From the IMG/VR virus record IMGVR_UViG_2974518066_000001, positions 32,001 through 96,000 of that record: a DNA stretch of 64,000 nt, one strand, 5' to 3'. The stretch is from a virus (taxonomy: Duplodnaviria > Caudoviricetes). Below, in pieces: positions 1 through 64,000 of the stretch (positions within the stretch are counted from its first letter, which is position 1; every line of letters begins with the position of its first letter). The translations under genes were made by a program, and so were the position numbers. The notes under the pieces are model-generated. The model searched no databases and was not told where the DNA came from. It worked only from the letters and a program-made list of their open reading frames with translations.

Positions 1-1491
1 CGCCAGAAAGACCCGGCCGTAACCAAGGCGCGCCGCCTCAAGTTCATGGCGTTCGGCGTCACGGACGAGAGCCTACCCGAATATGACAGCGACATCGGAA
101 TCCTCGGCATCCTTTACGTGCAGGGCTTCTCGGTCGTCCCCCACGAGCTGTTGGCACGCGGCAAGACCGGACTGCATCCTCGCCGGATCGAGGCCCTTCG
201 GGCCAGCTATGATTTCGACATCGACGGCATCGTCTTCAAGATCGACAGCCGGGCAGCGCGTCAGGCTTACGGCTTCACCAGCCGGGCGCCGCGCTGGGCG
301 ACCGCATACAAGTTTCCGGCCGAGCGCAAGACCACCCGCCTCAAGGAGATCGTCGTCCAGACAGGCCGCACCGGCGCCCTGACCCCGGTCGGGGTGTTGG
401 AGCCGATCTTCGTGGGCGGTGTGACCGTCAGCTCCGTCACCTTGCACAATGAGGATGAAATCTCGCGCCTCCATCTCGTGCCGGGCGCGACTGTCATCGT
501 GCAGCGGGCAGGGGACGTGATCCCGCAGGTTGTAGGAGTCGATCCCAACGCCCCGGTCGTCAAGGGCATCTACAGCTTCCCGACCACCTGTCCGTCCTGT
601 GGCGGCCCCACCGAGCGCCCGGTAGGGGAGGCGGTTCGCCGCTGCGTCTCTGGCTTCTCCTGCCCGGCGCAGGTGCAGGGCTATCTGGAGCACTTCGTTA
701 GCCGCGACGCGATGAACATCGACGGCCTCGGCCCGAGCCAGATCGAGGACCTGATCAAATATCTTGGGTTGTCAAAAGCAAGCCAGATAATGGAGCTACC
801 CGATCTCTATATCTCCCACTTCGTTCCGGAGGCCGGGCGCGAGTTTGCGGATGCGGAAGTGTGGTTCGCGATGCAGTCTTGGGAAGGCTACGGGAAGTCC
901 TCCGTCGCTAAGCTCATGTCCGCGATCAAGAAGGCGCGCTCTCCCGAACTCGGCCGCTTCATCTATGCGCTGGGCATCCGCAACGTCGGAGAGACGACAG
1001 CGAAGGATATCGCCAAGCACCTCAAGACTGCCTCGGCGTTCTTCGACTGCATCACCTACGAGAATGGTTTCGTAGACGCGGGCGTCGGTGACATCGACGG
1101 TATCGGCCCGGTGGTCATGGCAGCGCTCGACGGACACTTCTCGATCGAGGCCAATTACAAGGAAGCCTTCGCGCTCCGCCGCGTCCTCGACATCCAAGAC
1201 CTCAAGCTGGCATCCGGCCCGGCGATCTTCGAGGGAGAGGTGATCTGCTTCACCGGCAGCATGACGCGCTGGTCTCGCGATCAGGCGATCCTCATTGCCG
1301 AGGACCTTGGCGCCAAGACGACCAACTCGGCGGCGAAGAAGACGACCATCTTGGTGGCTGGCGCGAACGTCGGTGCCAAGAAGATCGAGGCGGCCGAGAA
1401 GTTCGGCTGCAAGGTGCTGGACGAAGCGTGGTTCATTGCCGAGGTCGAGAAGGCCATGGCGGATGGCTACAAGCTGGACGTGATGGACTGA
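1..1491 (+). CDS. ligA: NAD-dependent DNA ligase (5' truncated by window)
   Basis: DIDGIVFK, PRWATAYKFP, QTGRTGALTPV, TLHN, RAGDVIPQ, C4 zinc finger, HhH repeats, C-terminal BRCT (ICFTGSM...GAKK); frame open from base 1. Confidence 0.95.
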   Translation, partial: RQKDPAVTKARRLKFMAFGVTDESLPEYDSDIGILGILYVQGFSVVPHELLARGKTGLHPRRIEALRASYDFDIDGIVFKIDSRAARQAYGFTSRAPRWATAYKFPAERKTTRLKEIVVQTGRTGALTPVGVLEPIFVGGVTVSSVTLHNEDEISRLHLVPGATVIVQRAGDVIPQVVGVDPNAPVVKGIYSFPTTCPSCGGPTERPVGEAVRRCVSGFSCPAQVQGYLEHFVSRDAMNIDGLGPSQIEDLIKYLGLSKASQIMELPDLYISHFVPEAGREFADAEVWFAMQSWEGYGKSSVAKLMSAIKKARSPELGRFIYALGIRNVGETTAKDIAKHLKTASAFFDCITYENGFVDAGVGDIDGIGPVVMAALDGHFSIEANYKEAFALRRVLDIQDLKLASGPAIFEGEVICFTGSMTRWSRDQAILIAEDLGAKTTNSAAKKTTILVAGANVGAKKIEAAEKFGCKVLDEAWFIAEVEKAMADGYKLDVMD

Positions 1492-1636
1492 TGGGCCTGT
1501 GGAGCCTCTTCCAGCGCCGCCCGCGTCCTAAGCCACTCCGGGTGGGCGACAAGCTCCCGGCGAACTCCACCGGCCCTTACGGAGCCTTCATCAAGGTCTG
1601 CCCCTGCTGCGACCGCATAGACGAGATTTTCATTCC

Positions 1637-1903
1637 ATGAACCACGAGATCACCCACCTCCCCAAATTGATGAAGTATCGCGTCGAAGTGATGGCCCGGT
1701 GGCCTACGAAATTTGACACCCTCGCCGGTGTCATTACGTTCCTTATCGATCGCGCGCCGCTGTGGTTCATTCTGGAGGAGTGGAAGGACGACGGATGGCA
1801 GGTGATCATCGATCGCGAGGCCAGTCGATCTTGGAGAAATAGAGACCTCGATCCCGGAGTTGAGGACTCTAAGACCTTCCACCTATCGGACACCTCGGCC
1901 TGA
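1637..1903 (+). CDS. hypothetical phage protein
   Basis: ATGA overlap with upstream small ORF; plausible composition. Confidence 0.5.
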   Translation: MNHEITHLPKLMKYRVEVMARWPTKFDTLAGVITFLIDRAPLWFILEEWKDDGWQVIIDREASRSWRNRDLDPGVEDSKTFHLSDTSA

Positions 1904-2125
1904 TGGGCTGGGCGCTCTCTTCAATCGCTCTGTGCAGCACAGCGCTCCTCTTGTGGGTGTGGCGTGATATCATGACGATCAAATGGGCCAGTTCGACACC
2001 ATCGCAAAATGACGACGCGACCGTGATGTTCATGGCCGCTTCGACATGTGTGATCTAGATCACGGAGACCTCCGCTGACCGCTGCTACGACGCCACAGCG
2101 ACCCTACATCGATCCGGCTCCTGCC

Positions 2126-2344
2126 ATGAAGAGATCATGGCTGGAGCCGGATTGGGATGACGACGATTACGATGAACTGGACGACGATCTGAGCCCGCTG
2201 GGCGTCTTCTTCGATCGAGGGTTCGTCCCCGTCCTTGTTGCAGCCGCAACAGCAATAGCCGCCCTCGTCGCAAGCGGGGCGGTTTATCTTATTCTGCGTG
2301 TCTGGGTCGAAATCGTCGATCTGGCGCGGCAGCTAGGCGCATGA
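2126..2344 (+). CDS. small membrane protein
   Basis: acidic N-terminus and one hydrophobic helix. Confidence 0.5.
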   Translation: MKRSWLEPDWDDDDYDELDDDLSPLGVFFDRGFVPVLVAAATAIAALVASGAVYLILRVWVEIVDLARQLGA

Positions 2345-2408
2345 AAAAACGCCCGGCACGTCGATGCGTGCCGGGTCGGCGACCTTAGCTCTAGACAGCT
2401 TTGAGCGA

Positions 2409-3089
2409 TTAGCTCTGGCGCACCGACCCGACGATGGCTCCGACGAAATCGAGTTCGGCGGGATCGATGGTGAACGACTGTCCCTTCGCTCCGGTGAAGG
2501 TCATCTCCGCACGGCGAGTCAGATTGGGCTCGCAGCGAACCACTTCGAGAGCCGTCTGCGTCTTGAGCAGATACATGTCGTGCTCAGGCACCGGGCCGGT
2601 GATCTTGGTATTGACGATCAGTCGATCGCCGCTGCGGTAGTTGAAGCCGGGCGCATCCTGCTGCAGCACGAACAGCTTCGCACCGCGCTTATCGACGCCG
2701 AAGCTGTCCATCATCTTCTTGGGAAAAGCGAAACCACCGCTGGTATATTCGCCGTCGCGGCCGAACGTGATCTCAGGCACGGTGACGACTTCTTCCGCCG
2801 CATTGGCGATGCCCTCGATACCGTGTCTGCCGAAGGCGAGAAATTCCGGGCTGACGTTCAGCACGTCGGCCAGCTTCTCGACGATCGTCACCGGCGGGTC
2901 GATGTTGTTCTGTTCATACTGAACGATGGTCGCACGCGACTTTTCGGCCAGACCGGCAAGGGTCTTCTGCGTCATATTCTGACGAAGGCGCGCCCACGCT
3001 ATCCGGCCGCCCATGGACTGTAGGTCCACGTTTTCCGACACTCCCGGAATGTCGATGCGGCGAGGCGTGGTAGTCTCCTGTTTGCTCAT
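2409..3089 (-). CDS. XRE-family HTH / S24-like phage repressor
   Basis: HTH (RIAWARLRQNMTQKTLAGLAEKSRATIVQYEQ...PEFLAFG) plus S24-like C-terminal domain; RBS AAGGGAG before MSKQ start. Confidence 0.8.
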   Translation of the reverse strand: MSKQETTTPRRIDIPGVSENVDLQSMGGRIAWARLRQNMTQKTLAGLAEKSRATIVQYEQNNIDPPVTIVEKLADVLNVSPEFLAFGRHGIEGIANAAEEVVTVPEITFGRDGEYTSGGFAFPKKMMDSFGVDKRGAKLFVLQQDAPGFNYRSGDRLIVNTKITGPVPEHDMYLLKTQTALEVVRCEPNLTRRAEMTFTGAKGQSFTIDPAELDFVGAIVGSVRQS

Positions 3090-3249
3090 CAAAATCTCCC
3101 TTTCAAATATTTCATCAAACAAAATCGATCAGAGGCGAGTTCCAATCTCGCCCTAATGGATCACTCAGACCTGACTTTATGTCAAGCCAAAATAACAAAA
3201 GGCCCTTGTTTCCAAGGGCCTTCCGTTAGTATAGCTGTCCCTAAATGGA

Positions 3250-4650
3250 TCAGTGGATAGTCGCGGCTGACAGCCCTATTCCCAGCAAATCCAAGCGATT
3301 CTTGGCTTCCGACCAGCCGCCGATGCGTTCGCCGGAAGGATTCGTTTCGGTATATATTTCATTCGTGATGTAAAGCTGCGGGACCGTGTTCGTTCCAGTG
3401 TTCTCGTAGAACATTCCACGAACGGTGTCGTCGGTCAAGTCAATCTCGGTGAAATCGATTCGCCGCACAGCCAGTTCGTGCTTCAACACGAAGCAGAACG
3501 GACAGCCATCCTTGGTATAAACGACCGCCTTGAAGTCCTGACCTTCGATCGGCGCCACAACAGGACCGCTATTCAGGAAGTCGAAGGCCTTGTCCCAATT
3601 TTCGATACCACCCTTCGAGTATTCGGTCGAGCGACCCTCGAAGAAATTGGTATGGGTCTGGGCGGTGATCAGCGGCGCGATCCAGTCGAACGGGTTTTCG
3701 ACATTGTAGTTCGGCTTGAGGCCTAGCTGGAGCAGGCGGCGATCGGCGATGTTGCGGATATACTGCTTGGTCTCGTCGGCCGTGATGCCGGGAATTACGC
3801 CCATCGCAAAGCACAGGTCGATGAAAAGGTCTTCCAGCTTCACCATGTCACGGCAGGTCTGATAGATGGCCTGCTTGAGTTCGTCAGTCCAGAGCTTTGG
3901 ATTTTCCTGAATCAGCGTCCGGAAAATCTTGGTCATCGCCTCGACGTGCAAGGTCTCGTCGCGGATCGACCACTCGACGATCGTGGACATGCCTTTCATC
4001 AGGTTCCGGTTCTTGAACGACAACAGGATCGCGAACGACGAGAAAAGCTGCACGCCTTCACCGAACGCCGAGAAGACGCCGAGATCGAGTGCCAGACGCT
4101 CCTTCTTGGTCCACTTGCGACCGGACGGACTCGTGTCGCGCGAAGCGAACAGATATTCGTGCTTCTCCCGCATCTCGGCATATTCGGCAAACTGCTGGTA
4201 GATCGCCTCGGGCATACCTAGCTGGTCGATCAGCGACGAATAGCTGTCGATGTGGTTGGCTTCCGAGGCGATGATCGCGCCGAACAGCATCCGGAACTCG
4301 GGCAGCTTGAACTCGGGCGAATAGCGCTCGTAATAGCCATCGGCGATGCCGACATCGGCCTGCGTGAAGAAGCGGAAGAGCTGGGTGAGAAGCGCCCGCT
4401 CATGGTCGCTCAGCTTCTCGATCCAGTCGCGCAGGTCTTCCTGCAACGGGACTTCGGACGGGAGCCAGTGCAGGTCCTGCATCCGCTTGTAATAGAGGTA
4501 GGCCCATTCATATTCAAAAGGCTTGTAGAAGTTTCGCTTACCGAGAAGTGACAAAGGATGTGTCCTTATATTGTCTGATTTGTTTAAGAATGCTGCGGCA
4601 AAGTTCTGCAGCTTCGATCTGTTCTTAGAGCCGTCTGTCGTATTCACCAT
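3250..4650 (-). CDS. nrdB: class I ribonucleotide reductase beta subunit with C-terminal glutaredoxin domain (true start may be TTG near 4554)
   Basis: HWLPSEV, FFTQAD, EANHIDSY, EGVQLFSSF, IRDETLH, NFFEGRSTEY; then YTKDGCPFC...TVPQLYI. Confidence 0.92.
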   Translation of the reverse strand: MVNTTDGSKNRSKLQNFAAAFLNKSDNIRTHPLSLLGKRNFYKPFEYEWAYLYYKRMQDLHWLPSEVPLQEDLRDWIEKLSDHERALLTQLFRFFTQADVGIADGYYERYSPEFKLPEFRMLFGAIIASEANHIDSYSSLIDQLGMPEAIYQQFAEYAEMREKHEYLFASRDTSPSGRKWTKKERLALDLGVFSAFGEGVQLFSSFAILLSFKNRNLMKGMSTIVEWSIRDETLHVEAMTKIFRTLIQENPKLWTDELKQAIYQTCRDMVKLEDLFIDLCFAMGVIPGITADETKQYIRNIADRRLLQLGLKPNYNVENPFDWIAPLITAQTHTNFFEGRSTEYSKGGIENWDKAFDFLNSGPVVAPIEGQDFKAVVYTKDGCPFCFVLKHELAVRRIDFTEIDLTDDTVRGMFYENTGTNTVPQLYITNEIYTETNPSGERIGGWSEAKNRLDLLGIGLSAATIH

Positions 4651-5044
4651 TCAAGTGATTCCAACGTTTCCAGCCTTTGGTGTAGTTGTTATAGCGGTCG
4701 TAATAATCGACGACAGTTTGCAACTCTGAACGCTTCCCAAAGGTGTTAGGAATAAGAAGTCTGGCGACTTCGATGGCCTTCGCATTGGAGAGTTGAACTC
4801 CAAAGGAATCACGATTTCTGGAGACGCCCAAAGAGTTGGATGATCCGGCTACGTCGTGTTTCTGAACCGGGCTGTTAAGAAGCGAGCCTACTGCCTCCAT
4901 TAAGCCCCGATCTGCTTGAAACAGAGCAACTATTGGCGTGTAATTAGGAACGCCCCGGCGGACTCTTCGAGACAGGCTCACACTCCCGTCTGCATCAAAG
5001 AATCCGCCGAGCCATTCTATCGAGGGAAGCTCTAACCCTCGCAC
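4625..5044 (-). mobile_element. free-standing LAGLIDADG homing endonuclease between nrdA and nrdB
   Basis: WLGGFFDADGSV motif; lower GC than flanks; overlaps the nrdA stop. Confidence 0.8.
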
Positions 5045-6810
5045 GCCAGACAGGCTTCCGGCTCGGGGGCCGTGTCATTGTCCGCGACGAGATGGATTCG
5101 CTCGACCTTGGCGTTCACATCCTCACCCTTCTGGGTGGTCTGGGTCCGCAGGTAATAGAGCGACTTGATGCCCAGCTCCCACGCACGGAAGTGCAGCTCC
5201 ATCAGGTAACCAGCATCGACGAAGGCCGGGATGAACAGATTCAGCGACTGAGCCTGATCGATCTTCGGCGTGCGATCGGCGAAGAACTGGAGCGTGTGAC
5301 GCTGATCCGTCTCAAACGCGGTCAGGAAGACGCGGCGCTCGTGATCCGTCAGCTCCTCGGTCAGGTGCTGCACCGATCCCGTCGCGATGATGCTGTCCCA
5401 GATCGCGGTCGTGTCGAGGCCCTTCTTCGCGAGCAGGCGCTGGAGTGAAGGGTTCTTCACATTGTGCGAACCGGTCAGCGTCTTGTGGACGAAGAAATTG
5501 GCGGGCCACTGTTCGGTCGCCGGAGAGATGTTGAGGAAGATCGACGAGGAGGCGTTGGGAGCCAGCGCCAGCTTGTGAGCGAAGCGCTCGCCGGTGCCTG
5601 CCATGTCCGGAGCTTCGCCACGCTCGGCGCCCAGCTTCAACGAGGCCGCGTCCGCCTGCTTGCGGATGTGGTTGAAGATCATCAGGTTCCAGCCACGCGC
5701 CACGTCGCTGTCCCACGGCATCATGCGATCCTGCAGGAAGGTGTGCCAACCCATCGCGCCGAGGCCGACCGACCGCTCGCTCTTGGCGGAATTGACGGCG
5801 CGCCACAGCTCGGGCGGCGCGTTCTGGATGAAGTCTTCCAGAGCGTTGTCGAGCATCCGCATCAGGTCTTCGATGAAGAGCGGATCGTCCTTCCATTCAT
5901 CCCACGCCGCGACGTTGATCGACGACAGGCAGCACACGGCGGTGCGATCTTCGGAGGTCGGCAGGGTGATCTCGGTGCAGAGGTTCGAGTGGTGAACCTT
6001 GAGGCCCTTGTCCTTGAGCGGCTGGGGCAGGGCCTTATTGATGGTGTCGATGAACACCATGTAGGGCTCGCCGGTCTGCTTGCGGACCTCGACCATCTTG
6101 CGGAAGAGCGTCCGGGCGTGGACCTCCTTGGTGACCTGCTTGGTCTTGGGATCGACCAGCGGGAACATGGCATCGTCGCGGACGGCGGCCATGAAGTCGT
6201 CGGTCAGGTTGACGGCGTTGTGGAGGTTGAGCGCCTTGCGGTTAGCGTCGCCGCCCGAGGGCTTGCGCATCTCCAGCCATTCCTCGATCTCGGGATGCGA
6301 GACATCGAGATAGGCGGCGTAGGAACCACGGCGCGTCTTGCCCTGCGAGAAGGCCAGAATCCAGCGATCCATCGGGACGGTGAATGCGAGGGCGCCCGAG
6401 GTAGCCGACCCCTTGGAGGTGCTGGTGCCGAGCGAGCGCAGGTCTCCGATATAGGCGCCGACGCCGCCGCCGACCGAGGACAGCATCGCCGTCTCTTCAT
6501 AATGGTCGATGATGCCGCGACGGCTGTCGGGCATATAGTTCAGGAAGCAGGAGATTGGCAGACCGCGACCGGTCCCGCCATTGGAGAGGAGAGGGGTGGC
6601 GAACATGAACCACCCACGGCTGACATATTGGTAGAGGCGGTTGCCGTGCTCGGCATCATCGGCGAAAGCGGCGCAGGCGCGGCCGAAAGCATGTTGCGGG
6701 GAGGTTTCGCCGGGGACCATATAGCGGTCCTGCAGGGTCTCAAGGGCGTGACGGGTCAAACGTCCATCACGCCCGAGATCGATATTGATCTCGTTCGGGT
6801 TGATTGCCAT
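5032..6810 (-). CDS. nrdA: ribonucleotide reductase alpha subunit (no ATP cone)
   Basis: ATPLLSN, PISCF, SNLCTEI, AVCCLSS, LAPNASSS, KSLYY, C-terminal CLACEG. Confidence 0.95.
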   Translation of the reverse strand: MAINPNEINIDLGRDGRLTRHALETLQDRYMVPGETSPQHAFGRACAAFADDAEHGNRLYQYVSRGWFMFATPLLSNGGTGRGLPISCFLNYMPDSRRGIIDHYEETAMLSSVGGGVGAYIGDLRSLGTSTSKGSATSGALAFTVPMDRWILAFSQGKTRRGSYAAYLDVSHPEIEEWLEMRKPSGGDANRKALNLHNAVNLTDDFMAAVRDDAMFPLVDPKTKQVTKEVHARTLFRKMVEVRKQTGEPYMVFIDTINKALPQPLKDKGLKVHHSNLCTEITLPTSEDRTAVCCLSSINVAAWDEWKDDPLFIEDLMRMLDNALEDFIQNAPPELWRAVNSAKSERSVGLGAMGWHTFLQDRMMPWDSDVARGWNLMIFNHIRKQADAASLKLGAERGEAPDMAGTGERFAHKLALAPNASSSIFLNISPATEQWPANFFVHKTLTGSHNVKNPSLQRLLAKKGLDTTAIWDSIIATGSVQHLTEELTDHERRVFLTAFETDQRHTLQFFADRTPKIDQAQSLNLFIPAFVDAGYLMELHFRAWELGIKSLYYLRTQTTQKGEDVNAKVERIHLVADNDTAPEPEACLACEG

Positions 6811-7968
6811 AAATGTGGGGAGGTCCGAGGGGGTTAGGGGTTGTAACGCAAAAGGGTGACGATGTTACTTTAACTAACGTCAGAAGGCAAGGAAACTAAT
6901 TCGTCTCCTTGCAAATTTGCCGCTTGACTCAGCGAATGGAGGGCTTGTTTTCAAGAGGCTCGTCGCCCTTGCGGACGCCATAAGGATCGGCAATCGCCAA
7001 GACCTCGAACGCGACATGTGTCTGGCCGATCATCATGTCATAGTGCATGTGGGCGTTTTCGAGATAGCGGTCCATCACGCCGAAGTTCATCGTCGGCGCA
7101 GCAAGCGACTGGAACAAGGTATCCATCATGTGATGGAAAGCGTTCATGGTGGAATAGCCGTCAAAATGCGTGGTGCCGTTGACTTGCACCTTCACCTTGA
7201 AGCGGCAATATACGTCATTTGCCATTGGGGAACTCCCACTCGTCGCACACATAGCTGGTGCTGTCAGGCACCCACTGCGGGATCATGGTTGTGGTCTTAC
7301 CGCCGTCGAACGAGAGATATTGCATATACATGTAGCCGGGGTGGAATTGCTCGTGCCCGGCAAGGCAGGCTCCGCGATCGACATCTAGCCACATGAACAG
7401 CGAGACCAGAGCGACGATTGCGGCAGTGATGCCGCCGATCCAGAGGACCGCTCTCACGACCGGAGCTTCCGGCCAGTGATGGTCTCGGCGACGGCCATGA
7501 AGAAGTCGCCGATATGAAAAAAGACCGCTCCAAGACAAAGCTCGAAGTCAGTCTGCGAATTGGTGTTTGTCATGATGTCCTTTCGGCCGTGATGGGTCAG
7601 TTAAAATAACCCATCACGGCAAATAAAAAGGTCAGTTGATCCGAGCGATCTTCATCCCTGCGTTGCACTCGAACATCGCTGCGACTTCATCGACATCACC
7701 GTTAACGGTGAGCTGATCAGGGCCGCTTGCTCGGAGGATCACTATCTTGGTTTGCGTGTCGCCCTCGGGCACGATCGAATAGATGTCGGCAGGGCGGACG
7801 TAGATACCGCCGAGTTCGATCGTATCGATGCGGAGGAGGTCAAAGTCGGCCATCAAATCCACCCCAGATAGCGGAGACAGACGGCGACGATCAGGCACGG
7901 GATGGCCAGAGCGGCGACGGCCTGAAAGATGATGCCAAGACAGCCCAGCGATGCGATGAGGGCGCGCA

Positions 7969-8586
7969 TCAGTGAACGCTCTCCGTCTTGTCGGCGCGGA
8001 GCTGGGCGGCGCTGTCCGAATAACGCAGCTCCTTGTAGCGCTGGCCGAGCTTCCAGACATTCTTGCCCAGCGTCTCGTCGCGGCTGACGCCGTGGACGCT
8101 GCGGATCGATTCCAGAACCGCTTCGAGATAGCACAGGGCTGCGAGCAGTGCGCTGCGATCGAGCGGCTTGTTGTAGATGACCCACTTCTTGGTCACGTCG
8201 AACACGTCGGCGGCGGCCTTGGGCAGGTCGGTGAAATCGGCCATGGCGATATCGATCTTCGAGGCCATGGTCTCATAATAATAGATGCCGGTGGCCGCCC
8301 GCAGGCCCTGCACGTAGAACTCGATATCGCCGAGTTCTTCGATCAGGTTGTCGCGATCGAAGGCGAAACCCTGAGCATGGGCGTTCAGCGGCTCGAACAG
8401 CTCACCGGCTTCGCCGGGAATGCACGAGGCCATGTGCCATGCGTCAGCCTTCTCGGCCGTCAGCGACGCGAGGATCGCATCGCCGGGCTTCGCAAGGAAG
8501 GTGACCAGATCGGGGTGAGTGATCTGGCCGCCATCGGGGAGCGCATACGCCTTGGGAACGTAAGAGCTGGTGATGTTGCAATGCAA
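7969..8586 (-). CDS. MazG-like nucleotide pyrophosphohydrolase (tandem domain)
   Basis: GEAGELFE...EELGDIEFY and KLGQRY motifs; TTG start after AAGGA. Confidence 0.7.
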   Translation of the reverse strand: MHCNITSSYVPKAYALPDGGQITHPDLVTFLAKPGDAILASLTAEKADAWHMASCIPGEAGELFEPLNAHAQGFAFDRDNLIEELGDIEFYVQGLRAATGIYYYETMASKIDIAMADFTDLPKAAADVFDVTKKWVIYNKPLDRSALLAALCYLEAVLESIRSVHGVSRDETLGKNVWKLGQRYKELRYSDSAAQLRADKTESVH

Positions 8587-8599
8587 AAGGCAGGTCCTT

Positions 8600-8869
8600 T
8601 TAGTTGGAGGAAACGGCGCCGCCCTGCTGGGCGATGACATCGGCGTTGGCGATCGAGCGCTCGGGGTTCGCAGCGACCAGCGCCTCGGCATATTTCAGGA
8701 CCGAGTCCCGGAACTCCGGGGTGTGGATCATCTGGTAGATGTAGTGACCGGTAAAGTGAGCGGCGGTCGCCTGACCGTCGTCGATCTTGTGGTCTTTGAC
8801 ATCCAGAGCGGCCTGATAGCTGCCGGAATCAAGGTCGATGTCGGTGAGGGTGATGGTGACGATGGCCAT
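8600..8869 (-). CDS. hypothetical protein
   Basis: AGGAG RBS; phage-like codon usage. Confidence 0.6.
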   Translation of the reverse strand: MAIVTITLTDIDLDSGSYQAALDVKDHKIDDGQATAAHFTGHYIYQMIHTPEFRDSVLKYAEALVAANPERSIANADVIAQQGGAVSSN

Positions 8870-8960
8870 GGAAAATTGCTCCTGTTCTCAAAATTCTATG
8901 AATTTGTTCTCGGTTCGTTCTCGTCGGAAATGACTCCCCATTTCCAACATTGCAAGCGGA

Positions 8961-9899
8961 TTAAGCCGCGAGCGGAAGATCGTCGAAGCGCTGCAGGTTC
9001 TCGCCGGGCAGGAACTTGCGGTTCTGGTTCCAGCCTCGCAAATTCCCATGCAGTTGCGGGTTCATCCAGCGCTTGCCCTTGGTCAGATAGCTGTCCGGGG
9101 TGGCCTGATGCTCGACCGGCGAAGCGTGGATCGGCGCGGCGCCGACCAGCTTGTTGTAGAGCATGATATCCTTCACGATGTCGGTCGCTTCGCCGCTGTG
9201 GGTGCGATAGCTGGTGCGGGCACACCGGGCGGCCGAGACCTTCTTCTTGACCTCGATCACCGGCGCACCGGCGTTGGTGATGAGGCCCAGCGAACGCAGC
9301 TCGTCCATCGAAGCCGTCCGCAGATAATGCGCGATGCGATCTTCGTCTTCTGGCAGAATGTAGGGGAGGTGCCAATCGCCCAGACCCAGAAGGGTCGGCG
9401 TCGATGCTTCGCGGGCAGCGATGATGGCCTTGGCCAGTGCCTGCATCGACGGGTCAGCGTCAGGGTGGTCGCGCAGACCGTAGAAATTGTCCCAATCGGT
9501 CCCGGTGACGACGACCCGCATATGCTTGAAGGGCTCGACGACGCGGTTGATGTGCTGCTTGTGAGCCTTGAGGCGGTCCATGCGCTCGGCATGGCGGATC
9601 GCATCTTCCATGGCTTCGAGCCAGATACCGACCAGCTCGGCTTCGACTTCGGCGGTCGCCTTGGTCCAGCCCTGCATACCGGCTTCGTTCATGCGCCACT
9701 CGGCGGGCATGGCCGGGTTGGCGCGGATCGCGGCGATCATGCGCTGGACGGGGATGGCACGGCTGGAGGAGGCGTTACGCGAGAAGACGCGGTGCGTCAT
9801 GAACTCGCCGTGGATGAAGAAGGGATAGACCAGCTCCATGCTGGTCAGGCGAGGGGCGTCCACACCGATGCTGTCGGTGAGGATATTGGCAGTGAACAA
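8961..9899 (-). CDS. thyX: flavin-dependent thymidylate synthase
   Basis: EFMTHRVFSRNASSSRAIP, SAARCARTSY, HASPVEHQA. Confidence 0.9.
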   Translation of the reverse strand: MFTANILTDSIGVDAPRLTSMELVYPFFIHGEFMTHRVFSRNASSSRAIPVQRMIAAIRANPAMPAEWRMNEAGMQGWTKATAEVEAELVGIWLEAMEDAIRHAERMDRLKAHKQHINRVVEPFKHMRVVVTGTDWDNFYGLRDHPDADPSMQALAKAIIAAREASTPTLLGLGDWHLPYILPEDEDRIAHYLRTASMDELRSLGLITNAGAPVIEVKKKVSAARCARTSYRTHSGEATDIVKDIMLYNKLVGAAPIHASPVEHQATPDSYLTKGKRWMNPQLHGNLRGWNQNRKFLPGENLQRFDDLPLAA

Positions 9900-9916
9900 A
9901 ACGTCAGTCCCTTTCG

Positions 9917-10507
9917 TCAGTGTTTCGTGACGCGCTGCAGGAAGTCTTCCTGAAACGCGGCGATAACCTGCGCCACGTCCTCGCCCGGCTGGGCGGAACG
10001 ATTCAAAATCTTCTGGTGGGGAGGAAGGGCGGCAATGATGTCGTCGATCAAACGTTCAGATTCATGCTCACCCTCGACAGGCTTGTTCCATTCCGCTTCG
10101 ATACCGAAAGGAACGCCGCCCGCTTCTTCAACCGCTTCCACCTCGTTGGGGAAGCGCACATCCGTGATGACAGCCTTCTTGTCGGCGGCACGAACCATCG
10201 TGACACCGACCCAGAAGTCTTCACCCATCAGGTCGCGACCCCACTCTGTCCCGAGCGTCTGCATGGCGTATCGCGGAGATCGCCCTGCAAGGTAGATCGA
10301 CGGCTCCTCCTTGAGGTCGCCTTCGATCATCCGCTCAATGATCTCGGCATCTACGCCCTGATAGGCGAGAAGAAACCGGATCATTCCCTTGAGGGCACCG
10401 GCGAACTTAACGTTCTCGTAGCCCCCATTCAGCAGCACCGATGCTGCTGTATCCTTACCGCTGCCGCGTCGGCCGATCAGGCCGATGAGTGTTGGTGTAG
10501 ATGACAT
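9917..10507 (-). CDS. deoxynucleoside monophosphate kinase
   Basis: GRRGSGKDT, PRYAMQTLGTEWGR, ITDVRFPNE, HESE. Confidence 0.9.
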   Translation of the reverse strand: MSSTPTLIGLIGRRGSGKDTAASVLLNGGYENVKFAGALKGMIRFLLAYQGVDAEIIERMIEGDLKEEPSIYLAGRSPRYAMQTLGTEWGRDLMGEDFWVGVTMVRAADKKAVITDVRFPNEVEAVEEAGGVPFGIEAEWNKPVEGEHESERLIDDIIAALPPHQKILNRSAQPGEDVAQVIAAFQEDFLQRVTKH

Positions 10508-10777
10508 TGTGTTTAGTCCTACTGTCCTGAGTCGCACAAGTGCCTTTGACGAAATGTGCGATATTTGCGACGAACCGATGGAACCTCATTAACAGGTTAG
10601 TCGGACTAACCTGTCCGACAGCTTCGGTTTCGAGATGAAACCCAAGATGAGAGGCCCGCATTTTTAAGCCATATCAATGGCTTGTCGGGGTTGTGGGTGT
10701 ATTTCTCGTGTCAGTCAGTCAGGCGAAAATATGGTTAATACGTATTATCCACGCGGACATGAACCTGACACAATATT

Positions 10778-12106
10778 TCAGTCGGGCGCCACGATGATCA
10801 GGCGTTCGGCGGCGCGGGTGATGGCGGTGTAGAGCCACTGATCGGCCGACTCCCGGAACACATGACTCTCATCATGGACGATCACTTCGTCCCACTGCGA
10901 ACCCTGCGACTTGTGACAGGTGATCGCCCAGCCGAAATCGACATGGTTGTCCTTGAGCTTCGCCTGATAGACAGCCGACTTGCTGGCGGTGGCGTAGGTC
11001 GGATCGCGCTTGATGTGCTGCTCGAACAGGGCCTGCACCACATACATGGGCTTGAGGTTGCCTTCCTCATCATAGGCCTTGAGGAGATAGCGCGCGGCGC
11101 CGTCGTCCATCATCCCGTGATCGTCAGCCGAATAAATCTGCGTGCCGTTGACCAGATCGGGATACTGCTTCGAGTTCTTGCACATGATCAGCGGTTCGCC
11201 GGTCATGGGTGCGGTATCGAGATAGCCGCCGGTCTTGCGGATGCGGCTGGTCAGGCGCCAGCGGTTGCGGTTGGTGCCGACGATGATCTGGGCATCACGG
11301 TCAAGGTCGAGACTGAACCGATCGTCCTTGGGACGGACGATCATCACGCCGCCACCGTAATCACCATAATCACCGCGCTCACCCTTGCGGACCAAGGTGG
11401 CAAGATGGATGATCGGGTTCTCGGCCGCCTGACGATGCACCTCGGTGAGGAAGAAGTCCGGGCTGTCATCAAGGAAGCCGGGTTCGTCGCCGACCGGCGG
11501 AAGCTGTCCGGGATCGCCGATCGCTAGGACCGGGATGTCGAAGTCGAGGAGATCGCCCGCCATCTGCTTGCCGCACATGGAGGCTTCGTCAACGATGATC
11601 AGCTTCTTGTTCTCGCTGACCAGCTTCGAGTCCGGGTTGAGGTTGAAGTGCAGGTCCGTGATCGTGTAGGCGCGGTCCAAGTCCTTCGTGATGATGTCGA
11701 TCTTCTTCTCCAGCTCACGCAGGGAGGAGAACTCGCCAAGGGCGGCGTTACCCGCCTTGACGTTGACATAATGCTCCTGCAGCCCGGCCAGCTCTCGTTC
11801 CAAGAACTCCGCCTTCTGCGGCTTGGGCGTATAGATCAGGCTGTGGATGGTGGTCGGGTAAGCCTTGATGCCTTGGGCACGGAGCTTTTCACCCATGACC
11901 TTGGCGGCCTTACCGGTCGGCGCACAGAAGGCGACCTCACCGACTGAGATGCCCAGATCATTCAGGATGTCGGGCAGGATGGTGGACTTACCGGTCCCGG
12001 CGAAGCCCGCAAGGACGAACACCCGCTTGATCGCAGAACTGTTTTTGAACCAGTCCTTGATCTTCTTTACGGCGTTCCCCTGCTGCTGGGAAAGCTGAAA
12101 TGCCAA
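10778..12106 (-). CDS. RecD/Dda-like SF1B helicase
   Basis: GFAGTGKS, APTGKAA, VDEASM, GDPGQLPPV, TCHKSQGS, YTAITRA. Confidence 0.92.
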   Translation of the reverse strand: MAFQLSQQQGNAVKKIKDWFKNSSAIKRVFVLAGFAGTGKSTILPDILNDLGISVGEVAFCAPTGKAAKVMGEKLRAQGIKAYPTTIHSLIYTPKPQKAEFLERELAGLQEHYVNVKAGNAALGEFSSLRELEKKIDIITKDLDRAYTITDLHFNLNPDSKLVSENKKLIIVDEASMCGKQMAGDLLDFDIPVLAIGDPGQLPPVGDEPGFLDDSPDFFLTEVHRQAAENPIIHLATLVRKGERGDYGDYGGGVMIVRPKDDRFSLDLDRDAQIIVGTNRNRWRLTSRIRKTGGYLDTAPMTGEPLIMCKNSKQYPDLVNGTQIYSADDHGMMDDGAARYLLKAYDEEGNLKPMYVVQALFEQHIKRDPTYATASKSAVYQAKLKDNHVDFGWAITCHKSQGSQWDEVIVHDESHVFRESADQWLYTAITRAAERLIIVAPD

Positions 12107-12507
12107 TGATGCCTCAGTGGAATTTGACAGTCACCTTCGGGGCGTTCCCTTTCAGGATCGCGATGGTGATGTAGATGAGGGAGAGGGCGAGGGCCGGGAC
12201 CGCAGCGGCGGCCAACACGAGGACCATCAGTGCCCAGAAGACGAACCGGAAGACGGCAGTCTTAGCGGCGTGCAAACTTCTCACGACGGTCACTGTCCCG
12301 TTCGATGGAGAAACCTTCACCGGTCAGCAGCCACCCGACCAGAGCGAGAAGCGTGGTGGAAAGACTGGCCAGCGCGTGAAAGGGAAAGAGGATGGCCCGC
12401 ATAAGCAGGTCCGAGGCGCAGCGGATCGAGTGAAACCGGGCGAGGATGGCCGTGAAGACGACGCCTGCCAAAAAGCCGAGGAGCGCTATCATATGCGGGC
12501 CTCCCGA

Positions 12508-12771
12508 TCAGGCCGCCGGGGCGGCGGGCATGTCGGCCATGGCGCGGACCATGATCATGGTCGAAAGCAGCGAGTCGAAGGTCTTGGCGTCGAGGATCAG
12601 CGAGCCTCGGCCGCGAACGCCGATCTCGTAGGTATCGACTTCGACATTCTCGCCGAACATGCGCGAGACGATACCGGCGTCGGTGTAGGCGCCATCGACC
12701 AGCACACCGGGACCGCGTTCAACACGAGCGACGGGCGTGGCGATGGGGAGGGTTTCGAGGAAATCGAGCAT
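12508..12771 (-). CDS. hypothetical protein
   Basis: in operon; phage-like codon usage. Confidence 0.55.
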   Translation of the reverse strand: MLDFLETLPIATPVARVERGPGVLVDGAYTDAGIVSRMFGENVEVDTYEIGVRGRGSLILDAKTFDSLLSTMIMVRAMADMPAAPAA

Positions 12772-12836
12772 GGTATCCAGTCGGAAGAAGAGGAGAGAAA
12801 AAGAGGGGCCGGGATTACCCGGCCCCTTGGTGCCGA

Positions 12837-13838
12837 TCAGGCGAAGCGGCGGGTGCGGGCACCACCGGCCGGGGCGGCGCGGCGCGCGGGAGCCGGGGCT
12901 TCCTCCTCAGGCTCTTCGGCCGGTGCAGCAGCAGCACGGCGGCTGCGGGGTGCCGGTGCTTCTTCCTCGGCTTCTTCGGCCGGGGCGGCAGCAGCGCCGC
13001 GACGGCCCGGCGAACGACCACGCGGAGCGGGCGCTACGTCTTCATCGACTTCGGCAGGGGCAGCGCCGCGACGAGTGCGGGGAGCCGGTGCCGGTTCCTC
13101 TTCCTCGACGACTTCCGGTTCGGGCTCCGGTTCCGGCTGGCGACGCGAGGTCACCTGCTTGGGAGCCGGTTCCGGCTCATAGTCGTCGTCGTTGTCGCCG
13201 CCGCCGACCGTCAGGCCTTCCAGCTCGGCTTCGCTGATCCAGCCGACGATCTTGAAGATCAGCGACCACTTCTTGCCGTGCTTCTTCTGCTTCGGGATGT
13301 AGCTTTCCGTCTGCAGCTCGACGACCGGCAGCTCACCGGGGTGCTGCATGAACGACTTGCCGTAGGCGCCCGAGAGCTTGCGGGTCGAGCGAACCGGGCC
13401 GCCGGTCGAGGTCTTGAACAGGAGCTGCGTGCCGACCGCTTCGTCGGTGGCCGAGTCCGGGCCGTCGCCATATTCGAGGATCACGGCCGAGAAGGAGGCC
13501 GCTTCGCGCCAGCCGTCGTCCGGGTCGTTGTAGGGACCGTGGTCGGTCAGCTCATGTTCCATCGGCGGCTTGCCATCGGTGACCAGACGGAAGACTTCTT
13601 CTTCCACTTGGCTGTCCACCCAGCAAATCCAGCCGAAGGCCAGCGTCTGCATATCGACGACGAGCTGCGAGCCGACCGGCAGTTCGGTATCGTCCGAGCC
13701 GAAGGTGATCTCGCCGGTGTTGCCGTTGAACTTGAGGTAGGCGCCGGTTTCGACACCGCGCGCCGCTTCGGCCCACGGGTTCTGACCGCCGTAAGCTGCG
13801 AGAGCGTTGGCGGAAGTCTGAGTTACGAGAGAGCCCAT
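12837..13838 (-). CDS. probable ssDNA-binding protein with acidic, Pro/Ala/Arg-repeat tail
   Basis: AGGAG RBS; globular N-terminus (YLKFNG...GWICW...FKIVGW) and low-complexity tail; replication-module context. Confidence 0.6.
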   Translation of the reverse strand: MGSLVTQTSANALAAYGGQNPWAEAARGVETGAYLKFNGNTGEITFGSDDTELPVGSQLVVDMQTLAFGWICWVDSQVEEEVFRLVTDGKPPMEHELTDHGPYNDPDDGWREAASFSAVILEYGDGPDSATDEAVGTQLLFKTSTGGPVRSTRKLSGAYGKSFMQHPGELPVVELQTESYIPKQKKHGKKWSLIFKIVGWISEAELEGLTVGGGDNDDDYEPEPAPKQVTSRRQPEPEPEPEVVEEEEPAPAPRTRRGAAPAEVDEDVAPAPRGRSPGRRGAAAAPAEEAEEEAPAPRSRRAAAAPAEEPEEEAPAPARRAAPAGGARTRRFA

Positions 13839-13927
13839 GAAAACTCCTGATTGGGGCTGTAGGAAAAGTTGGTCGGATTACCCGCCGACCACGGGAAGGT
13901 TATGTAAACTAACCTATGCGGACGCAG

Positions 13928-14293
13928 TTAGGCCGGGTCGGCGGCGTCCACGGCTGCGTCGGCTTCGACCGGGGCAGCGGAGGGCATGGAGCGCTTGAGG
14001 GCGCGGGCCATGTCAGCCGACTTCTTGGCGTCGGCGATCTTGCCCTCGACCTTGGCGACGGCTTCTTCCGTGCCAGCGACGAGGATGTCTGCCTTGGCGA
14101 AGGCCGCCTCGAACAGCTTGTCGATATTGGTGTCGTGGGCCTTGAACAGGTCGTCGATCTTGCCCTCGAACTTGGCGATTTCGTCGTCGTGCTTTGCGAG
14201 GAAGGCATCGAGACGGGCGTCCAGAGCGACCATGAAATCCACGATCGACTGGACGTTCCGCGCCACGAGGCGCAGAAGTGCAGACTGCAGCAT
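13928..14293 (-). CDS. helical hypothetical protein
   Basis: own promoter and RBS; Ala/Lys/Asp-rich. Confidence 0.65.
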   Translation of the reverse strand: MLQSALLRLVARNVQSIVDFMVALDARLDAFLAKHDDEIAKFEGKIDDLFKAHDTNIDKLFEAAFAKADILVAGTEEAVAKVEGKIADAKKSADMARALKRSMPSAAPVEADAAVDAADPA

Positions 14294-14425
14294 GTTGTAG
14301 GGTTCCCTTTCAGGGATGTCGGTGGGAGAGCGGGGCCGCTGCGAAATGTCGGGAGCGGCGCCGAGGTGGTCTGGATAACTAGGGGATCGGTGAATGTCAA
14401 GTTAAAATAACACTCACCGACGAAG

Positions 14426-15475
14426 TTATTTCAGCTTCACGACGAGGCGATCATAGCCGGAACCTTCCTTCTGGTATTTCTCCAGATCGATGCCGTCCGC
14501 CGCCATGGCGAGCTGGTCGAGCGACTTCTTGCCCGAGCACCACGAGAGGTTCACGGAGAAGGAATCGTCGCCACAGTTTTTGGAGCCGTGGTCACGCAGG
14601 AGCTGTTTGATCTCCTCCTCGGCTTCCTTCTTTTCGGTTTCGGCGTCCTTCTTGCGAGCGTCCGCGTCCTTCTGGCGTGCTGCCAGAATACCGAGGCGTT
14701 CGGTTACGTCTGCCGGGAGGGTGCGCTTCTCCTTGGGCGCCGAGATGCCCTGAGCGATAGCACATTCCTCGTGGAACTCGCACAGGTTGCAATCGCCCGA
14801 CAGCTTGCCTTCCGGCGGAAGGTCCGTGGGCTCCTGAGCGGAGAACACCTGCTGGGCTCGCTTCTCGGCCGCCTCATATGCCTTGGGATCGTAAGGCACC
14901 ACAAAGCAGCGGATGTCCGACATGATCGAGGCATTGATGTAGACGATGACGGCGAACTTCGGCGTGTAGTTCGTCAGGTCATGGAGGAGGCCCATCTGGA
15001 CCTGTGTCTGGCCGATATGGACCGGCTTCGCCTCCTTGATCGACGCACGCGGATCGAAGCTCTTGAACTCGACCACGAACTGGCCGGTGCCGAGCAGCGA
15101 GGGCACACCAAGGTCTTCCAGCGCATCGTCGGGGGCATCGACCACGAGACCGTCAGGCGTGGCCGACAGGCGGCCCTTCTTGATGGTTTCCTGTTCTTCA
15201 CCCGCGAAGAGGAGCTGGGCGGTGTCAGGAAGCAGCCCGGCAACCGCCGGGACCGCGACCTCGTTTTCGATCACGTCGCCGCGACGGGCAGCGCCCCAAT
15301 CAGCGACGTGATCATCATCCGGCTCGTAGCCGAATTTCTTGAAGAACACCTTGCGCATACAGGTGAAGGCTTCGGAAGCACCGACCGACGCATTGCGATC
15401 GAACTTCCACTTCTTCTCACCCTGCGAGGCGGTGAAGCTCTCGAAGAGCTTGTCCTTGAAACCGAGTGCCGCCAT
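14426..15475 (-). CDS. Cas4/PD-(D/E)XK exonuclease
   Basis: VGASE...C, ATPDG, VEFKS, QTQVQMG, CNLCEFHEEC. Confidence 0.8.
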   Translation of the reverse strand: MAALGFKDKLFESFTASQGEKKWKFDRNASVGASEAFTCMRKVFFKKFGYEPDDDHVADWGAARRGDVIENEVAVPAVAGLLPDTAQLLFAGEEQETIKKGRLSATPDGLVVDAPDDALEDLGVPSLLGTGQFVVEFKSFDPRASIKEAKPVHIGQTQVQMGLLHDLTNYTPKFAVIVYINASIMSDIRCFVVPYDPKAYEAAEKRAQQVFSAQEPTDLPPEGKLSGDCNLCEFHEECAIAQGISAPKEKRTLPADVTERLGILAARQKDADARKKDAETEKKEAEEEIKQLLRDHGSKNCGDDSFSVNLSWCSGKKSLDQLAMAADGIDLEKYQKEGSGYDRLVVKLK

Positions 15476-15747
15476 CAGTCGATGCGCACCGTCGAGGACT
15501 TGCCCCAGCCGAAGATACCGGTCTGCGAGCAGACGACGCCCGAGACATACCGACCTTCCGAGTTGAGAGCGGTGAAGCCGGTCGAGGTGTCGTCGCGATC
15601 ACCGCAGCCGGTCCAGCGGTGGCCAGTGATCTGCACGTCATGGAAGCCGAAGGCCTCCGCCGCCCGCTTTGCTTCAACCGGATCGGAGAAGCAGGCAGAG
15701 AGCATCGCAGCAGCGAGCAGCACGCCCGCCGTCATGATCTTTTTCAT
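15475..15747 (-). CDS. small lipoprotein
   Basis: signal peptide MKKIMTAGVLLAAAMLSAC with lipobox. Confidence 0.7.
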   Translation of the reverse strand: MKKIMTAGVLLAAAMLSACFSDPVEAKRAAEAFGFHDVQITGHRWTGCGDRDDTSTGFTALNSEGRYVSGVVCSQTGIFGWGKSSTVRID

Positions 15748-16044
15748 GGTGGATTTACCCTTGTGGTTGACCGGATCAGTCCGGTTCGTCGTCGCTGAAA
15801 TCGTCGGACGACGACCAATCGTCATCGTCCCAAACGACATCATTGAGGTTGGAGGGGAGCTGGCCGTGCAGGTTGATCCACACCGGGTGCAGCTCGCGCT
15901 CTTCAACGCTCTCGATCTCGTATCCGATGATGCCGGTGAGAGCGGAGAAGAGGGAAATGTCGTGACCCTGATCGACCAGATGTTCGTTCAGGTAGAGGCC
16001 GGTCCAGTCGCTGGACACGGCAATGATGATCTGGCTCATTGGCC

Positions 16045-16410
16045 TCAGAAGATTTCGGGGGAATATATGCGGAGGCGTGCGAGCTTGCCTGCCCGGTGGG
16101 CGTCGTAGCCTTCCTGCGAGATGTAACCGCGCTCGGACATCAGCGAGAACAACGTCATCACGTCGTAGACCTCGGAGATGAAACGCTGCATCACGGTAGG
16201 GCCGTCCGGGTCGGACAGCTTGCGAAAATTGGCGCGCTCCGAAGAGCGGTGGAGTTTCGAGCGCTCCTGAATGACCTCGCCGCATTCTTCCTGCAGCAGG
16301 TAGAAAAGCTCGATGTCGCGCGCCGGGATCGGGTCACCGCTTCGCAGCACTTCGGCCGCATAGGCGATGGCATATCCTTCCGGCGTCGAGAGGTCCTGAT
16401 CGTGGATCAT
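16045..16410 (-). CDS. MazG-like protein
   Basis: LQEECGEVIQ...EVYDV. Confidence 0.55.
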   Translation of the reverse strand: MIHDQDLSTPEGYAIAYAAEVLRSGDPIPARDIELFYLLQEECGEVIQERSKLHRSSERANFRKLSDPDGPTVMQRFISEVYDVMTLFSLMSERGYISQEGYDAHRAGKLARLRIYSPEIF

Positions 16411-16724
16411 TTCTTCTCACCATTGAGATATTCGAGAATGGAAACTTCCGCGTCGCGGAAGGTGCGGAATGGGCCTTTGGTCTCGCCGCCCGGTGTGTCC
16501 CACCACCAATAATGGTAGGTGTCCGAGTAGGGCGTGATGGCAACCGTAGCTTCCATGACGAAGGCAGCTTCTGCCTCCGTCATATAGGGACCAAAGAGCT
16601 TGCCATCTTTCTTGTCGCGGTAATACCAAGTCCCACGGCTCTCGCCATTGAACTGGTCCTTGACCTGAAACGCGACGCCCTTCGGGAAGCGAAGGTTCGG
16701 CCGGATGGTCCGAACCTCGCCCAT
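16407..16724 (-). CDS. hypothetical protein with duplicated GP(Y/F)xTxxxAE motif
   Basis: FGPYMTEAEA and KGPFRTFRDAE. Confidence 0.55.
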   Translation of the reverse strand: MGEVRTIRPNLRFPKGVAFQVKDQFNGESRGTWYYRDKKDGKLFGPYMTEAEAAFVMEATVAITPYSDTYHYWWWDTPGGETKGPFRTFRDAEVSILEYLNGEKK

Positions 16725-16969
16725 CAGCCGATAATCTCGACTGCCATCTCGACGACCTTCATCGACGAAATGGCGTGGATCAGCTTCGTGCGATCGACCA
16801 CCGAGATCGAGCGGTCAGACAGCAGGACGGCCATCTCTTTCTGCAGCTCGGGGAACATGTCATCACGGATTGCCCGTTCGTCCGACGCGGCGGCGAGAAT
16901 GGCAATGTCGTCGGTGTCCGGATTCATCATCTGGACGCCAAAGAGGCTCAGCTTCATGACTTCCCTTTC

Positions 16970-17614
16970 TTATGCCGCTTGGGCGTAGGCGCGGGCGCGC
17001 TCGACTTCGTGGTAGGCCTCGAAGTCCGGGTCGTAGTGACCCTCGTCGCACAGGAGGTTGAACAGGCGCTGGGTGGCCTTGATGTCCACGATCGCGGAGT
17101 GGGCGTTCTCCAGCTTCTCGCCGAAGAAGAACATCATGGCCTCTTCCAGCTTGGGCCACTTGTAGTCCGTCCGCCCGTCGCCCTTCTTGATCTTGCAGAT
17201 CGGCGTCGCGGTCTTCATCGTGCAAAGCGTGGGCTTGCCGACGAGGACGGTCGAATGGTGCAGGCTGCTGTTGAGGCGCGAATATTCGATGCCCATCAGC
17301 TTCGTGTCGAACGCGGTATTGTGACACACGATGAAGTCGGCGTTCGCCGCCATGATCATGAACATATCAACCGCGTCGGCGATCGGGATGCCGGACTCTT
17401 CGCACATCTCTTCCGTGATGCCGGTGAGTTCCTTGGCCTTCGCGCCGATCGTCCAGCCGTCAGGCTTGATCAGCGTGTCGAGGACGATGGCATCCTGACC
17501 GTTGATCTGCAGGACGGCGCCGAGCTGCGTGATGTGCGGCTGCGTGGGGTGGGAGAGTGGGACCGACCGGTTCGGCAGGCCCGTGGTTTCGGTGTCGAAG
17601 AAGAGGAAGTTCAT
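16970..17614 (-). CDS. DEDDh 3'-5' exonuclease (DnaQ-like)
   Basis: FFDTETTGL, HNTAFD, AHSAIVD. Confidence 0.9.
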   Translation of the reverse strand: MNFLFFDTETTGLPNRSVPLSHPTQPHITQLGAVLQINGQDAIVLDTLIKPDGWTIGAKAKELTGITEEMCEESGIPIADAVDMFMIMAANADFIVCHNTAFDTKLMGIEYSRLNSSLHHSTVLVGKPTLCTMKTATPICKIKKGDGRTDYKWPKLEEAMMFFFGEKLENAHSAIVDIKATQRLFNLLCDEGHYDPDFEAYHEVERARAYAQAA

Positions 17615-18164
17615 GCGCCGCGCACCGCGTCAGCGAACACGGAAGGCGTCAGCAGCTCGCTGTCGATCGTGTTCTGGGTGGCGACCAGCGCTTCGGTTTC
17701 CATGTCGTCGATCGTGCTGTCGTAGGCGGCCTGACGCATCGCCTCGTGGATCGCGTTCACCAGCGGGCGGTAGACGGACAGCACGATGTAGCTGATGAGC
17801 AGCGGGAGGAGGACGAACCAGATGGGGAGGTCGAGCTTCCAGTAGGTGTTCGCGGCGGAAGTTACCGCCGACGTGGCGAGGCTCACGAGGACCGTGCGGA
17901 AGGTGCCGGGTCCGGAGTTCAGATAGCGCTCGGGCGCTTCAATGTTCATTATAACTAACCCTTCAAGACACAGGGATGCCGTGGCGCGGGACGCGCTGGC
18001 TGTGGGCGAGTTGCCGAGGGGAGGTGCAAGGAAATCCGGACGGATCGGAGGATACGAAGCGATTTCTCTGGGTCTAACCGATCTTGTGGTCGGTCGATTT
18101 CCTTGCAAGCCCTTGGTAACGAATGGGTGAGGAATGTCAAGTTAAAATAACACTCCTCGGCACT

Positions 18165-20600
18165 TTAGTGGGTTACCGACCAGTCGATGCCCGACGACGC
18201 GGACGCTTCGACCGGGAGAGCGAACTGGAGATATTCACCAGCCTTCGCCGCCGCCTCGATGCAGATGCGTTCGATTTCGCTCTGGAGACCTTCACGCGCC
18301 GCGATCTGCACTTCGTCGTGGACCCAAGCGCAGAAGGTGTAGTCGCCATCCCAACCATATTGCAGACCAGCATCGTTGAGCATGTCTTCGATGAAGATCA
18401 GCCACCAGTTGGCGATCGTGGCGCCCATGCCCTGCAGGTCGGTGTTCAACGCGGCGTGCGAGGAACGGACGAACAGGCGACGACCATCAATGCCAGTGAT
18501 GTATTTGCGCTTCGCCTGACGCTGGATGTCACGGATGACCTTGTTCAGCGCGGGCAGGTTGCGGAGGAAGCGAGCCTTGAGTTCCTTACCGATCTTGGCC
18601 TGAATGTGGGGCGGAGCGAGCGGGTTGACGATGGAGCCGATCTTCTCGTCGCCCGCCCCGTAGAGGAAGGCGTAGATGAAGGTCTTGGCCGTGTCTCGGG
18701 AGTCCAGCTCGGCCAGCGACTGGTTCTCCGAGTGGATGTCGCCTTCCAGCAGAACCTTGCCGTAGGCGCCGCCGTCATACTGCGCCATGCGGTGAGCCAG
18801 ACAGCGAAGTTCGATGCCCGCCAAGTCGGAGCCGGTCAGCAGGAAGCCTTCGGGGACGGTGAAGAGAGAGCGGGACTCGATGCCCCAGCCGCCGCGAAGC
18901 CCGAGCAGCTTGAGCCCGACTTCATCGCCCTTGACCTTGCTGACGATCGCCGGGGTGACGCCCTTCCACATCACCGTGGCGCCGGGCGTCAGCATCCCGT
19001 CGAACGTGATGTCGTCGAGCTTGGCCTTCTTCGACTTGATCGCCGGGACCTGTGCGAGGTTCGGGAAGGAGTGGGTGGCACGGGTGGTGACCGCGCCGCA
19101 GGGGTTGACGTAGGCGTGGATGAAGCCATCCTCGTCCACCTGCTTGAGCCATGCCTGCGAGCCGTCCGCCAACTGACCCATGAGCTTGTTCAGCGCCATG
19201 AGGTCGGCCAGCGGCTCAGCGACCGGGAAGCGATCGATGATGCGCCGCAGGATCACGTCGTTGGCCTTGACGTTCCCCTTCTCGGTGTAGTCCTCGTCCT
19301 CCGGTTGCCAGCCCAAGTCCTGCAGCCGGTCGGTGATCTGCGGCCGGGAGCGCGGGTTGAACTCCTGCCACTTCACCGGCGTGAACCACGAGCCTGCGTC
19401 GTAGCGGGCGCGGAAAGGATCAGCGTAGTTGAGAGCCGCCTTGGTCTTTTCCTTGGGGACGCCCCACCAGCGGTTTTCCTCGATCTCCTCCTCGGTGATC
19501 CCGAAGTCCGGGAACTCACCGCCGGTAGCCGCCCGGCCCATCGGAGCGGTGTCCATGCGCTTCTCACCGATGAAGCGGCCGGGGAACTCGATGTCGAGCA
19601 CGCCTTCCAGCTTCGTCCGTTCGACGCGCAGGTCACTGGCCAGCGCTTCGCCGTCCTCGACGTTGAAGAAGAAGCCGCTCTCCTGCTGGCGCGCCATGAG
19701 ATCGGCGAGCCGGTGCTGGACATAGACCGCCTCGTCGGAGATCAGCTCCAAGCGGGGCAGGATGAGCTTGATCAGCTCGCAGGTGACACCCACGTCGTTG
19801 ACGCAATAGTCTTCCAGCTCCTGCGACCACTTGCCCCAGACATGGCGACGCATTTCGTCGGAGCCCTTCTCGTAGCCAAGCTCCAGCCCTTCGGCCTCCT
19901 TGATCTTCGAGTAGTCGCCCTTGAACATGTTGAGGCGCTGGCCCCATGCGTCGAGCTTGTGGGTGCCGATCAACTTGCCGTCGATCTTGCCCGCTTCGTG
20001 CAGGCGGAAGTCCTTGTCCTTCTGGTCCGGGAAGAGGAGACGGGCGAGAACCATCGTGTCCCGGATGCGCGCCTGCGGCGTCCACCACGGATACAGCTTC
20101 TCCAGCATCGGGATATCGAAGCCGATGAGGTTGTGGTTCCAGATTTCTTCCGCGCTGTCGAGCAGGTCGAACAGCTTCTCGATATTGTTCTCGCGCTTGT
20201 TCTGGCGGAACATCCAGCGCTGGCCGGTGTCGAAGTCGCGGACGGCGACGCAGTGAACGCGCGTAACCTCCCGAAGGAGGCCGTCTGTTTCCGCGTCAAA
20301 CACCAGAATGCGGTGCTTGATCTTCTTGTCTTTGATAACCAAGGGAGCGTTTGCCTTTTTGAGGATGGCATCGCAGTGGCAGCGGAGAGGTTTGCACCAG
20401 CAAAGGAGGTGCTTTCCGCGCAGCGGTTCGACATCCAGTTCGGGAAGGACGAACTTCTCGAACTTGTCGCAGACCGTATCGCGCGATCCGTGCTTTCCAC
20501 CGATGTAGGGGTTACCCCAAGGCGTGCCGCGACCGCAGTAGACGTCACCCTTGGGATACTTCTTGGTCCGGAGATTCCAGACCTGTGGCGTGTCAGGCAA
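18165..20600 (-). CDS. polA: T7-like family A DNA polymerase with N-terminal DUF4326-like domain
   Basis: FDAETDGL exonuclease, PNLAQVP, DLAGIELRCLAH, RDTAKTFIYAFLYG, WVHDE; N-terminal YCGRGTPWGNPY...LRGKHLLCWCKPLRCHCD. Confidence 0.92.
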   Translation of the reverse strand: MPDTPQVWNLRTKKYPKGDVYCGRGTPWGNPYIGGKHGSRDTVCDKFEKFVLPELDVEPLRGKHLLCWCKPLRCHCDAILKKANAPLVIKDKKIKHRILVFDAETDGLLREVTRVHCVAVRDFDTGQRWMFRQNKRENNIEKLFDLLDSAEEIWNHNLIGFDIPMLEKLYPWWTPQARIRDTMVLARLLFPDQKDKDFRLHEAGKIDGKLIGTHKLDAWGQRLNMFKGDYSKIKEAEGLELGYEKGSDEMRRHVWGKWSQELEDYCVNDVGVTCELIKLILPRLELISDEAVYVQHRLADLMARQQESGFFFNVEDGEALASDLRVERTKLEGVLDIEFPGRFIGEKRMDTAPMGRAATGGEFPDFGITEEEIEENRWWGVPKEKTKAALNYADPFRARYDAGSWFTPVKWQEFNPRSRPQITDRLQDLGWQPEDEDYTEKGNVKANDVILRRIIDRFPVAEPLADLMALNKLMGQLADGSQAWLKQVDEDGFIHAYVNPCGAVTTRATHSFPNLAQVPAIKSKKAKLDDITFDGMLTPGATVMWKGVTPAIVSKVKGDEVGLKLLGLRGGWGIESRSLFTVPEGFLLTGSDLAGIELRCLAHRMAQYDGGAYGKVLLEGDIHSENQSLAELDSRDTAKTFIYAFLYGAGDEKIGSIVNPLAPPHIQAKIGKELKARFLRNLPALNKVIRDIQRQAKRKYITGIDGRRLFVRSSHAALNTDLQGMGATIANWWLIFIEDMLNDAGLQYGWDGDYTFCAWVHDEVQIAAREGLQSEIERICIEAAAKAGEYLQFALPVEASASSGIDWSVTH

Positions 20601-20955
20601 TTTGCGTGGTGCGCCCGCCGCTACGGTAGACGCTACCATCGTCATCCATGAAGACGTGGGTGTCGCTGTGCTGACGGAGAATGCGACCGAGCGTCTTCCC
20701 GGAAGTCTCGCGGTAACGGTCGAACTCGGCTTGGAGGCGATCATACTTCGCCTTCCAGTCGCGCTCGATCTGATTGTAGCGATCGGAAGAGGGAGGCGTA
20801 TAAAACGCCATCCCTTCGTTCTCCACGCCGCCCGCGATACCTTCTCCCACTTCTTGGCGTTGCTCCTTCGTCATCTGTTCAACCAGATGCCAGCAGCCCG
20901 CCTCTTCCATGGAAATCTCGAAGCACTCCTGATAGTAGTCGGCCTTCCCGTTCAT
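20593..20955 (-). CDS. hypothetical protein
   Basis: translationally coupled within the operon. Confidence 0.6.
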   Translation of the reverse strand: MNGKADYYQECFEISMEEAGCWHLVEQMTKEQRQEVGEGIAGGVENEGMAFYTPPSSDRYNQIERDWKAKYDRLQAEFDRYRETSGKTLGRILRQHSDTHVFMDDDGSVYRSGGRTTQIA

Positions 20956-21094
20956 GCGAAGCCGTCCGGATCGTCAGGACCGTCGAACCAATCGAGAATG
21001 TAAGGAGCGGCCACGAGGGCGGCCAAGAAGTAGAGCGGATACAGGAACGATTGCACCTGCAGCCACATCAGGATTTGCTTGTCCATGGGACCTC

Positions 21095-21610
21095 CTAGAG
21101 GTTCATTTCGAGTTGGGTGTCGTGGTGAGCCTGTTCCACGTTCGGGTTCACCAGCGAGGTCCACGACAGCTTCACCGCCTCTTTCAGGAAGTGGTTGAAG
21201 CCATAGTCGTGACAGACCAGCCGACCGTTCAGCATCCCGAAGTTGCCGAAGTGGATATCGTCGAAGAAAGCTGGCAGCTTACCGCCGATCTTCTCAACCT
21301 CCGCCTTGAACTCCTTGTCAGTCTCGAACGGCTTGGTCCGATCCTGAATGAGGCAGATGCCCATGGCGTCGATATAGTGGCACGGCGCGAACCAGTGCTC
21401 GATCGGCGTGTCCTTCACCTCGGACCAGACCTTGAACTCGGTGATGTTGCAGAACTCGGCGCCGCGATCCTCCACCTTCACCACCCGATTTTCATCGTGG
21501 CGGAGAAGGTAGACTTTGCGGTAGGAGCCCTTGCCGAGCCGCTCCCCGACGAACGTGCGAAGGATGCAGTCGGCGATGCCCTTGTTGTGATCGCAGACCG
21601 ACTTAGGCAT
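21095..21610 (-). CDS. small Ser/Thr (ePK/APH-fold) kinase
   Basis: LGKGSYRKVY, VVKVE, DIHFGNFG, HDYG. Confidence 0.75.
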   Translation of the reverse strand: MPKSVCDHNKGIADCILRTFVGERLGKGSYRKVYLLRHDENRVVKVEDRGAEFCNITEFKVWSEVKDTPIEHWFAPCHYIDAMGICLIQDRTKPFETDKEFKAEVEKIGGKLPAFFDDIHFGNFGMLNGRLVCHDYGFNHFLKEAVKLSWTSLVNPNVEQAHHDTQLEMNL

Positions 21611-23228
21611 ACCAGCGCCCATTCATCATGGTCAGGATGGCGCGCTTGCCGTTGGCGTAGGTCACGATGTGAGCGTGAGCCCACGACGACAGGCCCTTAT
21701 TGTAGCCCATGTCCATCGATCCCGAGACGCCCGACACATAAGCGCCGTCGAGGATCGCCGGGCTATGCGTGTGGCCGGTGTTCGACTTCGATCCCATCCG
21801 AGTGAAGGCGTTCGGGCTGGCCTTGGCGCCGTTGGCACCGAGGTGGCCGTGCATCCCGCACTCGATGTCGCCGCAGATCATGAACGAGTTGTCTTCGTTC
21901 ACGAACTCCACGTCGGCCGGGCACCCGGCGGCGCGAAGAACATCCTCGAACACCGGCGGGCTGGTGACGCCGCTCGCGAGATAGCGATAGAAGTTCGCCT
22001 GCGTCCGCAGGAAGAACTCGGCGTTCTCCGGATCGTCCCGGTAGTCGGCCGTCTTGAGCCACTTCACCAGCGCCTGATCGTGGTTCGATTCCACGACGAT
22101 CGCCTGACAGTCATCACGGGCGACTTCCTGCAGGAACGTCGCACAACCGTGCAGAGCCGATTCCACATTCGCGACGCCGTGATAGTGGGTCGCAAACCGG
22201 AAGTGATGGTCCTTGATGTTGTGGTGGTTCCGGGGCGCGAAGTCCGAGAGATCGTGATAGAACTCGAAGTTCGGCCGAAGATGCTCGATCAGCGAGCCGC
22301 CGGTCAGATACCGCTCGCTGGTCTCGGTATCATATCCCCAAGTCGTCATGGCGACGATAGGGTCCAGCTTCTCGTGATGGATGTCGCCGTAGGTCAGCGC
22401 TTCGACGCGCACGTTCTCCGTGACACCCTTGGGCGTGATGTAGAGATCGAGATCGTAGAAGGAGCCGTCGTCATAGCTCGTCGCCAGCAGATGGCGGCAC
22501 CAGAAGGAACCGTCCGGTGCCAGCTCGACCAGCACCGCGCCGCAGACGTGATGGAAGCTGGCCTTGATGCCCGCCTTCTTGCGGATGTAGTTGGGCAGGG
22601 TGACCGAGCCCGTGGTCATGATCTGCTTGGCGATCTTCCCCTTCATCGTCGGGACCGACACCAACTGGACCTTGGGGTGCGGGAAGACGCCCCACTTGTC
22701 TCGGGTGTAGGTCTCGAAGCCCGACAGCGGCTTGACCGCCGTGGGGAGGGTGTTCATCTCGCCGCAGAAGGTGACGCCGGTGCCGATCTTCGCCGGTTCG
22801 TGGACGATGTAATCGTCGATCGACGGGTGGAAGCCGACCTTGGGCGAGCGCGTCTCGTGGTCCTCGAACAGCGTCTTGCTGTAGGTATAGCCGCCGATCA
22901 GGATTTCGCAGTTTTCCAGATACTCGGCGTAGACGTTGAGTGCCTGCCAGAACTCCTCATGGATCGCCGAGGAGTCCTGAGCCGAGGTCAGGATGAAATA
23001 GCGAGGCCGATCGGCCATCGGCTCGAAGGTCAGCGGGCGCGGCGGCCGGTTGCTGGTGAAGAAGAAGGTGATCTGGTCGCCGACTCCTTCGGAGGCAAGG
23101 GCGTGGAGATCGCGGGCGGCTCGCTTGAGGCGGCTGCGGAGGGTAGATTCCGCGATACCGAGAGCGCGAGCAGCGGGGCGAATGCCGCCGTGGGTATCGA
23201 TGGCTTCATGATAGGTCTGGATTTCCAT
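21603..23228 (-). CDS. HTH plus calcineurin-like metallophosphoesterase
   Basis: GIRPAARALGIAESTLRSRL; GDIH, SNHD, MHGH, GHTH. Confidence 0.75.
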   Translation of the reverse strand: MEIQTYHEAIDTHGGIRPAARALGIAESTLRSRLKRAARDLHALASEGVGDQITFFFTSNRPPRPLTFEPMADRPRYFILTSAQDSSAIHEEFWQALNVYAEYLENCEILIGGYTYSKTLFEDHETRSPKVGFHPSIDDYIVHEPAKIGTGVTFCGEMNTLPTAVKPLSGFETYTRDKWGVFPHPKVQLVSVPTMKGKIAKQIMTTGSVTLPNYIRKKAGIKASFHHVCGAVLVELAPDGSFWCRHLLATSYDDGSFYDLDLYITPKGVTENVRVEALTYGDIHHEKLDPIVAMTTWGYDTETSERYLTGGSLIEHLRPNFEFYHDLSDFAPRNHHNIKDHHFRFATHYHGVANVESALHGCATFLQEVARDDCQAIVVESNHDQALVKWLKTADYRDDPENAEFFLRTQANFYRYLASGVTSPPVFEDVLRAAGCPADVEFVNEDNSFMICGDIECGMHGHLGANGAKASPNAFTRMGSKSNTGHTHSPAILDGAYVSGVSGSMDMGYNKGLSSWAHAHIVTYANGKRAILTMMNGRWYA

Positions 23229-23240
23229 GTGTTAGTTAAA

Positions 23241-24011
23241 CTAACCCTGTTGGGCACAGAAAACCGGCTTCGCGGTCTTCGGGTGCGAGTAGCTGATGGA
23301 GGCCGGGCCGCGCACATGGCGCCAGTCCCAGATGAACCACGAATAGTTGTGGCGAGGAGAGCCGGTGGAGCCTTCGATCCAGCGCGGGCGCTTGGTCACC
23401 ACGATCTTCTTGTGGAAGGGTGGGAGGCCAAACAGGTCCATGCGCTTGGCGCCGCTGTCGAACTCGTTGCGGAGGAACATCGCGACCTGCCCCTTCACCG
23501 GCTCCATGAGCTTGATGGCGTGGCGGCAGAACTTCTCCGCGAGGCCGTCAGCGTAGGGGGGGTTGGTGATGATCGCTCGCGGCGCGACGTAGGGCGCGTC
23601 CTCGCCGTAGCTCTTGATCATCGGTAGCCCGGTGGCCGTAAGGAAGTCCTTGCCCGGCTCTCCATAGCCCTGATCGTTCAGGTCCGTGGAGATCACGGTG
23701 TGGCCGAACTGTCCGAGACGTTTGGAGATCGCACCGTTGCCGCAGGCCGGTTCCCAGACCAGTTGATGGAAGCTGATATGCTCCAGCAAGCAGTCCACGT
23801 TCTCAGGCGGTGTGGGGTAGAAATCCTCGGCGATGCGCTCATAGCCGCTGTCGCCAAGCATAGCGCTGTCCCGCCGGGCCGCTTCCTGACGCCGCAGAAT
23901 TTCCTCTGCAGCGTCAGCATCTACCCGAGGAAGGGAGCCGCCTCCGCCGGTGCCTACCGACGCCCACTTCGCTTCGAGGTCGCGGTGCTGGTATGCAAGG
24001 TCAGCCAGCAC
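23241..24011 (-). CDS. DNA amino-methyltransferase (N6-adenine-like)
   Basis: FYPTPP, WEPACGNG, TNPPY. Confidence 0.8.
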   Translation of the reverse strand: MLADLAYQHRDLEAKWASVGTGGGGSLPRVDADAAEEILRRQEAARRDSAMLGDSGYERIAEDFYPTPPENVDCLLEHISFHQLVWEPACGNGAISKRLGQFGHTVISTDLNDQGYGEPGKDFLTATGLPMIKSYGEDAPYVAPRAIITNPPYADGLAEKFCRHAIKLMEPVKGQVAMFLRNEFDSGAKRMDLFGLPPFHKKIVVTKRPRWIEGSTGSPRHNYSWFIWDWRHVRGPASISYSHPKTAKPVFCAQQG

Positions 24012-24256
24012 GGGCGCGGCGCTCCTGTCGCTGGTAATGGAGGGTCAGCTTCTCCGCCGCGCTCAGGGGCTGCGGCGTTTCGTTGAGCCGGGCGGCGATG
24101 GCGTCGAACACCTCCTTGGTTTCGGAGAGAGACGGGCCAGTGAAGGCGGCCGACACGACGACATCGGACCCCGGCGGCGTCGTGGTGATCGAGATATTGG
24201 TGTGGCTCATGCAGCGAAAGTCCCGTGCGTGTGGGAGACGATTTTGATGTCCATGG

Positions 24257-25000
24257 TCAGATTCCGTAGCCGCGATTTGCGTAGCCGAGCGGGACGTAGT
24301 TGCCCTGCCAGCGATTGATCTCCTCGAACTTTTCGAGGAACATCCGCTTGGCCTCCTTGGGCGACCAGCAGTAGAACTCGGGCACGACTTCATCGATCGT
24401 CACGCCCGGATGATCCGCTTCATTGCCGTAGGGGATCGGCGGCTTGCCGATGAGCTTGTCGCGCTCCAAGAAGATCATCATGTTGTCCACCTTCTTGGTG
24501 GCTTCGACGATGGCGCCGCAGACCGGGACACTGAACTCGTCGATGATCGCGCTCATCAGCTCGCGCTCATAGTCGTAATAGCCGCCGAGGTAGGGCTTGA
24601 GCGGGCGAGGCACGTCGCACAGATATGCCTCACTGGCGTCGTGCATCAGGCCGTAGAGCGCCGGGCTCTTGACCCGCTCCCACTCGGCGTCGGGCACCAG
24701 TTTCTGGCGGCCGAGGTTCACCAGATCGGCGACGATGACGCAGTGCTGGGCGACCGAATAATGGATGGGGTCGCCGGTGGCGAGGTCGGAGGTTCCGCCC
24801 ATCCAACGGCACTGGAGTGAAAGCGAGTGTGCGATATACTCGATGTCCAGCTTGTTGATGGGATGCTTGGGTTCGAGCGGGGCGAAGACGCGCCCATGGG
24901 GGAGCTGAATCCAGTCGGAGGTCGGGAAGCCGCAGTCGATCGGCGGCAACGCCGGGTCATAACGATCCGGCGTCCCCGGAAGGGGAGGGAATTGGCTCAT
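24257..25000 (-). CDS. HD-domain 5'-deoxynucleotidase (YfbR-like)
   Basis: IAHSLS...YSVAQH...LMHDASEAYLCD. Confidence 0.85.
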   Translation of the reverse strand: MSQFPPLPGTPDRYDPALPPIDCGFPTSDWIQLPHGRVFAPLEPKHPINKLDIEYIAHSLSLQCRWMGGTSDLATGDPIHYSVAQHCVIVADLVNLGRQKLVPDAEWERVKSPALYGLMHDASEAYLCDVPRPLKPYLGGYYDYERELMSAIIDEFSVPVCGAIVEATKKVDNMMIFLERDKLIGKPPIPYGNEADHPGVTIDEVVPEFYCWSPKEAKRMFLEKFEEINRWQGNYVPLGYANRGYGI

Positions 25001-25375
25001 GTCGGGGGAAATCCTGCTATCAGGGTTCAGCGTGGGTAGACGCAATATTCCGCAATGTCAAGTTAAACTAACACTGCTTGGTCGGTAAAATGGCACCCAT
25101 GTCCTTGCCCGCGTTCTCCAAGGCATCACGCATCAGATCGCCAGCGAGGGTCTGGAGGAGGTCGTTCAGATATTCCATCGCCTCCTTGTAACCGGTGCAG
25201 GACGAAGCCGAGTGCGTCGATATCTTGATCGTCTTCGGGTCGCCATATTCTGCGAACCAGCGAACGGCGGCGAGGGCCTTTTCAGCCTTCCAGAGCTTGT
25301 TCCGCAGCTCGGTGGTGGCTTCCGCTGCTTGGGCAGAAAGCGAAGCCACTTTCTCGGCGACATCAGGGGAGAGGT

Positions 25376-25885
25376 TCATTCCGCAACTGCCACCAGTTGA
25401 ACCGACAAGATCGCCATCTCGTCGTCGAGCCCGGCCGAGGACAGCGCGCAGGGCGTCTCGTTGGACGTGATGTAGGTGATCTTGAAGATGGCCGACCGGC
25501 CGGTGTAGCCGCCGCCGAACGGATCGAACTCGCGGAGCAGCATCTTGTCGCCGACCCGATACTGGCGGTCGCGCTTGTTCCGCATGTCGTGCTTCTTGGT
25601 GCCGTCGAGCATGGGGCCGAAGAACTGCGGCCACGACTTGACCTCGTAGTCATAGGCGTTGGTGGGCTGGCGGAAGACCTGCAGCGCGCCGTGCTGATAG
25701 TCATAGACATCAGTGGCCGCCGCCAGCTCGGGCGGGATAGTGAATGGGCTCAGGGGATTGGGCATGAAGGCCTTCTCAGATTCTTGGTTTTGGGAGCGGT
25801 GGCACAGTCCCGCTTGGCAGTCGGAGCAGTATTTGTGACTGATTCCGTAGGACTCGCCGCAGCAGCTACAGTCGTAATGGGCCAT
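25376..25885 (-). CDS. ASCH/DUF3850 domain protein with Cys-rich N-terminus
   Basis: VKSWPQFF...GTKKHDMRNKRDRQYRVGD.MLLREFD. Confidence 0.7.
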   Translation of the reverse strand: MAHYDCSCCGESYGISHKYCSDCQAGLCHRSQNQESEKAFMPNPLSPFTIPPELAAATDVYDYQHGALQVFRQPTNAYDYEVKSWPQFFGPMLDGTKKHDMRNKRDRQYRVGDKMLLREFDPFGGGYTGRSAIFKITYITSNETPCALSSAGLDDEMAILSVQLVAVAE

Positions 25886-26102
25886 CAGACGGCGCTGATG
25901 TCGTAGCGGTGGCGCCAGCCTTCGGTGCCGAAGGTGTCATCTTCATCCATCACGTCCAGCGCGGTGATGACCTCTTCGAGAATATACCGCTTGTCATCGG
26001 TCTCGATTTCTTCGGCGTCACCGATCAGCTTGGTCAGCAACTCGGTGAAGAGCTGATCGACGGGACCATCTTTCAGGTCGTAGACTTTGGTTCGGGGCAT
26101 GT

Positions 26103-26468
26103 TCACTCCTTGGCAGTGATGGCAGCGGCGCGGATGCGCCAGAGTTCGGTCGCCTGACACACGCTGCCCGGCCGCCCGAAGCGATCCGACAGCCCGGCGG
26201 CGACGACGATGATGGGGAGGAGATGAGGGTGCTCGGCCATGTAGCGATCCCACAGCTCCGCATAGAGCTGGGCGACCTCCTTGGCGTTCACCGGCCGGAA
26301 GCCTTTCGCCTCCTTGATCGAGAGACCGGTATCGCCGTTGCGGAACACCTTGGCGGCTTGGTATTGCTCCTCGATCGTCTTCCCGCCCACACGGGCGTAG
26401 AAGGCGCTGAACCGGCGGTCACCAGCACTGGAGCATTCGAGATAGGGCGGGGCGCCGTGCTTGATCAC
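26103..26468 (-). CDS. conserved phage protein (NADAR-like, tentative)
   Basis: ECSSAGDRRFSAFYA...IEEQYQAAK. Confidence 0.5.
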   Translation of the reverse strand: MIKHGAPPYLECSSAGDRRFSAFYARVGGKTIEEQYQAAKVFRNGDTGLSIKEAKGFRPVNAKEVAQLYAELWDRYMAEHPHLLPIIVVAAGLSDRFGRPGSVCQATELWRIRAAAITAKE

Positions 26469-28291
26469 GCTGCTTCCTTTTGCCGTTCGTTGTCGTTGGA
26501 TGATGGAGGCGGCGCGCCGTCCACGCCCTTCTGGATCATGGCGATGCGGTTGATCAGGGTGTTGATGGTGCGGGCGTCGATCGTGCCTTCGACCACCAGA
26601 TATTGGACGAGGACATTATGTTCGAGGCCGATGCGGTGGGCGCGATCCTCGCACTGTTCCATGTCGCCGGGGACCGACCACATCTCCACGAACACCACCA
26701 CCGTCGCCTCGGTCAGCGTGTGGCCGACGCCGCCCGCCTTGAGGTTGCAGATGATGACGTTGCAGTCCGGATCGGGCTCGATGCCCTTGTCCTTGTCGCC
26801 TTGGAACCGGAGCTTGTCCGCCTCGACCTTCTTCGTCCCCATACCGCCGACGATGCGGGCACAGGAGGGAAAGGCTTCGCGGATGCCCTCGACGACATCC
26901 TTGTGGATGGCGAAGACGATGACCTTTTCTCCCGCCTCTACGAGGCGCTTGATGTGTTCGATGGCCATCGGCACCTTGGACAGGGCCAGCTCGTGCCGCG
27001 CTTCCGAGAAGGCCGCAAAGCCCGGCTCGACCTCGCCCGCCGACAGCTCGGAGATGTGCTCGGAGTCGAACCCGTCGCCGAGGATTTGCGTCATGGCGTC
27101 GAGCATCACGCCCGGATCGGCCTCGGCCAGAGACTTCTTCGGCTCGAACTTCACACCGGCGTTGGCCGCCTGCAGCATCGCCAGTGCCGTGGTGAACTTG
27201 TCGCGCTCGGTGTTGATCTTCTTCTTCAAGCCCTCGGGCGGCAGGACGATTACCTGTCGCGTCTTGGGCGGGAGGTCCTTCAAGACGTTCGACTTCAAGC
27301 GCCGGATCATGAAGGCCTTGCGAAGCAGCTCGTTCAGCTCTTCGAGGTTCGAGCCGCCGGAAACGTCCAGCCCGAAGCCGTTATCGAAGGCGTCGCAATA
27401 GCGGATCGCGAACTCGTCGTAATTGATGCCCAGACCTTCCGGGTCGAACTCCCGGATAATCGGCCACAGGTCGATCGGCCGCTTCATCATCGGCGTGCCG
27501 GTCAGCATCAGGCGCCGCTCGGCGCGGATCATCCCGGCGACGGATTCCCGGCCGACCTTGATCCGCTTGCGCTGCCAGCGTTTGGTGTTGCGGTTGAAGA
27601 AATATTCGCCGAACACAGCCTTGGTGCGGCCGGAATTGGCGTTCGACATATACTGAGCCTCATCGCACACGAGGATGCCCCAATGCTCAGCCCACAGCGC
27701 GTCCTTGTTGCGCTGGAGGATGTCGTAGTTGATGATGACGAAATCGGCCTCATCGGCGGTGGGGAACTTCGAGCCGTCGCAGACCGCGACGCGCAGCGAC
27801 TTGTCCACCAGCCACTTTTCCATCTCCTTCTTCCAGTTGAGCTTGAGCGTGGCGGGGACCACGATCACGCCCGACGTGATGCCGAGATAGTTGATGAGGC
27901 CGATCGCTTGGATGGTCTTCCCAAGGCCCGGACTGTCCGCGATCAGCGTGTCATACCGTTCAGCGGCATACAGGATGCCCGCCTTCTGGTATGGGAGATA
28001 GTCGAGGACATCACCCTTATGGTTCACGAGGTGGGGACGCGGAATGTCCGCCTCGGCGAACATGGAGTAGGAAGCGTTCAGTTCCGCTTCGTGCTTATCG
28101 AGAAGGTCCTTGACCTCCCAATATGCTTCGTCGTCCAGTTCGTCGAGGAAGACCGCCGCCTTGCGCCAGTCCTTGCAATACCATTTGCGAGTGATGAGGC
28201 GATCGAACTTGAAGCCTGCATCATGGAGCCGGTCGCGGTCTTCCTTGCTGCAGGTCGCGACGAAACGATCGCCAACCTTGGAGATGATCAT
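26465..28291 (-). CDS. SNF2/HARP-like helicase
   Basis: DSPGLGKTIQ, CDEAQ, LTGTP, QCEDRAHRIG. Confidence 0.9.
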   Translation of the reverse strand: MIISKVGDRFVATCSKEDRDRLHDAGFKFDRLITRKWYCKDWRKAAVFLDELDDEAYWEVKDLLDKHEAELNASYSMFAEADIPRPHLVNHKGDVLDYLPYQKAGILYAAERYDTLIADSPGLGKTIQAIGLINYLGITSGVIVVPATLKLNWKKEMEKWLVDKSLRVAVCDGSKFPTADEADFVIINYDILQRNKDALWAEHWGILVCDEAQYMSNANSGRTKAVFGEYFFNRNTKRWQRKRIKVGRESVAGMIRAERRLMLTGTPMMKRPIDLWPIIREFDPEGLGINYDEFAIRYCDAFDNGFGLDVSGGSNLEELNELLRKAFMIRRLKSNVLKDLPPKTRQVIVLPPEGLKKKINTERDKFTTALAMLQAANAGVKFEPKKSLAEADPGVMLDAMTQILGDGFDSEHISELSAGEVEPGFAAFSEARHELALSKVPMAIEHIKRLVEAGEKVIVFAIHKDVVEGIREAFPSCARIVGGMGTKKVEADKLRFQGDKDKGIEPDPDCNVIICNLKAGGVGHTLTEATVVVFVEMWSVPGDMEQCEDRAHRIGLEHNVLVQYLVVEGTIDARTINTLINRIAMIQKGVDGAPPPSSNDNERQKEAA

Positions 28292-28479
28292 TGGTTAGTG
28301 GAACTTCCCGATCTCGACGGTCAGGACGAGGGAGGTGCTGTCAGCCAACACCTCCGGATTGACTTTGAGGGCGCGGCGGATTTCGCTGCACACGATCTCA
28401 GCCGGATTGAAGGCGGCGTCCACGATCAGCTTGTCGATCTTGATCACCGCCTCCGCCGGTTTGTCGCCGACGACCAGAT

Positions 28480-28971
28480 TCACGCGGCGAGGCCGAACAT
28501 GCTGTTGATGGCAGCGTTGATGGTGGCCGCAGTCACTGCCGCATAGAACTCGTCCTGCGTGGTGATGCCGGTGTCCGGACGCAGCTCGCCGCGTTCGTTG
28601 AAGATGATGTCGTAACGAGCGGCGTTGAGGTTGCGGTGCAGCTCGACTTCGGCGCCGGTGGCGTAGCCGGTCGCAACGGCACGCGCGTATCCGGCCTCGT
28701 CGGCTGCTTCCCAGAGCTGACGGGTGGTCGGCGCCGGGTTCACGGGAGCCTCTTCCGCCGCGCCGCCGCGCGCCTGCTGGATGACCGCCGTCGCCAAGCG
28801 GATGTTCGTCAGGTCGCCGGGCGCGACGTTGATGGTGAAGCCGTGGGCGCCGCGATGGTCGTAGACCTGCGGCGTCAGGCCGAGGTCGGTCAGCAGTTCG
28901 CCGATCAGGTTCAGGATGGTGGTCTTGCCAGCGCCCATGGGGCCGGTTGCGCTGATCTGGATCGTGTTCAT
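28480..28971 (-). CDS. hypothetical protein with N-terminal Walker A-like motif
   Basis: GPMGAGKTT. Confidence 0.55.
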   Translation of the reverse strand: MNTIQISATGPMGAGKTTILNLIGELLTDLGLTPQVYDHRGAHGFTINVAPGDLTNIRLATAVIQQARGGAAEEAPVNPAPTTRQLWEAADEAGYARAVATGYATGAEVELHRNLNAARYDIIFNERGELRPDTGITTQDEFYAAVTAATINAAINSMFGLAA

Positions 28972-29076
28972 GGGATACCTATTTGTTGGTGGTGGTGGGG
29001 AGGTGGAATCGTCCCGCGATCGAGAGGAAGGTCGCGAGGAAGATGGAGGAGAGGACCAGCCAGATCGGCCAATCCA

Positions 29077-30369
29077 TTAGAGGCCGAGCTTCTTCTTCCA
29101 GCCGCGAAGGGTGGAGTCCTGAATGCCGAGGCTGCGAGCTGCGGCGCGGATCGACACACCTTCCAGCGCAGTCTTGATATCGACAGCCTTGAACTCGCGA
29201 CCATCGGCCGTCGTGAAGACAGGATCGAAGTCGAAACCGACGACAGAGTCCTGTTGCAGTTCCTCGTGATCGTCCGGGATGGTCAGTGACACATTATCGA
29301 TCGAGAAGCTGGGCAGGCCGTAATAGCGGATCAGTCCCGGAGCGCCGTGTTCGATCGAAATGGCGTCATCGTCTTCGAGATGGCGGATTTCCTCGACAGG
29401 GAACGTGACCTTCACGGAATCCACGGGGCGGCCATCAACGAACACCCAAGCAAGACCGTCAGCTACATAGCTCAAAGTCCCGGCCCGGCTGGTCTGGGGA
29501 TGGTAGATGCGATCTTCGGTCACAAACACCGGATCGGGAGCCGCGACGAGGGGAGCATCCACGGCAGCGTCAGGCAGCTTGATCATGCTCAGGACGCCCG
29601 CCGGGAACTCGGCCGGGTCTTCGAGATTGACGACCGTCTTGCGCCAGCACTGATGGTATGCGGCCGACTGTCCGCTCAGCTCGGCGACGACTTCGTAGCG
29701 GCAGCAGCGCCCCTTGGTGAAGCCGTAGTCGGACGGGATCGAGGTCACGTCCTTCGGATTGATCTTGACCACGACGACGCGCTCGCCGCCGAAGTTTCCG
29801 ATGTAGCCGATCGAGCAGAAGTGGAAGCCGGTGGAGCAGGTGTTGTCGCGCTTGGGATCGCAGGCATCACGGTCCATTTCCAAAATGGTGCCCGGCGAAT
29901 TGTCGAACATGCCCGAGTGGCAATCGGTATAGTTCTGCCGCACCTTCTTGAAGGCGAGGAAGCAGCCATCGGGCGTCAGCGGCATCTTGGCCTTTTCCAG
30001 CCACTGATACAGCTCTTCCTTGGCGTAGTTCGCCGGGTTGAGATGCACGTTGTCCATGAACGTCGCCCACGGTGTCAGGTCGATGCGCTGGTTCAGGATT
30101 TCCAGCATCCGCTCGGCGAGGTAGCCGTGGACCTGTTGGCCATCGTAATGGATTTCGTCCTCGAAGACGGTCACCTTGCCGATCGACAGGTGCTCGATGA
30201 GCGACTTGATCGTGATGTAGGTGCGGATGGCTTCGAGGTCGCGGTCAGCGGGTGCCTTCTGCAGCTCAGCCAGAAGGAAGGGATGGTTGGCGTGGGAAGT
30301 GTCGATGGTGTTGAAGACGCCATCAAGGAACACGGTGATCGACGATGCACCGAGCGTAAAGCTAAGCAT
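29077..30369 (-). CDS. rIIB: rIIB-like protein with C-terminal HTH
   Basis: TPDGCFLAFKKV, CSTGFH, VKINPKDVTSIPSDY...KGRCCRYEV. Confidence 0.88.
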   Translation of the reverse strand: MLSFTLGASSITVFLDGVFNTIDTSHANHPFLLAELQKAPADRDLEAIRTYITIKSLIEHLSIGKVTVFEDEIHYDGQQVHGYLAERMLEILNQRIDLTPWATFMDNVHLNPANYAKEELYQWLEKAKMPLTPDGCFLAFKKVRQNYTDCHSGMFDNSPGTILEMDRDACDPKRDNTCSTGFHFCSIGYIGNFGGERVVVVKINPKDVTSIPSDYGFTKGRCCRYEVVAELSGQSAAYHQCWRKTVVNLEDPAEFPAGVLSMIKLPDAAVDAPLVAAPDPVFVTEDRIYHPQTSRAGTLSYVADGLAWVFVDGRPVDSVKVTFPVEEIRHLEDDDAISIEHGAPGLIRYYGLPSFSIDNVSLTIPDDHEELQQDSVVGFDFDPVFTTADGREFKAVDIKTALEGVSIRAAARSLGIQDSTLRGWKKKLGL

Positions 30370-30382
30370 GGGATTTCCTTGG

Positions 30383-32629
30383 TTAGGAAGCGTTGAGGAT
30401 GTTGAGGATCGTCTTGATCGTCTTGTCGCGGTCGCTGTGATATTTGCCGCTGCTGTTCATCAGATCGACCTTCACTTCCCACTCCTTGGAGAGGAGCGGG
30501 GAGGGGAACCGGCCGCCCTCGCACGGCGGAAGGACTTCCATCCCCATCGACGTGGCGATGTGGATGATGTCGTTGACGATCTTCTCCATCGCCGGGTTCT
30601 TCGACGAATGGAGCTGTTCAAATGCGCCCTGCAGATCGGGCGCCGTCTGAGACTTCGACAGATTATAGCGGTCGAAGAGCTTCACCAGCGGGGAGCGGTG
30701 AAGACCTTCCACGCTTCCCCATCGCTTGCTCAGCGCCGTGATCGCCGACCGGTAGCGGGAAGTCGTAAAGCGCTCATCGTTGATCCACGCGACGCACTGG
30801 CCGATCTGCTTTTTGGTCAAGCGCTCGGCGAAGGTGTCGAGCACATCGTAGACCAGCGGGAGATCGTCCCAGCGGCCGGGCTTGTCGTTGGACCGCGTGT
30901 TGACGATGGCGATCGACGGCCCGCCCGTGAGGGCCAATAGCTCATGCAGAGCATTGACATCTTCGCCGCTGATGTCGGGATACCGATCAGGGTCCGGGTT
31001 GATCACGAGGCCGCGATGGATCAGCGCGAACAGCGAGCCGTCCGTATCGTCGTCTTGGGTGGCGGCGCGCCATGCGCCGTTCTCGATGATCTTGATGCGA
31101 TCAAACGATCCGCCCACGCCGCCTGACCGGCGGATCATCTTCTCTTCGACATCCTTCGGCGGCTTGACCAGCTCGGAGGCGCGGACGATCGGCGGGCGGC
31201 CCATCTTGTTGTAGACGGCCCACGACAGATAGCCGGGCTCGAACACATAGGCGTGGGTCTTGCCGATCTGCTGGAGGTGGTAGTGGATGCGGCCATTGAG
31301 GTAGCGACCACTATCGTCGCGGAATACGAAGATCGCGTTGCTGACCTCAGCCTGCTTGGGCGCGCCGGAGGCGGCTCGACCGGAATAGGTGAAGACGTGA
31401 TCTCGCACACCTTCCTGATCCTTGAACACCACGACGCGCTGAAAAGCGTTTTCTGAATTGAACTTGCCCCGGCTCTTGGGCAGCAGCTTGTGGATATATT
31501 CCTCCACCGCGCTTGCTTGGAGGAAGAAGTCCGATTGCTCGAACAAGGGGCCGAGGTTGGCAAAGGCGGGAAGGCGGGCCGTGGCGCAGCGCTCGAAGCC
31601 GCTTCGACCATCGAAATTCGTATGGATCACTTCGTCGAGATCGGACAGGAACTGCCCCCAGCGCTGGCGAATGGCCTCGACGGTGCGGTCGTTATAGGCC
31701 AGCCGCTCGCGCGAAAGGTCGAAGTCGATGGCGCCGATCGGGAAGTCCATCACGATCGTCATGTCGAGATTGGCGAAGCGAGCGAACTCCTCCGACAGCT
31801 CGACCGCGACATCATCTTCATCACCGTCAGCGGCCTCCGTGACGATCAGGCGATCATCGATCTGGAACAGGTCGATCGGGTAGATGACGCAGCCCTGCCG
31901 CGCGTAGAAGCCGCCATCGGGGAGATAGGATTTGGGATAGGCCTTCCAGAACCCACCGACCTGCAGCGGCTCGGTCTTGATGGCATCGCGGACATCGATC
32001 GGCAGGCCGTGCGGCAGGATCGGGAAGCCCTTGAAGACGCGGATGGCCGCCGTCTGGAACGACTTCATGTCCCGGTTCTTGACCGCGAACTCGACCTTCA
32101 CACCGGCCGGTTCATCACTCACCACGGTGCCAGCATGAGCCACTTCCGGCTCGCCGGTCTCGCCGATGAACACGGTGTAGAACATTGCATAGCCATCCTG
32201 CCATACCGTGATGGTGCAGGTGTCCGTGTAGGTGAAGAAGGACATGCGGCCGAGGCCAAGGCAACCGACCTGATCGTCGGGCGTGATGAGATGGGCATCA
32301 GCCTCGTTGAGCCCGTCCTTGGTGGACTCGAACATGATGGCGAACCGGCTCATCATGAAGTCGTGGCTCATGCCCGTGCCGTAGTCTCGAATCCAGAAGC
32401 TGGGCTTGAGCGGCGTCGGGAGGTGAATGTCGAAGGGGACAAGCGTGCCTGCTGCCTTGTGAGCGTCGAAAGCATTGGTCGAAAGCTCGCGGATGGCGGC
32501 TTCGATCTTGCGCGAATACAGTCCGTCGATCAGTCCACGGAAGGCTTTGGCGCTTGCTGAAATGCTGAATTTGGTGGACGCGCCGAAACCTTCGGCGCGG
32601 ACAGCGGCGTGCCCGGCTTGAAAACGCAT
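30383..32629 (-). CDS. rIIA: rIIA-like protein (GHKL ATPase)
   Basis: LYSRKIEAAIRELSTNAFDAH, RDYGTGMS, GCLGLG; adjacent to rIIB. Confidence 0.88.
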   Translation of the reverse strand: MRFQAGHAAVRAEGFGASTKFSISASAKAFRGLIDGLYSRKIEAAIRELSTNAFDAHKAAGTLVPFDIHLPTPLKPSFWIRDYGTGMSHDFMMSRFAIMFESTKDGLNEADAHLITPDDQVGCLGLGRMSFFTYTDTCTITVWQDGYAMFYTVFIGETGEPEVAHAGTVVSDEPAGVKVEFAVKNRDMKSFQTAAIRVFKGFPILPHGLPIDVRDAIKTEPLQVGGFWKAYPKSYLPDGGFYARQGCVIYPIDLFQIDDRLIVTEAADGDEDDVAVELSEEFARFANLDMTIVMDFPIGAIDFDLSRERLAYNDRTVEAIRQRWGQFLSDLDEVIHTNFDGRSGFERCATARLPAFANLGPLFEQSDFFLQASAVEEYIHKLLPKSRGKFNSENAFQRVVVFKDQEGVRDHVFTYSGRAASGAPKQAEVSNAIFVFRDDSGRYLNGRIHYHLQQIGKTHAYVFEPGYLSWAVYNKMGRPPIVRASELVKPPKDVEEKMIRRSGGVGGSFDRIKIIENGAWRAATQDDDTDGSLFALIHRGLVINPDPDRYPDISGEDVNALHELLALTGGPSIAIVNTRSNDKPGRWDDLPLVYDVLDTFAERLTKKQIGQCVAWINDERFTTSRYRSAITALSKRWGSVEGLHRSPLVKLFDRYNLSKSQTAPDLQGAFEQLHSSKNPAMEKIVNDIIHIATSMGMEVLPPCEGGRFPSPLLSKEWEVKVDLMNSSGKYHSDRDKTIKTILNILNAS

Positions 32630-33554
32630 AACGACTCCTTGATGTCAGTTTGACTAACTATCAGTTCTTGCATTGTCAAGCGAAAATGGCTATAAGGGTT
32701 ATCGATGGTAACCCAAGAAGCTATGGACGATTTCGACGAGGCTGACTGCCTCTGTCAGGGCAAGGCGATCCCCAAGGAAAAGTGGATCGATTTCATGCAG
32801 CGCGTCTTCGACGAGAAGACCCAGCTCTGGAAGTGGAAGACCGTCCTCCGCTACCACAAGGACTGCCCGATCCATGGCATCCACATCAAGGATGATGAAT
32901 GCCCCGAGGCCTGAGCCCCCTGCAGTGCAATGATATTGAGCGTTCCGGCACCATCCCGCCGGAATGCTCCTTCATGAACCCCACGCTTCACTTTTGTGAC
33001 AAATGGCGTGGGGCTTTGATCGACGAGACGGACCCGGAGTTCGACCGGTGCCGTTGCAACGGAGTAAAGCGTGCCTCAACTGACCCGATCTGATATTGCT
33101 CACATGGTGGTGAGCGATGATACCCCGTTCGAGCGGGATGGTATCTCGAACCTCGACCGCACCGCTTTCGTCTGCGAGGCGTTCCAGCGTCCCTACCTCT
33201 CGATGCAGCAGGACCTTCCCTATGAGGAAGCGCTGCAGTGCCACGACGAGACCTTGGTGCAGGCGTCCATCTATATGGCACACCTCCAGCACCAATACAC
33301 CGCTATCGCGACGGCGGATGGCCACTATGAGGAGGATGTCGGGAATTTTCGGTGTGCTCGGCTCCAGCTCGCAGCGATGAAGCTCCAGTGGCATCTCGAT
33401 CATCTGCGGCGGAATGAGTTCACTCCTTCCTTTCCTTTCGTTCACTGACCCAAAAGCGCCCGGTTAACTACCGGGCGTTTCTTCTGGTTCGTGTTGACTC
33501 CACTTTCTGGTTTCCTTACAGTTCACTTACCGAATCACGAACTGGAGACGAACC

Positions 33555-34133
33555 ATGACCATCAAGCGCGCCAAGACGCTCGACACTGACCAGCTCAATG
33601 GCCTGTTGGCTTACGTAGAAGCGAACTCGCGTATGCCGGAACGCGACCGCCTGTTCGTCCTCCTTTCCTATAAGGCAGGGCTACGCGCCGCTGAGATCAC
33701 GAAGATCGACATCAACGCGATGACTGACGCCGAGGGCCGCATCGCCAAGGTCGTCAACATCTTCTCGAACGTTGGCAAGAAGGGGCGCGAGCGGCAGATT
33801 CCTATGCACCCCGAAATCCGTGACGCGCTCAAGGCTTTCCGGAAAAAATACCCGCACCTTAACTATATCGCGGTGTCGTCCGTGGATGGTCAGCGCATGA
33901 ACGTCAACGCGGTGACGGTCTATATCTGGCGCCTTTACAAGGCGGCAGGATATGAGGATTGCTCCAGTCACTCGGGGCGTCGCACCTTCATCACCAACCT
34001 TGCCCAGCGGGCTAACCAGTTCCACTCCTCGCTTCGTGACGTTCAGCTCCTAGCTGGGCACGCCCGGCTCGACACCACCGAACGCTACATCGCGCCTTCC
34101 TTCGATACTGCTTCGATGGTTGCTTCTTTGTAG
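33555..34133 (+). CDS. small tyrosine recombinase (catalytic domain only)
   Basis: GLRAAE, HSGRR, LAGH, TTERY; upstream TTGACT-17-TACAGT promoter. Confidence 0.9.
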   Translation: MTIKRAKTLDTDQLNGLLAYVEANSRMPERDRLFVLLSYKAGLRAAEITKIDINAMTDAEGRIAKVVNIFSNVGKKGRERQIPMHPEIRDALKAFRKKYPHLNYIAVSSVDGQRMNVNAVTVYIWRLYKAAGYEDCSSHSGRRTFITNLAQRANQFHSSLRDVQLLAGHARLDTTERYIAPSFDTASMVASL

Positions 34134-34209
34134 CCCCATTACGAACCCGTCTTGACCTCCTAAAGGGAACGGAATAGCTCTCCGTCATCACCGAAGAAGG
34201 AGACGAGAA

Positions 34210-34578
34210 GTGGCAAATGATTCTGCACCGAAGAGAGCTAAGCCGAGGGCGGGCGCCAAGACCGCCCCGGCTGCGCCCAGCTTCACCAAGGATCAGGTCG
34301 TGATCGAGGATATGGAAGCGCCCAACCGAGGTGCTGCGGTCCTTGCCGAAGAGATTTGGCCATTCGGTCTTCTCAAGCCCTCGGTCATTGGCGAAAACGG
34401 GAAGCTGACAGGGCCGTCTTTCTTCATTCCGGATGTGGACGTTGGTGAGAAGGCGCTGTCGTCGGCGCGGAAGCGCTACAAGGTCGATAAGATCAAGTTC
34501 ACCTCGCGCAAGATGGTGGGGAAGGGGCCTGACGGGGTTGAGTGCGAAGGCCTTCGCATCTGGCGGATGCCGGATTGA
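34210..34578 (+). CDS. hypothetical protein
   Basis: AAGGAG RBS with GTG start. Confidence 0.6.
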   Translation: MANDSAPKRAKPRAGAKTAPAAPSFTKDQVVIEDMEAPNRGAAVLAEEIWPFGLLKPSVIGENGKLTGPSFFIPDVDVGEKALSSARKRYKVDKIKFTSRKMVGKGPDGVECEGLRIWRMPD

Positions 34579-34609
34579 TAACTTTTTCATGAGCAATGTC
34601 GATTTTAAG

Positions 34610-34638
34610 TTGACATTCGTGAAAAACATCTCTATTAG
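34610..34638 (+). promoter_or_regulatory. sigma70-type promoter of tRNA cluster A
   Basis: TTGACA-17-TATTAG. Confidence 0.65.
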
Positions 34639-34917
34639 CACAAACACCGGCGAGGGGAACCTTGTCGGTGTTTCTGTCTCCACGGTTTTCCGAGGGGCAG
34701 GGAGGGCCGTTGAACGGGCCGAGGAGTAAGCGCCGAGCTTGGGCGCTGAAAGCCAGTCCCGGATACGGTTTCGCAGTTGTAGTCCGAGCATAGCTTCGAG
34801 CTGGTGACAGAAGGATGGGCGCTGGATTAAGCACCCAGCGTTTCCGGAATTACCACGAGAAGAACTAGCCCGCTGCGAAGGTAAGCTGACCTGTCACGCG
34901 GTAAGTCGTGGTTTCAT

Positions 34918-34995
34918 CTGGGTGTAGCGCAGTCCGGTTAGCGTGTGCGGTTCGGAGCCGTGAGGTCGTAGGTTCAAATCCTACCATCCAGACCA
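34918..34995 (+). tRNA. tRNA-Pro(CGG)
   Basis: cloverleaf; loop TTCGGAG; CCA. Confidence 0.9.
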
Positions 34996-35003
34996 TTTTC
35001 AGT

Positions 35004-35081
35004 GCCAGTGTAGCTCAGCCCGGTAGAGCAGGAGGCCCATACCCTCTTTGTCGGTGGTTCAAATCCACCCGTCTGGCACCA
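35004..35081 (+). tRNA. tRNA-Met/Ile2(CAT), atypical
   Basis: loop CCCATAC; bulged acceptor stem; CCA. Confidence 0.75.
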
Positions 35082-35088
35082 GTTCTTA

Positions 35089-35227
35089 GAGGTAACGCCG
35101 GTTCGAGCCCGGCTCGCCCGCCCAGCTGGTGATCGTCTAGTTTCGTAGGACGCCTCGCAAGGGAAACGTCGGTTCAAATCCGGCCCGCCCGTAGTTTAGG
35201 GTGGTCGTCTAGTGGTTAGGACGCCCT
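35089..35227 (+). ncRNA. two tandem circularly permuted tRNA-like modules (YrlA/Y-RNA-like)
   Basis: each unit: variable loop, T arm, loop-closed acceptor, D arm; closing stems GAGG/CCTC and AGGG/CCCT. Confidence 0.65.
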
Positions 35228-35269
35228 GTAATTCGGTCCAGGTATCCGTCAAATCGGATGGACCAGCGG

Positions 35270-35344
35270 TGGGGATTAGCTCAGCGGTAGAGCAGCCGTT
35301 TTACATGCGGCCGGTCGGCGGTTCGATCCCGTCATCCCTAACCA
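35270..35344 (+). tRNA. tRNA-Val(TAC)
   Basis: cloverleaf; CCA. Confidence 0.9.
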
Positions 35345-35346
35345 AC

Positions 35347-35421
35347 GCCTCGTTAGCTCAGCGGTAGAGCGCTGCTATGACATGGCAGATGACGGTGGTT
35401 CAAACCCATCACGAGGCACCA
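35347..35421 (+). tRNA. tRNA-Val(GAC)
   Basis: cloverleaf; CCA. Confidence 0.9.
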
Positions 35422-35693
35422 TTTTGAGACCCGAGGTAAAGGGATGTGAGGCGTGCAAGAGCCACGCGCTTTAGAAGCCCTGATCCTTGCGACGGTAGGC
35501 TCACGTCGCACCAGTTAGACCAAATCCGTGGCGGATGCTGCGGCCACCCGCGAGAGTGCGGTAACACCGGAAGGCCAGAGGGCGGTGGCGGTTAGTTATT
35601 CGAGGTTGGGCCTGTCGGACGCGGCAGGTAGGAGATCGCATAGCCCGGCTGTTAACCGGCGGTCCTATACGGACGTGTGAAGCTCCACCCAGC

Positions 35694-35768
35694 GGGGATG
35701 TAGCTCAGAGGTAGAGCACCCGTTTTGCAAGCGGAAGCGCGTCGGTTCGACTCCGACCATCTCCACCA
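35694..35768 (+). tRNA. tRNA-Ala(TGC)
   Basis: G3:U70 pair; cloverleaf; CCA. Confidence 0.92.
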
Positions 35769-35902
35769 GTTTAGGACGGCGAGTGGCCCGGTATTGGTCC
35801 GGGCATCAAATGGACTGCGGAGCGGGGAACTATCGCCTATCCCGCCCGGTCATGCGAGGACAAAATGGAGCGTGGCGCTCCTACTCGCAACGCCACACCT
35901 GT

Positions 35903-35984
35903 TTGGTAGTGACAGAGTGGTAATGTGCCCGGCTGTTAACCGGTGACCCGAAAGGCGGTGGTTCGATCCCACCCTACCGAACCA
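35903..35984 (+). tRNA. tRNA-Asn(GTT) with long variable arm
   Basis: loop CTGTTAA; extra arm; CCA. Confidence 0.8.
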
Positions 35985-35985
35985 T

Positions 35986-36062
35986 AGCGGTGTAGCTCAG
36001 CCCGGTAGAGCAACCGACCGATAATCGGTGTGTCGCAGGTTCAAATCCTGCCATCGCTACCA
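35986..36062 (+). tRNA. tRNA-Ile(GAT)
   Basis: loop CCGATAA; CCA. Confidence 0.9.
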
Positions 36063-36084
36063 GTTTCTCGAAAGGACCCGACCC

Positions 36085-36591
36085 TTGAAGAAGATGTTCG
36101 TGATGGCGGCTGCGGTAGCCTCAATGCTCGTTGCTGCCTGCGATCGACAGCCTTCTGCTGCCGAGCGCTGCATGGAGGCCAAGAACCCGCAGGAATGCTA
36201 TCAGGTGGCAAACGCTGGTGGCGACATCAACGATTACCTGATCGGTGGCCTCGGCGGTTACATGCTGGCGAAGGTCATGAGCGGCGGGCGGCAGCAGACC
36301 GTCATCGTGCAGAACCCGAATTATCATGGGCCGCGCCGATACGTCCCCAGCTACGCTTCCAGCCGTCAGCGCGTCCTCAACGGACAGGTCAAGACGGTCA
36401 GCACCACGACCACGAAGCGCGGCCTGTTCGGGTCGAAGACCACCACCACGACCAAGACTTTCGGCTCCAAGCCTGCCAGCTCGTGGGGCTCTTCCTACTC
36501 GAAGCCATCCAAGTCTTGGGGCTCGTCGTCCCGGTCCTTCTCTTCTTCGCGGTCGTCCTTCTCGTCGCGATCTTCGTTCCGGCGCCGCTGA
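36085..36591 (+). CDS. lipoprotein with Ser/Arg/Thr-rich tail, inside the tRNA array
   Basis: AAAGGA RBS; TTG start; lipobox LVAAC. Confidence 0.75.
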   Translation: MKKMFVMAAAVASMLVAACDRQPSAAERCMEAKNPQECYQVANAGGDINDYLIGGLGGYMLAKVMSGGRQQTVIVQNPNYHGPRRYVPSYASSRQRVLNGQVKTVSTTTTKRGLFGSKTTTTTKTFGSKPASSWGSSYSKPSKSWGSSSRSFSSSRSSFSSRSSFRRR

Positions 36592-36626
36592 CAATCTAGG
36601 GTTGGTGAATTATTTCACTAACCCTA

Positions 36627-36655
36627 TTGACAGTTAAAGTAACTTCCGTTACACT
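36627..36655 (+). promoter_or_regulatory. promoter of tRNA cluster B
   Basis: TTGACA-17-TACACT with GTTAAAGTAAC palindrome in the spacer. Confidence 0.8.
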
Positions 36656-36709
36656 CTCCGCATCATGAGCCAATCGGCTCTCATCAGTTTCAGAGAAAAG
36701 CTCACCACC

Positions 36710-36769
36710 ATGTTCACCCGGTTTGGAAAACGAGATCGCCGAGAAGGCGAACGAGGTTTTAGCCTCTAA
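36710..36769 (+). CDS. putative attenuator leader peptide of cluster B, MFTRFGKRDRREGERGFSL (in-frame upstream ATG at 36665)
   Basis: 15 of 18 non-Met codons are F/R/G/K/D/E, the cluster B amino acids. Confidence 0.75.
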   Translation: MFTRFGKRDRREGERGFSL

Positions 36770-36806
36770 CCGGTAGTGTGCCTTTTGCTGCCGGTGCTGT
36801 TTTAGC

Positions 36807-36882
36807 GGATCGGTAGCTCAGTAGGTAGAGCAGGGGATTCTTACTCCCAAGGTGGACGGTTCAAGCCCGTCTCGATCCTCCA
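36807..36882 (+). tRNA. tRNA-Lys(CTT)
   Basis: cloverleaf; CCA. Confidence 0.9.
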
Positions 36883-36902
36883 AGACAGCATCGGAAGTTT
36901 TA

Positions 36903-36939
36903 GACACCCTACCGGACACCCGGTGGGGTGTTTTCGTTT
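36903..36939 (+). terminator. intrinsic terminator (attenuator) after the first tRNA of cluster B
   Basis: GACACCCTACCGG/CCGGTGGGGTGTT stem plus TTTCGTTT. Confidence 0.8.
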
Positions 36940-36954
36940 GCGCTTCTCGGCTTC

Positions 36955-37030
36955 GGGCCGGTAGCTCAGTAGGCAGAGCAGGGGGCTTTTAACCTCAAGG
37001 TGGTCGGTTCAAGCCCGACCCGGCTCACCA
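36955..37030 (+). tRNA. tRNA-Lys(TTT)
   Basis: cloverleaf; CCA. Confidence 0.9.
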
Positions 37031-37038
37031 GTTTCAAT

Positions 37039-37113
37039 GCAGGCGTCGTTCAGACGGTAGGACACCTCCTTGCCATGGAGGAGACGCGGGTTCGAGACCC
37101 GCCGCCCGCTCCA
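37039..37113 (+). tRNA. tRNA-Gly(GCC)
   Basis: cloverleaf; U73; CCA. Confidence 0.9.
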
Positions 37114-37125
37114 TCATTCACCTTT

Positions 37126-37202
37126 GGTTCTGTAGCTTAGCTGGTGAAAGCGCCGGGTTGTCAACTCGGAGATCGCGGGTTCAAGTCCCGTCAGAACCGC
37201 CA
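37126..37202 (+). tRNA. tRNA-Asp(GTC)
   Basis: cloverleaf; G73; CCA. Confidence 0.92.
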
Positions 37203-37203
37203 T

Positions 37204-37278
37204 GGGGCGTTCGTCTAGCGGACAGGACGCTGGCTTCTCAAGCCGGAAGCAGGGGTTCGATTCCCCTACGCCTCACCA
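37204..37278 (+). tRNA. tRNA-Glu(CTC)
   Basis: cloverleaf; CCA. Confidence 0.92.
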
Positions 37279-37286
37279 GTTCACAT

Positions 37287-37362
37287 AGCGCCATCGTCTA
37301 GCGAGCAGGACACGTTGGCTTTCACCCTTCGGACGCGGGTTTGAATCCCGTTGGCGCTGCCA
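37287..37362 (+). tRNA. tRNA-Glu(TTC), atypical anticodon stem
   Basis: loop CTTTCAC; stem CGTTGG/CCTTCG with two U.U mismatches; CCA. Confidence 0.7.
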
Positions 37363-37388
37363 GTGAACAGTTATGAAGAGAGTTTCGA

Positions 37389-37463
37389 GCGACATTAGCT
37401 CAGCGGTAGAGCGGCGGTTTTCCAGTCCGCGCGTCAGGAGTTCGATCCTCCTATGTCGCTCCA
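37389..37463 (+). tRNA. tRNA-Gly(TCC)
   Basis: cloverleaf; CCA. Confidence 0.88.
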
Positions 37464-37472
37464 AATTCTCTT

Positions 37473-37548
37473 GGCCCGGAAGCACAACTGGACGTGCGCT
37501 CCGCTACGAACGGAAAGGTTGTGGGTTCGAGTCCCACGCGGGCCTCCA
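37473..37548 (+). tRNA. tRNA-Arg(ACG)
   Basis: loop CTACGAA; CCA. Confidence 0.88.
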
Positions 37549-37553
37549 TTTTC

Positions 37554-37628
37554 GGTGAGGTAGCTCAGAGGTAGAGCGCCGGTTTGAAAAGCCGGGCGTC
37601 GGTGGTTCGATCCCGCCTCTCACCACCA
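37554..37628 (+). tRNA. tRNA-Phe(GAA)
   Basis: cloverleaf; CCA. Confidence 0.9.
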
Positions 37629-37635
37629 GAGGTTT

Positions 37636-37992
37636 ATGCAAGACGAAATCGAACGAAAGCGACGAAACAGCGCGGCCCACTATGCGAGAAATCGGGAGGC
37701 CGTAAAGGCTAAGTCGAGGGCAGCAAAGCCTCTACGCCGAGCTGCCTGTCACCAGTTCGTCCTAGAGTATTTGCTTAATCACCCTTGTGTCGATTGCGGC
37801 GAGGACGATCCGATCGTTTTGGAGTTCGACCATCAACGAGACAAGAGCTTCGCGATTTCTGATGGAGCCCGAGCCGGGTATAGCCTCAAAAAGCTAGAGG
37901 CAGAGATCGCAAAGTGTGAGGTTCGCTGTGCCAACTGCCACAGACGGAAAACCTACCGGGAGCGCGGATTGGAAAATCGCACCATCCATTAA
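37636..37992 (+). CDS. HNH endonuclease in the tRNA array
   Basis: CVDCGEDDPIVLEFDH...KCEVRCANCHRRKT. Confidence 0.88.
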   Translation: MQDEIERKRRNSAAHYARNREAVKAKSRAAKPLRRAACHQFVLEYLLNHPCVDCGEDDPIVLEFDHQRDKSFAISDGARAGYSLKKLEAEIAKCEVRCANCHRRKTYRERGLENRTIH

Positions 37993-38000
37993 AATAGTTA

Positions 38001-38029
38001 TTGACACTAACCTATAGTTCGGTTATCAT
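38001..38029 (+). promoter_or_regulatory. promoter of tRNA cluster C; predicted start site at or next to the leader ATG (leaderless)
   Basis: TTGACA-17-TATCAT; ATG 8 nt after the -10 box. Confidence 0.8.
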
Positions 38030-38036
38030 TCGCACC

Positions 38037-38105
38037 ATGTTCACACAGACCACCTTGCTTACGCAGTGCCATTATTGGCAACTGCTATCGAGTTCATCCC
38101 TCTAA
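38037..38105 (+). CDS. putative attenuator leader peptide of cluster C, MFTQTTLLTQCHYWQLLSSSSL
   Basis: 20 of 21 non-Met codons are T/Q/L/C/H/Y/W/S, the cluster C amino acids. Confidence 0.8.
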   Translation: MFTQTTLLTQCHYWQLLSSSSL

Positions 38106-38139
38106 GGGAGTGGTTCTGACGCGCCACTCCCCGACCTAC

Positions 38140-38228
38140 GGAGGGTGGCTGCAAGAGGTGCGTAACCGGTCTCGAAAACCGGGCTGGGGTTAGGAGCCCT
38201 ACGGGTTCGATCCCTGCACCCTCCGCCA
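38140..38228 (+). tRNA. tRNA-Ser(CGA)
   Basis: long variable arm; G73; CCA. Confidence 0.85.
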
Positions 38229-38235
38229 AGTTTTT

Positions 38236-38276
38236 AAGCGTCTGCGACCACTCGGTCTCAGGCGCTTTTTCGTTTT
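38236..38276 (+). terminator. intrinsic terminator (attenuator) after the first tRNA of cluster C
   Basis: AAGCGTCTG-C-GACC/GGTC-T-CAGGCGCTT stem plus TTTCGTTTT. Confidence 0.8.
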
Positions 38277-38292
38277 GGAGATTTTGATTTTC

Positions 38293-38376
38293 GGGAGGGC
38301 TGGGCACGAGTGAGCCCACACGCCTGTAAAGCGGACGCGAAAGCTGTGAGGGTGCAAATTCCCTCACCTCCCACCA
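38293..38376 (+). tRNA. tRNA-Tyr(GTA)
   Basis: loop CTGTAAA; variable arm; atypical T loop; CCA. Confidence 0.8.
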
Positions 38377-38381
38377 TTATT

Positions 38382-38466
38382 GGCCCGCTGGTGAAATGTA
38401 GACGCACTCGCCTCAGAAGCGAGCGACCGAGAGGTCATCCCGGTTCAAATCCGGGGCGGGCCACCA
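38382..38466 (+). tRNA. tRNA-Leu(CAG)
   Basis: class II cloverleaf; CCA. Confidence 0.9.
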
Positions 38467-38471
38467 TGATC

Positions 38472-38556
38472 GGGGATGTGGTGAAATAGGTAAACGCAGC
38501 GGGTCGAGAGCCCGCCGCCTGATGGCTTGAGGGTTCAAGTCCCTCCATCCCCACCA
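38472..38556 (+). tRNA. tRNA-Leu(GAG)
   Basis: class II cloverleaf; loop TCGAGAG; CCA. Confidence 0.88.
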
Positions 38557-38587
38557 TGATTATCACGCATCTCAGATGCGCCAGAAT

Positions 38588-38661
38588 GCCCGGTTAGCTC
38601 AATGGTAGAGCTACGCCGTCGTAACGCGAGGACGAGGGTTCGATTCCCTCACCGGGCTCCA
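38588..38661 (+). tRNA. tRNA-Thr(CGT)
   Basis: loop GTCGTAA; weak anticodon stem; CCA. Confidence 0.8.
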
Positions 38662-38675
38662 TGCAGGTCTCAGGT

Positions 38676-38751
38676 GTGACCGAGGCAGAGTTGGATCATG
38701 TGCCGGGTCGTGATCCCGGATACGGCGGGTTCGAGCCCCGCCGGTCACCCC
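38676..38751 (+). tRNA. tRNA-His(GTG)
   Basis: loop TCGTGAT; C73; ends CCT rather than CCA. Confidence 0.8.
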
Positions 38752-38769
38752 TAAGCCCTGCAAGGCTAT

Positions 38770-38843
38770 TTCCCGTTCGTTCAATGGTAGGACGCCCGGC
38801 TCTGAACCGGGAGATCGAGGTTCGAGTCCTTGACGGGGAACCA
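38770..38843 (+). tRNA. tRNA-Gln(CTG)
   Basis: cloverleaf; CCA. Confidence 0.9.
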
Positions 38844-38858
38844 GATTTATCCGCACAC

Positions 38859-38945
38859 GGAGAGTTGCCAGAGCGGTAATGGGCTGGCTTGCTAAGCCAA
38901 GACAACCTCACGGTTGCGAGGGTTCGATCCCCTCACTCTCCTCCA
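38859..38945 (+). tRNA. tRNA-Ser(GCT)
   Basis: class II cloverleaf; CCA. Confidence 0.88.
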
Positions 38946-38953
38946 TCATCACT

Positions 38954-39027
38954 GCCGCCTTGGCCGAGTGGCAAGGCTCCGGATTGCAACCCCGGCATCT
39001 CCCGTTCGATCCGGGAAGGCGGCTCCA
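38954..39027 (+). tRNA. tRNA-Cys(GCA)
   Basis: U73; CCA. Confidence 0.9.
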
Positions 39028-39031
39028 TCAT

Positions 39032-39107
39032 ATCTCCAAAGCATTAAGGGGCGATGCACCGGTCTCCAAAACCGGCAAGCTGGGTTCGAGTCCTAGTGGA
39101 GGTGCCA
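39032..39107 (+). tRNA. tRNA-Trp(CCA)
   Basis: loop CTCCAAA; G73; CCA. Confidence 0.88.
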
Positions 39108-39272
39108 TATTGCAAAGTCGGGCGTGATGCCCTACATCCACTCCCGGCTCTCGTCCCTCTTCTCGTGGAGGTTCCGAAAGCCGGTCATGTTAGAAGCGGA
39201 ACTCGATCTCGATCGTGAGCCACTTCGTGATGAACCGGAGGATGAGACGGCACATCTCACTTCCTCCAATTC

Positions 39273-39302
39273 GCCGCCGGGTTAATTCCCGGCGGCTTTT
39301 TT
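39273..39302 (+). terminator. intrinsic terminator ending the tRNA array
   Basis: GCCGCCGGG/CCCGGCGGC plus T6. Confidence 0.85.
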
Positions 39303-39447
39303 GTGCTAATTCGCCTAGAATGATTCGGCAAGGGCGTATCTTCTGGTCATTGACTTTTTCGGCATTTTGCTCTATGATCCGGCGTTCTGCATCCGTCTTC
39401 GAGGGTGCGTCTCCTCCACATCGTTATCACCCTCACGAGGACCCATC

Positions 39448-39876
39448 ATGTCCAAGAGCAATTTCCTTGAGAACGCGATTCTGGCCCTGCTGTTCAACGG
39501 CACCGGCATCGCCAACCTCGCCGACAACTCGGGCGTCGCCCCGCTGACCACCCTCTATGTCTCGCTGCACACCAGCGATCCGGGCGAAGCAGGCACGCAG
39601 GCCACCAACGAGATCGCCTACACCAACTATGCCCGCGTCGCCGTCGCCCGCACTGCGGCAGGCTGGCAGGTGACCGGTAATGCCGTGTCCCCGGCGCAGA
39701 ACATCGACTTCCCGACCGGCACCGGCGGCACCGGCACTGCCACCCACTTCGGCATCGGCGTGGCGCAGAACGGCGCTGGCACGCTCCTCTACTCGGGCAC
39801 CATCACTCCGAACATCGTTTGCGGCAACGGCATCACGCCGCGCCTGAGCACCACGGGCACCATCACCGAGGACTGA
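39448..39876 (+). CDS. virion structural / fibre-associated protein
   Basis: MSKSNFLENAILALLFNG...YVSLHTSDPGE...YARVAV, a common phage family. Confidence 0.75.
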   Translation: MSKSNFLENAILALLFNGTGIANLADNSGVAPLTTLYVSLHTSDPGEAGTQATNEIAYTNYARVAVARTAAGWQVTGNAVSPAQNIDFPTGTGGTGTATHFGIGVAQNGAGTLLYSGTITPNIVCGNGITPRLSTTGTITED

Positions 39877-39902
39877 TGTGCCTCTCTAACGGGAGGTAAT
39901 CC

Positions 39903-41534
39903 GTGGCAACAATCTTTGCCAAAGACGATCTGATTGTCGATGCCACCGCCAGCCTGAATGGGCGGGTGGCGGAGATCGGCGGATCATGGGTCTCTGTTTC
40001 TGGCACCAGCTCGGGGCTTGGCGGCACGAGCGGGACCATGGGCGTGTATCTGAATCAGGGCGCTCGCTCGACCTCTACCACTTCGCCCGGTGTAATCGCT
40101 TACTTGTCGGACCCGGCGCCTGCAGATGACATTGTTCTGTCTTGGAAGTCCGGCTACTTCGGCACTTCCGGCGCTCCGGGTGTGGCCTTCCGTGTCAATG
40201 GCACGTCAGGCTACCTACTGCAGCTCGCGCAGACTTTCATCGTCCTCTACAAGACTGTTGCCGGTTCGCGGAAGACGGTCATCCAGCAGACGGGATTGTC
40301 GCCTCTCAGTCCCACCAACGCTTTTCACGACTACGAATTGCATGTGAAGGGTGGCCGTCTCAGCCTTTATAAAGACGGCGCCCTTTTCTGGGAATATGAG
40401 GACGCAGACGCGCCACTTCTGACGGCGGGTAACGTCGGCCTCTTCATTCGCGGCGATGGTCGCACAACAAATTTCCTAGCCTACGTCCCGGACGGCGAAA
40501 TTGTCGTCGGCTCCCCTGAATCGGCGGGCTCCTCGGAGGCCGCTTTCGCCGGTGAGAAGTTCGTAGCGGGGTCGATCAGCTCAGCAGGCACGACGCCGAC
40601 CGCCTACATGCAGTCGGCGACCTACCGCGTCGGCGAGATGCGAAACGCTAACGGCGAGTCAAACGCTCGCTTCGACGCTATCGCTCTCATCACTGCCCAG
40701 ATGTATGCGCTGGCGCAGGCTCCTGAGCCAGACTTCCATAGCGTCGGCTTCTCCGCCACGACCGGTGCCATGGATGGCGCAGGGACCACGGTAGCTGCGT
40801 TCGTTGGTCGGGCTACCATGTCGGGCGATATGGCTGGTGCTGGCGTTACCAGTGATGCTATGGTCTCTCGCGCTTTCGGACAGGGCGAGGGCGAGTTCTC
40901 GATCGGCAGCGGCGGCACCTCGGCGGCTGCGTTCACCGCTCAGCGGATCGTCAGCGCTCGGATGCAGTCGGAGCCAAAATACGACGGCGACTCCTTCAAG
41001 TTTGTCGGCGGGCGCACGATCGAGGCTTCGTTCCTTTCGGAAGGCTCCAGCACCGCAGGCTTCACCGGTTACGTCGCAGTGCGGATCGAGGCCGCTGGCT
41101 CCTCGACTGCCTCGTTCGCTCCCACTGATGTCACGATCCCGGCGACCTTCTCGGCTGTCGGTTCGTCAGTCGGCGCTCTCAAGGAGCTGGAGTTCGCGGT
41201 AACGCGCTTCGGGCAGGTAGGCGCCCTCGGCTTCGGTCGCATGGTGGGCGTATCTGTCACCGGCGGCGCCATGAAGTCGCAGGGTGCTTCGATCATGTCG
41301 GGCTGGGCAGGGGCGACGATCTTCTCTAGCGAGATGGGGGCGGAAGGCTCCATGCGTGGTCGCATGGTCTCGCTCTCGTTCAGCAGCAACATCCCCACAC
41401 CGGACGATCGCGTCTCCTTCCTCCCGGCCGAGGATCGAACCGCTGTCCTTGAGGTCGAAGATCGGGAAGTGCTTCTCCCGGTTGAAGACCGCGAAATCCT
41501 CCTCCCGGCCGAAGATCGGATTGCATACCTATGA
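39903..41534 (+). CDS. putative virion fibre/adhesin (lectin-like N-terminus, G/S/A-rich repeats)
   Basis: beta-sandwich-like N-terminus; repeated GxSxAxF; C-terminal EDR repeats. Confidence 0.6.
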   Translation: MATIFAKDDLIVDATASLNGRVAEIGGSWVSVSGTSSGLGGTSGTMGVYLNQGARSTSTTSPGVIAYLSDPAPADDIVLSWKSGYFGTSGAPGVAFRVNGTSGYLLQLAQTFIVLYKTVAGSRKTVIQQTGLSPLSPTNAFHDYELHVKGGRLSLYKDGALFWEYEDADAPLLTAGNVGLFIRGDGRTTNFLAYVPDGEIVVGSPESAGSSEAAFAGEKFVAGSISSAGTTPTAYMQSATYRVGEMRNANGESNARFDAIALITAQMYALAQAPEPDFHSVGFSATTGAMDGAGTTVAAFVGRATMSGDMAGAGVTSDAMVSRAFGQGEGEFSIGSGGTSAAAFTAQRIVSARMQSEPKYDGDSFKFVGGRTIEASFLSEGSSTAGFTGYVAVRIEAAGSSTASFAPTDVTIPATFSAVGSSVGALKELEFAVTRFGQVGALGFGRMVGVSVTGGAMKSQGASIMSGWAGATIFSSEMGAEGSMRGRMVSLSFSSNIPTPDDRVSFLPAEDRTAVLEVEDREVLLPVEDREILLPAEDRIAYL

Positions 41535-41815
41535 GCATGAAATGGAAGACCCCGAAGGACCCGGATGAAATCCTCGACTATGTGGTCGATTATTCCAGTC
41601 GCATGGTTCCCGGCGACCGCATCGCCTCGATCATGGAGGTGTCTGTCGTCGATGGCTCCGTCCATATCGACAGCTATTCCTTCACCGACAATCGCCTGAC
41701 GGTCTGGCTGTCTGGCGGCACGGAAGGGGAGGCATGTCCGATCCTGTTTCGTGTCACCACGGAAGGCGGGCGCTTGCTCGACCAGACTGTCACCGTGAAG
41801 ATCAAAACGAAATAA
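41531..41815 (+). CDS. phage fibre-tail adaptor-like protein
   Basis: KDPDEILDYVVDY...VWLSGG...TTEGGR. Confidence 0.7.
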   Translation: MSMKWKTPKDPDEILDYVVDYSSRMVPGDRIASIMEVSVVDGSVHIDSYSFTDNRLTVWLSGGTEGEACPILFRVTTEGGRLLDQTVTVKIKTK

Positions 41816-42174
41816 TTTTGGCTGCGATGACAGAATCAGTTGACATATGAATCATTCGGGTCTAGTGATCCTGTCATCGAGACGGCGATGCGGAGGGGCC
41901 TCCTCCACGGAGACGCTGAGGCACTGGACTACAAAGCCGGTGGCGTTTCTACCGTTCGAGACTGAGCCCGCGCTTACAGCGATGGGTCTATCGAGGCTTC
42001 GGCCGCTGAGCCAGCGTAGCAGATCAGCGGTCACCAACACTCGCAATGCGAGACCTCTTGCATAAGCGCCCGGCCTGAATCGTCGGTAGCGGGATGTGGC
42101 TCAACACTAGGGCGGCGAAGCTGGGAGTAGTGCCCCGGCGAGCTTCGAGGTTTCACATTGCCAGTGATGGCTAA

Positions 42175-42303
42175 GATCAGGTCGGTTGCCCGAGTGGTTT
42201 AAGGGTGATCGATGCAAGACTGGATGGGATCGGAGGCAACGGCTCCGCACCACATGACGGTAAACCGTCCAGCCGAGGGTTCGACTCCCTCACCGGTCTG
42301 ATC
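42175..42303 (+). ncRNA. tRNA-like RNA with an insertion in place of a normal anticodon arm
   Basis: 12-bp closing stem; D loop GAGTGGTTTAA; T arm GAGGG-TTCGACT-CCCTC; no CCA. Confidence 0.6.
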
Positions 42304-42386
42304 GATTACGAGGTTGGCCCGCCGTGCCGTTATCGTCCGCGCTTCTTAGCGCGGGGCGCCGGGCCACATTTTTAGAAAGGAAGTTG

Positions 42387-42869
42387 TTGGATACGGAACT
42401 TGCCTACCTTGCTGGGTTTCTTGACGGAGAAGGCACGATAGGTTTGTTCAAGACTTCTGGTGCCAATGCGTTCAAGGTGCCGTGTATTTCGGTGTCCAGC
42501 ACGGATAGGTATCTTCTGGATGCTTACGTCCATCGTTTCGGTGGACACATCCAGACCAAGGCGAGCAAACGGCCTGAAAATCATCGGCAAGCCTATGAAT
42601 ATCGCTTGCGTGGTCCTAAGGCTATTTGCGCGATTTCGGAGTTGTTTCCGTATTTACGCCACCACGTCAAGCGCGCCAGAGCGACGATGATCTTGGAGCA
42701 CTTCACCAAGATCACTAAGCGCAACGGGAAATACACCGAAGCTGAGCGCGCTATAAAGATAAGGTGGGAAGAGTTATTTCTCAGCTTGTCATCGCGAGGT
42801 GGCGATGCTTGGACAAGGGATTACCAGCAGTTCGCTGTTGGTGATGATGATCGTAATTCGGACGATTGA
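42387..42869 (+). mobile_element. LAGLIDADG homing endonuclease running into the tmRNA gene
   Basis: LAYLAGFLDGEG; AAGGAAG RBS with TTG start; lower GC. Confidence 0.85.
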
Positions 42870-43194
42870 GGACGCGCACGGACCGGGGAGCGTTACCCCG
42901 CACCTCCACCATTGCTGCTGAGCGCGAGGCTCAGAACTTCGGAGACACGGCGGTATCCAACCCGCAGGGCCTCAGTAGCATTGATGGGGGTGAAGTAGGA
43001 TCGACGTGCAAGGCTGAGAGAAGGACGCGATCGGTTTGGGTGCTGCCCCTTATGCGGTGCCAAGGCTTTAACTGCCAACGACAATGATGTTGTCACTGCG
43101 GAAGTGCGCCTCGCGGCGTAACCCGAGAAATTCCTGAGCCTTCAACAAGCTCAGGTGCGGACTGGCCCACCGAGCAACAGGACGGGCCACATTT
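42830..43194 (+). ncRNA. ssrA: circularly permuted two-piece tmRNA; tag ANDNDVVTAEVRLAA (43074-43121); outer ends approximate
   Basis: acceptor 3' end CACCTCCACCA (ends 42911) precedes 5' end GGGGGTGAAGTAGGATCGAC (42986); G3:U70; hairpin intervening segment. Confidence 0.92.
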
Positions 43195-43424
43195 GAGGCA
43201 GGGGCCGATCACAACCTCCCCTGACCGCTCGCTGTGTCCCCGCGCAGCCGTGATCGGTCTCTTCCTCAACTGTGACAAATTTAGGTGAGGAGCCGTGGCT
43301 GCAATCGCGGTGTTTTGCAGGACCGACCGACACAACTGGACAGTCCTCACCTGATCATCTCTGCAGGGTTTCCCGTTCCCTGCATGACAGCCGGGCGACC
43401 CATGTCTCCCCCGAAAGCCCGGCG

Positions 43425-43466
43425 AGGCCCGCGACCAAAATCATCGGTCGCGGGCCTTTCTGTTTG
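43425..43466 (+). terminator. intrinsic terminator
   Basis: AGGCCCGCGACC/GGTCGCGGGCCT plus TTCTGTTT. Confidence 0.7.
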
Positions 43467-43571
43467 TCGGATGGTTATTAAAACTTGACTTTCAACGGTT
43501 CGAGAGTTAGTCAGGCGGACCAAATCTGAATCGGCGACCCAAGCCGAAATCCCTCATTCTCTAAGGTATCC

Positions 43572-46500
43572 ATGGCAACATACACGAAAGCCCTCGCCGA
43601 GCTGTTCGACGGGGTAGGGGGCACGGTCGTCCTCCACGACGCCGATGGCGCGACTTACGCCGAGACCGATCTGGCGGAGCTGGCGAGCATCGCCGACGAG
43701 CTGATTGCCGGTGACCTCGACCCGTGGGTTGATCTGGTGACCGCCGAAGGCACTGCTATCGGCTTGTTCGTTCCCGGCGACGCCACCGCCGTGAGCCCGC
43801 CGCCCAGCGCGATCGTGGATGGTGGCATGGTCTACCTGTTCAATGAACCGGTCGAAGGTCAGAAGCCGGGCGTGAACCTTTGCCCGCTCGACCTCATCGA
43901 AGGCGCCGTGACATATGATCCGACCCGCTTGGAGCTGTCCACCGACGCCTCCAAGCGTTCGATCACTCTGGGGCAGGGCCGCCGAAGTGATGAAAAGCAG
44001 GGCAAGTGGAAGGAGATCACTTCCACCTTCGGCGCGTTCACCGATTTCCTGCGCCAGCACAATGAAGGCCAGAAGGATGGTCCATGCTTCCTGCAAGGCG
44101 CCACGGCTGGTGGCACCCGTAAGGCGGCGGCGATTATCGGCAACGATGTGCTCGGCGTCGATCTCGATTCCGGTGCGCCCCTGAGTGACGTGATCGACAC
44201 AATCGTCCGCCATCGGCTGGAGGCTGTGATCTACACGACCCACAGCCATCTCAAGGACACCAGCGTCATCAAGCGCGACCATTATTTCAAGTGGTCTGGC
44301 GAGCTTGTCGCAACGACCGAAGGCGTCGCGGATTACCTGCAGCAGGTGAAGGGCGTCCTCCCCCACATCGTCGAGGACGTGGAAATCGTCAACGAGAGCC
44401 ACCATACCGAAGATGGTATCGTGATCCTCGTGAAGCACCGGCCGATGCCAAAATTCCGCGCCGTGTTTCCGCTCAAGGAGACTTTCGTGTTCTCCAAGCG
44501 CGGCGGCACCCAGCAGGACGCCATCGCGGAGTGGAAGGAACGATACGCTGGCTTCTGCACCGAGCTGGGTCTGTTCTTCGACGAGAAGTGCGTCGATCCG
44601 GCGCGCCTGTTCTATTTCCCTCGGCACGCCAAGGGCGACACCAGCTTTGGCTCGTGGCACGTCGTGGGCGGCGCTCTGGACCTCGACGACTACGACCGTG
44701 TGAAGATGAAGCGCGGCCGGGATGGTAAGCGCCGGGCCGTGTCGAGCAATGCCTTCACGGCGGCTGGCGGCGGCGAGGAAGAGGACGATCGGGAGCGCTA
44801 CGTCACCGACGATGGCTTCCACCTGCGTCCGTGGGCGGCGAAGTTCGCCAACCGCTTCGAGGTCGAGATGATGCTGGAGACGGTGGTCGGCGACGACTTC
44901 ATGCGAGACCCGCGCACCGGCGGTAAGCCCGGCACGCACGTCGAGTGCCCCTTCGAGGCGGAGCACACCAGCTTCGGCGGCGGCGGCACCTATGTCGTCA
45001 ACGCCTCCGACAATATGGATGACGGCTTCGACGGCGGCTTCACCTTCCACTGTGTTCACAACGCCTGTTCAGGTCGTGACCGGCTCGACTACCTGTGCGA
45101 GTTGATCAATCAGGGTGTGATCTCGTCGAAGGACCTGCAGAACAAGGAGTTCATGGTCGCGCTGGAAGGCGACGACGATGATGAAGATGAAGTCGAGGCG
45201 GAAGCCGACGATCGCCGGGTGAATGCCGCAGCGGCCAAGGCCGGGCTGTCCGGGACGTTCGCAGGTGTTCGTGGCCAGTCCAAGAAGCCTTCGATGGAGG
45301 GCATGACCGAGGACGAAATTCTCCTCTGGGAGATGAACGATCGCTATGCGGTGATCCGCACCAGCGGCGGCGTCAAGATTCTTGTCGAGCCCCGCACCGC
45401 TGATGGCGATGTCTCATTCGAGAGCCAGAACGACGTTGCCCTGTTCGAGAAGAACAACGTGCTGTGGATGGGCGACGGCAAGAAGGGCAAGCAGAAGATC
45501 GAGGTCTTCAAGCTGTGGCTCGAATGGGAGCACCGCCGCACCTACGTCGATGTCGTCTTCGAGCCGGGCCGGGAGACTGAGGAGCATACCTACAATCTCT
45601 TCCGTGGCTGGCCCTACAGCCCGAAGGAGACGTTCTGGGAGCAGGTCACCGATAACAAGGACAAGCCCGTGCCCGGCGACTGGTCCATGCTTCGTGGTCA
45701 CATCTACGAGAACATCTGCGAGTCCAACGACGAAATGTTCGGGTGGTTGATGACGTGGCTGGCCCACCTGTTCCAGCACCCCGACCAAAAGCCGGGCTCC
45801 ACCGTCGTCGTCACCGGCAAGAAGGGCACCGGCAAGTCCACGCTCTTCGACTATGTGAACAAGGCTCTGGGGCGCTGCGGGATCACTGTGTCGCAGCGTA
45901 AGCAGATCGTCGGCCAGTTCAATGGTCACCTTGCTACGACGCTCCTGATGGTCTGCGAAGAAGCCTTCTGGGCAGCGGACCCGCAGGCGGAAGGCGTGCT
46001 CAAGGACATGATCACCAACAAGTCGATGTTGATCGAAAAGAAGGGCTACGACCCGATCCAGTCGAACAACTACACCCGGCTTGCCCTGATCTCGAACAAC
46101 GAGTGGGTCGTTCCCGCCTCCCTCAAAGACGAGCGTCGCTTCTTTGTTCTGCGATGCTCCGATGCACGTCAGGGTGACCTTGCTTTCTTCGGCGCCCTCC
46201 GTGAACAGATGGAGAAGCTGGGAGGTATCGAGGCCATGATGTATGACCTCATGACTTGGGAGCCGACGAACGGTCACTTCTCCTCGCTCTACACGCCGCC
46301 GGTGACGCAGTATCTGCAGCAGCAGCAGGTCGAATCTCTTTCGGGTGTCCAGAAGTTCATGCTTGAACTGGTCAAATCGGGTATCTACGAGACCCATGAC
46401 GACAAGGTAGAGGCGATCGAACTCAACACCGACAAGGAGACCATGGTCACGGCGGTGGATATGCGAGCGGCGATCGAAGATTACACCCGCTTCCGGTTTG

Positions 46501-46721
46501 CTTCCGACAAGGCCAAGACTTCCTATGACGACATTTCGTCTGTCGTCATCGACTGGTTCGGCGCCCGCGAGGTGAAGATGCAACTGGAGGGTTCGACCAA
46601 CCGGAAGCGCATGTTCATCTTCCCGCCGCTGGCGGAAACGCGCGCCACCCTCAAGGAGAAGAAGGGGCTCGATATTGAGGCCATGACCGAGGAAACGGTC
46701 AAGAACCTCAAATCGCGGTAA
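43572..46721 (+). CDS. primase-helicase (primase/polymerase-like N-terminus, Zn motif, SF3/D5-like ATPase)
   Basis: GVDLDSG, IYTTHSH, ARLFYFP, CPFEAEH...CVHNAC, GKKGTGKS, CEEA, ISNN, DERRFFV. Confidence 0.85.
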   Translation: MATYTKALAELFDGVGGTVVLHDADGATYAETDLAELASIADELIAGDLDPWVDLVTAEGTAIGLFVPGDATAVSPPPSAIVDGGMVYLFNEPVEGQKPGVNLCPLDLIEGAVTYDPTRLELSTDASKRSITLGQGRRSDEKQGKWKEITSTFGAFTDFLRQHNEGQKDGPCFLQGATAGGTRKAAAIIGNDVLGVDLDSGAPLSDVIDTIVRHRLEAVIYTTHSHLKDTSVIKRDHYFKWSGELVATTEGVADYLQQVKGVLPHIVEDVEIVNESHHTEDGIVILVKHRPMPKFRAVFPLKETFVFSKRGGTQQDAIAEWKERYAGFCTELGLFFDEKCVDPARLFYFPRHAKGDTSFGSWHVVGGALDLDDYDRVKMKRGRDGKRRAVSSNAFTAAGGGEEEDDRERYVTDDGFHLRPWAAKFANRFEVEMMLETVVGDDFMRDPRTGGKPGTHVECPFEAEHTSFGGGGTYVVNASDNMDDGFDGGFTFHCVHNACSGRDRLDYLCELINQGVISSKDLQNKEFMVALEGDDDDEDEVEAEADDRRVNAAAAKAGLSGTFAGVRGQSKKPSMEGMTEDEILLWEMNDRYAVIRTSGGVKILVEPRTADGDVSFESQNDVALFEKNNVLWMGDGKKGKQKIEVFKLWLEWEHRRTYVDVVFEPGRETEEHTYNLFRGWPYSPKETFWEQVTDNKDKPVPGDWSMLRGHIYENICESNDEMFGWLMTWLAHLFQHPDQKPGSTVVVTGKKGTGKSTLFDYVNKALGRCGITVSQRKQIVGQFNGHLATTLLMVCEEAFWAADPQAEGVLKDMITNKSMLIEKKGYDPIQSNNYTRLALISNNEWVVPASLKDERRFFVLRCSDARQGDLAFFGALREQMEKLGGIEAMMYDLMTWEPTNGHFSSLYTPPVTQYLQQQQVESLSGVQKFMLELVKSGIYETHDDKVEAIELNTDKETMVTAVDMRAAIEDYTRFRFASDKAKTSYDDISSVVIDWFGAREVKMQLEGSTNRKRMFIFPPLAETRATLKEKKGLDIEAMTEETVKNLKSR

Positions 46722-46933
46722 CCTACTGGAGTCGAATGAGGACTCCGGATAACAAAAGAATCATTGACGGACAGTTTCACTAACCCTATCACCTCCCTGC
46801 CAGCTAACCGAATCCTCGGAAACGCCAGCAGGGAGGTTTTTCATGAACTAATACGATACCGAAACGATGCCGACTACGAAAGAGTTTTGGCCGCCTGACG
46901 CTTTCTGTCAGGCGGCACCCTAAAGGGAGAATC

Positions 46934-47458
46934 ATGAGCAACTGGAATGACACTTTCTGGCTCGAAATGGCGCAGAACTATGCCAAGGGCAGCAAGGACC
47001 CTTCCACCAAGGTTGGGTGTGTCATAGTGCGTCCAGATCGGACGCCGTGCTCGTGGGGCACCAATGGTTTCCCGCAGGGGATTGCAGACACGCCGAACCG
47101 TCTGAATGACCGTCAGACGAAATATGATCTGACGATCCATGCCGAGTTGAACGCGCTGTTGTTCGCCCCTGAGCGGGTCGTCGGCTACACGCTTTATTCG
47201 ACGTTCGCGCCGTGCATTCGTTGCGCCGTCAACATTATCCAAGCCAAGATTTCCCGTGTTGTGTTCACGGCCAGCGCGAACCCGCGATGGCAGGATGAAC
47301 AAGCTCGGTCGGTCCTTTTGATGGTGGAAGCTGGTCTGGACGTGCTGATTTACAGCCCTGACGGCGAGCTTGTCGATCACCTCAGCCACAAACACCTCCC
47401 GCCTGCAAGCGAGCCGAGCATTCTAGGTGGCTTCGGCGGGCGCGGCCCCATTCTCTGA
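46934..47458 (+). CDS. dCMP deaminase
   Basis: SKDPSTKVGC, HAELNA, PCIRC. Confidence 0.92.
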   Translation: MSNWNDTFWLEMAQNYAKGSKDPSTKVGCVIVRPDRTPCSWGTNGFPQGIADTPNRLNDRQTKYDLTIHAELNALLFAPERVVGYTLYSTFAPCIRCAVNIIQAKISRVVFTASANPRWQDEQARSVLLMVEAGLDVLIYSPDGELVDHLSHKHLPPASEPSILGGFGGRGPIL

Positions 47459-47480
47459 CAGAACAGAAAAGGAGACAATC

Positions 47481-48785
47481 ATGAAGATCGAGATGGTCCC
47501 GCACGACCACGGACGCGGCCTGATCAAGATGTGGGAGCCCGAGGGTTACCCCTTCGAGGCCGAGGCAATGGCGCAGCTCCGCAACCTGTCGAAGATGCCG
47601 TTCGTCCACAAGCATGTCGCTGCGATGCCTGACGCCCACATGGGCAAGGGCGCCTGCGTCGGCACTGTCATCGCCACCAAGGGCGTGATCATTCCGGCTG
47701 CGGTCGGCGTGGACATCGGTTGCGGGATGATGGCACTGCGGACCAACCTGACCGCCAGCATGTTGCCTGACAGTCTGTCGCATATTCGCGGAATGATCGA
47801 GGCGGCGGTGCCCCATGGCCGCACCGACAACGGCGGCAAGAACGATCGCGGGGCGTGGGGCGAGACCCCGAAGAGCTTCTTCGATCGCTGGAACTATCTG
47901 TCGAGCGGCTATGCCAAGCTGGTCGAGAAGCATCCAAAGATCAACCATTGGGCCGTCGATCGGCATCTCGGCACTCTCGGGACTGGTAACCACTTCATTG
48001 AACTGTGCCTCGACGAAGACCAGTTCGTGTGGGTGATGTTGCACTCGGGCTCGCGAGGCGTCGGCAACAAGATCGGCACCTACTTCATCGAAGCGGCCAA
48101 GCGCGAGATGGAGCGGTATCACATCGACCGCTTCTTGCCGGATCAGGACCTTTCCTATCTGGTCGAGCATACCGAGGTCTACGACGATTATGTCGAGGCC
48201 GTCGAGTGGGCGCAGGAATATGCGATGGAGAACCGCAAGGCGATGATGGGCGCGGTCCTCAACGTCATGCACAAGGTGCTTCCGCCGTTCATGGTGACCG
48301 AGCAGGCCGTCAATTGCCATCACAACTACGTCACCCGCGAGCATCATTTCGGCGAGAACGTCTGGGTGACGCGCAAGGGCGCCGTGCAGGCTCGTAAGGG
48401 CACCCTCGGCATCATCCCCGGCTCGATGGGCACCGGCAGCTTCATCGTCGAAGGTCTGGGCAACGCGGACAGCTTCTGTTCGTGCAGCCACGGCGCCGGG
48501 CGCGTGATGAGCCGCACTCAGGCCAAGAAGATGATCACGATGGAGGAGCACGCGAAGGCGATGGTCGGAATTGAGGCTCGGCTGGACGCAGACATCATCG
48601 ACGAGAGTCCGGCGGCCTACAAACCGATCGGGGCGGTGATGGTCGGAATTGAGGCTCGGCTGGACGCAGACATCATCGACGAGAGTCCGGCGGCCTACAA
48701 ACCGATCGGGGCGGTGATGGATGCCCAGAGTGATCTCGTCGAGATCAAGCATCGGCTCCGTCAGGTGCTCAACGTAAAGGGATAA
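47481..48785 (+). CDS. rtcB: RNA ligase RtcB (with 26-aa internal duplication)
   Basis: MPDAH, VGVDIGCG, GTGNHFIE, LHSGSRG, CHHNY, PGSMG, SHGAGR, DESPAAYK. Confidence 0.95.
   Translation: MKIEMVPHDHGRGLIKMWEPEGYPFEAEAMAQLRNLSKMPFVHKHVAAMPDAHMGKGACVGTVIATKGVIIPAAVGVDIGCGMMALRTNLTASMLPDSLSHIRGMIEAAVPHGRTDNGGKNDRGAWGETPKSFFDRWNYLSSGYAKLVEKHPKINHWAVDRHLGTLGTGNHFIELCLDEDQFVWVMLHSGSRGVGNKIGTYFIEAAKREMERYHIDRFLPDQDLSYLVEHTEVYDDYVEAVEWAQEYAMENRKAMMGAVLNVMHKVLPPFMVTEQAVNCHHNYVTREHHFGENVWVTRKGAVQARKGTLGIIPGSMGTGSFIVEGLGNADSFCSCSHGAGRVMSRTQAKKMITMEEHAKAMVGIEARLDADIIDESPAAYKPIGAVMVGIEARLDADIIDESPAAYKPIGAVMDAQSDLVEIKHRLRQVLNVKG
48560..48720 (+). repeat. exact 78-bp tandem duplication in rtcB
   Basis: 48560-48637 identical to 48638-48715; bounded by GATGG. 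Confidence 0.95.
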
Positions 48786-48830
48786 AACCGGCTGGTCTGT
48801 GACCGGCCAACATAGGAGGAGTGGTCGCAA

Positions 48831-49274
48831 ATGAGCGTTATTTTGTATAGCGGCTGGTATAGCCCCGAGCTGTGCCAGCGGCATCCCAACAAGGTCTTCG
48901 TGTTCGGAGACAATATGCGCGGCTTCGGTAAGGGCGGTCAGGCCGTGATCCGTGATGAGCCGAACGCTTTTGGCGTCCCGACGAAGCGTCTCCCGTCCAT
49001 GGTGGATGAGGCGTTCTTCCGGGAGGGCGATAGTGATGCGCTCGACGCCATCCTCAACGCTCTGGAGGAGCTGTGGGGACGCCTCAAGGATCGCGACACC
49101 GTGGTCATCCCGACGACCAAGACCGGAAAGGTCAGCCTCGGGCTCGAACGAGCCCAGCTAGATACGCTGGCGCCGTCGCTCTACGCGACGATCGCCCAGC
49201 ACGTCGAAGAGATGGTTGATAGCTACGGAGGCCGCCGTGCCGAGGATGAAACGGAACTCATCGCCGCCTATTGA
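48831..49274 (+). CDS. conserved phage protein
   Basis: FVFGDNM.GFGKGGQAVIRDEPNAFGVPTK family. Confidence 0.7.
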   Translation: MSVILYSGWYSPELCQRHPNKVFVFGDNMRGFGKGGQAVIRDEPNAFGVPTKRLPSMVDEAFFREGDSDALDAILNALEELWGRLKDRDTVVIPTTKTGKVSLGLERAQLDTLAPSLYATIAQHVEEMVDSYGGRRAEDETELIAAY

Positions 49275-49659
49275 GGTCTTCTCCGAAGATCAGGAAGTGA
49301 TGGCGCTGCAGGCTATGATCAAAGGCCTGCAGCACCTCAATACCCGTCACTTCACTATGCGGCACATGAAGGTCCTGATGGCGGCCCAGCTCTGCATCAG
49401 GATCATGAAAGGTGGCTACCCACGCGCTGTGGATATTGCCACTTTCGCCCGGCTGGAAGTGCCTGACTTCGAGGCGGAGCTTCGGGAGCTGGTGGAGAAG
49501 AAATATCTCCACGAGATCGTTCCGAGCTTTGGGCCTCTGGTCATGCGCTACAAGATCGGCTCCATGGGAGGGACTTTGCTGCGAAAGATGATGAGAGCAG
49601 AGGAGCCGCCTGCCCGCCCTAAATCGAACTTGAAGGTGGTCAAAGATGGGAAGCCTTGA
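49246..49659 (+). CDS. winged-helix-like protein
   Basis: PRAVDIATFARLE...LRELVEKKYL. Confidence 0.5.
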   Translation: MKRNSSPPIEVFSEDQEVMALQAMIKGLQHLNTRHFTMRHMKVLMAAQLCIRIMKGGYPRAVDIATFARLEVPDFEAELRELVEKKYLHEIVPSFGPLVMRYKIGSMGGTLLRKMMRAEEPPARPKSNLKVVKDGKP

Positions 49660-49952
49660 ACGGAAAATGATGCGGACACGGAAGCTCAAATCACCTGCCG
49701 ATGGTCCGGGAATGGGGCGCTCCGGGACACCGAAGGCTCGCATCATCATGAAGTGGAATCCGAAGACGGACCAGATGCAGGAATATCACCTCACCAAGGG
49801 GTGGAGATAGTAACGGAATCGATACGTCGCAAAACCAGACCGGTTTTGTGACTTTAGGTTGCATTTAGACGACCGGGGTGGTAGAATAGGCGCTTCCCAC
49901 GACGCTTTCTTGCGTCTGCAGATGCTCCCCTCCATCCCGGACCTAAATCCAC

Positions 49953-50330
49953 ATGTTCCTCGTCTATCTAGCGACGATCTGCAGCGCATTGGCCTTTTTC
50001 TCAGGCATCGCGGCGGTCGGATCAGGCCATGATTGGCACTTCACCCCGAAGGACATCTGGGACGGCAAGCAAAATGCCGTCCTTTATGTATGGGTGACAC
50101 TCTCGTCGATCTTCTCGCTGGCACATATGGCGTCGCTTCTGATCTACGGGTTCCAGTGGAATTGGACTTATGCTCTCCCGGAGAGCGGGCGATGGATGGC
50201 AATCCATTCGGGTGTTGGCGTCCTGTTGATGGCCGCACATCTTTTCATCAAGCGCACCCTAGCGGCTGAACAGGGAAATCCTGTCTACGTTTGGGGACCC
50301 AAGCGCCGTCGTCGTCGTCTGACGCTGTAA
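49953..50330 (+). CDS. membrane protein
   Basis: three hydrophobic segments and basic C-terminal tail. Confidence 0.6.
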   Translation: MFLVYLATICSALAFFSGIAAVGSGHDWHFTPKDIWDGKQNAVLYVWVTLSSIFSLAHMASLLIYGFQWNWTYALPESGRWMAIHSGVGVLLMAAHLFIKRTLAAEQGNPVYVWGPKRRRRRLTL

Positions 50331-50338
50331 GGTCCATC

Positions 50339-50698
50339 ATGTCCCCCACCTATCCGCAGTATGCGAATGAAATCTGGATCGGCTTTGCCGGTGCCATGCT
50401 TGTCCTCCTCCGCTCCATCCTCGACGGCACCCGCCGCACTTGGTATGCTCTTCTCGTCGGCTGCGTCCTCGGCGGTGCCGGTGCCGCCATGGCAGGTCAC
50501 GTCTTTGCCGAAAGCAAGTGGGTCTACCCGATCTGTGGCGTCGCGGCAGTGATGACTGAAAACGTGATGCTCGGACTGTTCAAGGCCAGTCAGGAGTTCA
50601 GCGAGAAGCCGATCGACGTGTTTAGCCGGGTGTGGCGTCTGGTGATGCCCACCTTTGGTAAGAATACCGGCAGCGACGATCCGCAGCCGGTCGGTTAA
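50339..50698 (+). CDS. holin-like membrane protein
   Basis: three predicted transmembrane helices. Confidence 0.5.
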   Translation: MSPTYPQYANEIWIGFAGAMLVLLRSILDGTRRTWYALLVGCVLGGAGAAMAGHVFAESKWVYPICGVAAVMTENVMLGLFKASQEFSEKPIDVFSRVWRLVMPTFGKNTGSDDPQPVG

Positions 50699-50822
50699 CG
50701 GAACATTATCTTACGGTTCGTAAAGGGCTCGGCAGCAATGCCGGGCCTTTTTCGTAATTGACAAATCTTCTGGTTCTCTTTACACGCTTGGTCACCGAAT
50801 TGAGAAGGAGACCGAGCCCTAT

Positions 50823-51485
50823 ATGTCCGAACGCTTCACCATAGCTGATCCGCATTTTAGCCATGTCGGGATGATCAAGTTCGCCCGCTCGAATGGCGAG
50901 CCTCTGCGCCCGTGGGGCCGCGTCCCCACCGAGGCCGAGCCCATGAGCGATGAAGAGGCGCAGCAGCGCGTCGAGGCCATGGATCAGGCCTTCGAGGAGC
51001 GCTGGAACGCCGTGGTGGGTCCCAAGGACAAGGTGGAGCTGCTGGGCGACGTGGTGATCAATCGGCGAGGTCTTGCTATCCTCGACCGCCTGAATGGTCG
51101 GAAGCGTCTTCGCATGGGGAACCACGACATCTTCCTCAAGGACTATGGGAAGTATTTCGAGGAAGTCAGCGCCTACAAGGTGATGGACGACCTCATCATG
51201 TCCCACATTCCGCTGCACGAAGAGAGCGTAAAGCAGCGTTGGCTCGCGAACGTCCATGGCCATCTTCACTACGGCCGGGTCATGTTGACGCGAGCGACCG
51301 GCGCGATGCGTCGGGTGCCGATCCCCGGAACGGATCGTATGAGCTGGCCTTTTCCGGTCACGGAAGAGGTGATTCACCCGCGCTATCTCTGCGTCAGCGC
51401 GGAGCACGTCAACTATACTCCGATCTCGATGGACGAGGTATATGCCCGCATCCGGGCTCAGCAGGTAATGAAGGAGGCAGCATAA
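50823..51485 (+). CDS. calcineurin-like phosphoesterase
   Basis: DPHFSH, LGD, GNHD, SHIP, HGHLH. Confidence 0.88.
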   Translation: MSERFTIADPHFSHVGMIKFARSNGEPLRPWGRVPTEAEPMSDEEAQQRVEAMDQAFEERWNAVVGPKDKVELLGDVVINRRGLAILDRLNGRKRLRMGNHDIFLKDYGKYFEEVSAYKVMDDLIMSHIPLHEESVKQRWLANVHGHLHYGRVMLTRATGAMRRVPIPGTDRMSWPFPVTEEVIHPRYLCVSAEHVNYTPISMDEVYARIRAQQVMKEAA

Positions 51486-52255
51486 TGGGGGCCACTGTCC
51501 GATACGTCACTCCGGAACTCGTCCGTGCGTTCCGGCTTCGTCACCTCGGCCCGGCGGGCACGCAGTCTGATCTCGCCGAAGATTTCGGCGTTCAGGCCCG
51601 TGCTGTGCGTCATTGGGAAGGGGAGGGCGCGCCGCTCTACGTCGGCCTGATGATGGCTTATGCCGAGAAGTATGGCTATCGCCTGCTGGCAGAGCTGGGG
51701 CGCAAAGCTGTGAAGGGACAGCTCCCTGCGTTCGATCGCGACGCGATGAAGATATTCCTGACCTCTCACGACATCACGCAGACCAAATTCACCAAGCTCT
51801 TGGGCTTCACCAGCGAGAAGGCTTCCACCAACTGGAAGATCGCCGGTGACGCGCCGAACCACGTCAAGATACTGGTGGCGGCGATCGAGCGCTGCGGCAT
51901 CGATCTCCTCGTCGCTATGAACGGCGGCGTGGAGATCGCTGGGATGAAGTCTCTGATCGAGGCGAAGGACATGAAGACGGTGGTCGACTCGTTCGACCTC
52001 CCGGATGTTTCGGTCGTGGCCGATGTTCCGGCACCGGTGGCGCTCGACGCCCGGATCGAAACGCTGGACAACCCGGCTGTCGCCAAGGCGCTCCGGTTTC
52101 TGTCGGCCCGCGATCGTGACATCGTGATCTCGCGGAAGTTCTCGGCCGAGCCGCAGTCGCTTGGGGAGCTGGGCGACAAGTATGGGATCACCCGCCAGCG
52201 TGTGCAGCAGATCGAGTCCGTCACAATGAAGAAGTTGGCGTCGGCGCTCGTATGA
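51485..52255 (+). CDS. transcription regulator: two XRE-like HTHs plus sigma70 region-4 domain
   Basis: TQSDLAEDFGVQARAVRHWE; TQTKFTKLLGF; LGELGDKYGITRQRVQQIE. Confidence 0.7.
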   Translation: MGATVRYVTPELVRAFRLRHLGPAGTQSDLAEDFGVQARAVRHWEGEGAPLYVGLMMAYAEKYGYRLLAELGRKAVKGQLPAFDRDAMKIFLTSHDITQTKFTKLLGFTSEKASTNWKIAGDAPNHVKILVAAIERCGIDLLVAMNGGVEIAGMKSLIEAKDMKTVVDSFDLPDVSVVADVPAPVALDARIETLDNPAVAKALRFLSARDRDIVISRKFSAEPQSLGELGDKYGITRQRVQQIESVTMKKLASALV

Positions 52256-53314
52256 TATAGACGGGAGGCGTCTGGAAACGTCTCCCGTTTCCTGATTCGG
52301 AAAGCCAAGGGCCAGAGGAGCGATCCTCTGGCCCTTGGTGATTCTTGCTTAGCCCTGCAGTCTTATCGAAAGCGTCCGCTTCATGATGAAGCGTTGTGCT
52401 TGGGGCTCGGGCCAGTCAGCGGTGAGAAGCTGCGACAGTGACCAATCCCATGGGACATCAAAGATAGCCGCATACTTATTGTCCATGACGCTGTAGGAGC
52501 CGTCTCCACCGAGCTGCAGTAGCATCACATGAAGGCGTCGAGCCGGGCCGTAATGAGGATGGTTCGGGTTGTCGTAGATGCGGTCGCTCATACCTCTCCT
52601 ATCTCGCGCGCCCACATAGCGATCGGAGGAACCAGCGGAGAGCCGTCAGGACGCTGCAGGAGCATCATCAGGAAGCGGACAGGCTGTCCAGCAGCCATAA
52701 GCTCGATTTCCTCCTTGGTGGGCAGAAATTCGGCCATGAGGGCGAGGCGACCGTCGCTGTCTACGATCCGGTAATCCAGATCGACGCAGTTCTCCATGCC
52801 GGGCGGCGCCTTCATCGTGATGAAGCTGTCAGGAGCGTCCGGGTGGGGCGTGATGTGGCCGAGGTTCATAGCGACTGGATTCCGATATCGTTGACGCGCT
52901 TGAGGAAGCGATTGAGGATGTCACCGGCCGCCTGTTCGATCTGCGTTGGATCGGACACCTCGATCACGAACTTCGGCGTGACCGGGCGGTATGCGAAGTA
53001 GCGAGGCGGCGACTGGCAAAAGCCGATGGTCCACATGTTGTGGGGCGGTTGGAAGTGATGGAGAGGGACGCCTTCGGGGAGGCGGTCGAGCTTGGTCACG
53101 GTGTGCATGTTTTTCCTACTCAGGAAGAAGACGGCGAACGTTATCGCGAGCGAACACGGGGTTACTTTCGTTGCCCTCGATGAACGCGCGAACTCGGCTG
53201 TCTTGGTCAGCGCTATCCACCTCTTCGAGAGTCATGTGGAACTTGATCGCTGCTACCCGGAATACGGTATCGTTGAACTCAACGATGTCACCTTCGGAGA
53301 AGCGCCGTGGGCTG

Positions 53315-53959
53315 TCAGGATGGCAGTGCATGGGGCATGGTTTCCTTCGCAATATCGATCTGGTTGACGGCATCAATGAGGCGGTCAATGCTGTCGGTGT
53401 GGTAGAAGTCATTCGTCCGGGCCTTGACGCGAATCTCAGGGCGAGGATCGATCGGATAAAAGCGGCGACCGTCCACCGCTTCGGCCGCGCAATAATCACG
53501 GTTGGAGGAGGTAAGGAGGTAGCTATACGGCTGATGCACTTTCGCGCTACTGATAGCCTCAAGTTTCAGGCCGATCTCCATCTCGTTGGCGCACATCATT
53601 ACGTAATGATCGCTGGCAATGGAGGTGTCGAACTCCGCAAGGTTTAGACGCCAGCAGATGCCTTCCCATTCCACCAAGTTGTAGGCGTTGCGGTATAAGG
53701 CTTCACCGCCATCCCGCGCCCAGACGGTGAGGCTTGCAGTGCGCCGACGCATCCCTCGGCGTTGGCTGTTTGTCACTTCCTTCTCGCCGATGAAATCGAC
53801 CAGCGTGTCGAGAGCTACGCCGTGTCCTTCTCCAGCACGAAGCCATTCGCCTGTCTGCTGGACGATGAGCGCGATCGTCGCATTGTCCACCTCAGTCTTG
53901 AGGTTCGTGATCTCGGCTAGGAGTTTGCGCTTCTGGTTGCGTCCGAAGCGCTTGCTCAC
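53315..53959 (-). CDS. hypothetical protein
   Basis: MSKRFGRNQKRK N-terminus; translationally coupled. Confidence 0.6.
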   Translation of the reverse strand: MSKRFGRNQKRKLLAEITNLKTEVDNATIALIVQQTGEWLRAGEGHGVALDTLVDFIGEKEVTNSQRRGMRRRTASLTVWARDGGEALYRNAYNLVEWEGICWRLNLAEFDTSIASDHYVMMCANEMEIGLKLEAISSAKVHQPYSYLLTSSNRDYCAAEAVDGRRFYPIDPRPEIRVKARTNDFYHTDSIDRLIDAVNQIDIAKETMPHALPS

Positions 53960-54606
53960 CGCATGATCTCCTGCAGCTTGGCGCGAGCCTTCATTGCATC
54001 GGCATGGACAGCGATCATGGCGCGCTCGTAGGCCGGGCCTACTTGGACGATCTTCTTCTCGGGCGGAAGCGTCGTGTCCAACTCGATCTCCATGCCGCGC
54101 ATCTGCCAGTTGTGGATTTCCGACTTCTTCATTTCCAGATCGAGGTCGAAGTCGGAGTGTGCAAGGATGCGCGCCTCGATGCTCGCATAGTCCGTATCGA
54201 CGACGCGGTTGGCGGCGGCTTGCTGCTTTAGCCAGTGATCGCCTATGAGGCGGTGACGGACATAATCACGGTCAGGTGACCGGAAGCGGCCGGTGGGCGT
54301 GGCCCGCCGTGACAGCTCAGTGACAGCCGCCTCAACCAGTTCCGGGTCGAGTTCCTTGGGCTTGATGTCGTAGGCGACGCGATACATGGCGGCCTTCACG
54401 TCGGGCTTGGTGCGACGGACGTAGCCGTTGTCGCGGAGCCACCGGACGAACCGGTCGTGGATCGATGGATCGATACCATCCGGCCCGGCCGATGGTCGGG
54501 AAGGTCCCAGATCAATCTCAGCGCAAAGATTTTTGACATGAGAAATGGAGGGAGAGGCGATTCGTTTTTCGTCGGGAGTCAACCCGGAACATTCGGTCTG
54601 GTTCAT
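53956..54606 (-). CDS. hypothetical protein carrying PolA-like motif fragments
   Basis: TPTGRFRS and DYASIEARILAH. Confidence 0.55.
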   Translation of the reverse strand: MNQTECSGLTPDEKRIASPSISHVKNLCAEIDLGPSRPSAGPDGIDPSIHDRFVRWLRDNGYVRRTKPDVKAAMYRVAYDIKPKELDPELVEAAVTELSRRATPTGRFRSPDRDYVRHRLIGDHWLKQQAAANRVVDTDYASIEARILAHSDFDLDLEMKKSEIHNWQMRGMEIELDTTLPPEKKIVQVGPAYERAMIAVHADAMKARAKLQEIMR

Positions 54607-54681
54607 CACTAACCCTGAATCGGAAATAGGTCATTATGACGTAACTGGCCACTCGCTCAATGTCAATCCAAACTAACTATG

Positions 54682-54981
54682 GTGTCCAGCAAATGGCCAG
54701 CAAATACCGTTCTGTTCGCGCTTAGTTCACGCTTTATCTCGACGATTTGACAACGCCCCGAAGCGCTGGATTCAGCGCCGGAGCGGTCGTAAGTGCCTGA
54801 TTTTAGGGGATTAAAAAGTGGTGCACCCAGCAGGATTTGAACCTGCGACCTTTGCCTTCGGAGGGTAAATTAGGGGTGATTCATGCCCCGTTTTCACCCT
54901 CCTAAAACGCCGGATTCATTGGGTTTTGCGCTACGTTCTGAAAAATGGCCTAACAAAGTGGCCAGCAGGTGTCCAGCAGGT
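54682..54981 (-). mobile_element. attP: core is the 3' part of tRNA-Arg(CCG) (54819-54867), flanked by TG(G/T)CCAGCA arm-type repeats
   Basis: reverse complement TACCCTCCGAAGGCAAAGGTCGCAGGTTCAAATCCTGCTGGGTGCACCA; direct repeats on both sides; next to integrase. Confidence 0.85.
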
Positions 54982-54989
54982 TTTTCAGG

Positions 54990-56366
54990 TCACTTCTTCT
55001 GTTCTGAACCTGCGACCCTTGCCTTGCGAAGGCGGCGGGCGGTGTTGATCTGGTCCCGACGACGCTGTTTGGCTTCGTCGGTCTGGTTCTCAGTGAGTGA
55101 TTCGCTGAGGGTGAGACGCTTGGTCGGGTCGTAAGGAACGCTCAGCTCCTTGCGCTCAACCCGCACCAGTTTGCCGTTCGGTCCCCTCGCTACGACATAG
55201 CGATGGTTCCACTGATCGGCTGCTGCCTGCACGTCATCCCACAGTTCAATCAGTGCGCTGCGGACAGATGCCATCCGCTTCGGATTATAGTGTCGGTAGG
55301 TTCCGGAGGTCCGGTTCTGGGCGACGTGACCAAGGAGACGGGACACCTGCATTTCGTCAGCCTCGCGCCACTCCATCTCGGTGGCGACAGTGTGGCGGAT
55401 CGTTTTCGCCACCACGTCGTCCGACAGGCCCAGCACCTCCCGCATCGTCAGCCAACGCTTCCGCATGGAGGTGATCGAAGTGCCATCGTCCTCCCGCACC
55501 CACAGGCCTTCGTGCCCGGCCAGCAGGTCAGCGAATTGGGGGATGCACGGGATGATCGGATTCCGCTTTTTGGTGAGCGGGCGCCCCTTCGGGTGCAGGT
55601 CGATAAGACCATACTGCATGGTGAACTGGTCGCTTGGGCACATCAGCATAGCAGCCTCTGGACGGGCGGCGGTCGCCAGCATCAAGAGCACGAAGCGAAG
55701 AAGCGGGGGATCAGATCGAGCATACCCGACGATAGAGCCCAGCTCCTTGAGCGTCAGGACGCGATCCCGGCCGGGCGTCTCCAGCTTGTCCATAATCGTC
55801 TTGGGGATCATGGGCACATTCTGTGCGCGCTCTTCCGCGACAGCGTGATGAAGCGCTGCCGATACCATCCGGAGGTTCTTCTTGATGGTGGCGTCGTTGC
55901 AGCCCTTGGAGCTGATGTTGTAGGTCTTGCCCTTCCACGTCAGCGAGTAGCTGTGAGGCGCACGCATCCACGCCACGAAGCGTCGAAACACGGCGGGCTT
56001 TAGCTCGGCAAACGAGCACGCCATCGTGACCTCATCCTCCCGCAGGAATGCGATGAAGTTTCGCAGGTAGGTGGCGATGCTGTTCGAGCTGATCGCCTTG
56101 CTACCGTGCTCGTCCCAATAGAGTATGATCTGCGCCACGACAGCGACCTTGCTGTCGTCGCTCTGCGGCTGCTTGGAACGGATTTCCTCGACGTGAGCGA
56201 GGATAACCTGCTTGGCGTCGTCTACATCGCTGCAACGAGTGCTTCTAAAGCGGATGCTTCTGGAGTCGTCGTAGCTCGCGATTTGCCAGATCGTCGGCGA
56301 CTTGCCGTCGCGCCTTTTGTCGAGCCAGAAGTCCCCGACGATAAACGGGCTGTCTTCTCTTGCCAT
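54990..56366 (-). CDS. int: tyrosine integrase
   Basis: TAARPEA, KTIRHT, LLGH, GTYRH; adjacent attP. Confidence 0.88.
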   Translation of the reverse strand: MAREDSPFIVGDFWLDKRRDGKSPTIWQIASYDDSRSIRFRSTRCSDVDDAKQVILAHVEEIRSKQPQSDDSKVAVVAQIILYWDEHGSKAISSNSIATYLRNFIAFLREDEVTMACSFAELKPAVFRRFVAWMRAPHSYSLTWKGKTYNISSKGCNDATIKKNLRMVSAALHHAVAEERAQNVPMIPKTIMDKLETPGRDRVLTLKELGSIVGYARSDPPLLRFVLLMLATAARPEAAMLMCPSDQFTMQYGLIDLHPKGRPLTKKRNPIIPCIPQFADLLAGHEGLWVREDDGTSITSMRKRWLTMREVLGLSDDVVAKTIRHTVATEMEWREADEMQVSRLLGHVAQNRTSGTYRHYNPKRMASVRSALIELWDDVQAAADQWNHRYVVARGPNGKLVRVERKELSVPYDPTKRLTLSESLTENQTDEAKQRRRDQINTARRLRKARVAGSEQKK

Positions 56367-56518
56367 TTTTGCTTCAACTCCTCATTCACGCGAGCACCCA
56401 GCAGCTCCAAAAAGCCCAGCTCCGCGATCAGTGCGACCTCCTCAGAGGTGAGGCGGGTGCCCTCGCTATTGCGGAGGGATCGGCGGAGCTTTCGTTCGAG
56501 TTTCACGGGCGTGGTCAT
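56222..56518 (-). CDS. small protein overlapping the integrase start (possible excisionase/regulator)
   Basis: position; GAGGAG RBS of int lies within it. Confidence 0.4.
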   Translation of the reverse strand: MTTPVKLERKLRRSLRNSEGTRLTSEEVALIAELGFLELLGARVNEELKQKWQEKTARLSSGTSGSTKGATASRRRSGKSRATTTPEASALEALVAAM

Positions 56519-57442
56519 GCGGTGAGGGTTATTCAAACTAACCCCCAAAGTCAAGTCACGATGCACTTTCTTCCTGTTGCGCCAGACCCGCGAGAACCAG
56601 CATCCCGAGGCCGCGATCAACCGCCGTCGTGCCGCCACCCCACGACGTGGCGCGCTTGGCGAACTGGTTCCAGCCACGAGGCCCGGCCGTCTCATGGAGA
56701 CGCGAGATCGCGGCTTCGAGAGCGAGGAACAGGTCGTTACCCTGCAGCTCAAGGATGCGTTCCGTGATGGAGCCGCTAGGGGCGGCTAGGGGCGCCGGTG
56801 GGGGAGGCGGAGAGGGTTCCGGGGCAGTGATGGGCTGGACAGTCTCCACAGCGCTCTCAGGGGCCGTCTCAGCCGCCCGGCGCTCCATCTCCGCATACCA
56901 TGCCGCCCACTCTTCGTTCAGCCACGCGATGAGGCCGGGCTTATCGGTGGGCACCTCGATCGCCTCGAAGTCAGACCCGCCCTGTGCTTCCTTTGCGTCG
57001 GCCTGTGTGCCGGTCCAAGTGCGGGCGTTCGAGAGATAGAGCTTCAATCCAAGTTCCTTTTCTTTGAGCTAGTTTCGATGAAAATCAGGCGGCGTGTTCG
57101 CCGCCGTAAAAGGCGATGTCTTCGGCCGTCTGCGGGCGGCAGCGCGGGCAAGTCGCATCCTTGCACTCATGGATTTCCCGACGAACCCAATTCAGGGCGC
57201 TCGTGGCGGTCTCGCCGTTGTCCCTGTAAAAGCCCTTGGAGTATCCGTCGCCGCATCGGCCGTAGCGGTTCCAACCCTTGACCAGATAGACCCAGAGAGT
57301 GTCACCGCCGTCTTGCACTGTGACACTCTCGACGCGCTTGTGGTTGCGGATCAGTTCGATCGTCTTGCTCACTTGAAGCCTCCCGTGGTTGTGAGATTGC
57401 GATAGGTCGTATCTACCGGTTTGTCAATAACCTATGCGCTTC

Positions 57443-58348
57443 TTACCAACCCATCCGGCCAGCGCAGATCGGACCAATACCGTCGTCGATCGACGCATGG
57501 TTGGTCAGCCCGCGACCGCAGACGGAACACGCGCCTTCACGCTTGCCGTAGGCGATGGCGGCGGCGCGCGGATCGGCGGCGGCGTCGAGGATACGCTGCT
57601 CATACTCATCCGTGCATTCGCGCGCCCGGAAGAACTTACCACCCTCGATCTTGCCCATATAGGCGTCTTCGTCCTCGCCCTTGAGGCGGACATAGATCAG
57701 CCCCTTCTCGGGCTTGTAGGCGAATTTGAAGAGATCGAGGCGCAGGAGCGGGCGCTTGACCTGATTTGCCATGGCGGTCTCGAAAGCCTCCATGATCTTC
57801 GACAGATCGATCGCCTTGGCCAGCTCGACCGACTTGGCCTTTGCCTCGGCGCGCTGCTTGTCCTCCGCCATGAAACGGCGGATCAACGCGACCTTGCCTT
57901 CGGTCAGGGAGCCCCACTTGGCGAGGTCGAAGAGGAGGTTGGCGGCAATTTGGAAGCCGCGAGAGCCAGCGGCGGTCAGCCACTCATACTCTTCCTTGTT
58001 TTCGGCAATCCACGCCTCGATCTTCGCGACCTGTCGATTTGCCTTGGACTGGCGGGCGGCAGCTCGCTTCTCAGCCGACTGTTTGTAGCCGATCCTGCCC
58101 TCGCCCTTGCACTTGAAGCAGTCGCCGACGACGCGGCCGGTGTAGCTGCGGAACACCTTGGAGCCTCGGCAGGCCGGGCAGGTGTCGTAGTGCAAAGCAT
58201 CCTCGACCGAAGTGGGGAGAGGAGCCATCGGCGCGGCGCGCTGCTCTGCGGTGGGGGCTTCGCGGCCGAACGCGGCCCAGAAGCTGTCCGAGCTGTCGTC
58301 CAGTTCGTCGTTGATCACGTTATGGTTGCAGTTGGAAGCATCGCACAT
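57443..58348 (-). CDS. Zn-finger protein with C-terminal DUF6011-like domain
   Basis: CPACRG...CFKCKG; CSVCGRGLTNHASIDDGIGPIC. Confidence 0.75.
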   Translation of the reverse strand: MCDASNCNHNVINDELDDSSDSFWAAFGREAPTAEQRAAPMAPLPTSVEDALHYDTCPACRGSKVFRSYTGRVVGDCFKCKGEGRIGYKQSAEKRAAARQSKANRQVAKIEAWIAENKEEYEWLTAAGSRGFQIAANLLFDLAKWGSLTEGKVALIRRFMAEDKQRAEAKAKSVELAKAIDLSKIMEAFETAMANQVKRPLLRLDLFKFAYKPEKGLIYVRLKGEDEDAYMGKIEGGKFFRARECTDEYEQRILDAAADPRAAAIAYGKREGACSVCGRGLTNHASIDDGIGPICAGRMGW

Positions 58349-58666
58349 AGTTTGTCTCCTGATTCGGTGATGTATCGATAGGGCGATTCTTCCGGTCTGT
58401 CAATCAGTCCGGATCATCGAAGTCATACCAGCGGCGTCGTGTGCCGTCGCTGTTGAACGCGCCCTTTGCGTCCATGTCCTTCATCCGCTCGCGCCGCTCA
58501 TGTTCGTCCCGGCGGCGCTCCCACCGGCGTTCAGCGCGTCGTTCGGCGGCGGGGTCGTATCGCTGGTGACCGGGGCGGTCTGGCGCCGCATGGACGGGGA
58601 TGTTGACGGCGAACACGGCGGCGGTGAGGAAAGCCGTCCATGCGGCTATCTTGATCCGGCGGCGCA

Positions 58667-59011
58667 TCAGTAGTTCGGCTCCTCGGGGATGTTTTCGAGA
58701 TAGTCGATATGCTCCTGCAGCTCGTCGTCGGTGATGGCATCCACGTCCACCAGCTCGCCGCTGACGCCTTCGATCTCGTCGATCCATTCTCGGGTCGCGT
58801 CTCCACGTTCTCCTTCCTGCCACTTTTCCGACTTGTCGTTGAACTCGTCGTTGAAGTGACCGGCGACCGTGTTGTCGATGAAGTCGCGAGCGTCTTCGAG
58901 GGACTTGTTGTAGTTCTCGATCGCGGCGATGATGGCGTCCTTCTTGTCCTGCAGGTCCGAGATGATCTCGGCCCGGCGGGTGATCATTGCTTTGTTCAGC
59001 TTGAAAGCCAT
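58667..59011 (-). CDS. acidic early protein
   Basis: own promoter and RBS; KSEKWQEGERG motif. Confidence 0.7.
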   Translation of the reverse strand: MAFKLNKAMITRRAEIISDLQDKKDAIIAAIENYNKSLEDARDFIDNTVAGHFNDEFNDKSEKWQEGERGDATREWIDEIEGVSGELVDVDAITDDELQEHIDYLENIPEEPNY

Positions 59012-59132
59012 GTGATTCGTCTCCCGTTGTTCGTGATTAGGGATTGATAGGACGATTCTTCCGGTATGTCAAATGCAATGCGCAAGAAAAAGCCCGGCGC
59101 TTGGCCGGGCTAGGTGACGGCCGGGTAGCCTA

Positions 59133-59612
59133 TTATCGAGCGAACGGATCGCCCATTGAATTGGCGCAGCGGGAGAACTCGTGCGCCGCGTTGAGCTGCC
59201 GCGTGATGATCGCGACGGTCTCGGTGCCGACTGAAATCTTGAGAGGCTGATCGCTTCCGATCGACGACATGAGCGCCGTCAGGTCGGTCAGGGCGGCGAG
59301 CATGACACCTCTGGCTGTGATGTCTTCGATCACACGGCCTTGGAGCGCGTAACCGCCCACATTGAAGGCTTTGACCTCGCCTAGCTGTAGGGAATGCCAG
59401 CTAGGGTTGCTGATGGCGATCACTGCCTTTCCGGGGTAGGCGTTAGAGGCCGCGATCGTGACCTTCGCATTCGGATAGTTGGCTGTCATGGCACAGCCGC
59501 CGGTGGCGTCTTTGAATAGGCGCCACCCGTCCGGACGGCCCCACTCAGTTACGGCTTGAGCGCCGACAGTAGTGGGGAGAAGAAGGGCGAGAGCGGATAT
59601 CAGCTTTTTCAT
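59133..59612 (-). CDS. secreted/periplasmic protein
   Basis: GGAGG RBS; signal peptide. Confidence 0.65.
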   Translation of the reverse strand: MKKLISALALLLPTTVGAQAVTEWGRPDGWRLFKDATGGCAMTANYPNAKVTIAASNAYPGKAVIAISNPSWHSLQLGEVKAFNVGGYALQGRVIEDITARGVMLAALTDLTALMSSIGSDQPLKISVGTETVAIITRQLNAAHEFSRCANSMGDPFAR

Positions 59613-59647
59613 ACCCTCCTCCTATCATCCGGTCGTTAAGCGATTGT

Positions 59648-61105
59648 TTACGCGGCGGCCGGGAGCGACCGGAAACGAGCGCCCATCTCGCGGACTTCGG
59701 TGAAGCCGGTCGGCCACATCAGGCCATGATCCCACACGACATCCAGCAGATCGTCCTCGTCCTCGCCCAGCTCGTCTTGCGAGATGGTGACCACCTTGCC
59801 CTCACGAATGACGACGGCGAAACGGCCCTTCTTCGACGCCTTGGTCGGGTCGGTTTTCACCGTCTTCTGGATTTCCCGGACCTCGCCGCCGATGATGACT
59901 TCCGAGGCCTTCATGGCGAACCGGTGGGTGTCGCGCTCCGCCGCGTGGACAAGCAATCCGCCTCCCGATCCGAACGTCAGGTTGTCGATCGACCACTTGT
60001 GATAGACGACGCGCTGCAGGATGCGACGCAGAGTCTCCTCGTTAATGCCGTCGCCCTGAATGATCCGGACAAAATCCGGAAGGACGCGATAACCCTTTTC
60101 GTTGGTGGTCGAGCCAACGAGCGAGCCGACCAGATCGAGGATGTGGACGACATTGATGATCGGGTCGCCGCTATCCGGACGGAGGACGAGCTGCATGTTC
60201 GAGCGCTGCAACTCGCCGAGCAAGCCGCCTTCGGCTTCGGGCGTCAGCCACATGCGGATCGCGTTGTCCTGATCATAGGTGTCGATTACGACCGAGACCG
60301 GATTGCGGGGACCGTCCTCGCCCCAGCGGCCGTGGACCTTGAGGATGTGCTGGAAGAACGCCTTTTCGTTCTCTGCTCCCCACGACGTGGTGACCGAATG
60401 CTCGGTCGCCGGGATCGAGAAGCCGGGCATGGCGTCCATCGGATAGGCGTGCTTGGCGAAGCGGATGCCCATCAGATTGTCGGTGACTTGGAAGTTCAGC
60501 AGATGAGCCATGCCGCCGATCGCCGCCGCTTCGGTCGAGGCCGCGCCGCGTGCGCCGAAGTCCACCATCTTGAAATCGGTGGTGTCGGGGTTGCCGCTCA
60601 CGGTCAGATATTCGTGAATCAGGCGCCACCAGCGCATCGAGCGGGTCGCGATCGTCGTCGGATACCATACCCGCATCAGCAGCGTCTCGAAATAGACGGC
60701 CAGCCCGGCGCATTCAGGATCGGTGGATTCCACCGTCGCGAGGACGGTGCCCTGCGGAACGATGATGCCTTCGGGCAGGGCTTTGATGGTGAGAGGCGGG
60801 ATGCCGCCGAAATAATCGACGACCCGGCGCCACATGGACTCGTGACATTCGACGCCATGGGCGGCCAGCTCTGCGACAGCCTCGTCGATCATCTCGTGCG
60901 TGATGCGCTGGCTGAGGAAGTAGGACAGGATATATTGGAAGCCGAACCACTGGACTTCCTTGAAGGCGCCGCCCTTACGTGCCTCCAGATAGCCATACTG
61001 GCGCTCGAACTCCGGGTGCTCGAAGGTCCAGTGGGTGGTCTTGTAGGTGTCGGTGTTGATGATCGGCTGGTTCATGAGGAGGCCGATGCTCGTGACGAAA
61101 TTCAT
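59648..61105 (-). CDS. nadV: nicotinamide phosphoribosyltransferase (NAMPT)
   Basis: TDTYKTTH, DFGARG, PATEHS, VIDTYD, LRPDSGDP, IQGDG, FGSGGGL, KASKKG. Confidence 0.93.
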   Translation of the reverse strand: MNFVTSIGLLMNQPIINTDTYKTTHWTFEHPEFERQYGYLEARKGGAFKEVQWFGFQYILSYFLSQRITHEMIDEAVAELAAHGVECHESMWRRVVDYFGGIPPLTIKALPEGIIVPQGTVLATVESTDPECAGLAVYFETLLMRVWYPTTIATRSMRWWRLIHEYLTVSGNPDTTDFKMVDFGARGAASTEAAAIGGMAHLLNFQVTDNLMGIRFAKHAYPMDAMPGFSIPATEHSVTTSWGAENEKAFFQHILKVHGRWGEDGPRNPVSVVIDTYDQDNAIRMWLTPEAEGGLLGELQRSNMQLVLRPDSGDPIINVVHILDLVGSLVGSTTNEKGYRVLPDFVRIIQGDGINEETLRRILQRVVYHKWSIDNLTFGSGGGLLVHAAERDTHRFAMKASEVIIGGEVREIQKTVKTDPTKASKKGRFAVVIREGKVVTISQDELGEDEDDLLDVVWDHGLMWPTGFTEVREMGARFRSLPAAA

Positions 61106-61118
61106 GGATCGGGTCTCC

Positions 61119-62207
61119 TTAGAGGTCGCGGAAATCGTTGGCGAAGTGCTGGATGACGTTAAAGTGATCCTCGAACATCATCTCGCGAGTCACCTCGTCG
61201 ATCGGCCACCAGCGGGCGATCTTGGCGTCGTCATGTCCGGTTACGATCGGCAGCTCGACGCCTTCGAGATGGAGACCGTAGGCCACCGAGATGGTCCGCT
61301 TGCGGGTCGAGCGCCACGGATTGTCCAGCAGTTTCTCGCCACGGATGGCGCGCCGCAGGGTGTCCTTGTTGATCGGCCCGAAATCGCTCCAGCCGGTGCC
61401 CGACGTGATGCCGGTCTCTTCGATCAGCTCACGGATCGCGGCTTCCTTGAAGGTCTCGTCGATGCCGACATGCCCGCCGGGCAGCGCCCAGAGACCGGCG
61501 CCCGGCTTCTCGCCCCGGCGAACCAGCAGGACGTGGCCCGACTGAATGACGCAGGCGTCGGCCGCCGTGAAATAACGCGGGTAGGGGAGCTGAGGGAACT
61601 GCGCCAGATATTCCCGCATGAACACGAACTCGTCCCGCAGACGGAGGAAATCTTCGGTCTGCACCCATTCGCGGAGGAACAGATAGGTGCCGGTCGGGAT
61701 GGCCTGCTCCCCCATCGTGCGGCGGACTTCGGCGAGATATTCCAGAGGATCGGCCGACATGTAGAGGCCTTCGCGGATAAGCGTCGCGTCGAGGCCCTTG
61801 AAGTAGTCCTTGATGGCGACGTTGCCCCACTGCGGGAACATCTTGAGATAATAGGACGAGGAGTCCTTGGCATAGCCGACGAGCGCGATTTCAGGCTCGC
61901 GGCCGAAACGCAGAGCGTCGGCCTGCTTGGTCACGATCTTCTGCACGGCGGTGACCCACTTGAGGTCCGTGTCGTGGTCTTCGACTCCGAAGATGAACAC
62001 GCGGTCGCGCTCGGTCGGCGACAGGCTGGCGCGGATCATCTCGCGGACTTCGGCGAAGGTGAAGGGGTTGCGGAAATTGATGGGTTCATTGATCGAACCG
62101 ACGATCACGAACACATACTGAGCCTTCTGCAAGGCTTCGCAGATCACCGTCATGTGACCGGCATGGAAAGGGCGGAACCGCCCGGCGAAAACGCAAATGT
62201 CGTGCAT
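61119..62207 (-). CDS. nadM: bifunctional NMN adenylyltransferase / Nudix ADP-ribose pyrophosphatase
   Basis: GRFRPFHAGH, NPFT, DATLIRE; Nudix GGHVGIDETFKEAAIRELIEETG. Confidence 0.92.
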   Translation of the reverse strand: MHDICVFAGRFRPFHAGHMTVICEALQKAQYVFVIVGSINEPINFRNPFTFAEVREMIRASLSPTERDRVFIFGVEDHDTDLKWVTAVQKIVTKQADALRFGREPEIALVGYAKDSSSYYLKMFPQWGNVAIKDYFKGLDATLIREGLYMSADPLEYLAEVRRTMGEQAIPTGTYLFLREWVQTEDFLRLRDEFVFMREYLAQFPQLPYPRYFTAADACVIQSGHVLLVRRGEKPGAGLWALPGGHVGIDETFKEAAIRELIEETGITSGTGWSDFGPINKDTLRRAIRGEKLLDNPWRSTRKRTISVAYGLHLEGVELPIVTGHDDAKIARWWPIDEVTREMMFEDHFNVIQHFANDFRDL

Positions 62208-62295
62208 GTCTGTCTCCCGATTCGTTGATGTGTTGGTGTGGATACGCATGGGTGGAATCAATGGCAAGTTAAACTAACCCAATAGCGCAAAAAAG

Positions 62296-62688
62296 TTAGC
62301 CGTCTGGGATGTGGTTGACTTCGATCCCTAGGTTTTCGAGGCGTGATGCAAGGTCGCGAAGGACGCTCCGCGCCTCGCGTGCATAGGCCTCTTTGTCGGC
62401 GATCAGCTCGTTCTCGTAATAGGCGGTGATCCAAGAAGTCTGTTCGACAGAGACGCGCAGAACATCCTTCTGGAGATCGGTCAGCGGCTCGCTGATCCAG
62501 TCGCCATAGGCCATCTCCCACATGCCTTCGACCGTCGCCATGATGTCGGAACGGTCGTATTTTGACAGCAGGATCAGCAGTGGATCGGTTGGGTCCGTGG
62601 GGATGCGATCGGGACGGTCGCCGATCTCGGCGAGGGTCCACATGATGGCCTCGCCCATCTTCTGCGTGATGGGGATTTGGATCGTCAC
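62296..62688 (-). CDS. hypothetical protein
   Basis: AAGGAAG RBS with GTG start. Confidence 0.6.
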   Translation of the reverse strand: MTIQIPITQKMGEAIMWTLAEIGDRPDRIPTDPTDPLLILLSKYDRSDIMATVEGMWEMAYGDWISEPLTDLQKDVLRVSVEQTSWITAYYENELIADKEAYAREARSVLRDLASRLENLGIEVNHIPDG

Positions 62689-62941
62689 ATGGCTTCCTTT
62701 ATGACTTTCGCTGCTGCGGCGCGGGCGGTTTCTTCCGATCCGAAAATACGGACTTTTCCCGCATAGTCGCGGAGGTGCTTACCCGCTACAGCTACGGTCC
62801 AAGGGCGTTTCGACGAAGCGGTGCTGCGAGCCTTCCCCGTCGCAGCACCGGCGATGTCATAATAAAGGATGACTTCCTTCCCCTCTATGAGGCCCTTGAC
62901 ATAGTAGCGACTGCCCCCGCCCAGCTTCGTCCAGATGCCAG

Positions 62942-63313
62942 TCATCCAGCGCGAACCGACGTTTCTGCGCCCGCAATGCTTCCACTCTCGCGTGCCGCCG
63001 CAGCCCATTTGCCGAGCGGCACGTCGGATTTGAAGCTCAGATCACGTTCGACCGGCAGGCGGAGACGGCCCCGAATGTCCTTGATCTCGTTGAGCGATAC
63101 GTAACCCAATTCAGGTTCACCTAAACCGAGGTCGCAAAGCGCGAAGGCAATGTCGGGGTTATGCGGGTCGATCTCCGACAGCAGCCACGTTGCGTTGGCG
63201 TCTGGCGTAAAGAGCTTGACGACCGGGGCGTGATCGACGGCGCCCGGCGTGGCGGCCGACTCCCGGCCATTTTCCAGCAGCTTCTCGCGGATTTCGTTAG
63301 TCAGCAGTTCCAT
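62942..63313 (-). CDS. DUF2958-family protein
   Basis: PVVKLFTPDANATWLLSE...LCDLGLGEPELGYVSL...VERD. Confidence 0.85.
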   Translation of the reverse strand: MELLTNEIREKLLENGRESAATPGAVDHAPVVKLFTPDANATWLLSEIDPHNPDIAFALCDLGLGEPELGYVSLNEIKDIRGRLRLPVERDLSFKSDVPLGKWAAAARESGSIAGAETSVRAG

Positions 63314-64000
63314 GATTGTCTCCTCAATCGTTTCGCTGAGAATCGGATAGGGCGCATCTTCTGATTCGTCAAGCACTATGCCGCGCGAATGTCTTTGGTG
63401 TTCCGGATTTCGTATTCCGCCCCGTCGTCGCCGTCTACGATGTAACCGCAGGCGCCCGTGTCACGCGGGATCACTTCCCTGACGGTGCCGTGGACGGAGC
63501 CGCCCAGCCAGCCGTGGCGGTGGCGCTTAATGGCGACGCGGAGGCCTTTCGGGTGTGTGTTGGTCATCAGCGGAACGTCGCATCTTCGATCGAGGTCTTA
63601 GCGCCCGCCTTGATGTGCCGGTCGCGGGCTTTGTCTCGCGCCGCCTCGGTCGCGTAGCCGAAGGTGTGGGTGAAGGAGCGGTCGGTGACCGTCAGCTTGT
63701 AGCGGACCATCAGGCAGGCGCCCCGTAACGCTTGAGCATGGTGTCCTGCAGGTGCTCCAGATGGCCGACGATACCTTCCGGCGTGGTGGTCGGCATGGCG
63801 TGGAAGATGGTGCGGAGGGATTCGGCGCACAGCTTCATCTGCGAGATCGTCATCGTATCCGGATTGAACGGGATGGGGTTCGGCTTCCTGTCGGTCATTG
63901 ATTCCTCCGAGTCGTTCGTGTTGATTGACTGGTAGGTCAGTTCATCCGGTCTGTCAATTGCGAGATGACTTAGGCTTCATCATCTCCACTCGGAGGCGCT

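Follow-up and report, generated by a model that had tools for sequence, protein, structure and literature searches.

Why should a phage place a strong transcription terminator inside its own tRNA clusters, immediately after the first tRNA gene, and a short open reading frame (ORF) in front of that gene? The question arises from a 64,000-nucleotide stretch of a Caudoviricetes genome (here called the window; positions 32,001 to 96,000 of IMG/VR record IMGVR_UViG_2974518066_000001), in which two tRNA clusters, B and C, share the same order of elements: a consensus promoter, a short ORF, a first tRNA, a strong intrinsic terminator, and the remaining tRNAs. The window almost certainly belongs to Sphingobium phage Lacusarx. 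An earlier note made from the sequence alone had read the ORFs as translated leaders, built from the amino acids of the downstream tRNAs, that couple ribosome speed to read-through. All of the features that it described, including the common layout, were found where it had placed them. The analyses below make it likely that B and C are transcription attenuators through which the ribosome controls the output of tRNA.

Architecture of the two tRNA operons

The promoter of operon B is kept upstream of all homologous B leaders, and the leader frame is open in 11 homologues (18 to 21 codons), with length differences that are multiples of three (Table 1). No clear Shine-Dalgarno sequence precedes leader B in the window. 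The hairpin in its 5' untranslated region has a counterpart of different sequence at the matching site in the relatives and may serve, for example, to stabilize the 5' end. The hairpin at 36769-36795, which is followed by a U-rich tail, was picked out as resembling a terminator. The ATG of leader C lies 7 nt downstream of the -10 element, a spacing that is identical in every homologue and in leader III of phage phiCbK; with so short a distance, the leader C mRNA is probably leaderless.

Table 1. Positions of the elements of operons B and C in the window
Feature	Position	Strand	Details
Operon B promoter	36627..36655	+	-35 TTGACA 36627-36632; 17-nt spacer; -10 TACACT 36650-36655; 10/12 consensus matches
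5' UTR hairpin of leader B mRNA	36667..36680	+	5 bp, 4-nt loop
Leader ORF B	36710..36769	+	19 codons; 15/18 residues from K/G/D/E/R/F, all six present; TAA 36767-36769
Post-stop element B (5' strand of proposed antiterminator)	36770..36780	+	Near copy of terminator 3' arm; begins at base directly after stop
Local post-stop hairpin B, 3' arm, and P4 5' strand	36788..36803	+	Hairpin 3' arm 36788-36794, overlapping P4 5' strand 36791-36803
tRNA-Lys(CUU), first tRNA of operon B	36807..36882	+	57.8 bits; between leader and terminator
Flank helix P4, 3' strand	36883..36894	+	Prolongs tRNA-Lys acceptor stem; co-varies with 36791-36803
Intrinsic terminator B	36904..36939	+	5' arm 36904-36915, loop, 3' arm 36920-36931, U-run to 36939
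Regulated tRNAs of operon B (8)	36955..37628	+	Lys(UUU), Gly(GCC), Asp, Glu(CUC), Glu(UUC), Gly(UCC), Arg(ACG), Phe
Operon C promoter	38001..38029	+	-35 TTGACA 38001-38006; 17-nt spacer; -10 TATCAT 38024-38029; 11/12 consensus matches
Leader ORF C	38037..38105	+	22 codons; 20/21 residues from S/Y/L/T/H/Q/C/W, all eight present; 19 distinct codons/21
Hairpin within ORF C	38064..38086	+	Formed by Cys/His/Tyr/Trp/Gln codons; helix 2; compensatory changes in 4 pairs
Post-stop hairpin C	38106..38131	+	8-bp stem, 10-nt loop; helix 3; pairing in 97% of cells, compensatory changes in 3 pairs
tRNA-Ser(CGA), first tRNA of operon C	38140..38228	+	5' of terminator
Intrinsic terminator C	38237..38277	+	Stem 38237-38266, U-run to 38277
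Regulated tRNAs of operon C (9)	38293..39107	+	Tyr(GUA) 38293-38376, then Leu x2, Thr, His, Gln, Ser(GCU), Cys, Trp

Both terminators are strong. The stem of terminator B (36904-36931) has a folding energy of -25.2 kcal/mol (z = -6.0) and is kept among the homologues with compensatory changes, and terminator C (-20.8 kcal/mol, z = -5.95) corresponds to a helix, helix 4, with six compensatory pairs. The gap between terminator and next tRNA is 15 nt in both operons, and no promoter-like site was among those listed there. With terminators of this strength (z of about -6) and no promoter-like site listed before the next tRNA, read-through is the only route by which the downstream tRNAs can be expressed. 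The first of them in operon C is a non-canonical tRNA missed in the window by both ARAGORN and Rfam; it was assigned to Tyr because of the GUA in its anticodon loop and its homology to a Tyr tRNA that ARAGORN calls in phage L02. When positions 33000-45000 were searched against Rfam (cmscan, E values up to 1), all matches were to tRNA or tmRNA or were due to chance, with none at 36660-36806 or 38030-38139 and none to the T-box or to leader families (Trp, His, Leu, Thr, Phe, and others). Only small conserved parts of the locus were represented in public RNA runs.

Leader composition and tRNA content

The residue counts in the earlier note proved exact and correspond to in-set shares of 83% for leader B and 95% for leader C, with binomial probabilities of 8e-5 and 8e-10 against the phage's own amino acid frequencies. 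Among 1215 short ORFs (ATG-initiated, 15 to 44 codons long, from all six reading frames across the 130-kb genome), each leader ranks first for its own set. The enrichment is specific to the frame, with own-set fractions of 0.78 and 0.86 in frame and 0.28 to 0.45 in the other five, which in homologues of ORFs B and C are mostly interrupted by stops.

Both leaders are kept in about ten related phages (11 homologues of leader B and 10 of leader C). In the ten C leaders the order of Cys, His, Trp, Tyr, and Gln is shuffled and the length ranges from 22 to 27 codons, yet 81 to 95% of residues remain in the set. The correspondence between ORF and tRNAs, which the earlier note had proposed to follow through related phages, thus persists even where the order of the peptide differs. 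Leader B has a core whose nucleotide sequence hardly varies, and for this leader alone selection may act on the RNA rather than on the codons. The window phage has no leader ORF upstream of its third cluster, A; in the relatives, a third leader composed of 63 to 79% Pro, Met, Val, Ala, Asn, and Ile lies directly upstream of a terminator and of cluster A, whose tRNAs there are specific for Pro, Met, Val, Ile, Ala, and Asn. The amino acid sets of the leaders do not overlap and together comprise all 20 amino acids, and each leader in each phage checked contains every member of its own set. When the 20 amino acids were divided at random into groups of 6, 6, and 8, none of 100,000 such partitions fitted equally well, and the same was found in each of 10 phages tested.

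More distant phages of Caulobacter and Brevundimonas, including phiCbK, sort their tRNAs into other groups, and the composition of their leaders tracks the new sorting. In CcrSC, a 39-codon ORF ahead of a Pro/Thr/Lys/Leu/His/Ala/Ser/Trp cluster is 87% in-set, a value equaled by 1 of 20,000 random sets, and the ORF ahead of a Tyr/Val/Ile/Gln/Asn/Arg/Phe cluster has 15 in-set residues running consecutively. Of 49 matching records, 47 contain the element, and these come from phages of Caulobacter and Brevundimonas; in the remaining two, from Rhizobium phages, the match is limited to the Tyr-like tRNA. The phiCbK leaders contain His, Ala, Asn, and Arg, amino acids for which no tRNA is annotated in that genome, and a relaxed ARAGORN search located all four genes in gaps. 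The co-variation between leader and cluster that had been suggested as a check is therefore seen across genera, at the level of amino acid composition.

The description of the leaders as codon-matched holds for amino acids but not for exact anticodons, since codons that the tRNAs of the same operon can read are no more frequent in the leaders than under synonymous randomization (P = 0.34 to 0.99). Leader C does contain a codon for each of its ten anticodons, as had been noted, but the same kind of randomization, with the amino acids held constant, gives equal coverage (P = 0.57). Leader B contains neither AAG nor GAG, leaving two of the nine operon anticodons (Lys CUU and Glu CUC) with no strictly cognate codon, and AAG is absent from all B leaders checked at the codon level (7 phages). 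Codons with no strictly cognate tRNA in the operons of the window include ACC, ACA, TCA, TCC, CTA, TTG, CAA, and CGG. Codon choice in the C leaders is more varied than in phage genes (19 of the 21 codons differ from one another, P = 0.0002) and includes rarer codons, as in classical attenuators.

Alternative pairings and the proposed switch

In operon B, the post-stop element pairs across the tRNA with the 5' arm of the terminator (36904-36915) through 7 bp, one mismatch, and 3 bp, at -15.3 kcal/mol compared with -5.0 +/- 2.0 kcal/mol for shuffles. The duplex occurs in 11 of 11 homologues at -9 to -18 kcal/mol, values that shuffled controls reach in at most 2.3% of trials, and its 5' strand begins 0 to 4 nt past the stop codon. 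The post-stop element and the two terminator arms change jointly, reading T/A/T in the window phage and in relatives G002 and L035 and C/G/C elsewhere. In constrained folds, the 5' arm of the terminator was 73 to 91% paired upstream unless the ribosomal A site stood on the last two or three codons or the stop. The models thus predict, in all 11 homologues, an antiterminator that a ribosome can mask and that excludes the terminator, with tRNA-Lys(CUU) looped inside the putative helix. The flank helix P4, identified with RNAalifold, has eight pairs with compensatory changes, and its native duplexes average -17.2 kcal/mol compared with -10.1 kcal/mol for non-native pairings. No conserved 1:2 element is present in B. 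The sole competitor of the antiterminator is the short post-stop hairpin (36770-36794), which the stronger P4 helix would displace. The terminators always win at equilibrium, so the switch has to be kinetic.

The corresponding pairing is less distinct in operon C. The loop core of the post-stop hairpin (38116-38122) is complementary to the 5' arm of terminator C; in the window, the pairing energy (-11.8 kcal/mol) is no better than that of shuffles, and across the homologues 96.8% of the positions are paired, with an invariant core and no co-variation. In the relatives, the cluster A leader is modeled as a classical 1:2/2:3/3:4 attenuator fold. ViennaRNA folds its full transcript into an ORF-internal 1:2 helix plus the terminator, and a transcript cut before the 3' arm into a 2:3 antiterminator of 31 to 40 predicted pairs that includes a nested stop-codon hairpin. 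The 2:3 helix is predicted to be free with the A site at codons 1 to 10 and masked at about codons 12 to 26. Phage XM05 has a different cluster A terminator, with compensating changes in the ORF.

Taken together, the homologues, the cluster A leader, the repartitioned distant phages, and the B antiterminator support the core of the earlier proposal, and we infer the following sequence of events. A strong promoter of the sigma-70 type would drive each operon, and the first product would be a short translated ORF written almost wholly in the amino acids of the downstream tRNAs. Before the 3' arm of the terminator is synthesized, the segment past the stop codon could pair with the 5' arm over the folded first tRNA. 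A ribosome at or near the leader stop would cover this segment and allow the terminator to form, leaving only the leader and the first tRNA as products, whereas a ribosome stalled earlier by scarce charged tRNA would leave the segment free, so that the antiterminator forms and polymerase reads into the remaining eight or nine tRNA genes. The outcome would be negative feedback that fits phage tRNA output to decoding demand, with one amino acid group per operon. Starvation, or the cutting of tRNAs by nucleases of host defense, might be the trigger.

Several features of the leaders could also be read without any sensing of specific tRNAs. They are largely structured and co-varying (the ORF C hairpin, the post-stop hairpins, and P4), the leader B core is nearly invariant in nucleotides, and the long helix in which the antiterminator and P4 enclose that first tRNA would resemble the processing stalks of rRNA precursors, all of which would suit non-coding RNA structures such as pre-tRNA processing stems, RNase III sites, or pause or stability elements, with the ORF composition as a by-product. 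Such structures make no prediction of which amino acids the frame spells. The in-set enrichment is nevertheless confined to the ORF frame, the frames stay open with constant spacing between the -10 element and the ATG and with length changes in threes, and three unrelated leaders match their own tRNA sets, a match that follows another partition in the Caulobacter phages; we consider this explanation very unlikely.

If the ORFs are translated, they might instead sense general translation capacity or shield nascent RNA from Rho. The lack of a codon match to the operon's own anticodons beyond random synonymous choice fits such a role, as does the modeled attenuator B, which requires merely a ribosome at the stop codon. 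A general sensor needs no particular composition, however, and the leaders hold all amino acids of their own sets and few others, in disjoint sets that jointly reach 20, so that this reading is also unlikely. It is extremely improbable that the ORFs encode functional micropeptides that are incidentally co-transcribed with tRNAs: the core peptide of leader B is conserved in 11 phages, but the residue order of the C leaders is freely shuffled with composition kept, the link to tRNA content is left without explanation, and phiCbK gp083 carries no annotation beyond hypothetical protein.

Ribosome-mediated attenuation responsive to specific tRNAs, the preferred reading, may have a wider setting that we put forward tentatively. 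CbK-like phages of Alphaproteobacteria could possess a complete self-regulating tRNA supply in which the 20 amino acids are split over a few leader-gated operons, with each set made only upon loss of host tRNAs (e.g., through anticodon nucleases, a speculative link, or a host shut-off caused by the phage). The first tRNA in the Lacusarx group might act as a structural spacer and timer within the antiterminator, and the attenuators, RtcB, tadA, and other functions might form a tRNA surveillance and repair module against tRNA-targeting defenses. The same phages encode RtcB ligase and tadA, and L02 additionally encodes a CCA-adding enzyme and a peptidyl-tRNA hydrolase. If attenuation operates as proposed, the multivalent leader peptides would allow the ribosome itself to gauge the usable tRNA pool.

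Comparison with known attenuators and tRNA-responsive systems

The earlier note knew of no attenuator whose output is the cognate tRNAs, and a literature search likewise found no published account of such leader-peptide control of tRNA genes. The closest parallels are the enterobacterial multivalent leaders; the ilvGMEDA leader senses Ile, Val, and Leu, the thr leader senses Thr and Ile, and trpL, hisL, leuL, and pheL are related. These share with the phage leaders a short ORF in which regulatory codons abound, an intrinsic terminator, and (as modeled for B and for the cluster A leaders of the relatives) an exclusive antiterminator that depends on ribosome position, as well as the use of one leader for several amino acids and of rare codons. 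They control biosynthetic enzymes, however, whereas the phage-borne leaders would have tRNAs as their output, would sense six to eight amino acids each (three leaders covering 20), and in B and C would enclose a whole, constitutively made tRNA in the antiterminator loop. As B has no conserved 1:2 element, the model predicts read-through without translation, unlike the trp attenuator. In Escherichia coli, the pheM leader peptide controls pheST, encoding phenylalanyl-tRNA synthetase, and is similar in that leader-peptide attenuation acts on a translation component serving the sensed amino acid, but pheM responds to a single amino acid and governs a synthetase protein instead of a tRNA. T-box riboswitches, the classic tRNA-sensing control of translation-related genes, bind uncharged tRNA directly without a ribosome. 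Although the phage leaders, as proposed, would likewise act in cis and read tRNA status through a choice between terminator and antiterminator, they contain no specifier loop, T-box motif, or Rfam T-box match.

Two further systems share single properties with the phage operons. In mycobacteria, leaderless poly-Cys short ORFs are cysteine-responsive attenuators; they resemble leader C and phiCbK leader III, as proposed here, in having a leaderless sensor ORF at the 5' end of the transcript, but they respond to a single amino acid, control protein-coding operons, and use a mechanism that is not terminator based in the same way (bioRxiv 10.1101/834739). The long tRNA array of Anabaena (trn operon) is induced under translational stress via the repressor TrcR and is likewise a supernumerary, horizontally mobile array that is kept low and turned on when translation is impaired, but control is exerted by a DNA-binding repressor at the promoter, with no cis-acting leader peptide or terminator and no specificity for amino acid groups (PMC8421152, PMC10272220). 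The phage operons depart from every described ribosome-mediated attenuator in that the regulated genes are 8 and 9 tRNAs rather than biosynthesis enzymes or synthetases.

Leader ORFs and tRNA operons of the window

The window, which almost certainly derives from Sphingobium phage Lacusarx (KY629563), contains 24 to 25 tRNA genes in three clusters (A, B, and C) and one permuted tmRNA, as judged by ARAGORN and Rfam. The clusters correspond to the tRNA region at 66918-71107 (window 34918-39107) of the Lacusarx genome paper. Their amino acid sets do not overlap and jointly comprise all 20 amino acids. Operons B and C have exactly the shared layout described in the earlier note, in which a near-consensus promoter is followed by a short ORF (the leader), the first tRNA gene, an intrinsic terminator, and the remaining tRNA genes. 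The first tRNA, tRNA-Lys(CUU) in operon B and tRNA-Ser(CGA) in operon C, thus lies 5' of the terminator. Both terminators are strong (z about -6) and are separated from the next tRNA by 15 nt, in which no promoter-like site was listed. A consensus scan listed neither terminator, probably because their stems are able to extend into the U-run, and the absence that it suggested was overruled by folding of the strand, which confirmed both.

The composition of each leader mirrors its own set, that is, the amino acids of the tRNAs of its operon. The counts reported from the sequence, 15 of 18 residues in leader B and 20 of 21 in leader C, proved exact, with binomial probabilities of 8e-5 and 8e-10, respectively, against the phage's own amino acid usage. 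Among 1,215 ATG-initiated ORFs of 15 to 44 codons in all six frames of the whole genome, leaders B and C are the top scorers for their own sets, and each lies directly 5' of the matching cluster. None of 100,000 random 6/6/8 partitions of the amino acids fitted the leaders equally well, and the enrichment is restricted to the ORF frame. An Rfam scan of leaders B and C matched no leader, T-box, or other family. Public RNA runs contained less than one tenth of the sequence words, probably representing conserved parts of tRNAs, and the leaders were identical in public DNA contigs of near-identical phages, strains so close that the comparison is uninformative.

Coordinates of features in the window and in related phages
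Feature	Coordinates	Description
RNA 5' of cluster A	34611-34917	Promoter (TTGACA at 34611), then about 280 nt of noncoding G+C-rich RNA into tRNA-Pro
Cluster A	34918-36062	Pro, Met(CAU), Val x2, Ala, Asn, Ile
tRNA with anticodon CAU	35005-35077	Met or Ile2; Rfam, 41 bits; also relaxed ARAGORN
Cluster A inter-tRNA gaps	35080-35260, 35430-35690, 35770-35900	tRNA-like fragments; further noncoding stretches that seem to be structured
ORF between clusters A and B	36030-36599	Lipoprotein-like N terminus, long Ser/Thr/Arg-rich tail
Leader ORF B	36710-36769	
Local hairpin B	36769-36795	U-rich tail
Post-stop element B	36770-36780	11 nt
Cluster B	36807-37628	Lys x2, Gly x2, Asp, Glu x2, Arg, Phe
Terminator B	36904-36939	5' arm, 36904-36915
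Segment replaced in near-identical phages	37550-37990	93 nt in its place
ORF between operons B and C	37636-37992	118 aa; Cys-x2-Cys and His motifs, HNH-like by eye
Leader ORF C	38037-38105	
Cluster C	38140-39107	Ser x2, Leu x2, Thr, His, Gln, Cys, Trp, noncanonical Tyr(GUA)
Attenuator C parts		Covarying hairpin inside ORF from Cys/His/Tyr/Trp/Gln codons; 8-bp post-stop hairpin; terminator
Terminator C	38237-38277	
tRNA-Tyr(GUA)	38293-38376	Class II, noncanonical; D and T loops unusual
ORF downstream of cluster C	39903-41534	
ORF with LAGLIDADG domain	42324-42869	At 5' border of tmRNA
tmRNA	42324-43212	Permuted, alphaproteobacterial type (Rfam, 90.7 bits); range includes the bordering LAGLIDADG ORF
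AGGATTTT-GAGT motif	L001, 3725-3745; L002, 3961-3981; L019/L020 and others	About 14-16 nt before ATG
Low-scoring tRNAs of phiCbK (L045, JX100813)	7621-7693, 8269-8419, 8608-8694, 9898-10081	Undetermined, His, Ala, Ser, Asn, Arg

The tRNA-Tyr gene of cluster C was missed by ARAGORN and Rfam in the window, and its homolog in phage L02 was called by ARAGORN. Unannotated stretches 80 to 87% identical to it occur in Caulobacter, Brevundimonas, and Rhizobium phages whose genome papers state the absence of tRNA-Tyr. The Lacusarx paper does not list a tRNA for Met. No Rfam family matched the cluster A gaps, and Pfam returned no hits for the ORFs preceding operons B and C or for that downstream of cluster C. 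Because the segment holding the ORF between operons B and C is replaced in near-identical phages (three public studies), this ORF resembles a mobile insertion.

Leader composition across related phages

Pattern and protein-anchored searches yielded about ten distinct relatives, namely, Erythrobacter phages vB_EliS-L02 and XM05 and IMG/VR and metagenome contigs; a single primase protein as the query found no related loci, and an alignment was needed. The correspondence between leaders and tRNAs extends to these phages, all of which keep leaders B and C. The core of leader B is conserved, with variable ends and a length that varies by whole codons. Leader C ranges from 22 to 27 codons with 81 to 95% in-set residues, and its Cys, His, Trp, Tyr, and Gln residues come in different orders in different phages, without any own-set amino acid being missing in any of them. 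Such a pattern is the mark of selection acting on composition and not on peptide sequence. The leader C mRNA is probably leaderless, since the ATG lies only 7 nt past the -10 hexamer in every homolog.

The earlier note had proposed to test in related phages whether leader codon content covaries with the cluster anticodons. At the level of amino acids, such covariation was found in CbK-group phages of Caulobacter and Brevundimonas, which sort their tRNAs otherwise and whose leader composition follows the sorting. In CcrSC, a Pro/Thr/Lys/Leu/His/Ala/Ser/Trp cluster lies behind a 39-codon ORF with 87% in-set residues (1 of 20,000 random sets fits as well), and a Tyr/Val/Ile/Gln/Asn/Arg/Phe cluster lies behind an ORF with 15 in-set residues in a row. 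CcrColossus, Domovoi, and phiCbK behave in the same way. The element was found in 47 of 49 matching records, all from Caulobacter and Brevundimonas phages, and the remaining two, from Rhizobium phages, matched in the Tyr-like tRNA alone. The Caulobacter phages also have a short ORF and a terminator, a possible leader, at their small Glu/Asp cluster, with just 2 or 3 Glu or Asp codons in the ORF. The C-terminal tails of the CbK-group leaders resemble those of the A leaders of the Lacusarx group, which suggests common descent with the sensor codons rewritten.

In phiCbK, the pieces are annotated separately as a hypothetical protein (gp083), predicted terminators, and tRNAs, and the spacing of leader III suggests that it, too, is leaderless. 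Five amino acids found in the phiCbK leaders (His, Ala, Thr, Asn, and Arg) have no tRNA in the annotation. For four of these (His, Ala, Asn, and Arg), ARAGORN at 85% thresholds identified genes in exactly the gaps, along with one undetermined tRNA, and the amino acids of the low-scoring genes are those in the upstream leader ORFs. Genes overlooked in the annotation had thus been predicted from leader composition.

The claim that the leaders are codon matched failed at the level of anticodons. Synonymous randomization yielded as many leader codons with a strictly matching anticodon in the operon, and the same coverage of all operon anticodons. Since the matching is not codon exact, the sensor would work by amino acid family and would report host isoacceptors too. 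C leaders use a larger number of distinct codons, and rarer ones, than phage genes (P = 0.0002 and 0.006, respectively, in the window). AAG, which is read solely by the constitutive first tRNA of operon B, occurs in none of the B leaders of the seven phages checked at the codon level, and TCG, the codon for the first tRNA of operon C, is present in the C leader of the window alone. Both the rare, diverse codons and these absences fit a decoding sensor.

Predicted switches of the three putative attenuators

In the relatives, a third leader, an ORF of 28 to 31 codons (63 to 79% Pro/Met/Val/Ala/Asn/Ile), follows a promoter and lies ahead of cluster A, with a terminator immediately 5' of tRNA-Pro. 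Its predicted folding is the textbook attenuator pattern. The full transcript folds into a long ORF-internal helix and the terminator, and in a transcript cut before the terminator 3' arm, codons roughly 13 to 30 pair with the downstream region, taking in nearly the whole terminator 5' arm (31 to 40 pairs, with a nested stop-codon hairpin counted in). This alternative pairing is kept with the ribosome A site at codons 1 to 10 and lost at about codons 12 to 26. The terminator of XM05 differs, with compensating changes in the ORF. A search of Lacusarx's own genome found no cluster A-type leader, and a G+C-rich RNA with no Rfam match occupies its place; in the related phage G002, an RNA resembling the 3' end of this element is followed by the cluster A attenuator module. 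A conserved motif, AGGATTTT and then GAGT, is common to the 5' untranslated regions of A and B leaders in relatives; it is too distant from the ATG for a usual Shine-Dalgarno sequence and may be a translation enhancer.

In attenuator B, the post-stop element is a near copy of the terminator 3' arm and pairs with the 5' arm through 7 bp, one mismatch, and 3 to 4 bp. This pairing is present in 11 of 11 homologs at -9 to -18 kcal/mol, compared with at most 2.3% of trials in shuffled controls. Where the 5' arm varies (the window, G002, and L035 versus the rest), the post-stop element varies in step with it, as does the 3' arm. The flanks of tRNA-Lys form a 12- to 13-bp helix that prolongs the acceptor stem and shows many compensatory changes, so that, together with the post-stop pairing, the nascent RNA can adopt a single long, interrupted hairpin that carries the tRNA at its tip. 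When complete leaders were folded at equilibrium, the terminator was always favored, a result uninformative on a kinetic switch; transcripts cut before the terminator 3' arm were folded instead, with the acceptor stem enforced. In these folds, 73 to 91% of the terminator 5' arm was paired to the post-stop element, except with the ribosome footprint on the last 2 to 3 codons or the stop. Because the terminator (-23 kcal/mol) is more stable than the antiterminator (-15 kcal/mol), the choice must be kinetic, as it is in classical attenuators. The local hairpin B may serve as a pause or transient trap.

Attenuator C has the corresponding parts and contains 16 pairs with compensatory changes, a number reached in none of 500 shuffles; its post-stop hairpin, which starts right after the stop codon, and its terminator both covary. 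The 7-nt core of the post-stop loop is a copy of the terminator 3' arm, with 96.8% of cells complementary to the 5' arm, and is invariant, so that covariation speaks neither for nor against this pairing. The predicted duplex has -16 to -21 kcal/mol in the relatives and -11.8 kcal/mol in the window, a value that does not improve on shuffles. A scan of ribosome positions gave no consistent pattern across homologs. In the window, the segment best predicted to pair with the terminator arm lies at the start of the ORF; it is specific to the window and was distrusted. Attenuator C may work like B, a model less certain than that for B itself.

Proposed attenuation with tRNA as the output

These features point to ribosome-mediated transcription attenuators whose output is tRNA; translation of the leader ORFs, the direction of the switch, and its trigger are what we infer from them. 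To our knowledge, hardly anything has been described on how phages control their tRNA genes, and control of bacterial tRNA genes is thought to act at the promoter (growth rate and ppGpp) and not by attenuation. If this reading is true, a classical textbook mechanism has been put to new use, its output being the very molecules of decoding, and its sensors would be far more multivalent than any described, each leader covering six to eight amino acids and each phage all 20. It would give a direct, testable answer to the grouping of phage tRNA arrays, make leader composition a predictor of missed tRNA genes (His, Ala, Asn, and Arg in phiCbK and the noncanonical Tyr), and be testable in a tractable model, as phiCbK, with its Caulobacter host, has the same design. 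It would also offer a handle on whether phage tRNAs counter tRNA-cleaving defenses. A speculative link to anticodon nucleases draws on context: RtcB ligase and tadA are reported in the Lacusarx genome paper, and RtcB, a CCA-adding enzyme, and peptidyl-tRNA hydrolase are reported in that of L02. Searches of the literature (full text and phage genome papers) found no description of leader peptide control of tRNA genes; the published systems closest to it are the Anabaena tRNA array under the repressor TrcR (PMC8421152 and PMC10272220) and the leaderless poly-Cys attenuators of mycobacteria (bioRxiv 10.1101/834739).

Follow-up and report, generated by a model that had tools for sequence, protein, structure and literature searches.

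What decides whether the tRNA genes of a phage are transcribed? Such genes are usually treated as passive cargo, carried for codon usage or against host defences, and the question arises here at a locus where one tRNA gene stands in front of a predicted transcription terminator and eight more stand behind it. The window analysed, a stretch of 64,000 nucleotides covering bases 32001-96000 of a virus record of 130,138 bp, has a G+C content of 60.2% and holds 24 tRNA genes identified with ARAGORN at 34918-39107 (record 66918-71107), arranged in three clusters: A (34918-36062), B (36807-37628), and C (38140-39107). The genome to which the window belongs agrees with that of Sphingobium phage Lacusarx in G+C content and tRNA gene count (PMC5648845; PMC9127768, Table 2). 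Read from its sequence, cluster B is a probable case of leader-peptide (ribosome-mediated) transcription attenuation of the trp/ilv type, here gating a phage tRNA operon, with an antiterminator that would close around an embedded tRNA; the block of eight tRNAs would probably be made only when ribosomes decode the codons of a short leader slowly.

A combination of BLAST and three pattern scans recovered 11 further distinct copies of the cluster B element (Table 1). Two come from isolated phages, Erythrobacter phages XM05 (L001) and vB_EliS-L02 (L002), and nine from metagenomic or uncultured-virus contigs (L007, L008, L017, L018, L031, L034, L036, L040, and the partial L041); L007, L014, L016, and L030 are one identical sequence and were counted once. 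When the 20-aa leader was compared with isolated phages by tblastn, the two Erythrobacter phages were the only matches, and no family member was found outside this phage group. Among the pattern scans, GAAGGC-N0-3-GAACGAGGTTTTA gave 11 new loci in viral contigs (L019-L029), all of which were chance matches within an unrelated protein gene, and about half of the matches to the other patterns were chance occurrences in coding DNA. The leader comparison below covers 12 sequences, the flank-helix folds 11, and the alignment used for pair counts and footprint folds 10, with covariation assessed from anchor-based pair tables and with RNAalifold.

The complete copies have a common layout, consisting of a promoter, a 5'-UTR hairpin, an ORF of 18-20 codons, tRNA-Lys(CTT), a terminator, and tRNA-Lys(TTT), after which, where the contig spans the block, follow tRNAs for Gly, Gly, Asp, Glu, Glu, Arg, and Phe. 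Each of the 11 complete homologues has tRNA-Lys(CTT) at this position. Lys, Gly, Asp, Glu, Arg, and Phe tRNAs recur in every homologue whose block lies fully on the contig, and the differences among blocks are minor (gene order, the Arg anticodon, which varies, and extra genes). Upstream of the leader start, at a distance of about 45-56 nt, all complete homologues carry a promoter of the form TTGAC(A/C)-17-TAnnnT, and every homologue has a 5'-UTR hairpin at the equivalent place, built from unlike stem sequences (GAGGC/GCCTC, GCGGG/CCCGC, GGGACA/TGTCCC, and others). In the window, an in-frame ATG 1-3 nt from the predicted transcription start would lengthen the leader to 34 codons (extension 36665-36709); this ATG, which lies inside the 5'-UTR hairpin and is missing from all homologues, is probably not the conserved start. 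Downstream, the first of the eight tRNA genes begins 24 nt after the terminator, and a scan for the sigma-70 consensus found no promoter between the two. An Rfam scan of 36660-36940 at E ≤ 1 returned the tRNA and no further family.

Table 1. Features of the cluster B element and of the tRNA genes that it putatively gates (positions in the window)
Feature	Position	Strand	Basis or remark
Sigma-70-type promoter, TTGACA-17-TACACT	36627-36655	+	Consensus score 10/12
5'-UTR hairpin, GAGCC-AATC-GGCTC	36667-36680	+	Predicted fold
Leader ORF, 19 codons	36710-36769	+	Start, frame, and stop kept in 12 leaders
Putative segment 1, ACCCGGTTTGGAAAAC	36716-36731	+	Pairs with segment 2 in leader-only folds
Leader hairpin, TCGCC-GAGAA-GGCGA	36736-36750	+	Nearly invariant; hairpin in shifted register in L040
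Leader hairpin, GAGG-TTTTAG-CCTC, fixing the last two codons	36753-36766	+	Predicted fold; CGAGG/CCTCG in other homologues
Segment 2, putative antiterminator 5' strand, CCGGTAGTGTG	36770-36780	+	Directly after TAA (36767-69)
Segment 2', 3' arm of local hairpin with 36769-36776	36788-36795	+	Kept in 10/10 homologues tested
tRNA-enclosing stem, 5' arm, CCGGTGCTGTTTT	36791-36803	+	Conservation, covariation
tRNA-Lys(CTT), at the tip of the putative antiterminator helix, upstream of the terminator	36807-36882	+	ARAGORN; Rfam 57.8 bits
tRNA-enclosing stem, 3' arm, AAGACAGCATCGG	36882-36894	+	Begins at the A of CCA
Segment 3, common to antiterminator and terminator, CACCCTACCGG	36905-36915	+	Conservation, covariation
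Segment 4, terminator 3' arm, CCGGTGGGGTG	36920-36930	+	94.5% of cells paired in alignment
U tract, TTTTCGTTTG	36931-36940	+	TTTT(T)C(G/T) in all homologues
Putatively gated tRNA genes: Lys(TTT), Gly(GCC), Asp, Glu(CTC), Glu(TTC), Gly(TCC), Arg(ACG), Phe	36955-37628	+	ARAGORN

The surroundings of cluster B hold further features of note for the annotation of this genome. Rfam recognizes a tRNA at 35005-35077 (41.4 bits) that was not called by ARAGORN, and the adjoining 190 nt (35080-35270) contain more T-arm-like pieces, with no tRNA called. Just upstream of the cluster B promoter lies an ORF (36028-36591) with a long, low-complexity C-terminal tail rich in Ser, Thr, Lys, and Arg, for which the sole match was weak and below the cut-off (DUF1190). 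A 118-aa ORF between clusters B and C (37636-37992) resembles an HNH/His-Me finger nuclease in its DH...N pattern and also has CxxC motifs in pairs; a comparison with Pfam gave no match at E ≤ 0.01. Further downstream, a permuted tmRNA gene (two-piece, alphaproteobacterial type; 42805-43212) encodes the tag peptide ANDNDVVTAEVRLAA, and the homologous contig L031 also has a tmRNA gene. In three homologues, tRNA-Lys(CTT) is encoded a second time, 2-4.6 kb upstream of the copy in cluster B (L001 1032-1105, L017 8880-8956, and L040 7777-7851).

At the core of the element is a terminator whose 5' arm has two candidate partners. The terminator consists of an 11-bp GC-rich stem, a 4-nt loop, and a TTTT tract, is kept in 11 sequences, and folds by itself at -17 to -26 kcal/mol. 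A preliminary description of this DNA had proposed that the 5' arm, segment 3, can pair instead with a segment directly behind the leader stop, segment 2, with one mismatch, and that a 13-bp stem enclosing tRNA-Lys(CTT) joins these two elements. Both helices were found at exactly the coordinates and with the sequences given there, and comparison across homologues bore them out, the 2:3 pairing being conserved, covarying, and stronger than in shuffled sequences. Every sequence of the 10-sequence alignment has standard pairs at 10 of the 11 antiterminator positions, and the remaining one is universally a U.C or U.U mismatch, so that 2:3 stays weaker than 3:4. Double compensatory changes were observed at two positions, A-U to G-C in L008 and C-G to U-A in the window, L008, and L034; since the latter three sequences probably form one clade, these were counted as two independent events. 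The C-G to U-A change is mirrored in the terminator 3' arm, meaning that segments 2, 3, and 4 co-vary. The other changes in 2:3 are several wobble-compatible single substitutions and, in L040, the lack of two end pairs. The 2:3 duplex reaches -16.5 to -21 kcal/mol in 10 homologues, against -6 to -9 kcal/mol when segment 2 is shuffled (p ≤ 0.002 each), and from an alignment cut before segment 4, RNAalifold predicted 2:3, the tRNA stem, and the cloverleaf without prior constraints.

The stem around tRNA-Lys(CTT) covaries as well, with several pair types at 9 or more of its 13 positions in the anchor-based table and double changes at 6 positions in the 10-sequence alignment. Folded with the tRNA swapped for a tetraloop, the flanks form one interrupted helix made of 2:3, a variable middle, and the stem, at -32 to -42 kcal/mol in 11/11 sequences. 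For the window this helix amounts to -38.9 kcal/mol and 28 inter-flank pairs (shuffled flanks -18.7 +/- 3.1 kcal/mol, z = -6.4), and it is unique among the 24 tRNA genes there, the flanks of the other 23 reaching -11.6 to -27.2 kcal/mol. Taken together, the comparative and energetic data make it very likely that the element is an RNA switch in the sense of two alternative folds.

Which of the two folds prevails was modelled with and without a ribosome. Equilibrium folding of the full-length RNA always gave the terminator, hence did not tell the states apart, and was replaced by folds of truncated transcripts. With a ribosome footprint at the stop codon, constrained folds of 10 homologues retained 0/11 antiterminator pairs, and with the footprint stalled in the leader core they retained 8-10/11. 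This is what the preliminary description had anticipated in suggesting that a ribosome at the stop hides the antiterminator and one stalled mid-leader frees it. Its companion suggestion, that naked RNA also hides the antiterminator and terminates, is not supported by the folds: in naked transcripts ending before segment 4, the minimum-energy structure contains 2:3 in every homologue, 5-14 kcal/mol better than the alternative. Heuristic refolding barriers from 1:2 to 2:3 are 5-16 kcal/mol, a range that spans fast and slow relative to the fraction of a second available and is compatible both with a kinetic trap and with its absence. The same description had segment 2 folding back into the leader ORF, capped by a TCGCC/GGCGA hairpin. 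The hairpin is present and conserved, and the fold-back itself (CCGGTT/AACCGG plus AAAAC/GTTTT) closes a three-way junction in the leader-only folds of every homologue; as a selected structure it gained no support, its energy of -9.4 to -12.7 kcal/mol being not above that of shuffled leaders (p 0.09-0.53) and cognate partners forming no better duplexes than non-cognate ones. Overlooked at the time was a local hairpin (36769-76/36788-95), in which L007 has a C-G to U-A change and which shares 5-6 nt, on its 3' side, with the 5' arm of the tRNA stem. When the RNA is folded stepwise, this hairpin displaces 1:2 once segment 2' has been transcribed, and the 3' arm of the tRNA stem then takes the hairpin's partner, freeing segment 2 shortly before segment 3 emerges.

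These folding results lend themselves to a second version of the same attenuator with the opposite default, in which untranslated or stalled RNA would read through, 2:3 forming at once on the appearance of segment 3, termination would occur only with ribosomes on the stop codon, 1:2 would have no role, and the local hairpin and the tRNA would serve as a delay for ribosome loading. Such an arrangement fits the preference of naked truncated transcripts for 2:3 in 10/10 homologues (a gain of 5-14 kcal/mol), the chance-level 1:2 pairing, and the stepwise exchange of 1:2 for a local hairpin from which the tRNA stem frees segment 2, as well as a barrier of only 5-10 kcal/mol in 5/10 homologues, the window among them. 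The other five homologues, however, have barriers of 11-16 kcal/mol, which would trap 1:2 beyond the decision window, the two states of the full-length RNA, antiterminated and terminated, differ little in energy (0-6 kcal/mol), and termination tied to a ribosome on the stop at one brief moment would leave a narrow regulatory range. On balance we regard the opposite default as unlikely, although it is the strongest of the alternatives.

The other half of the leader-peptide attenuator proposed here is the short ORF. The 12 leaders compared are 18-20 codons long and start with ATG in 11/12 cases and with GTG in L031 (AAGGAG-N8-GTG); indels within them come only in multiples of 3 nt, with adjoining non-coding spacers varying by 1-3 nt, and the stop codon lies 0-2 nt before segment 2 in 12/12. 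Their composition mirrors the operon. In the window, 15 of the 18 residues after Met belong to K/R/D/E/G/F, the amino acids of cluster B (P = 8e-5, for a background frequency of 0.372 taken from 106 long ORFs of the genome), and across the leaders the figure is 13-17 of 17-19 residues (P from 1e-3 to 4e-6). A conserved core, K-R-D-R-R-E-G-E-R-G-F, falls within this set at 11/11 positions, and four of the five changes observed in it keep to the six amino acids (an exchange or loss of D/E, an E-to-R replacement in L041, and an Arg inserted in L040), the fifth being R to Q in L034.

Codon choice within the leader gives a more differentiated picture. Minor codons recur in the window leader and make up much of its core, namely AAA (16% of Lys), CGA (16% of Arg, used three times), TTT (16% of Phe, used twice), and GGA (12% of Gly). 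The Lys codon is AAA in 12/12 leaders and never AAG, and AAA is read only by tRNA-Lys(TTT), encoded behind the terminator, being unreadable by the tRNA-Lys(CTT) in front of it. For Arg, the match between codons and anticodons is loose: the window leader contains a CGG codon with no tRNA-Arg(CCG), and tRNA-Arg(ACG) was not found in the clusters of L030/L007 and L031 (ARAGORN and Rfam) or L040 (ARAGORN only), the leaders of which keep CGA/CGC. To read CGA, tRNA-Arg(ACG) requires an inosine that is made by TadA. A tadA gene is encoded by Lacusarx (PMC5648845), so we infer that the three CGA codons would be a test for mature tRNA-Arg.

Leaders that match their own clusters were also found elsewhere in this phage group. 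The leader of window cluster C draws 19 of its 21 residues from S/L/T/H/Q/C/W, the set of its own cluster (P = 6e-9), and one residue from the cluster B set. Cluster C (38001-38276) also has a part order like that of cluster B, with a promoter (TTGACA-17-TATCAT), an ORF starting at ATG 38037, which is probably leaderless, tRNA-Ser(CGA), a 12-bp terminator, and eight tRNAs. A stem around tRNA-Ser(CGA) was considered and rejected, as the minimum-energy fold there is a local hairpin after the stop with no long enclosing stem, which indicates that the geometry of cluster B was not simply copied. In vB_EliS-L02, a third leader ORF (L002 1392-1478), rich in N/V/I/A/P/M, precedes a Pro-Pro-Val-Ile-Ala-Asn cluster. 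Upstream of window cluster A there is a promoter-like TTGACA-17-TATTAG (34610-38), and inspection of 34610-34917 by eye revealed no comparable leader ORF.

Conservation of the leader can nevertheless be read at the RNA level, since its core is almost invariant in nucleotides, third positions included, so that selection on codons is inseparable from selection on RNA sequence or structure. An element made of RNA alone, sensing no ribosome, would be a processing or maturation helix, or a leaky terminator tuned by folding or by a bound factor, with the ORF as a by-product. A helix of about 30 bp that surrounds a complete structured RNA and begins at the A of its CCA end would suit such a role, as would a leader core kept at synonymous positions along with conserved hairpins, and ribosome-binding sites are weak (most homologues have a Shine-Dalgarno sequence that is weak or 12-16 nt away from the start, and the window lacks one). 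We nonetheless consider it improbable, as it leaves unaccounted for the conserved start and stop, the restriction of indels to 3 nt, and the place of the stop 0-2 nt from segment 2, together with the substitutions and the insertion that stay within K/R/D/E/G/F and the two other leaders that match their own clusters; nor did the Rfam scan of 36660-36940 at E ≤ 1 show an RNA family other than tRNA. Least plausible is a plain terminator of a small unit of leader and tRNA-Lys(CTT), with the downstream tRNAs supplied by constitutive leak-through, expected from a U tract of only 4-5 U, or by an unrecognised promoter, given that phage-specific promoters such as those for the phage's own sigma factor (PMC5648845) are invisible to a consensus scan, because an incidental alternative pairing would not be expected to show three-way covariation among segments 2, 3, and 4 or a flank helix at z = -6.4, the next tRNA lies just 24 nt past the terminator, and the layout is kept in 11 homologues.

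In the leader-peptide attenuator that we favour, the promoter at 36627-55 would always yield the leader and tRNA-Lys(CTT), and the passage of RNA polymerase through the terminator (36905-30) and the U tract into the eight tRNA genes would be decided by segment 2. Should segment 3 emerge with segment 2 available, 2:3 would form and be extended by the 13-bp stem into the helix of about 30 bp, blocking the terminator and allowing readthrough. Ribosomes held in the leader core would leave segment 2 free, and a ribosome at the stop codon would cover it, which would amount to a negative feedback whereby slow decoding of the leader codons leads to more of the matching tRNAs. We infer leader translation, stalling, and the direction and size of the effect from sequence and modelled folds; that core stalling should give readthrough is suggested by the geometry of the elements. 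With about 135 nt between segments 2 and 3, a ribosome finishing the leader early would have left by the time of the decision, and termination would need continued ribosome traffic, pausing, or a kinetic trap. Under fast decoding, it could result from continued traffic of ribosomes over the stop, from a kinetic 1:2 trap, or from pausing.

The embedded tRNA may itself be a working part, serving as a clamp and a delay. More tentatively, the phage could be using codons of six amino acids to test translation speed and setting the output of its tRNA operon by the result, with the tRNA clamping the two antiterminator strands together and, through a delay of about 135 nt, allowing ribosomes time for the test. 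Were such a translation-speed sensor real, replacement tRNAs would be switched on when host Lys, Arg, Glu, or Asp tRNAs are depleted, for example by anticodon nucleases.

The closest mechanistic counterparts are the multivalent leader-peptide attenuators of enterobacterial amino-acid operons. In thrL and ilvL (ilvGMEDA), and also in trpL, hisL, and pheL, a promoter-proximal short ORF is rich in regulatory codons for several amino acids, and the position of the ribosome picks the terminator or the antiterminator. As in these systems, the cluster B element has a codon-enriched short ORF and a terminator 5' arm that can alternatively pair beside the ORF stop. One of them, the pheL leader-peptide attenuator, is described in PMC3082878. 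Unlike the enterobacterial attenuators, the element is phage-encoded, the genes it would gate are tRNAs rather than biosynthetic enzymes, and its leader covers six amino acids, which are those of the operon's own products. The antiterminator segments also differ in lying about 135 nt apart, with a whole tRNA gene between segments 2 and 3, rather than being adjacent, and the 1:2 pause or anti-antiterminator hairpin is not above chance here.

T-box riboswitches are comparable as transcription attenuators in which alternative antiterminator and terminator folds report tRNA status. Their targets are aminoacyl-tRNA synthetase and amino-acid genes, and they bind uncharged tRNA directly, with no translation involved, by way of a specifier loop in Stem I and an antiterminator bulge that reads the NCCA end. 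In cluster B the sensor is, by contrast, likely the conserved ORF, and the T-box model gave no match at E ≤ 1 when scanned against 36660-36940.

Among tRNA arrays, the nearest published case is the trn operon of Anabaena sp. PCC 7120, a long array induced by translational stress (PMC8421152) and placed under promoter control by the RHH transcriptional repressor TrcR (PMC10272220). Leader peptides, attenuation, and a terminator are not mentioned for the trn operon in PMC8421152. In Anabaena an accessory tRNA array is induced by impaired translation, as the phage block would be, but the Anabaena operon relies on the TrcR repressor. With respect to the long helix, the RNase III stems of rRNA operons offer a parallel, as there the 5' and 3' flanks of 16S or 23S rRNA form a long-range helix around it. 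The flank helix of cluster B similarly surrounds a whole structured RNA gene, and is unlike these stems in that one of its strands is a terminator 5' arm and the other directly follows the stop of a short ORF. In full-text literature searches, no account of tRNA genes controlled by leader-peptide attenuation came up, and the papers on Lacusarx and vB_EliS-L02 (PMC5648845, PMC9127768) mention neither attenuation, nor leader peptides, nor the regulation of tRNA genes.

This locus adds strong comparative support for a switch and a tRNA placed within an antiterminator. It is also tractable for tests, as the element is shorter than 350 nt and Lacusarx, vB_EliS-L02, and XM05 have been isolated and their hosts are named. 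With a folded tRNA at the tip of the antiterminator, tRNA folding or processing could be coupled to the termination decision. If the proposed mechanism is true, the phage would measure decoding capacity and adjust its own tRNA supply by feedback, and the logic of classic attenuation would move from amino-acid biosynthesis to the translation machinery.

Follow-up and report, generated by a model that had tools for sequence, protein, structure and literature searches.

Do phages regulate the production of the tRNAs that they encode? Phage tRNA genes are usually seen as constitutive codon supplements or as decoys against tRNA-cleaving defenses (PMC10264068, PMC11464382). The question was raised here by a short open reading frame (ORF) that stands between a promoter and an intrinsic terminator within the tRNA array of Sphingobium phage Lacusarx (KY629563). 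The window analyzed in this study, a stretch of 64,000 nt, corresponds to bases 32001–96000 of this phage in a 130,138-bp virus record, and the tRNA genes are located at window positions 34918–39107 (66918–71107 of the record). According to ARAGORN calls and a scan for promoters and terminators, the array is divided by promoters and terminators into operons, and the region from 38001 to 38276 is probably the control region of the third of these (cluster C). The ORF in this region is written in the amino acids that the operon serves and is placed ahead of a terminator, which points to control of tRNA production by ribosome speed: in Lacusarx and at least 11 relatives, the pace of ribosomes on a small test gene probably decides whether tRNAs are produced.

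Related control regions and their common layout

The cluster C module was found by BLAST in the Erythrobacter phages XM05 and vB_EliS-L02 (hereafter L02), the records of which carry no annotation at the position of the module. Nine more lineages were obtained from pattern scans of viral (IMG/VR) and metagenome contigs, with L051, L052 and L064 recovered by scans that ignored the 5' end of the ORF, and the resulting set comprised 12 lineages including Lacusarx. All 12 share a common layout in which a promoter is followed by the ORF, a hairpin (P2), tRNA-Ser, a terminator and then the remaining tRNAs. The order past the terminator in the relatives is tRNA-Tyr and then Leu, Thr, His, Gln, Ser, Cys and Trp.

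In Lacusarx, every element named in the original prediction (promoter, ORF, pairing, P2 and terminator) was located where it had been placed, and the elements of operon C described below all lie on the plus strand. The sole tRNA upstream of the terminator is tRNA-Ser(CGA) (38140–38228), which was called by ARAGORN and has the same position in all of the relatives. The first gene past the terminator is a non-canonical tRNA-Tyr(GTA)-like gene (38293–38376), identified from its cloverleaf fold and from a position homologous to that of the L02 tRNA-Tyr. It is followed by nine further tRNAs called by ARAGORN (38382–39107; Leu, Leu, Thr, His, Gln, Ser, Cys and Trp) and by a strong terminator found in the terminator scan (39273–39296), which closes the operon. 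No promoter was found between the cluster C terminator and the ten tRNAs that come after it.

In searches against Rfam, only tRNAs were matched in the region 38000–38400 (E ≤ 10), and tRNAs were also the only matches besides a tmRNA in the region 33500–44000 (E ≤ 1). A T-box or another curated RNA family was rejected as a candidate, as Rfam returned only tRNAs and the tmRNA.

Promoter geometry and a predicted leaderless start

A sigma-70-type promoter that agrees with the consensus at 11 of 12 positions was found at 38001–38029. It has a −35 box of TTGACA (38001–38006), a 17-nt spacer and a −10 box of TATCAT (38024–38029), and it was the top promoter-like site within 10.5 kb. Seven pyrimidine-rich bases (38030–38036) separate the −10 box from the ATG at 38037, the A of which is the eighth base past the box as had been described in the original prediction, and no purine-rich Shine-Dalgarno stretch precedes this ATG in the Lacusarx leader.

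The same geometry is common to all of the 11 relatives, 11 of 11 having a −35 box of TTGAC(A/T), a spacer of exactly 17 nt with variable sequence, a near-consensus −10 box and exactly seven variable, purine-poor bases from the −10 box to the ATG; one twelfth lineage has nine bases between the −10 box and the ATG and has lost one codon. A fixed spacing with a variable sequence is expected if transcription starts at or beside the AUG, and leaderless mRNAs are common in alphaproteobacteria, for example in Caulobacter. A leaderless start had been predicted from Lacusarx, and it is now backed by the spacing kept in the relatives; the promoter–ATG geometry fits, and supports, a cluster C leader mRNA that would be leaderless.

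A conserved ORF spelled in the amino acids of the downstream tRNAs

The putative leaderless sensor ORF (leader peptide C, 38037–38105) consists of 22 codons and a TAA stop codon (38103–38105). After the initial Met, 20 of the 21 residues in Lacusarx belong to S, Y, L, T, H, Q, C and W, the eight amino acids that the downstream tRNAs serve, and no peptide of the 12 lineages lacks any of them. The proportion of residues in this set is 81–95% among the lineages (21/26 to 20/21) against a six-frame background of 35%, an enrichment with binomial p values of 3e-6 to 5e-9 per lineage, and frames +1 and +2 are at the background level. The six frames of the 64-kb window contain 78,131 windows of 21 residues free of stops, and among these a score of 20 out of 21 was reached by the leader alone.

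Frame 0 is open in 12 of 12 lineages, and frames +1 and +2 each contain stops in several of them. The ORF is 22–27 codons long (69, 72, 78, 81 or 84 nt), the indels between lineages are multiples of three and two lineages retain the ORF despite different N-terminal codons. The order of C, H, Y and W varies between lineages with the composition kept, which indicates selection on which codons occur and not on the peptide sequence. The Ser codons are clustered in the last four to six codons in every lineage, and in Lacusarx four different Ser codons form a ladder at 38088–38099.

At the codon level, the match to the tRNAs is partial, with 12 of 20 Lacusarx ORF codons cognate to the tRNAs of the operon itself. 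The Lacusarx ORF contains at least one cognate codon for each of the ten tRNAs, although the probability of such full coverage given the amino acid composition was estimated at ∼0.1, which is not significant alone.

A frame-specific match to the tRNA set combined with a shuffled residue order argues for a translated codon sensor. That the ORF would be a translated sensor, as originally proposed, is supported across the lineages by the reading frame kept open in all of them, the triplet indels and the agreement between its amino acids and the downstream tRNAs.

Leader hairpins and their predicted pairing with the terminator

The leader hairpins P0 (a remnant in Lacusarx), P1 and P2 have lineage-specific sequences in which the pairing is kept. 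P1 lies within the ORF (38063–38085) and is predicted to fold into 9 bp with one bulge and a 4-nt loop; a hairpin is found at this site in every relative, each time with a different sequence. P2 (38106–38131) is located directly 3' of the stop codon and consists of a 5' arm (38106–38113), a loop (38114–38123) and a 3' arm (38124–38131). With a predicted stability of −16.8 kcal/mol, it corresponds to the local competing hairpin that had been proposed. Its stem shows compensatory changes, and its loop contains a 7-mer (38116–38122) that is invariant across the lineages and starts 11 nt past the stop codon, just beyond the ribosome footprint. In all lineages, the stop codon either adjoins the first base of P2 or overlaps it. 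As a genome-wide motif, the loop 7-mer is unremarkable (24 copies versus 15 expected).

The P2 5' arm (38106–38113) is similar to the 5' acceptor strand of tRNA-Ser (38140–38149), which would allow the 5' end of the tRNA to pair with the P2 3' arm. This pairing was borderline, with −14.5 kcal/mol and 3.6% of shuffles at least as stable, and the resemblance between P2 and the acceptor strand shifts jointly in the L025 clade.

The intrinsic terminator (38238–38276) has a stem of −20.8 kcal/mol and is conserved in the relatives. Its 5' arm and loop (38238–38253) are followed by the 3' arm (38254–38265) and a T-run (38266–38276); covariation is seen in the upper stem, whereas the lowest 7 bp hardly vary. 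The candidate antiterminator strand, formed by the P2 5' arm and loop (38108–38122), was predicted to pair with the terminator at 38238–38253 through one helix of 7 bp (38108–38114/38247–38253) and another of 5 bp (38118–38122/38238–38242) with a 3 × 4 internal loop between them. This duplex exists as drawn in the original prediction for Lacusarx, with −19.2 kcal/mol (z = −3.2) compared with −10.7 ± 2.6 kcal/mol for shuffled sequences, 0.6% of which were at least as stable, and the 7-bp half alone yielded −11.3 kcal/mol (0.8% of shuffles at least as stable). The 7-bp helix that joins the P2 5' arm to the terminator loop is, however, specific to Lacusarx and absent from all of the relatives, even from L064, the P2 of which is identical to that of Lacusarx, and the relatives instead carry the loop 7-mer complementary to the base of the terminator.

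The first seven bases of the terminator are perfectly complementary to the loop 7-mer in 10 of the 12 lineages. The match is 6 bp in L051 and 5 bp in Lacusarx, where the terminator base changed and the change was compensated in the terminator 3' arm, not in the loop. Eight of the nine scan lineages retain the terminator 7-mer, and L051 has a one-base difference. The P2 strand paired with the terminator 5' arm at −15 to −24 kcal/mol in 11 of 11 lineages (z of −1.6 to −4.2). Complementarity above chance in all of the lineages, in forms that differ among them, marks the match between the leader and the terminator arm as a family trait at the sequence level, with its form differing by lineage.

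Covariation was found across the cluster C lineages for neither form of the long-range pairing, the 7-mer and the terminator base being nearly invariant. In a duplex co-evolution test, the P2 strand of each lineage did not favor its own terminator over those of other lineages, because the loop 7-mer is invariant. The pairing in the relatives uses the P2 loop and does not require the exclusion of P2; the 7-mer could form an H-type pseudoknot with P2 intact, with linkers of 1–2 nt and 0–1 nt. The stability of P2 itself (−17 kcal/mol) is close to that of the long-range duplex. Another pairing that had been suggested, in which the 5' leader would sequester the P2 strand, did not hold up. The leader segment 38046–38053 paired with 38111–38118 no better than shuffles, and the candidate was rejected, its apparent covariation being found in three sequences with an energy at chance level and the pairing missing in one clade.

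Cluster B had been described as sharing its architecture with cluster C, and a comparison of the layouts confirmed this; the leader of cluster B follows the composition rule with K, G, D, E, R and F. The segment from its stop codon to tRNA-Lys(CTT) pairs with the trailer along nearly its whole length and reaches the terminator 5' arm, at −32 to −41 kcal/mol in five of five lineages (p ≤ 0.003). Clear compensatory changes were found in the inner helix, and one position in the outer helix covaries in three ways. Unlike in cluster B, pairing of the whole stop-to-tRNA segment with the whole trailer was not above shuffles in cluster C.

In the cluster B leader region (36627–36950 in Lacusarx), the leader ORF of the relatives (L055–L058) is 18–20 codons long, with a conserved core, and follows a 5' untranslated region of ∼50 nt that bears a hairpin, so that the cluster B leader of these relatives is not leaderless. 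An in-frame ATG at 36666 lengthens the ORF to 34 codons in Lacusarx. A short T-run lies behind the hairpin that follows the cluster B stop codon, and this hairpin may be a weak stop itself.

Proposed attenuation switch and its direction

It is reasonably likely that operon C is controlled by leader-peptide attenuation acting in the trp-like direction. In this mechanism, a host-type promoter would start the transcript at or beside the AUG, and ribosomes would read the 22-codon leaderless ORF spelled in the eight amino acids of the downstream tRNAs. Translation would terminate at the foot of P2, the 5' arm and loop of which could pair with the terminator placed after tRNA-Ser(CGA), and the position of ribosomes on the ORF would select either this long-range pairing or the terminator, thereby turning the ten downstream tRNAs on or off. 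Slow decoding of any sensed codon would keep ribosomes far from the end of the ORF and leave P2 and the antiterminator free, resulting in read-through, and a fast flow of ribosomes to the stop codon would unwind or occupy the P2 region, resulting in termination after tRNA-Ser. The 89-nt tRNA between the sensor and the terminator strains the timing of such a switch and counts against it, but a steady stream of terminating ribosomes, as opposed to one synchronized ribosome, would bypass this delay.

The direction was modeled from the nested fold of a transcript ending immediately ahead of the terminator 3' arm, in which a closed stem stood in for the tRNA, using a folding program that leaves the pseudoknot unscored and ignores both steric hindrance at the ribosome entrance and kinetics. 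For cluster B, pairing with the terminator arm gained 10–18 kcal/mol when a ribosome was stalled in mid-ORF but only 1–9 kcal/mol when it stood on the stop codon, and the model favors the trp-like direction. The tendency for cluster C was the reverse of that for cluster B, with a gain of 7–12 kcal/mol for a ribosome on the stop codon versus 2.5–7 kcal/mol for a mid-ORF stall, since the ribosome in this position opens P2 and frees the loop 7-mer. Caution over the polarity of the switch, which the original prediction had voiced, is justified by these opposite results. Among the regulated models, we lean towards the trp-like direction for cluster C, because all eight sensed amino acids then act in the same way, because it agrees with cluster B and because in Lacusarx the 7-bp half of the pairing would lie beneath a ribosome at the stop codon.

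The reverse switch is unlikely both in its inducing half, where a ribosome on the last codons (the Ser ladder) or the stop codon would open P2 and let the 7-mer pair with the terminator base for read-through, and equally in its repressing half, where upstream stalls or a lack of translation would leave P2 closed and cause termination. It would agree with the nested folds of cluster C, in which nearly all lineages have their top gain with the ribosome on the stop codon, with a conserved 7-mer that begins 11 nt after the stop, just outside the footprint, and with the packing of Ser codons into the final four to six codons of every lineage. In such a switch, however, the mid-ORF codons for C, H, Y, W, T and Q would oppose induction and yet are the conserved feature, and the model for cluster B points the other way. 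The 7-mer also lies in a loop of 8–10 nt and could pair as an H-type pseudoknot with P2 unopened, an arrangement that the program cannot score.

The long-range pairing might instead serve the folding, processing or stability of the pre-tRNA through the access of RNase P or RNase E, with the ORF translated and codon-matched and the terminator a fixed partial stop. The long and strongly covarying helix of cluster B encloses the first tRNA in the manner of processing stems, the cluster C pairing brackets tRNA-Ser and the match between the P2 3' arm and the tRNA 5' acceptor strand reaches borderline significance. We nevertheless regard this explanation as rather improbable, as it accounts neither for the overlap of the complementary segment with the terminator 5' arm, seen in both clusters, nor for the constant contact between the stop codon and the hairpin.

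Codon matching in other leaders

The same codon-matching rule was found with another amino acid set, and without an embedded tRNA, in Caulobacter phage CcrColossus. An unannotated 31-codon ORF (L063:1273–1368), in which 13 of the 15 residues from 3 to 17 are drawn from Y, V, I, Q, N and R, precedes an annotated terminator, a Tyr-like gene and the tRNAs Val, Ile, Ile, Gln, Gln, Asn and Arg. We give an even chance to the general proposition that phages of this group sort their tRNAs into operons by amino acid and that a translated test gene gates each operon by sampling exactly those amino acids.

If the cluster C leader were untranslated, it would be a structured RNA of P0, P1 and P2, for example an antitermination element like HK022 put or a stability element, and the ORF would be a by-product. 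Three hairpins with compensatory changes do occupy most of the leader, and its first 15 nt are nearly invariant in XM05 and L02, which were found without that motif. This reading is nonetheless very improbable, because the enrichment is confined to one frame (p of 1e-6 to 1e-8 per lineage) and covers all eight amino acids in 12 of 12 lineages, the indels come in threes, the spacing of the ATG from the −10 box is constant, the ORF persists in two lineages despite altered N-terminal codons and no Rfam family was matched. A small peptide with a function of its own and no part in tRNA control would account for an ORF conserved in 12 lineages, but is scarcely credible when the composition and not the residue order is conserved, when that composition equals the tRNA set of the operon and when cluster B and CcrColossus obey the same rule with other amino acid sets.

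Comparison with known regulatory systems

The closest parallel to the attenuation proposed for operon C is provided by amino acid attenuators (trpL, hisL, thrL and the ilvGMEDA leader of enterobacteria, and trpL of Sinorhizobium), which likewise combine a short ORF rich in pathway codons with an intrinsic terminator and a stop-adjacent segment able to pair with the terminator 5' arm. The thr and ilv leaders also sense several amino acids each, as the cluster C leader would, and the logic is that of these multivalent leader-peptide attenuators. Amino acid attenuators, however, regulate biosynthetic enzymes and use codon runs, whereas cluster C would regulate tRNAs and samples eight amino acids, mostly once or a few times. 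Cluster C further differs from them in its predicted leaderless start, its location in a phage and the presence of a whole tRNA gene between the antiterminator strand and the terminator. The tRNA-operon target, the breadth of eight amino acids, the predicted leaderless start, the embedded tRNA and the phage setting would set cluster C apart from the multivalent attenuators.

Leader-peptide attenuation of a gene of the translation apparatus, with feedback on aminoacyl-tRNA supply, would be shared with Escherichia coli pheM-pheST, which unlike cluster C controls a synthetase through Phe alone and has no embedded tRNA. T-box riboswitches, as cluster C would, couple tRNA status to the choice between terminator and antiterminator, but they bind uncharged tRNA directly and without a ribosome, and cluster C has no T-box match and a leader of ∼100 nt. 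The put RNA of HK022 resembles cluster C in having stem-loops right after a phage promoter and ahead of terminators, although it is untranslated and the cluster C hairpins are spanned by a codon-matched ORF. No published case of leader-peptide control of tRNA operons was found in the literature searched. The Lacusarx paper makes no mention of leaders (PMC5648845), and leader-peptide control is not mentioned in the L02 paper.

If the proposed attenuation is correct, the phage would gauge shortage of charged tRNAs group by group and switch on the matching replacement tRNAs, the shortage being caused, for example, by a host tRNA-cleaving defense or by phage-induced decay of host tRNAs. tRNA supply would then be regulated by phages on demand, a whole tRNA would be looped within an attenuator and leader-peptide attenuation would extend beyond enzyme genes to tRNA genes.

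The tRNA-Tyr-like gene and neighboring elements of the array

The sensor leader predicts that the Tyr-like gene of operon C is functional, although Lacusarx has been listed without tRNA-Tyr, its 24 reported tRNAs "lacking only Met and Tyr" (PMC5648845). The gene has an acceptor stem, a D arm, an anticodon loop of CTGTAAA, a long variable arm and an encoded CCA end, together with a 7-bp T stem closed by an 8-nt loop. It was missed by both ARAGORN and Rfam in Lacusarx, and the homologous L02 tRNA-Tyr is called by ARAGORN. The same variant was found in L052, and the gene is 77–87% identical to unannotated DNA in CcrColossus, CcrSC, CcrPW, CcrBL9 and Brevundimonas phages. In the literature, phiCbK-like phages are described as being without tRNA-Tyr. 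Another tRNA, with a CAT anticodon (Met-like), was detected in the window at 35005–35077 with 41 bits by the Rfam tRNA model; it was not called by ARAGORN and lies outside the published count of 24 tRNAs.

An ORF of 118 aa resembling an HNH endonuclease was found at 37636–37992, inserted between tRNA-Phe, the last gene of cluster B, and the promoter of cluster C; its DNA matches an HNH endonuclease gene annotated in a mycobacteriophage. The corresponding gap was checked in L02, L026, L051 and L057, where it is ∼190 nt and thus too short for this ORF. The independent contigs L019, L025/L037, L028 and L031 and the XM05 record begin or end 70–150 nt upstream of the cluster C promoter, and a single contig has the start of the module at both of its ends. 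These recurrent ends may reflect a physical genome end, a terminal repeat or a repeated assembly break.

Downstream of the tRNA array by 3.7 kb, a phage permuted tmRNA of the alphaproteobacterial type was found at 42805–43212, and a tmRNA homologue is also located after the tRNA array of L02.
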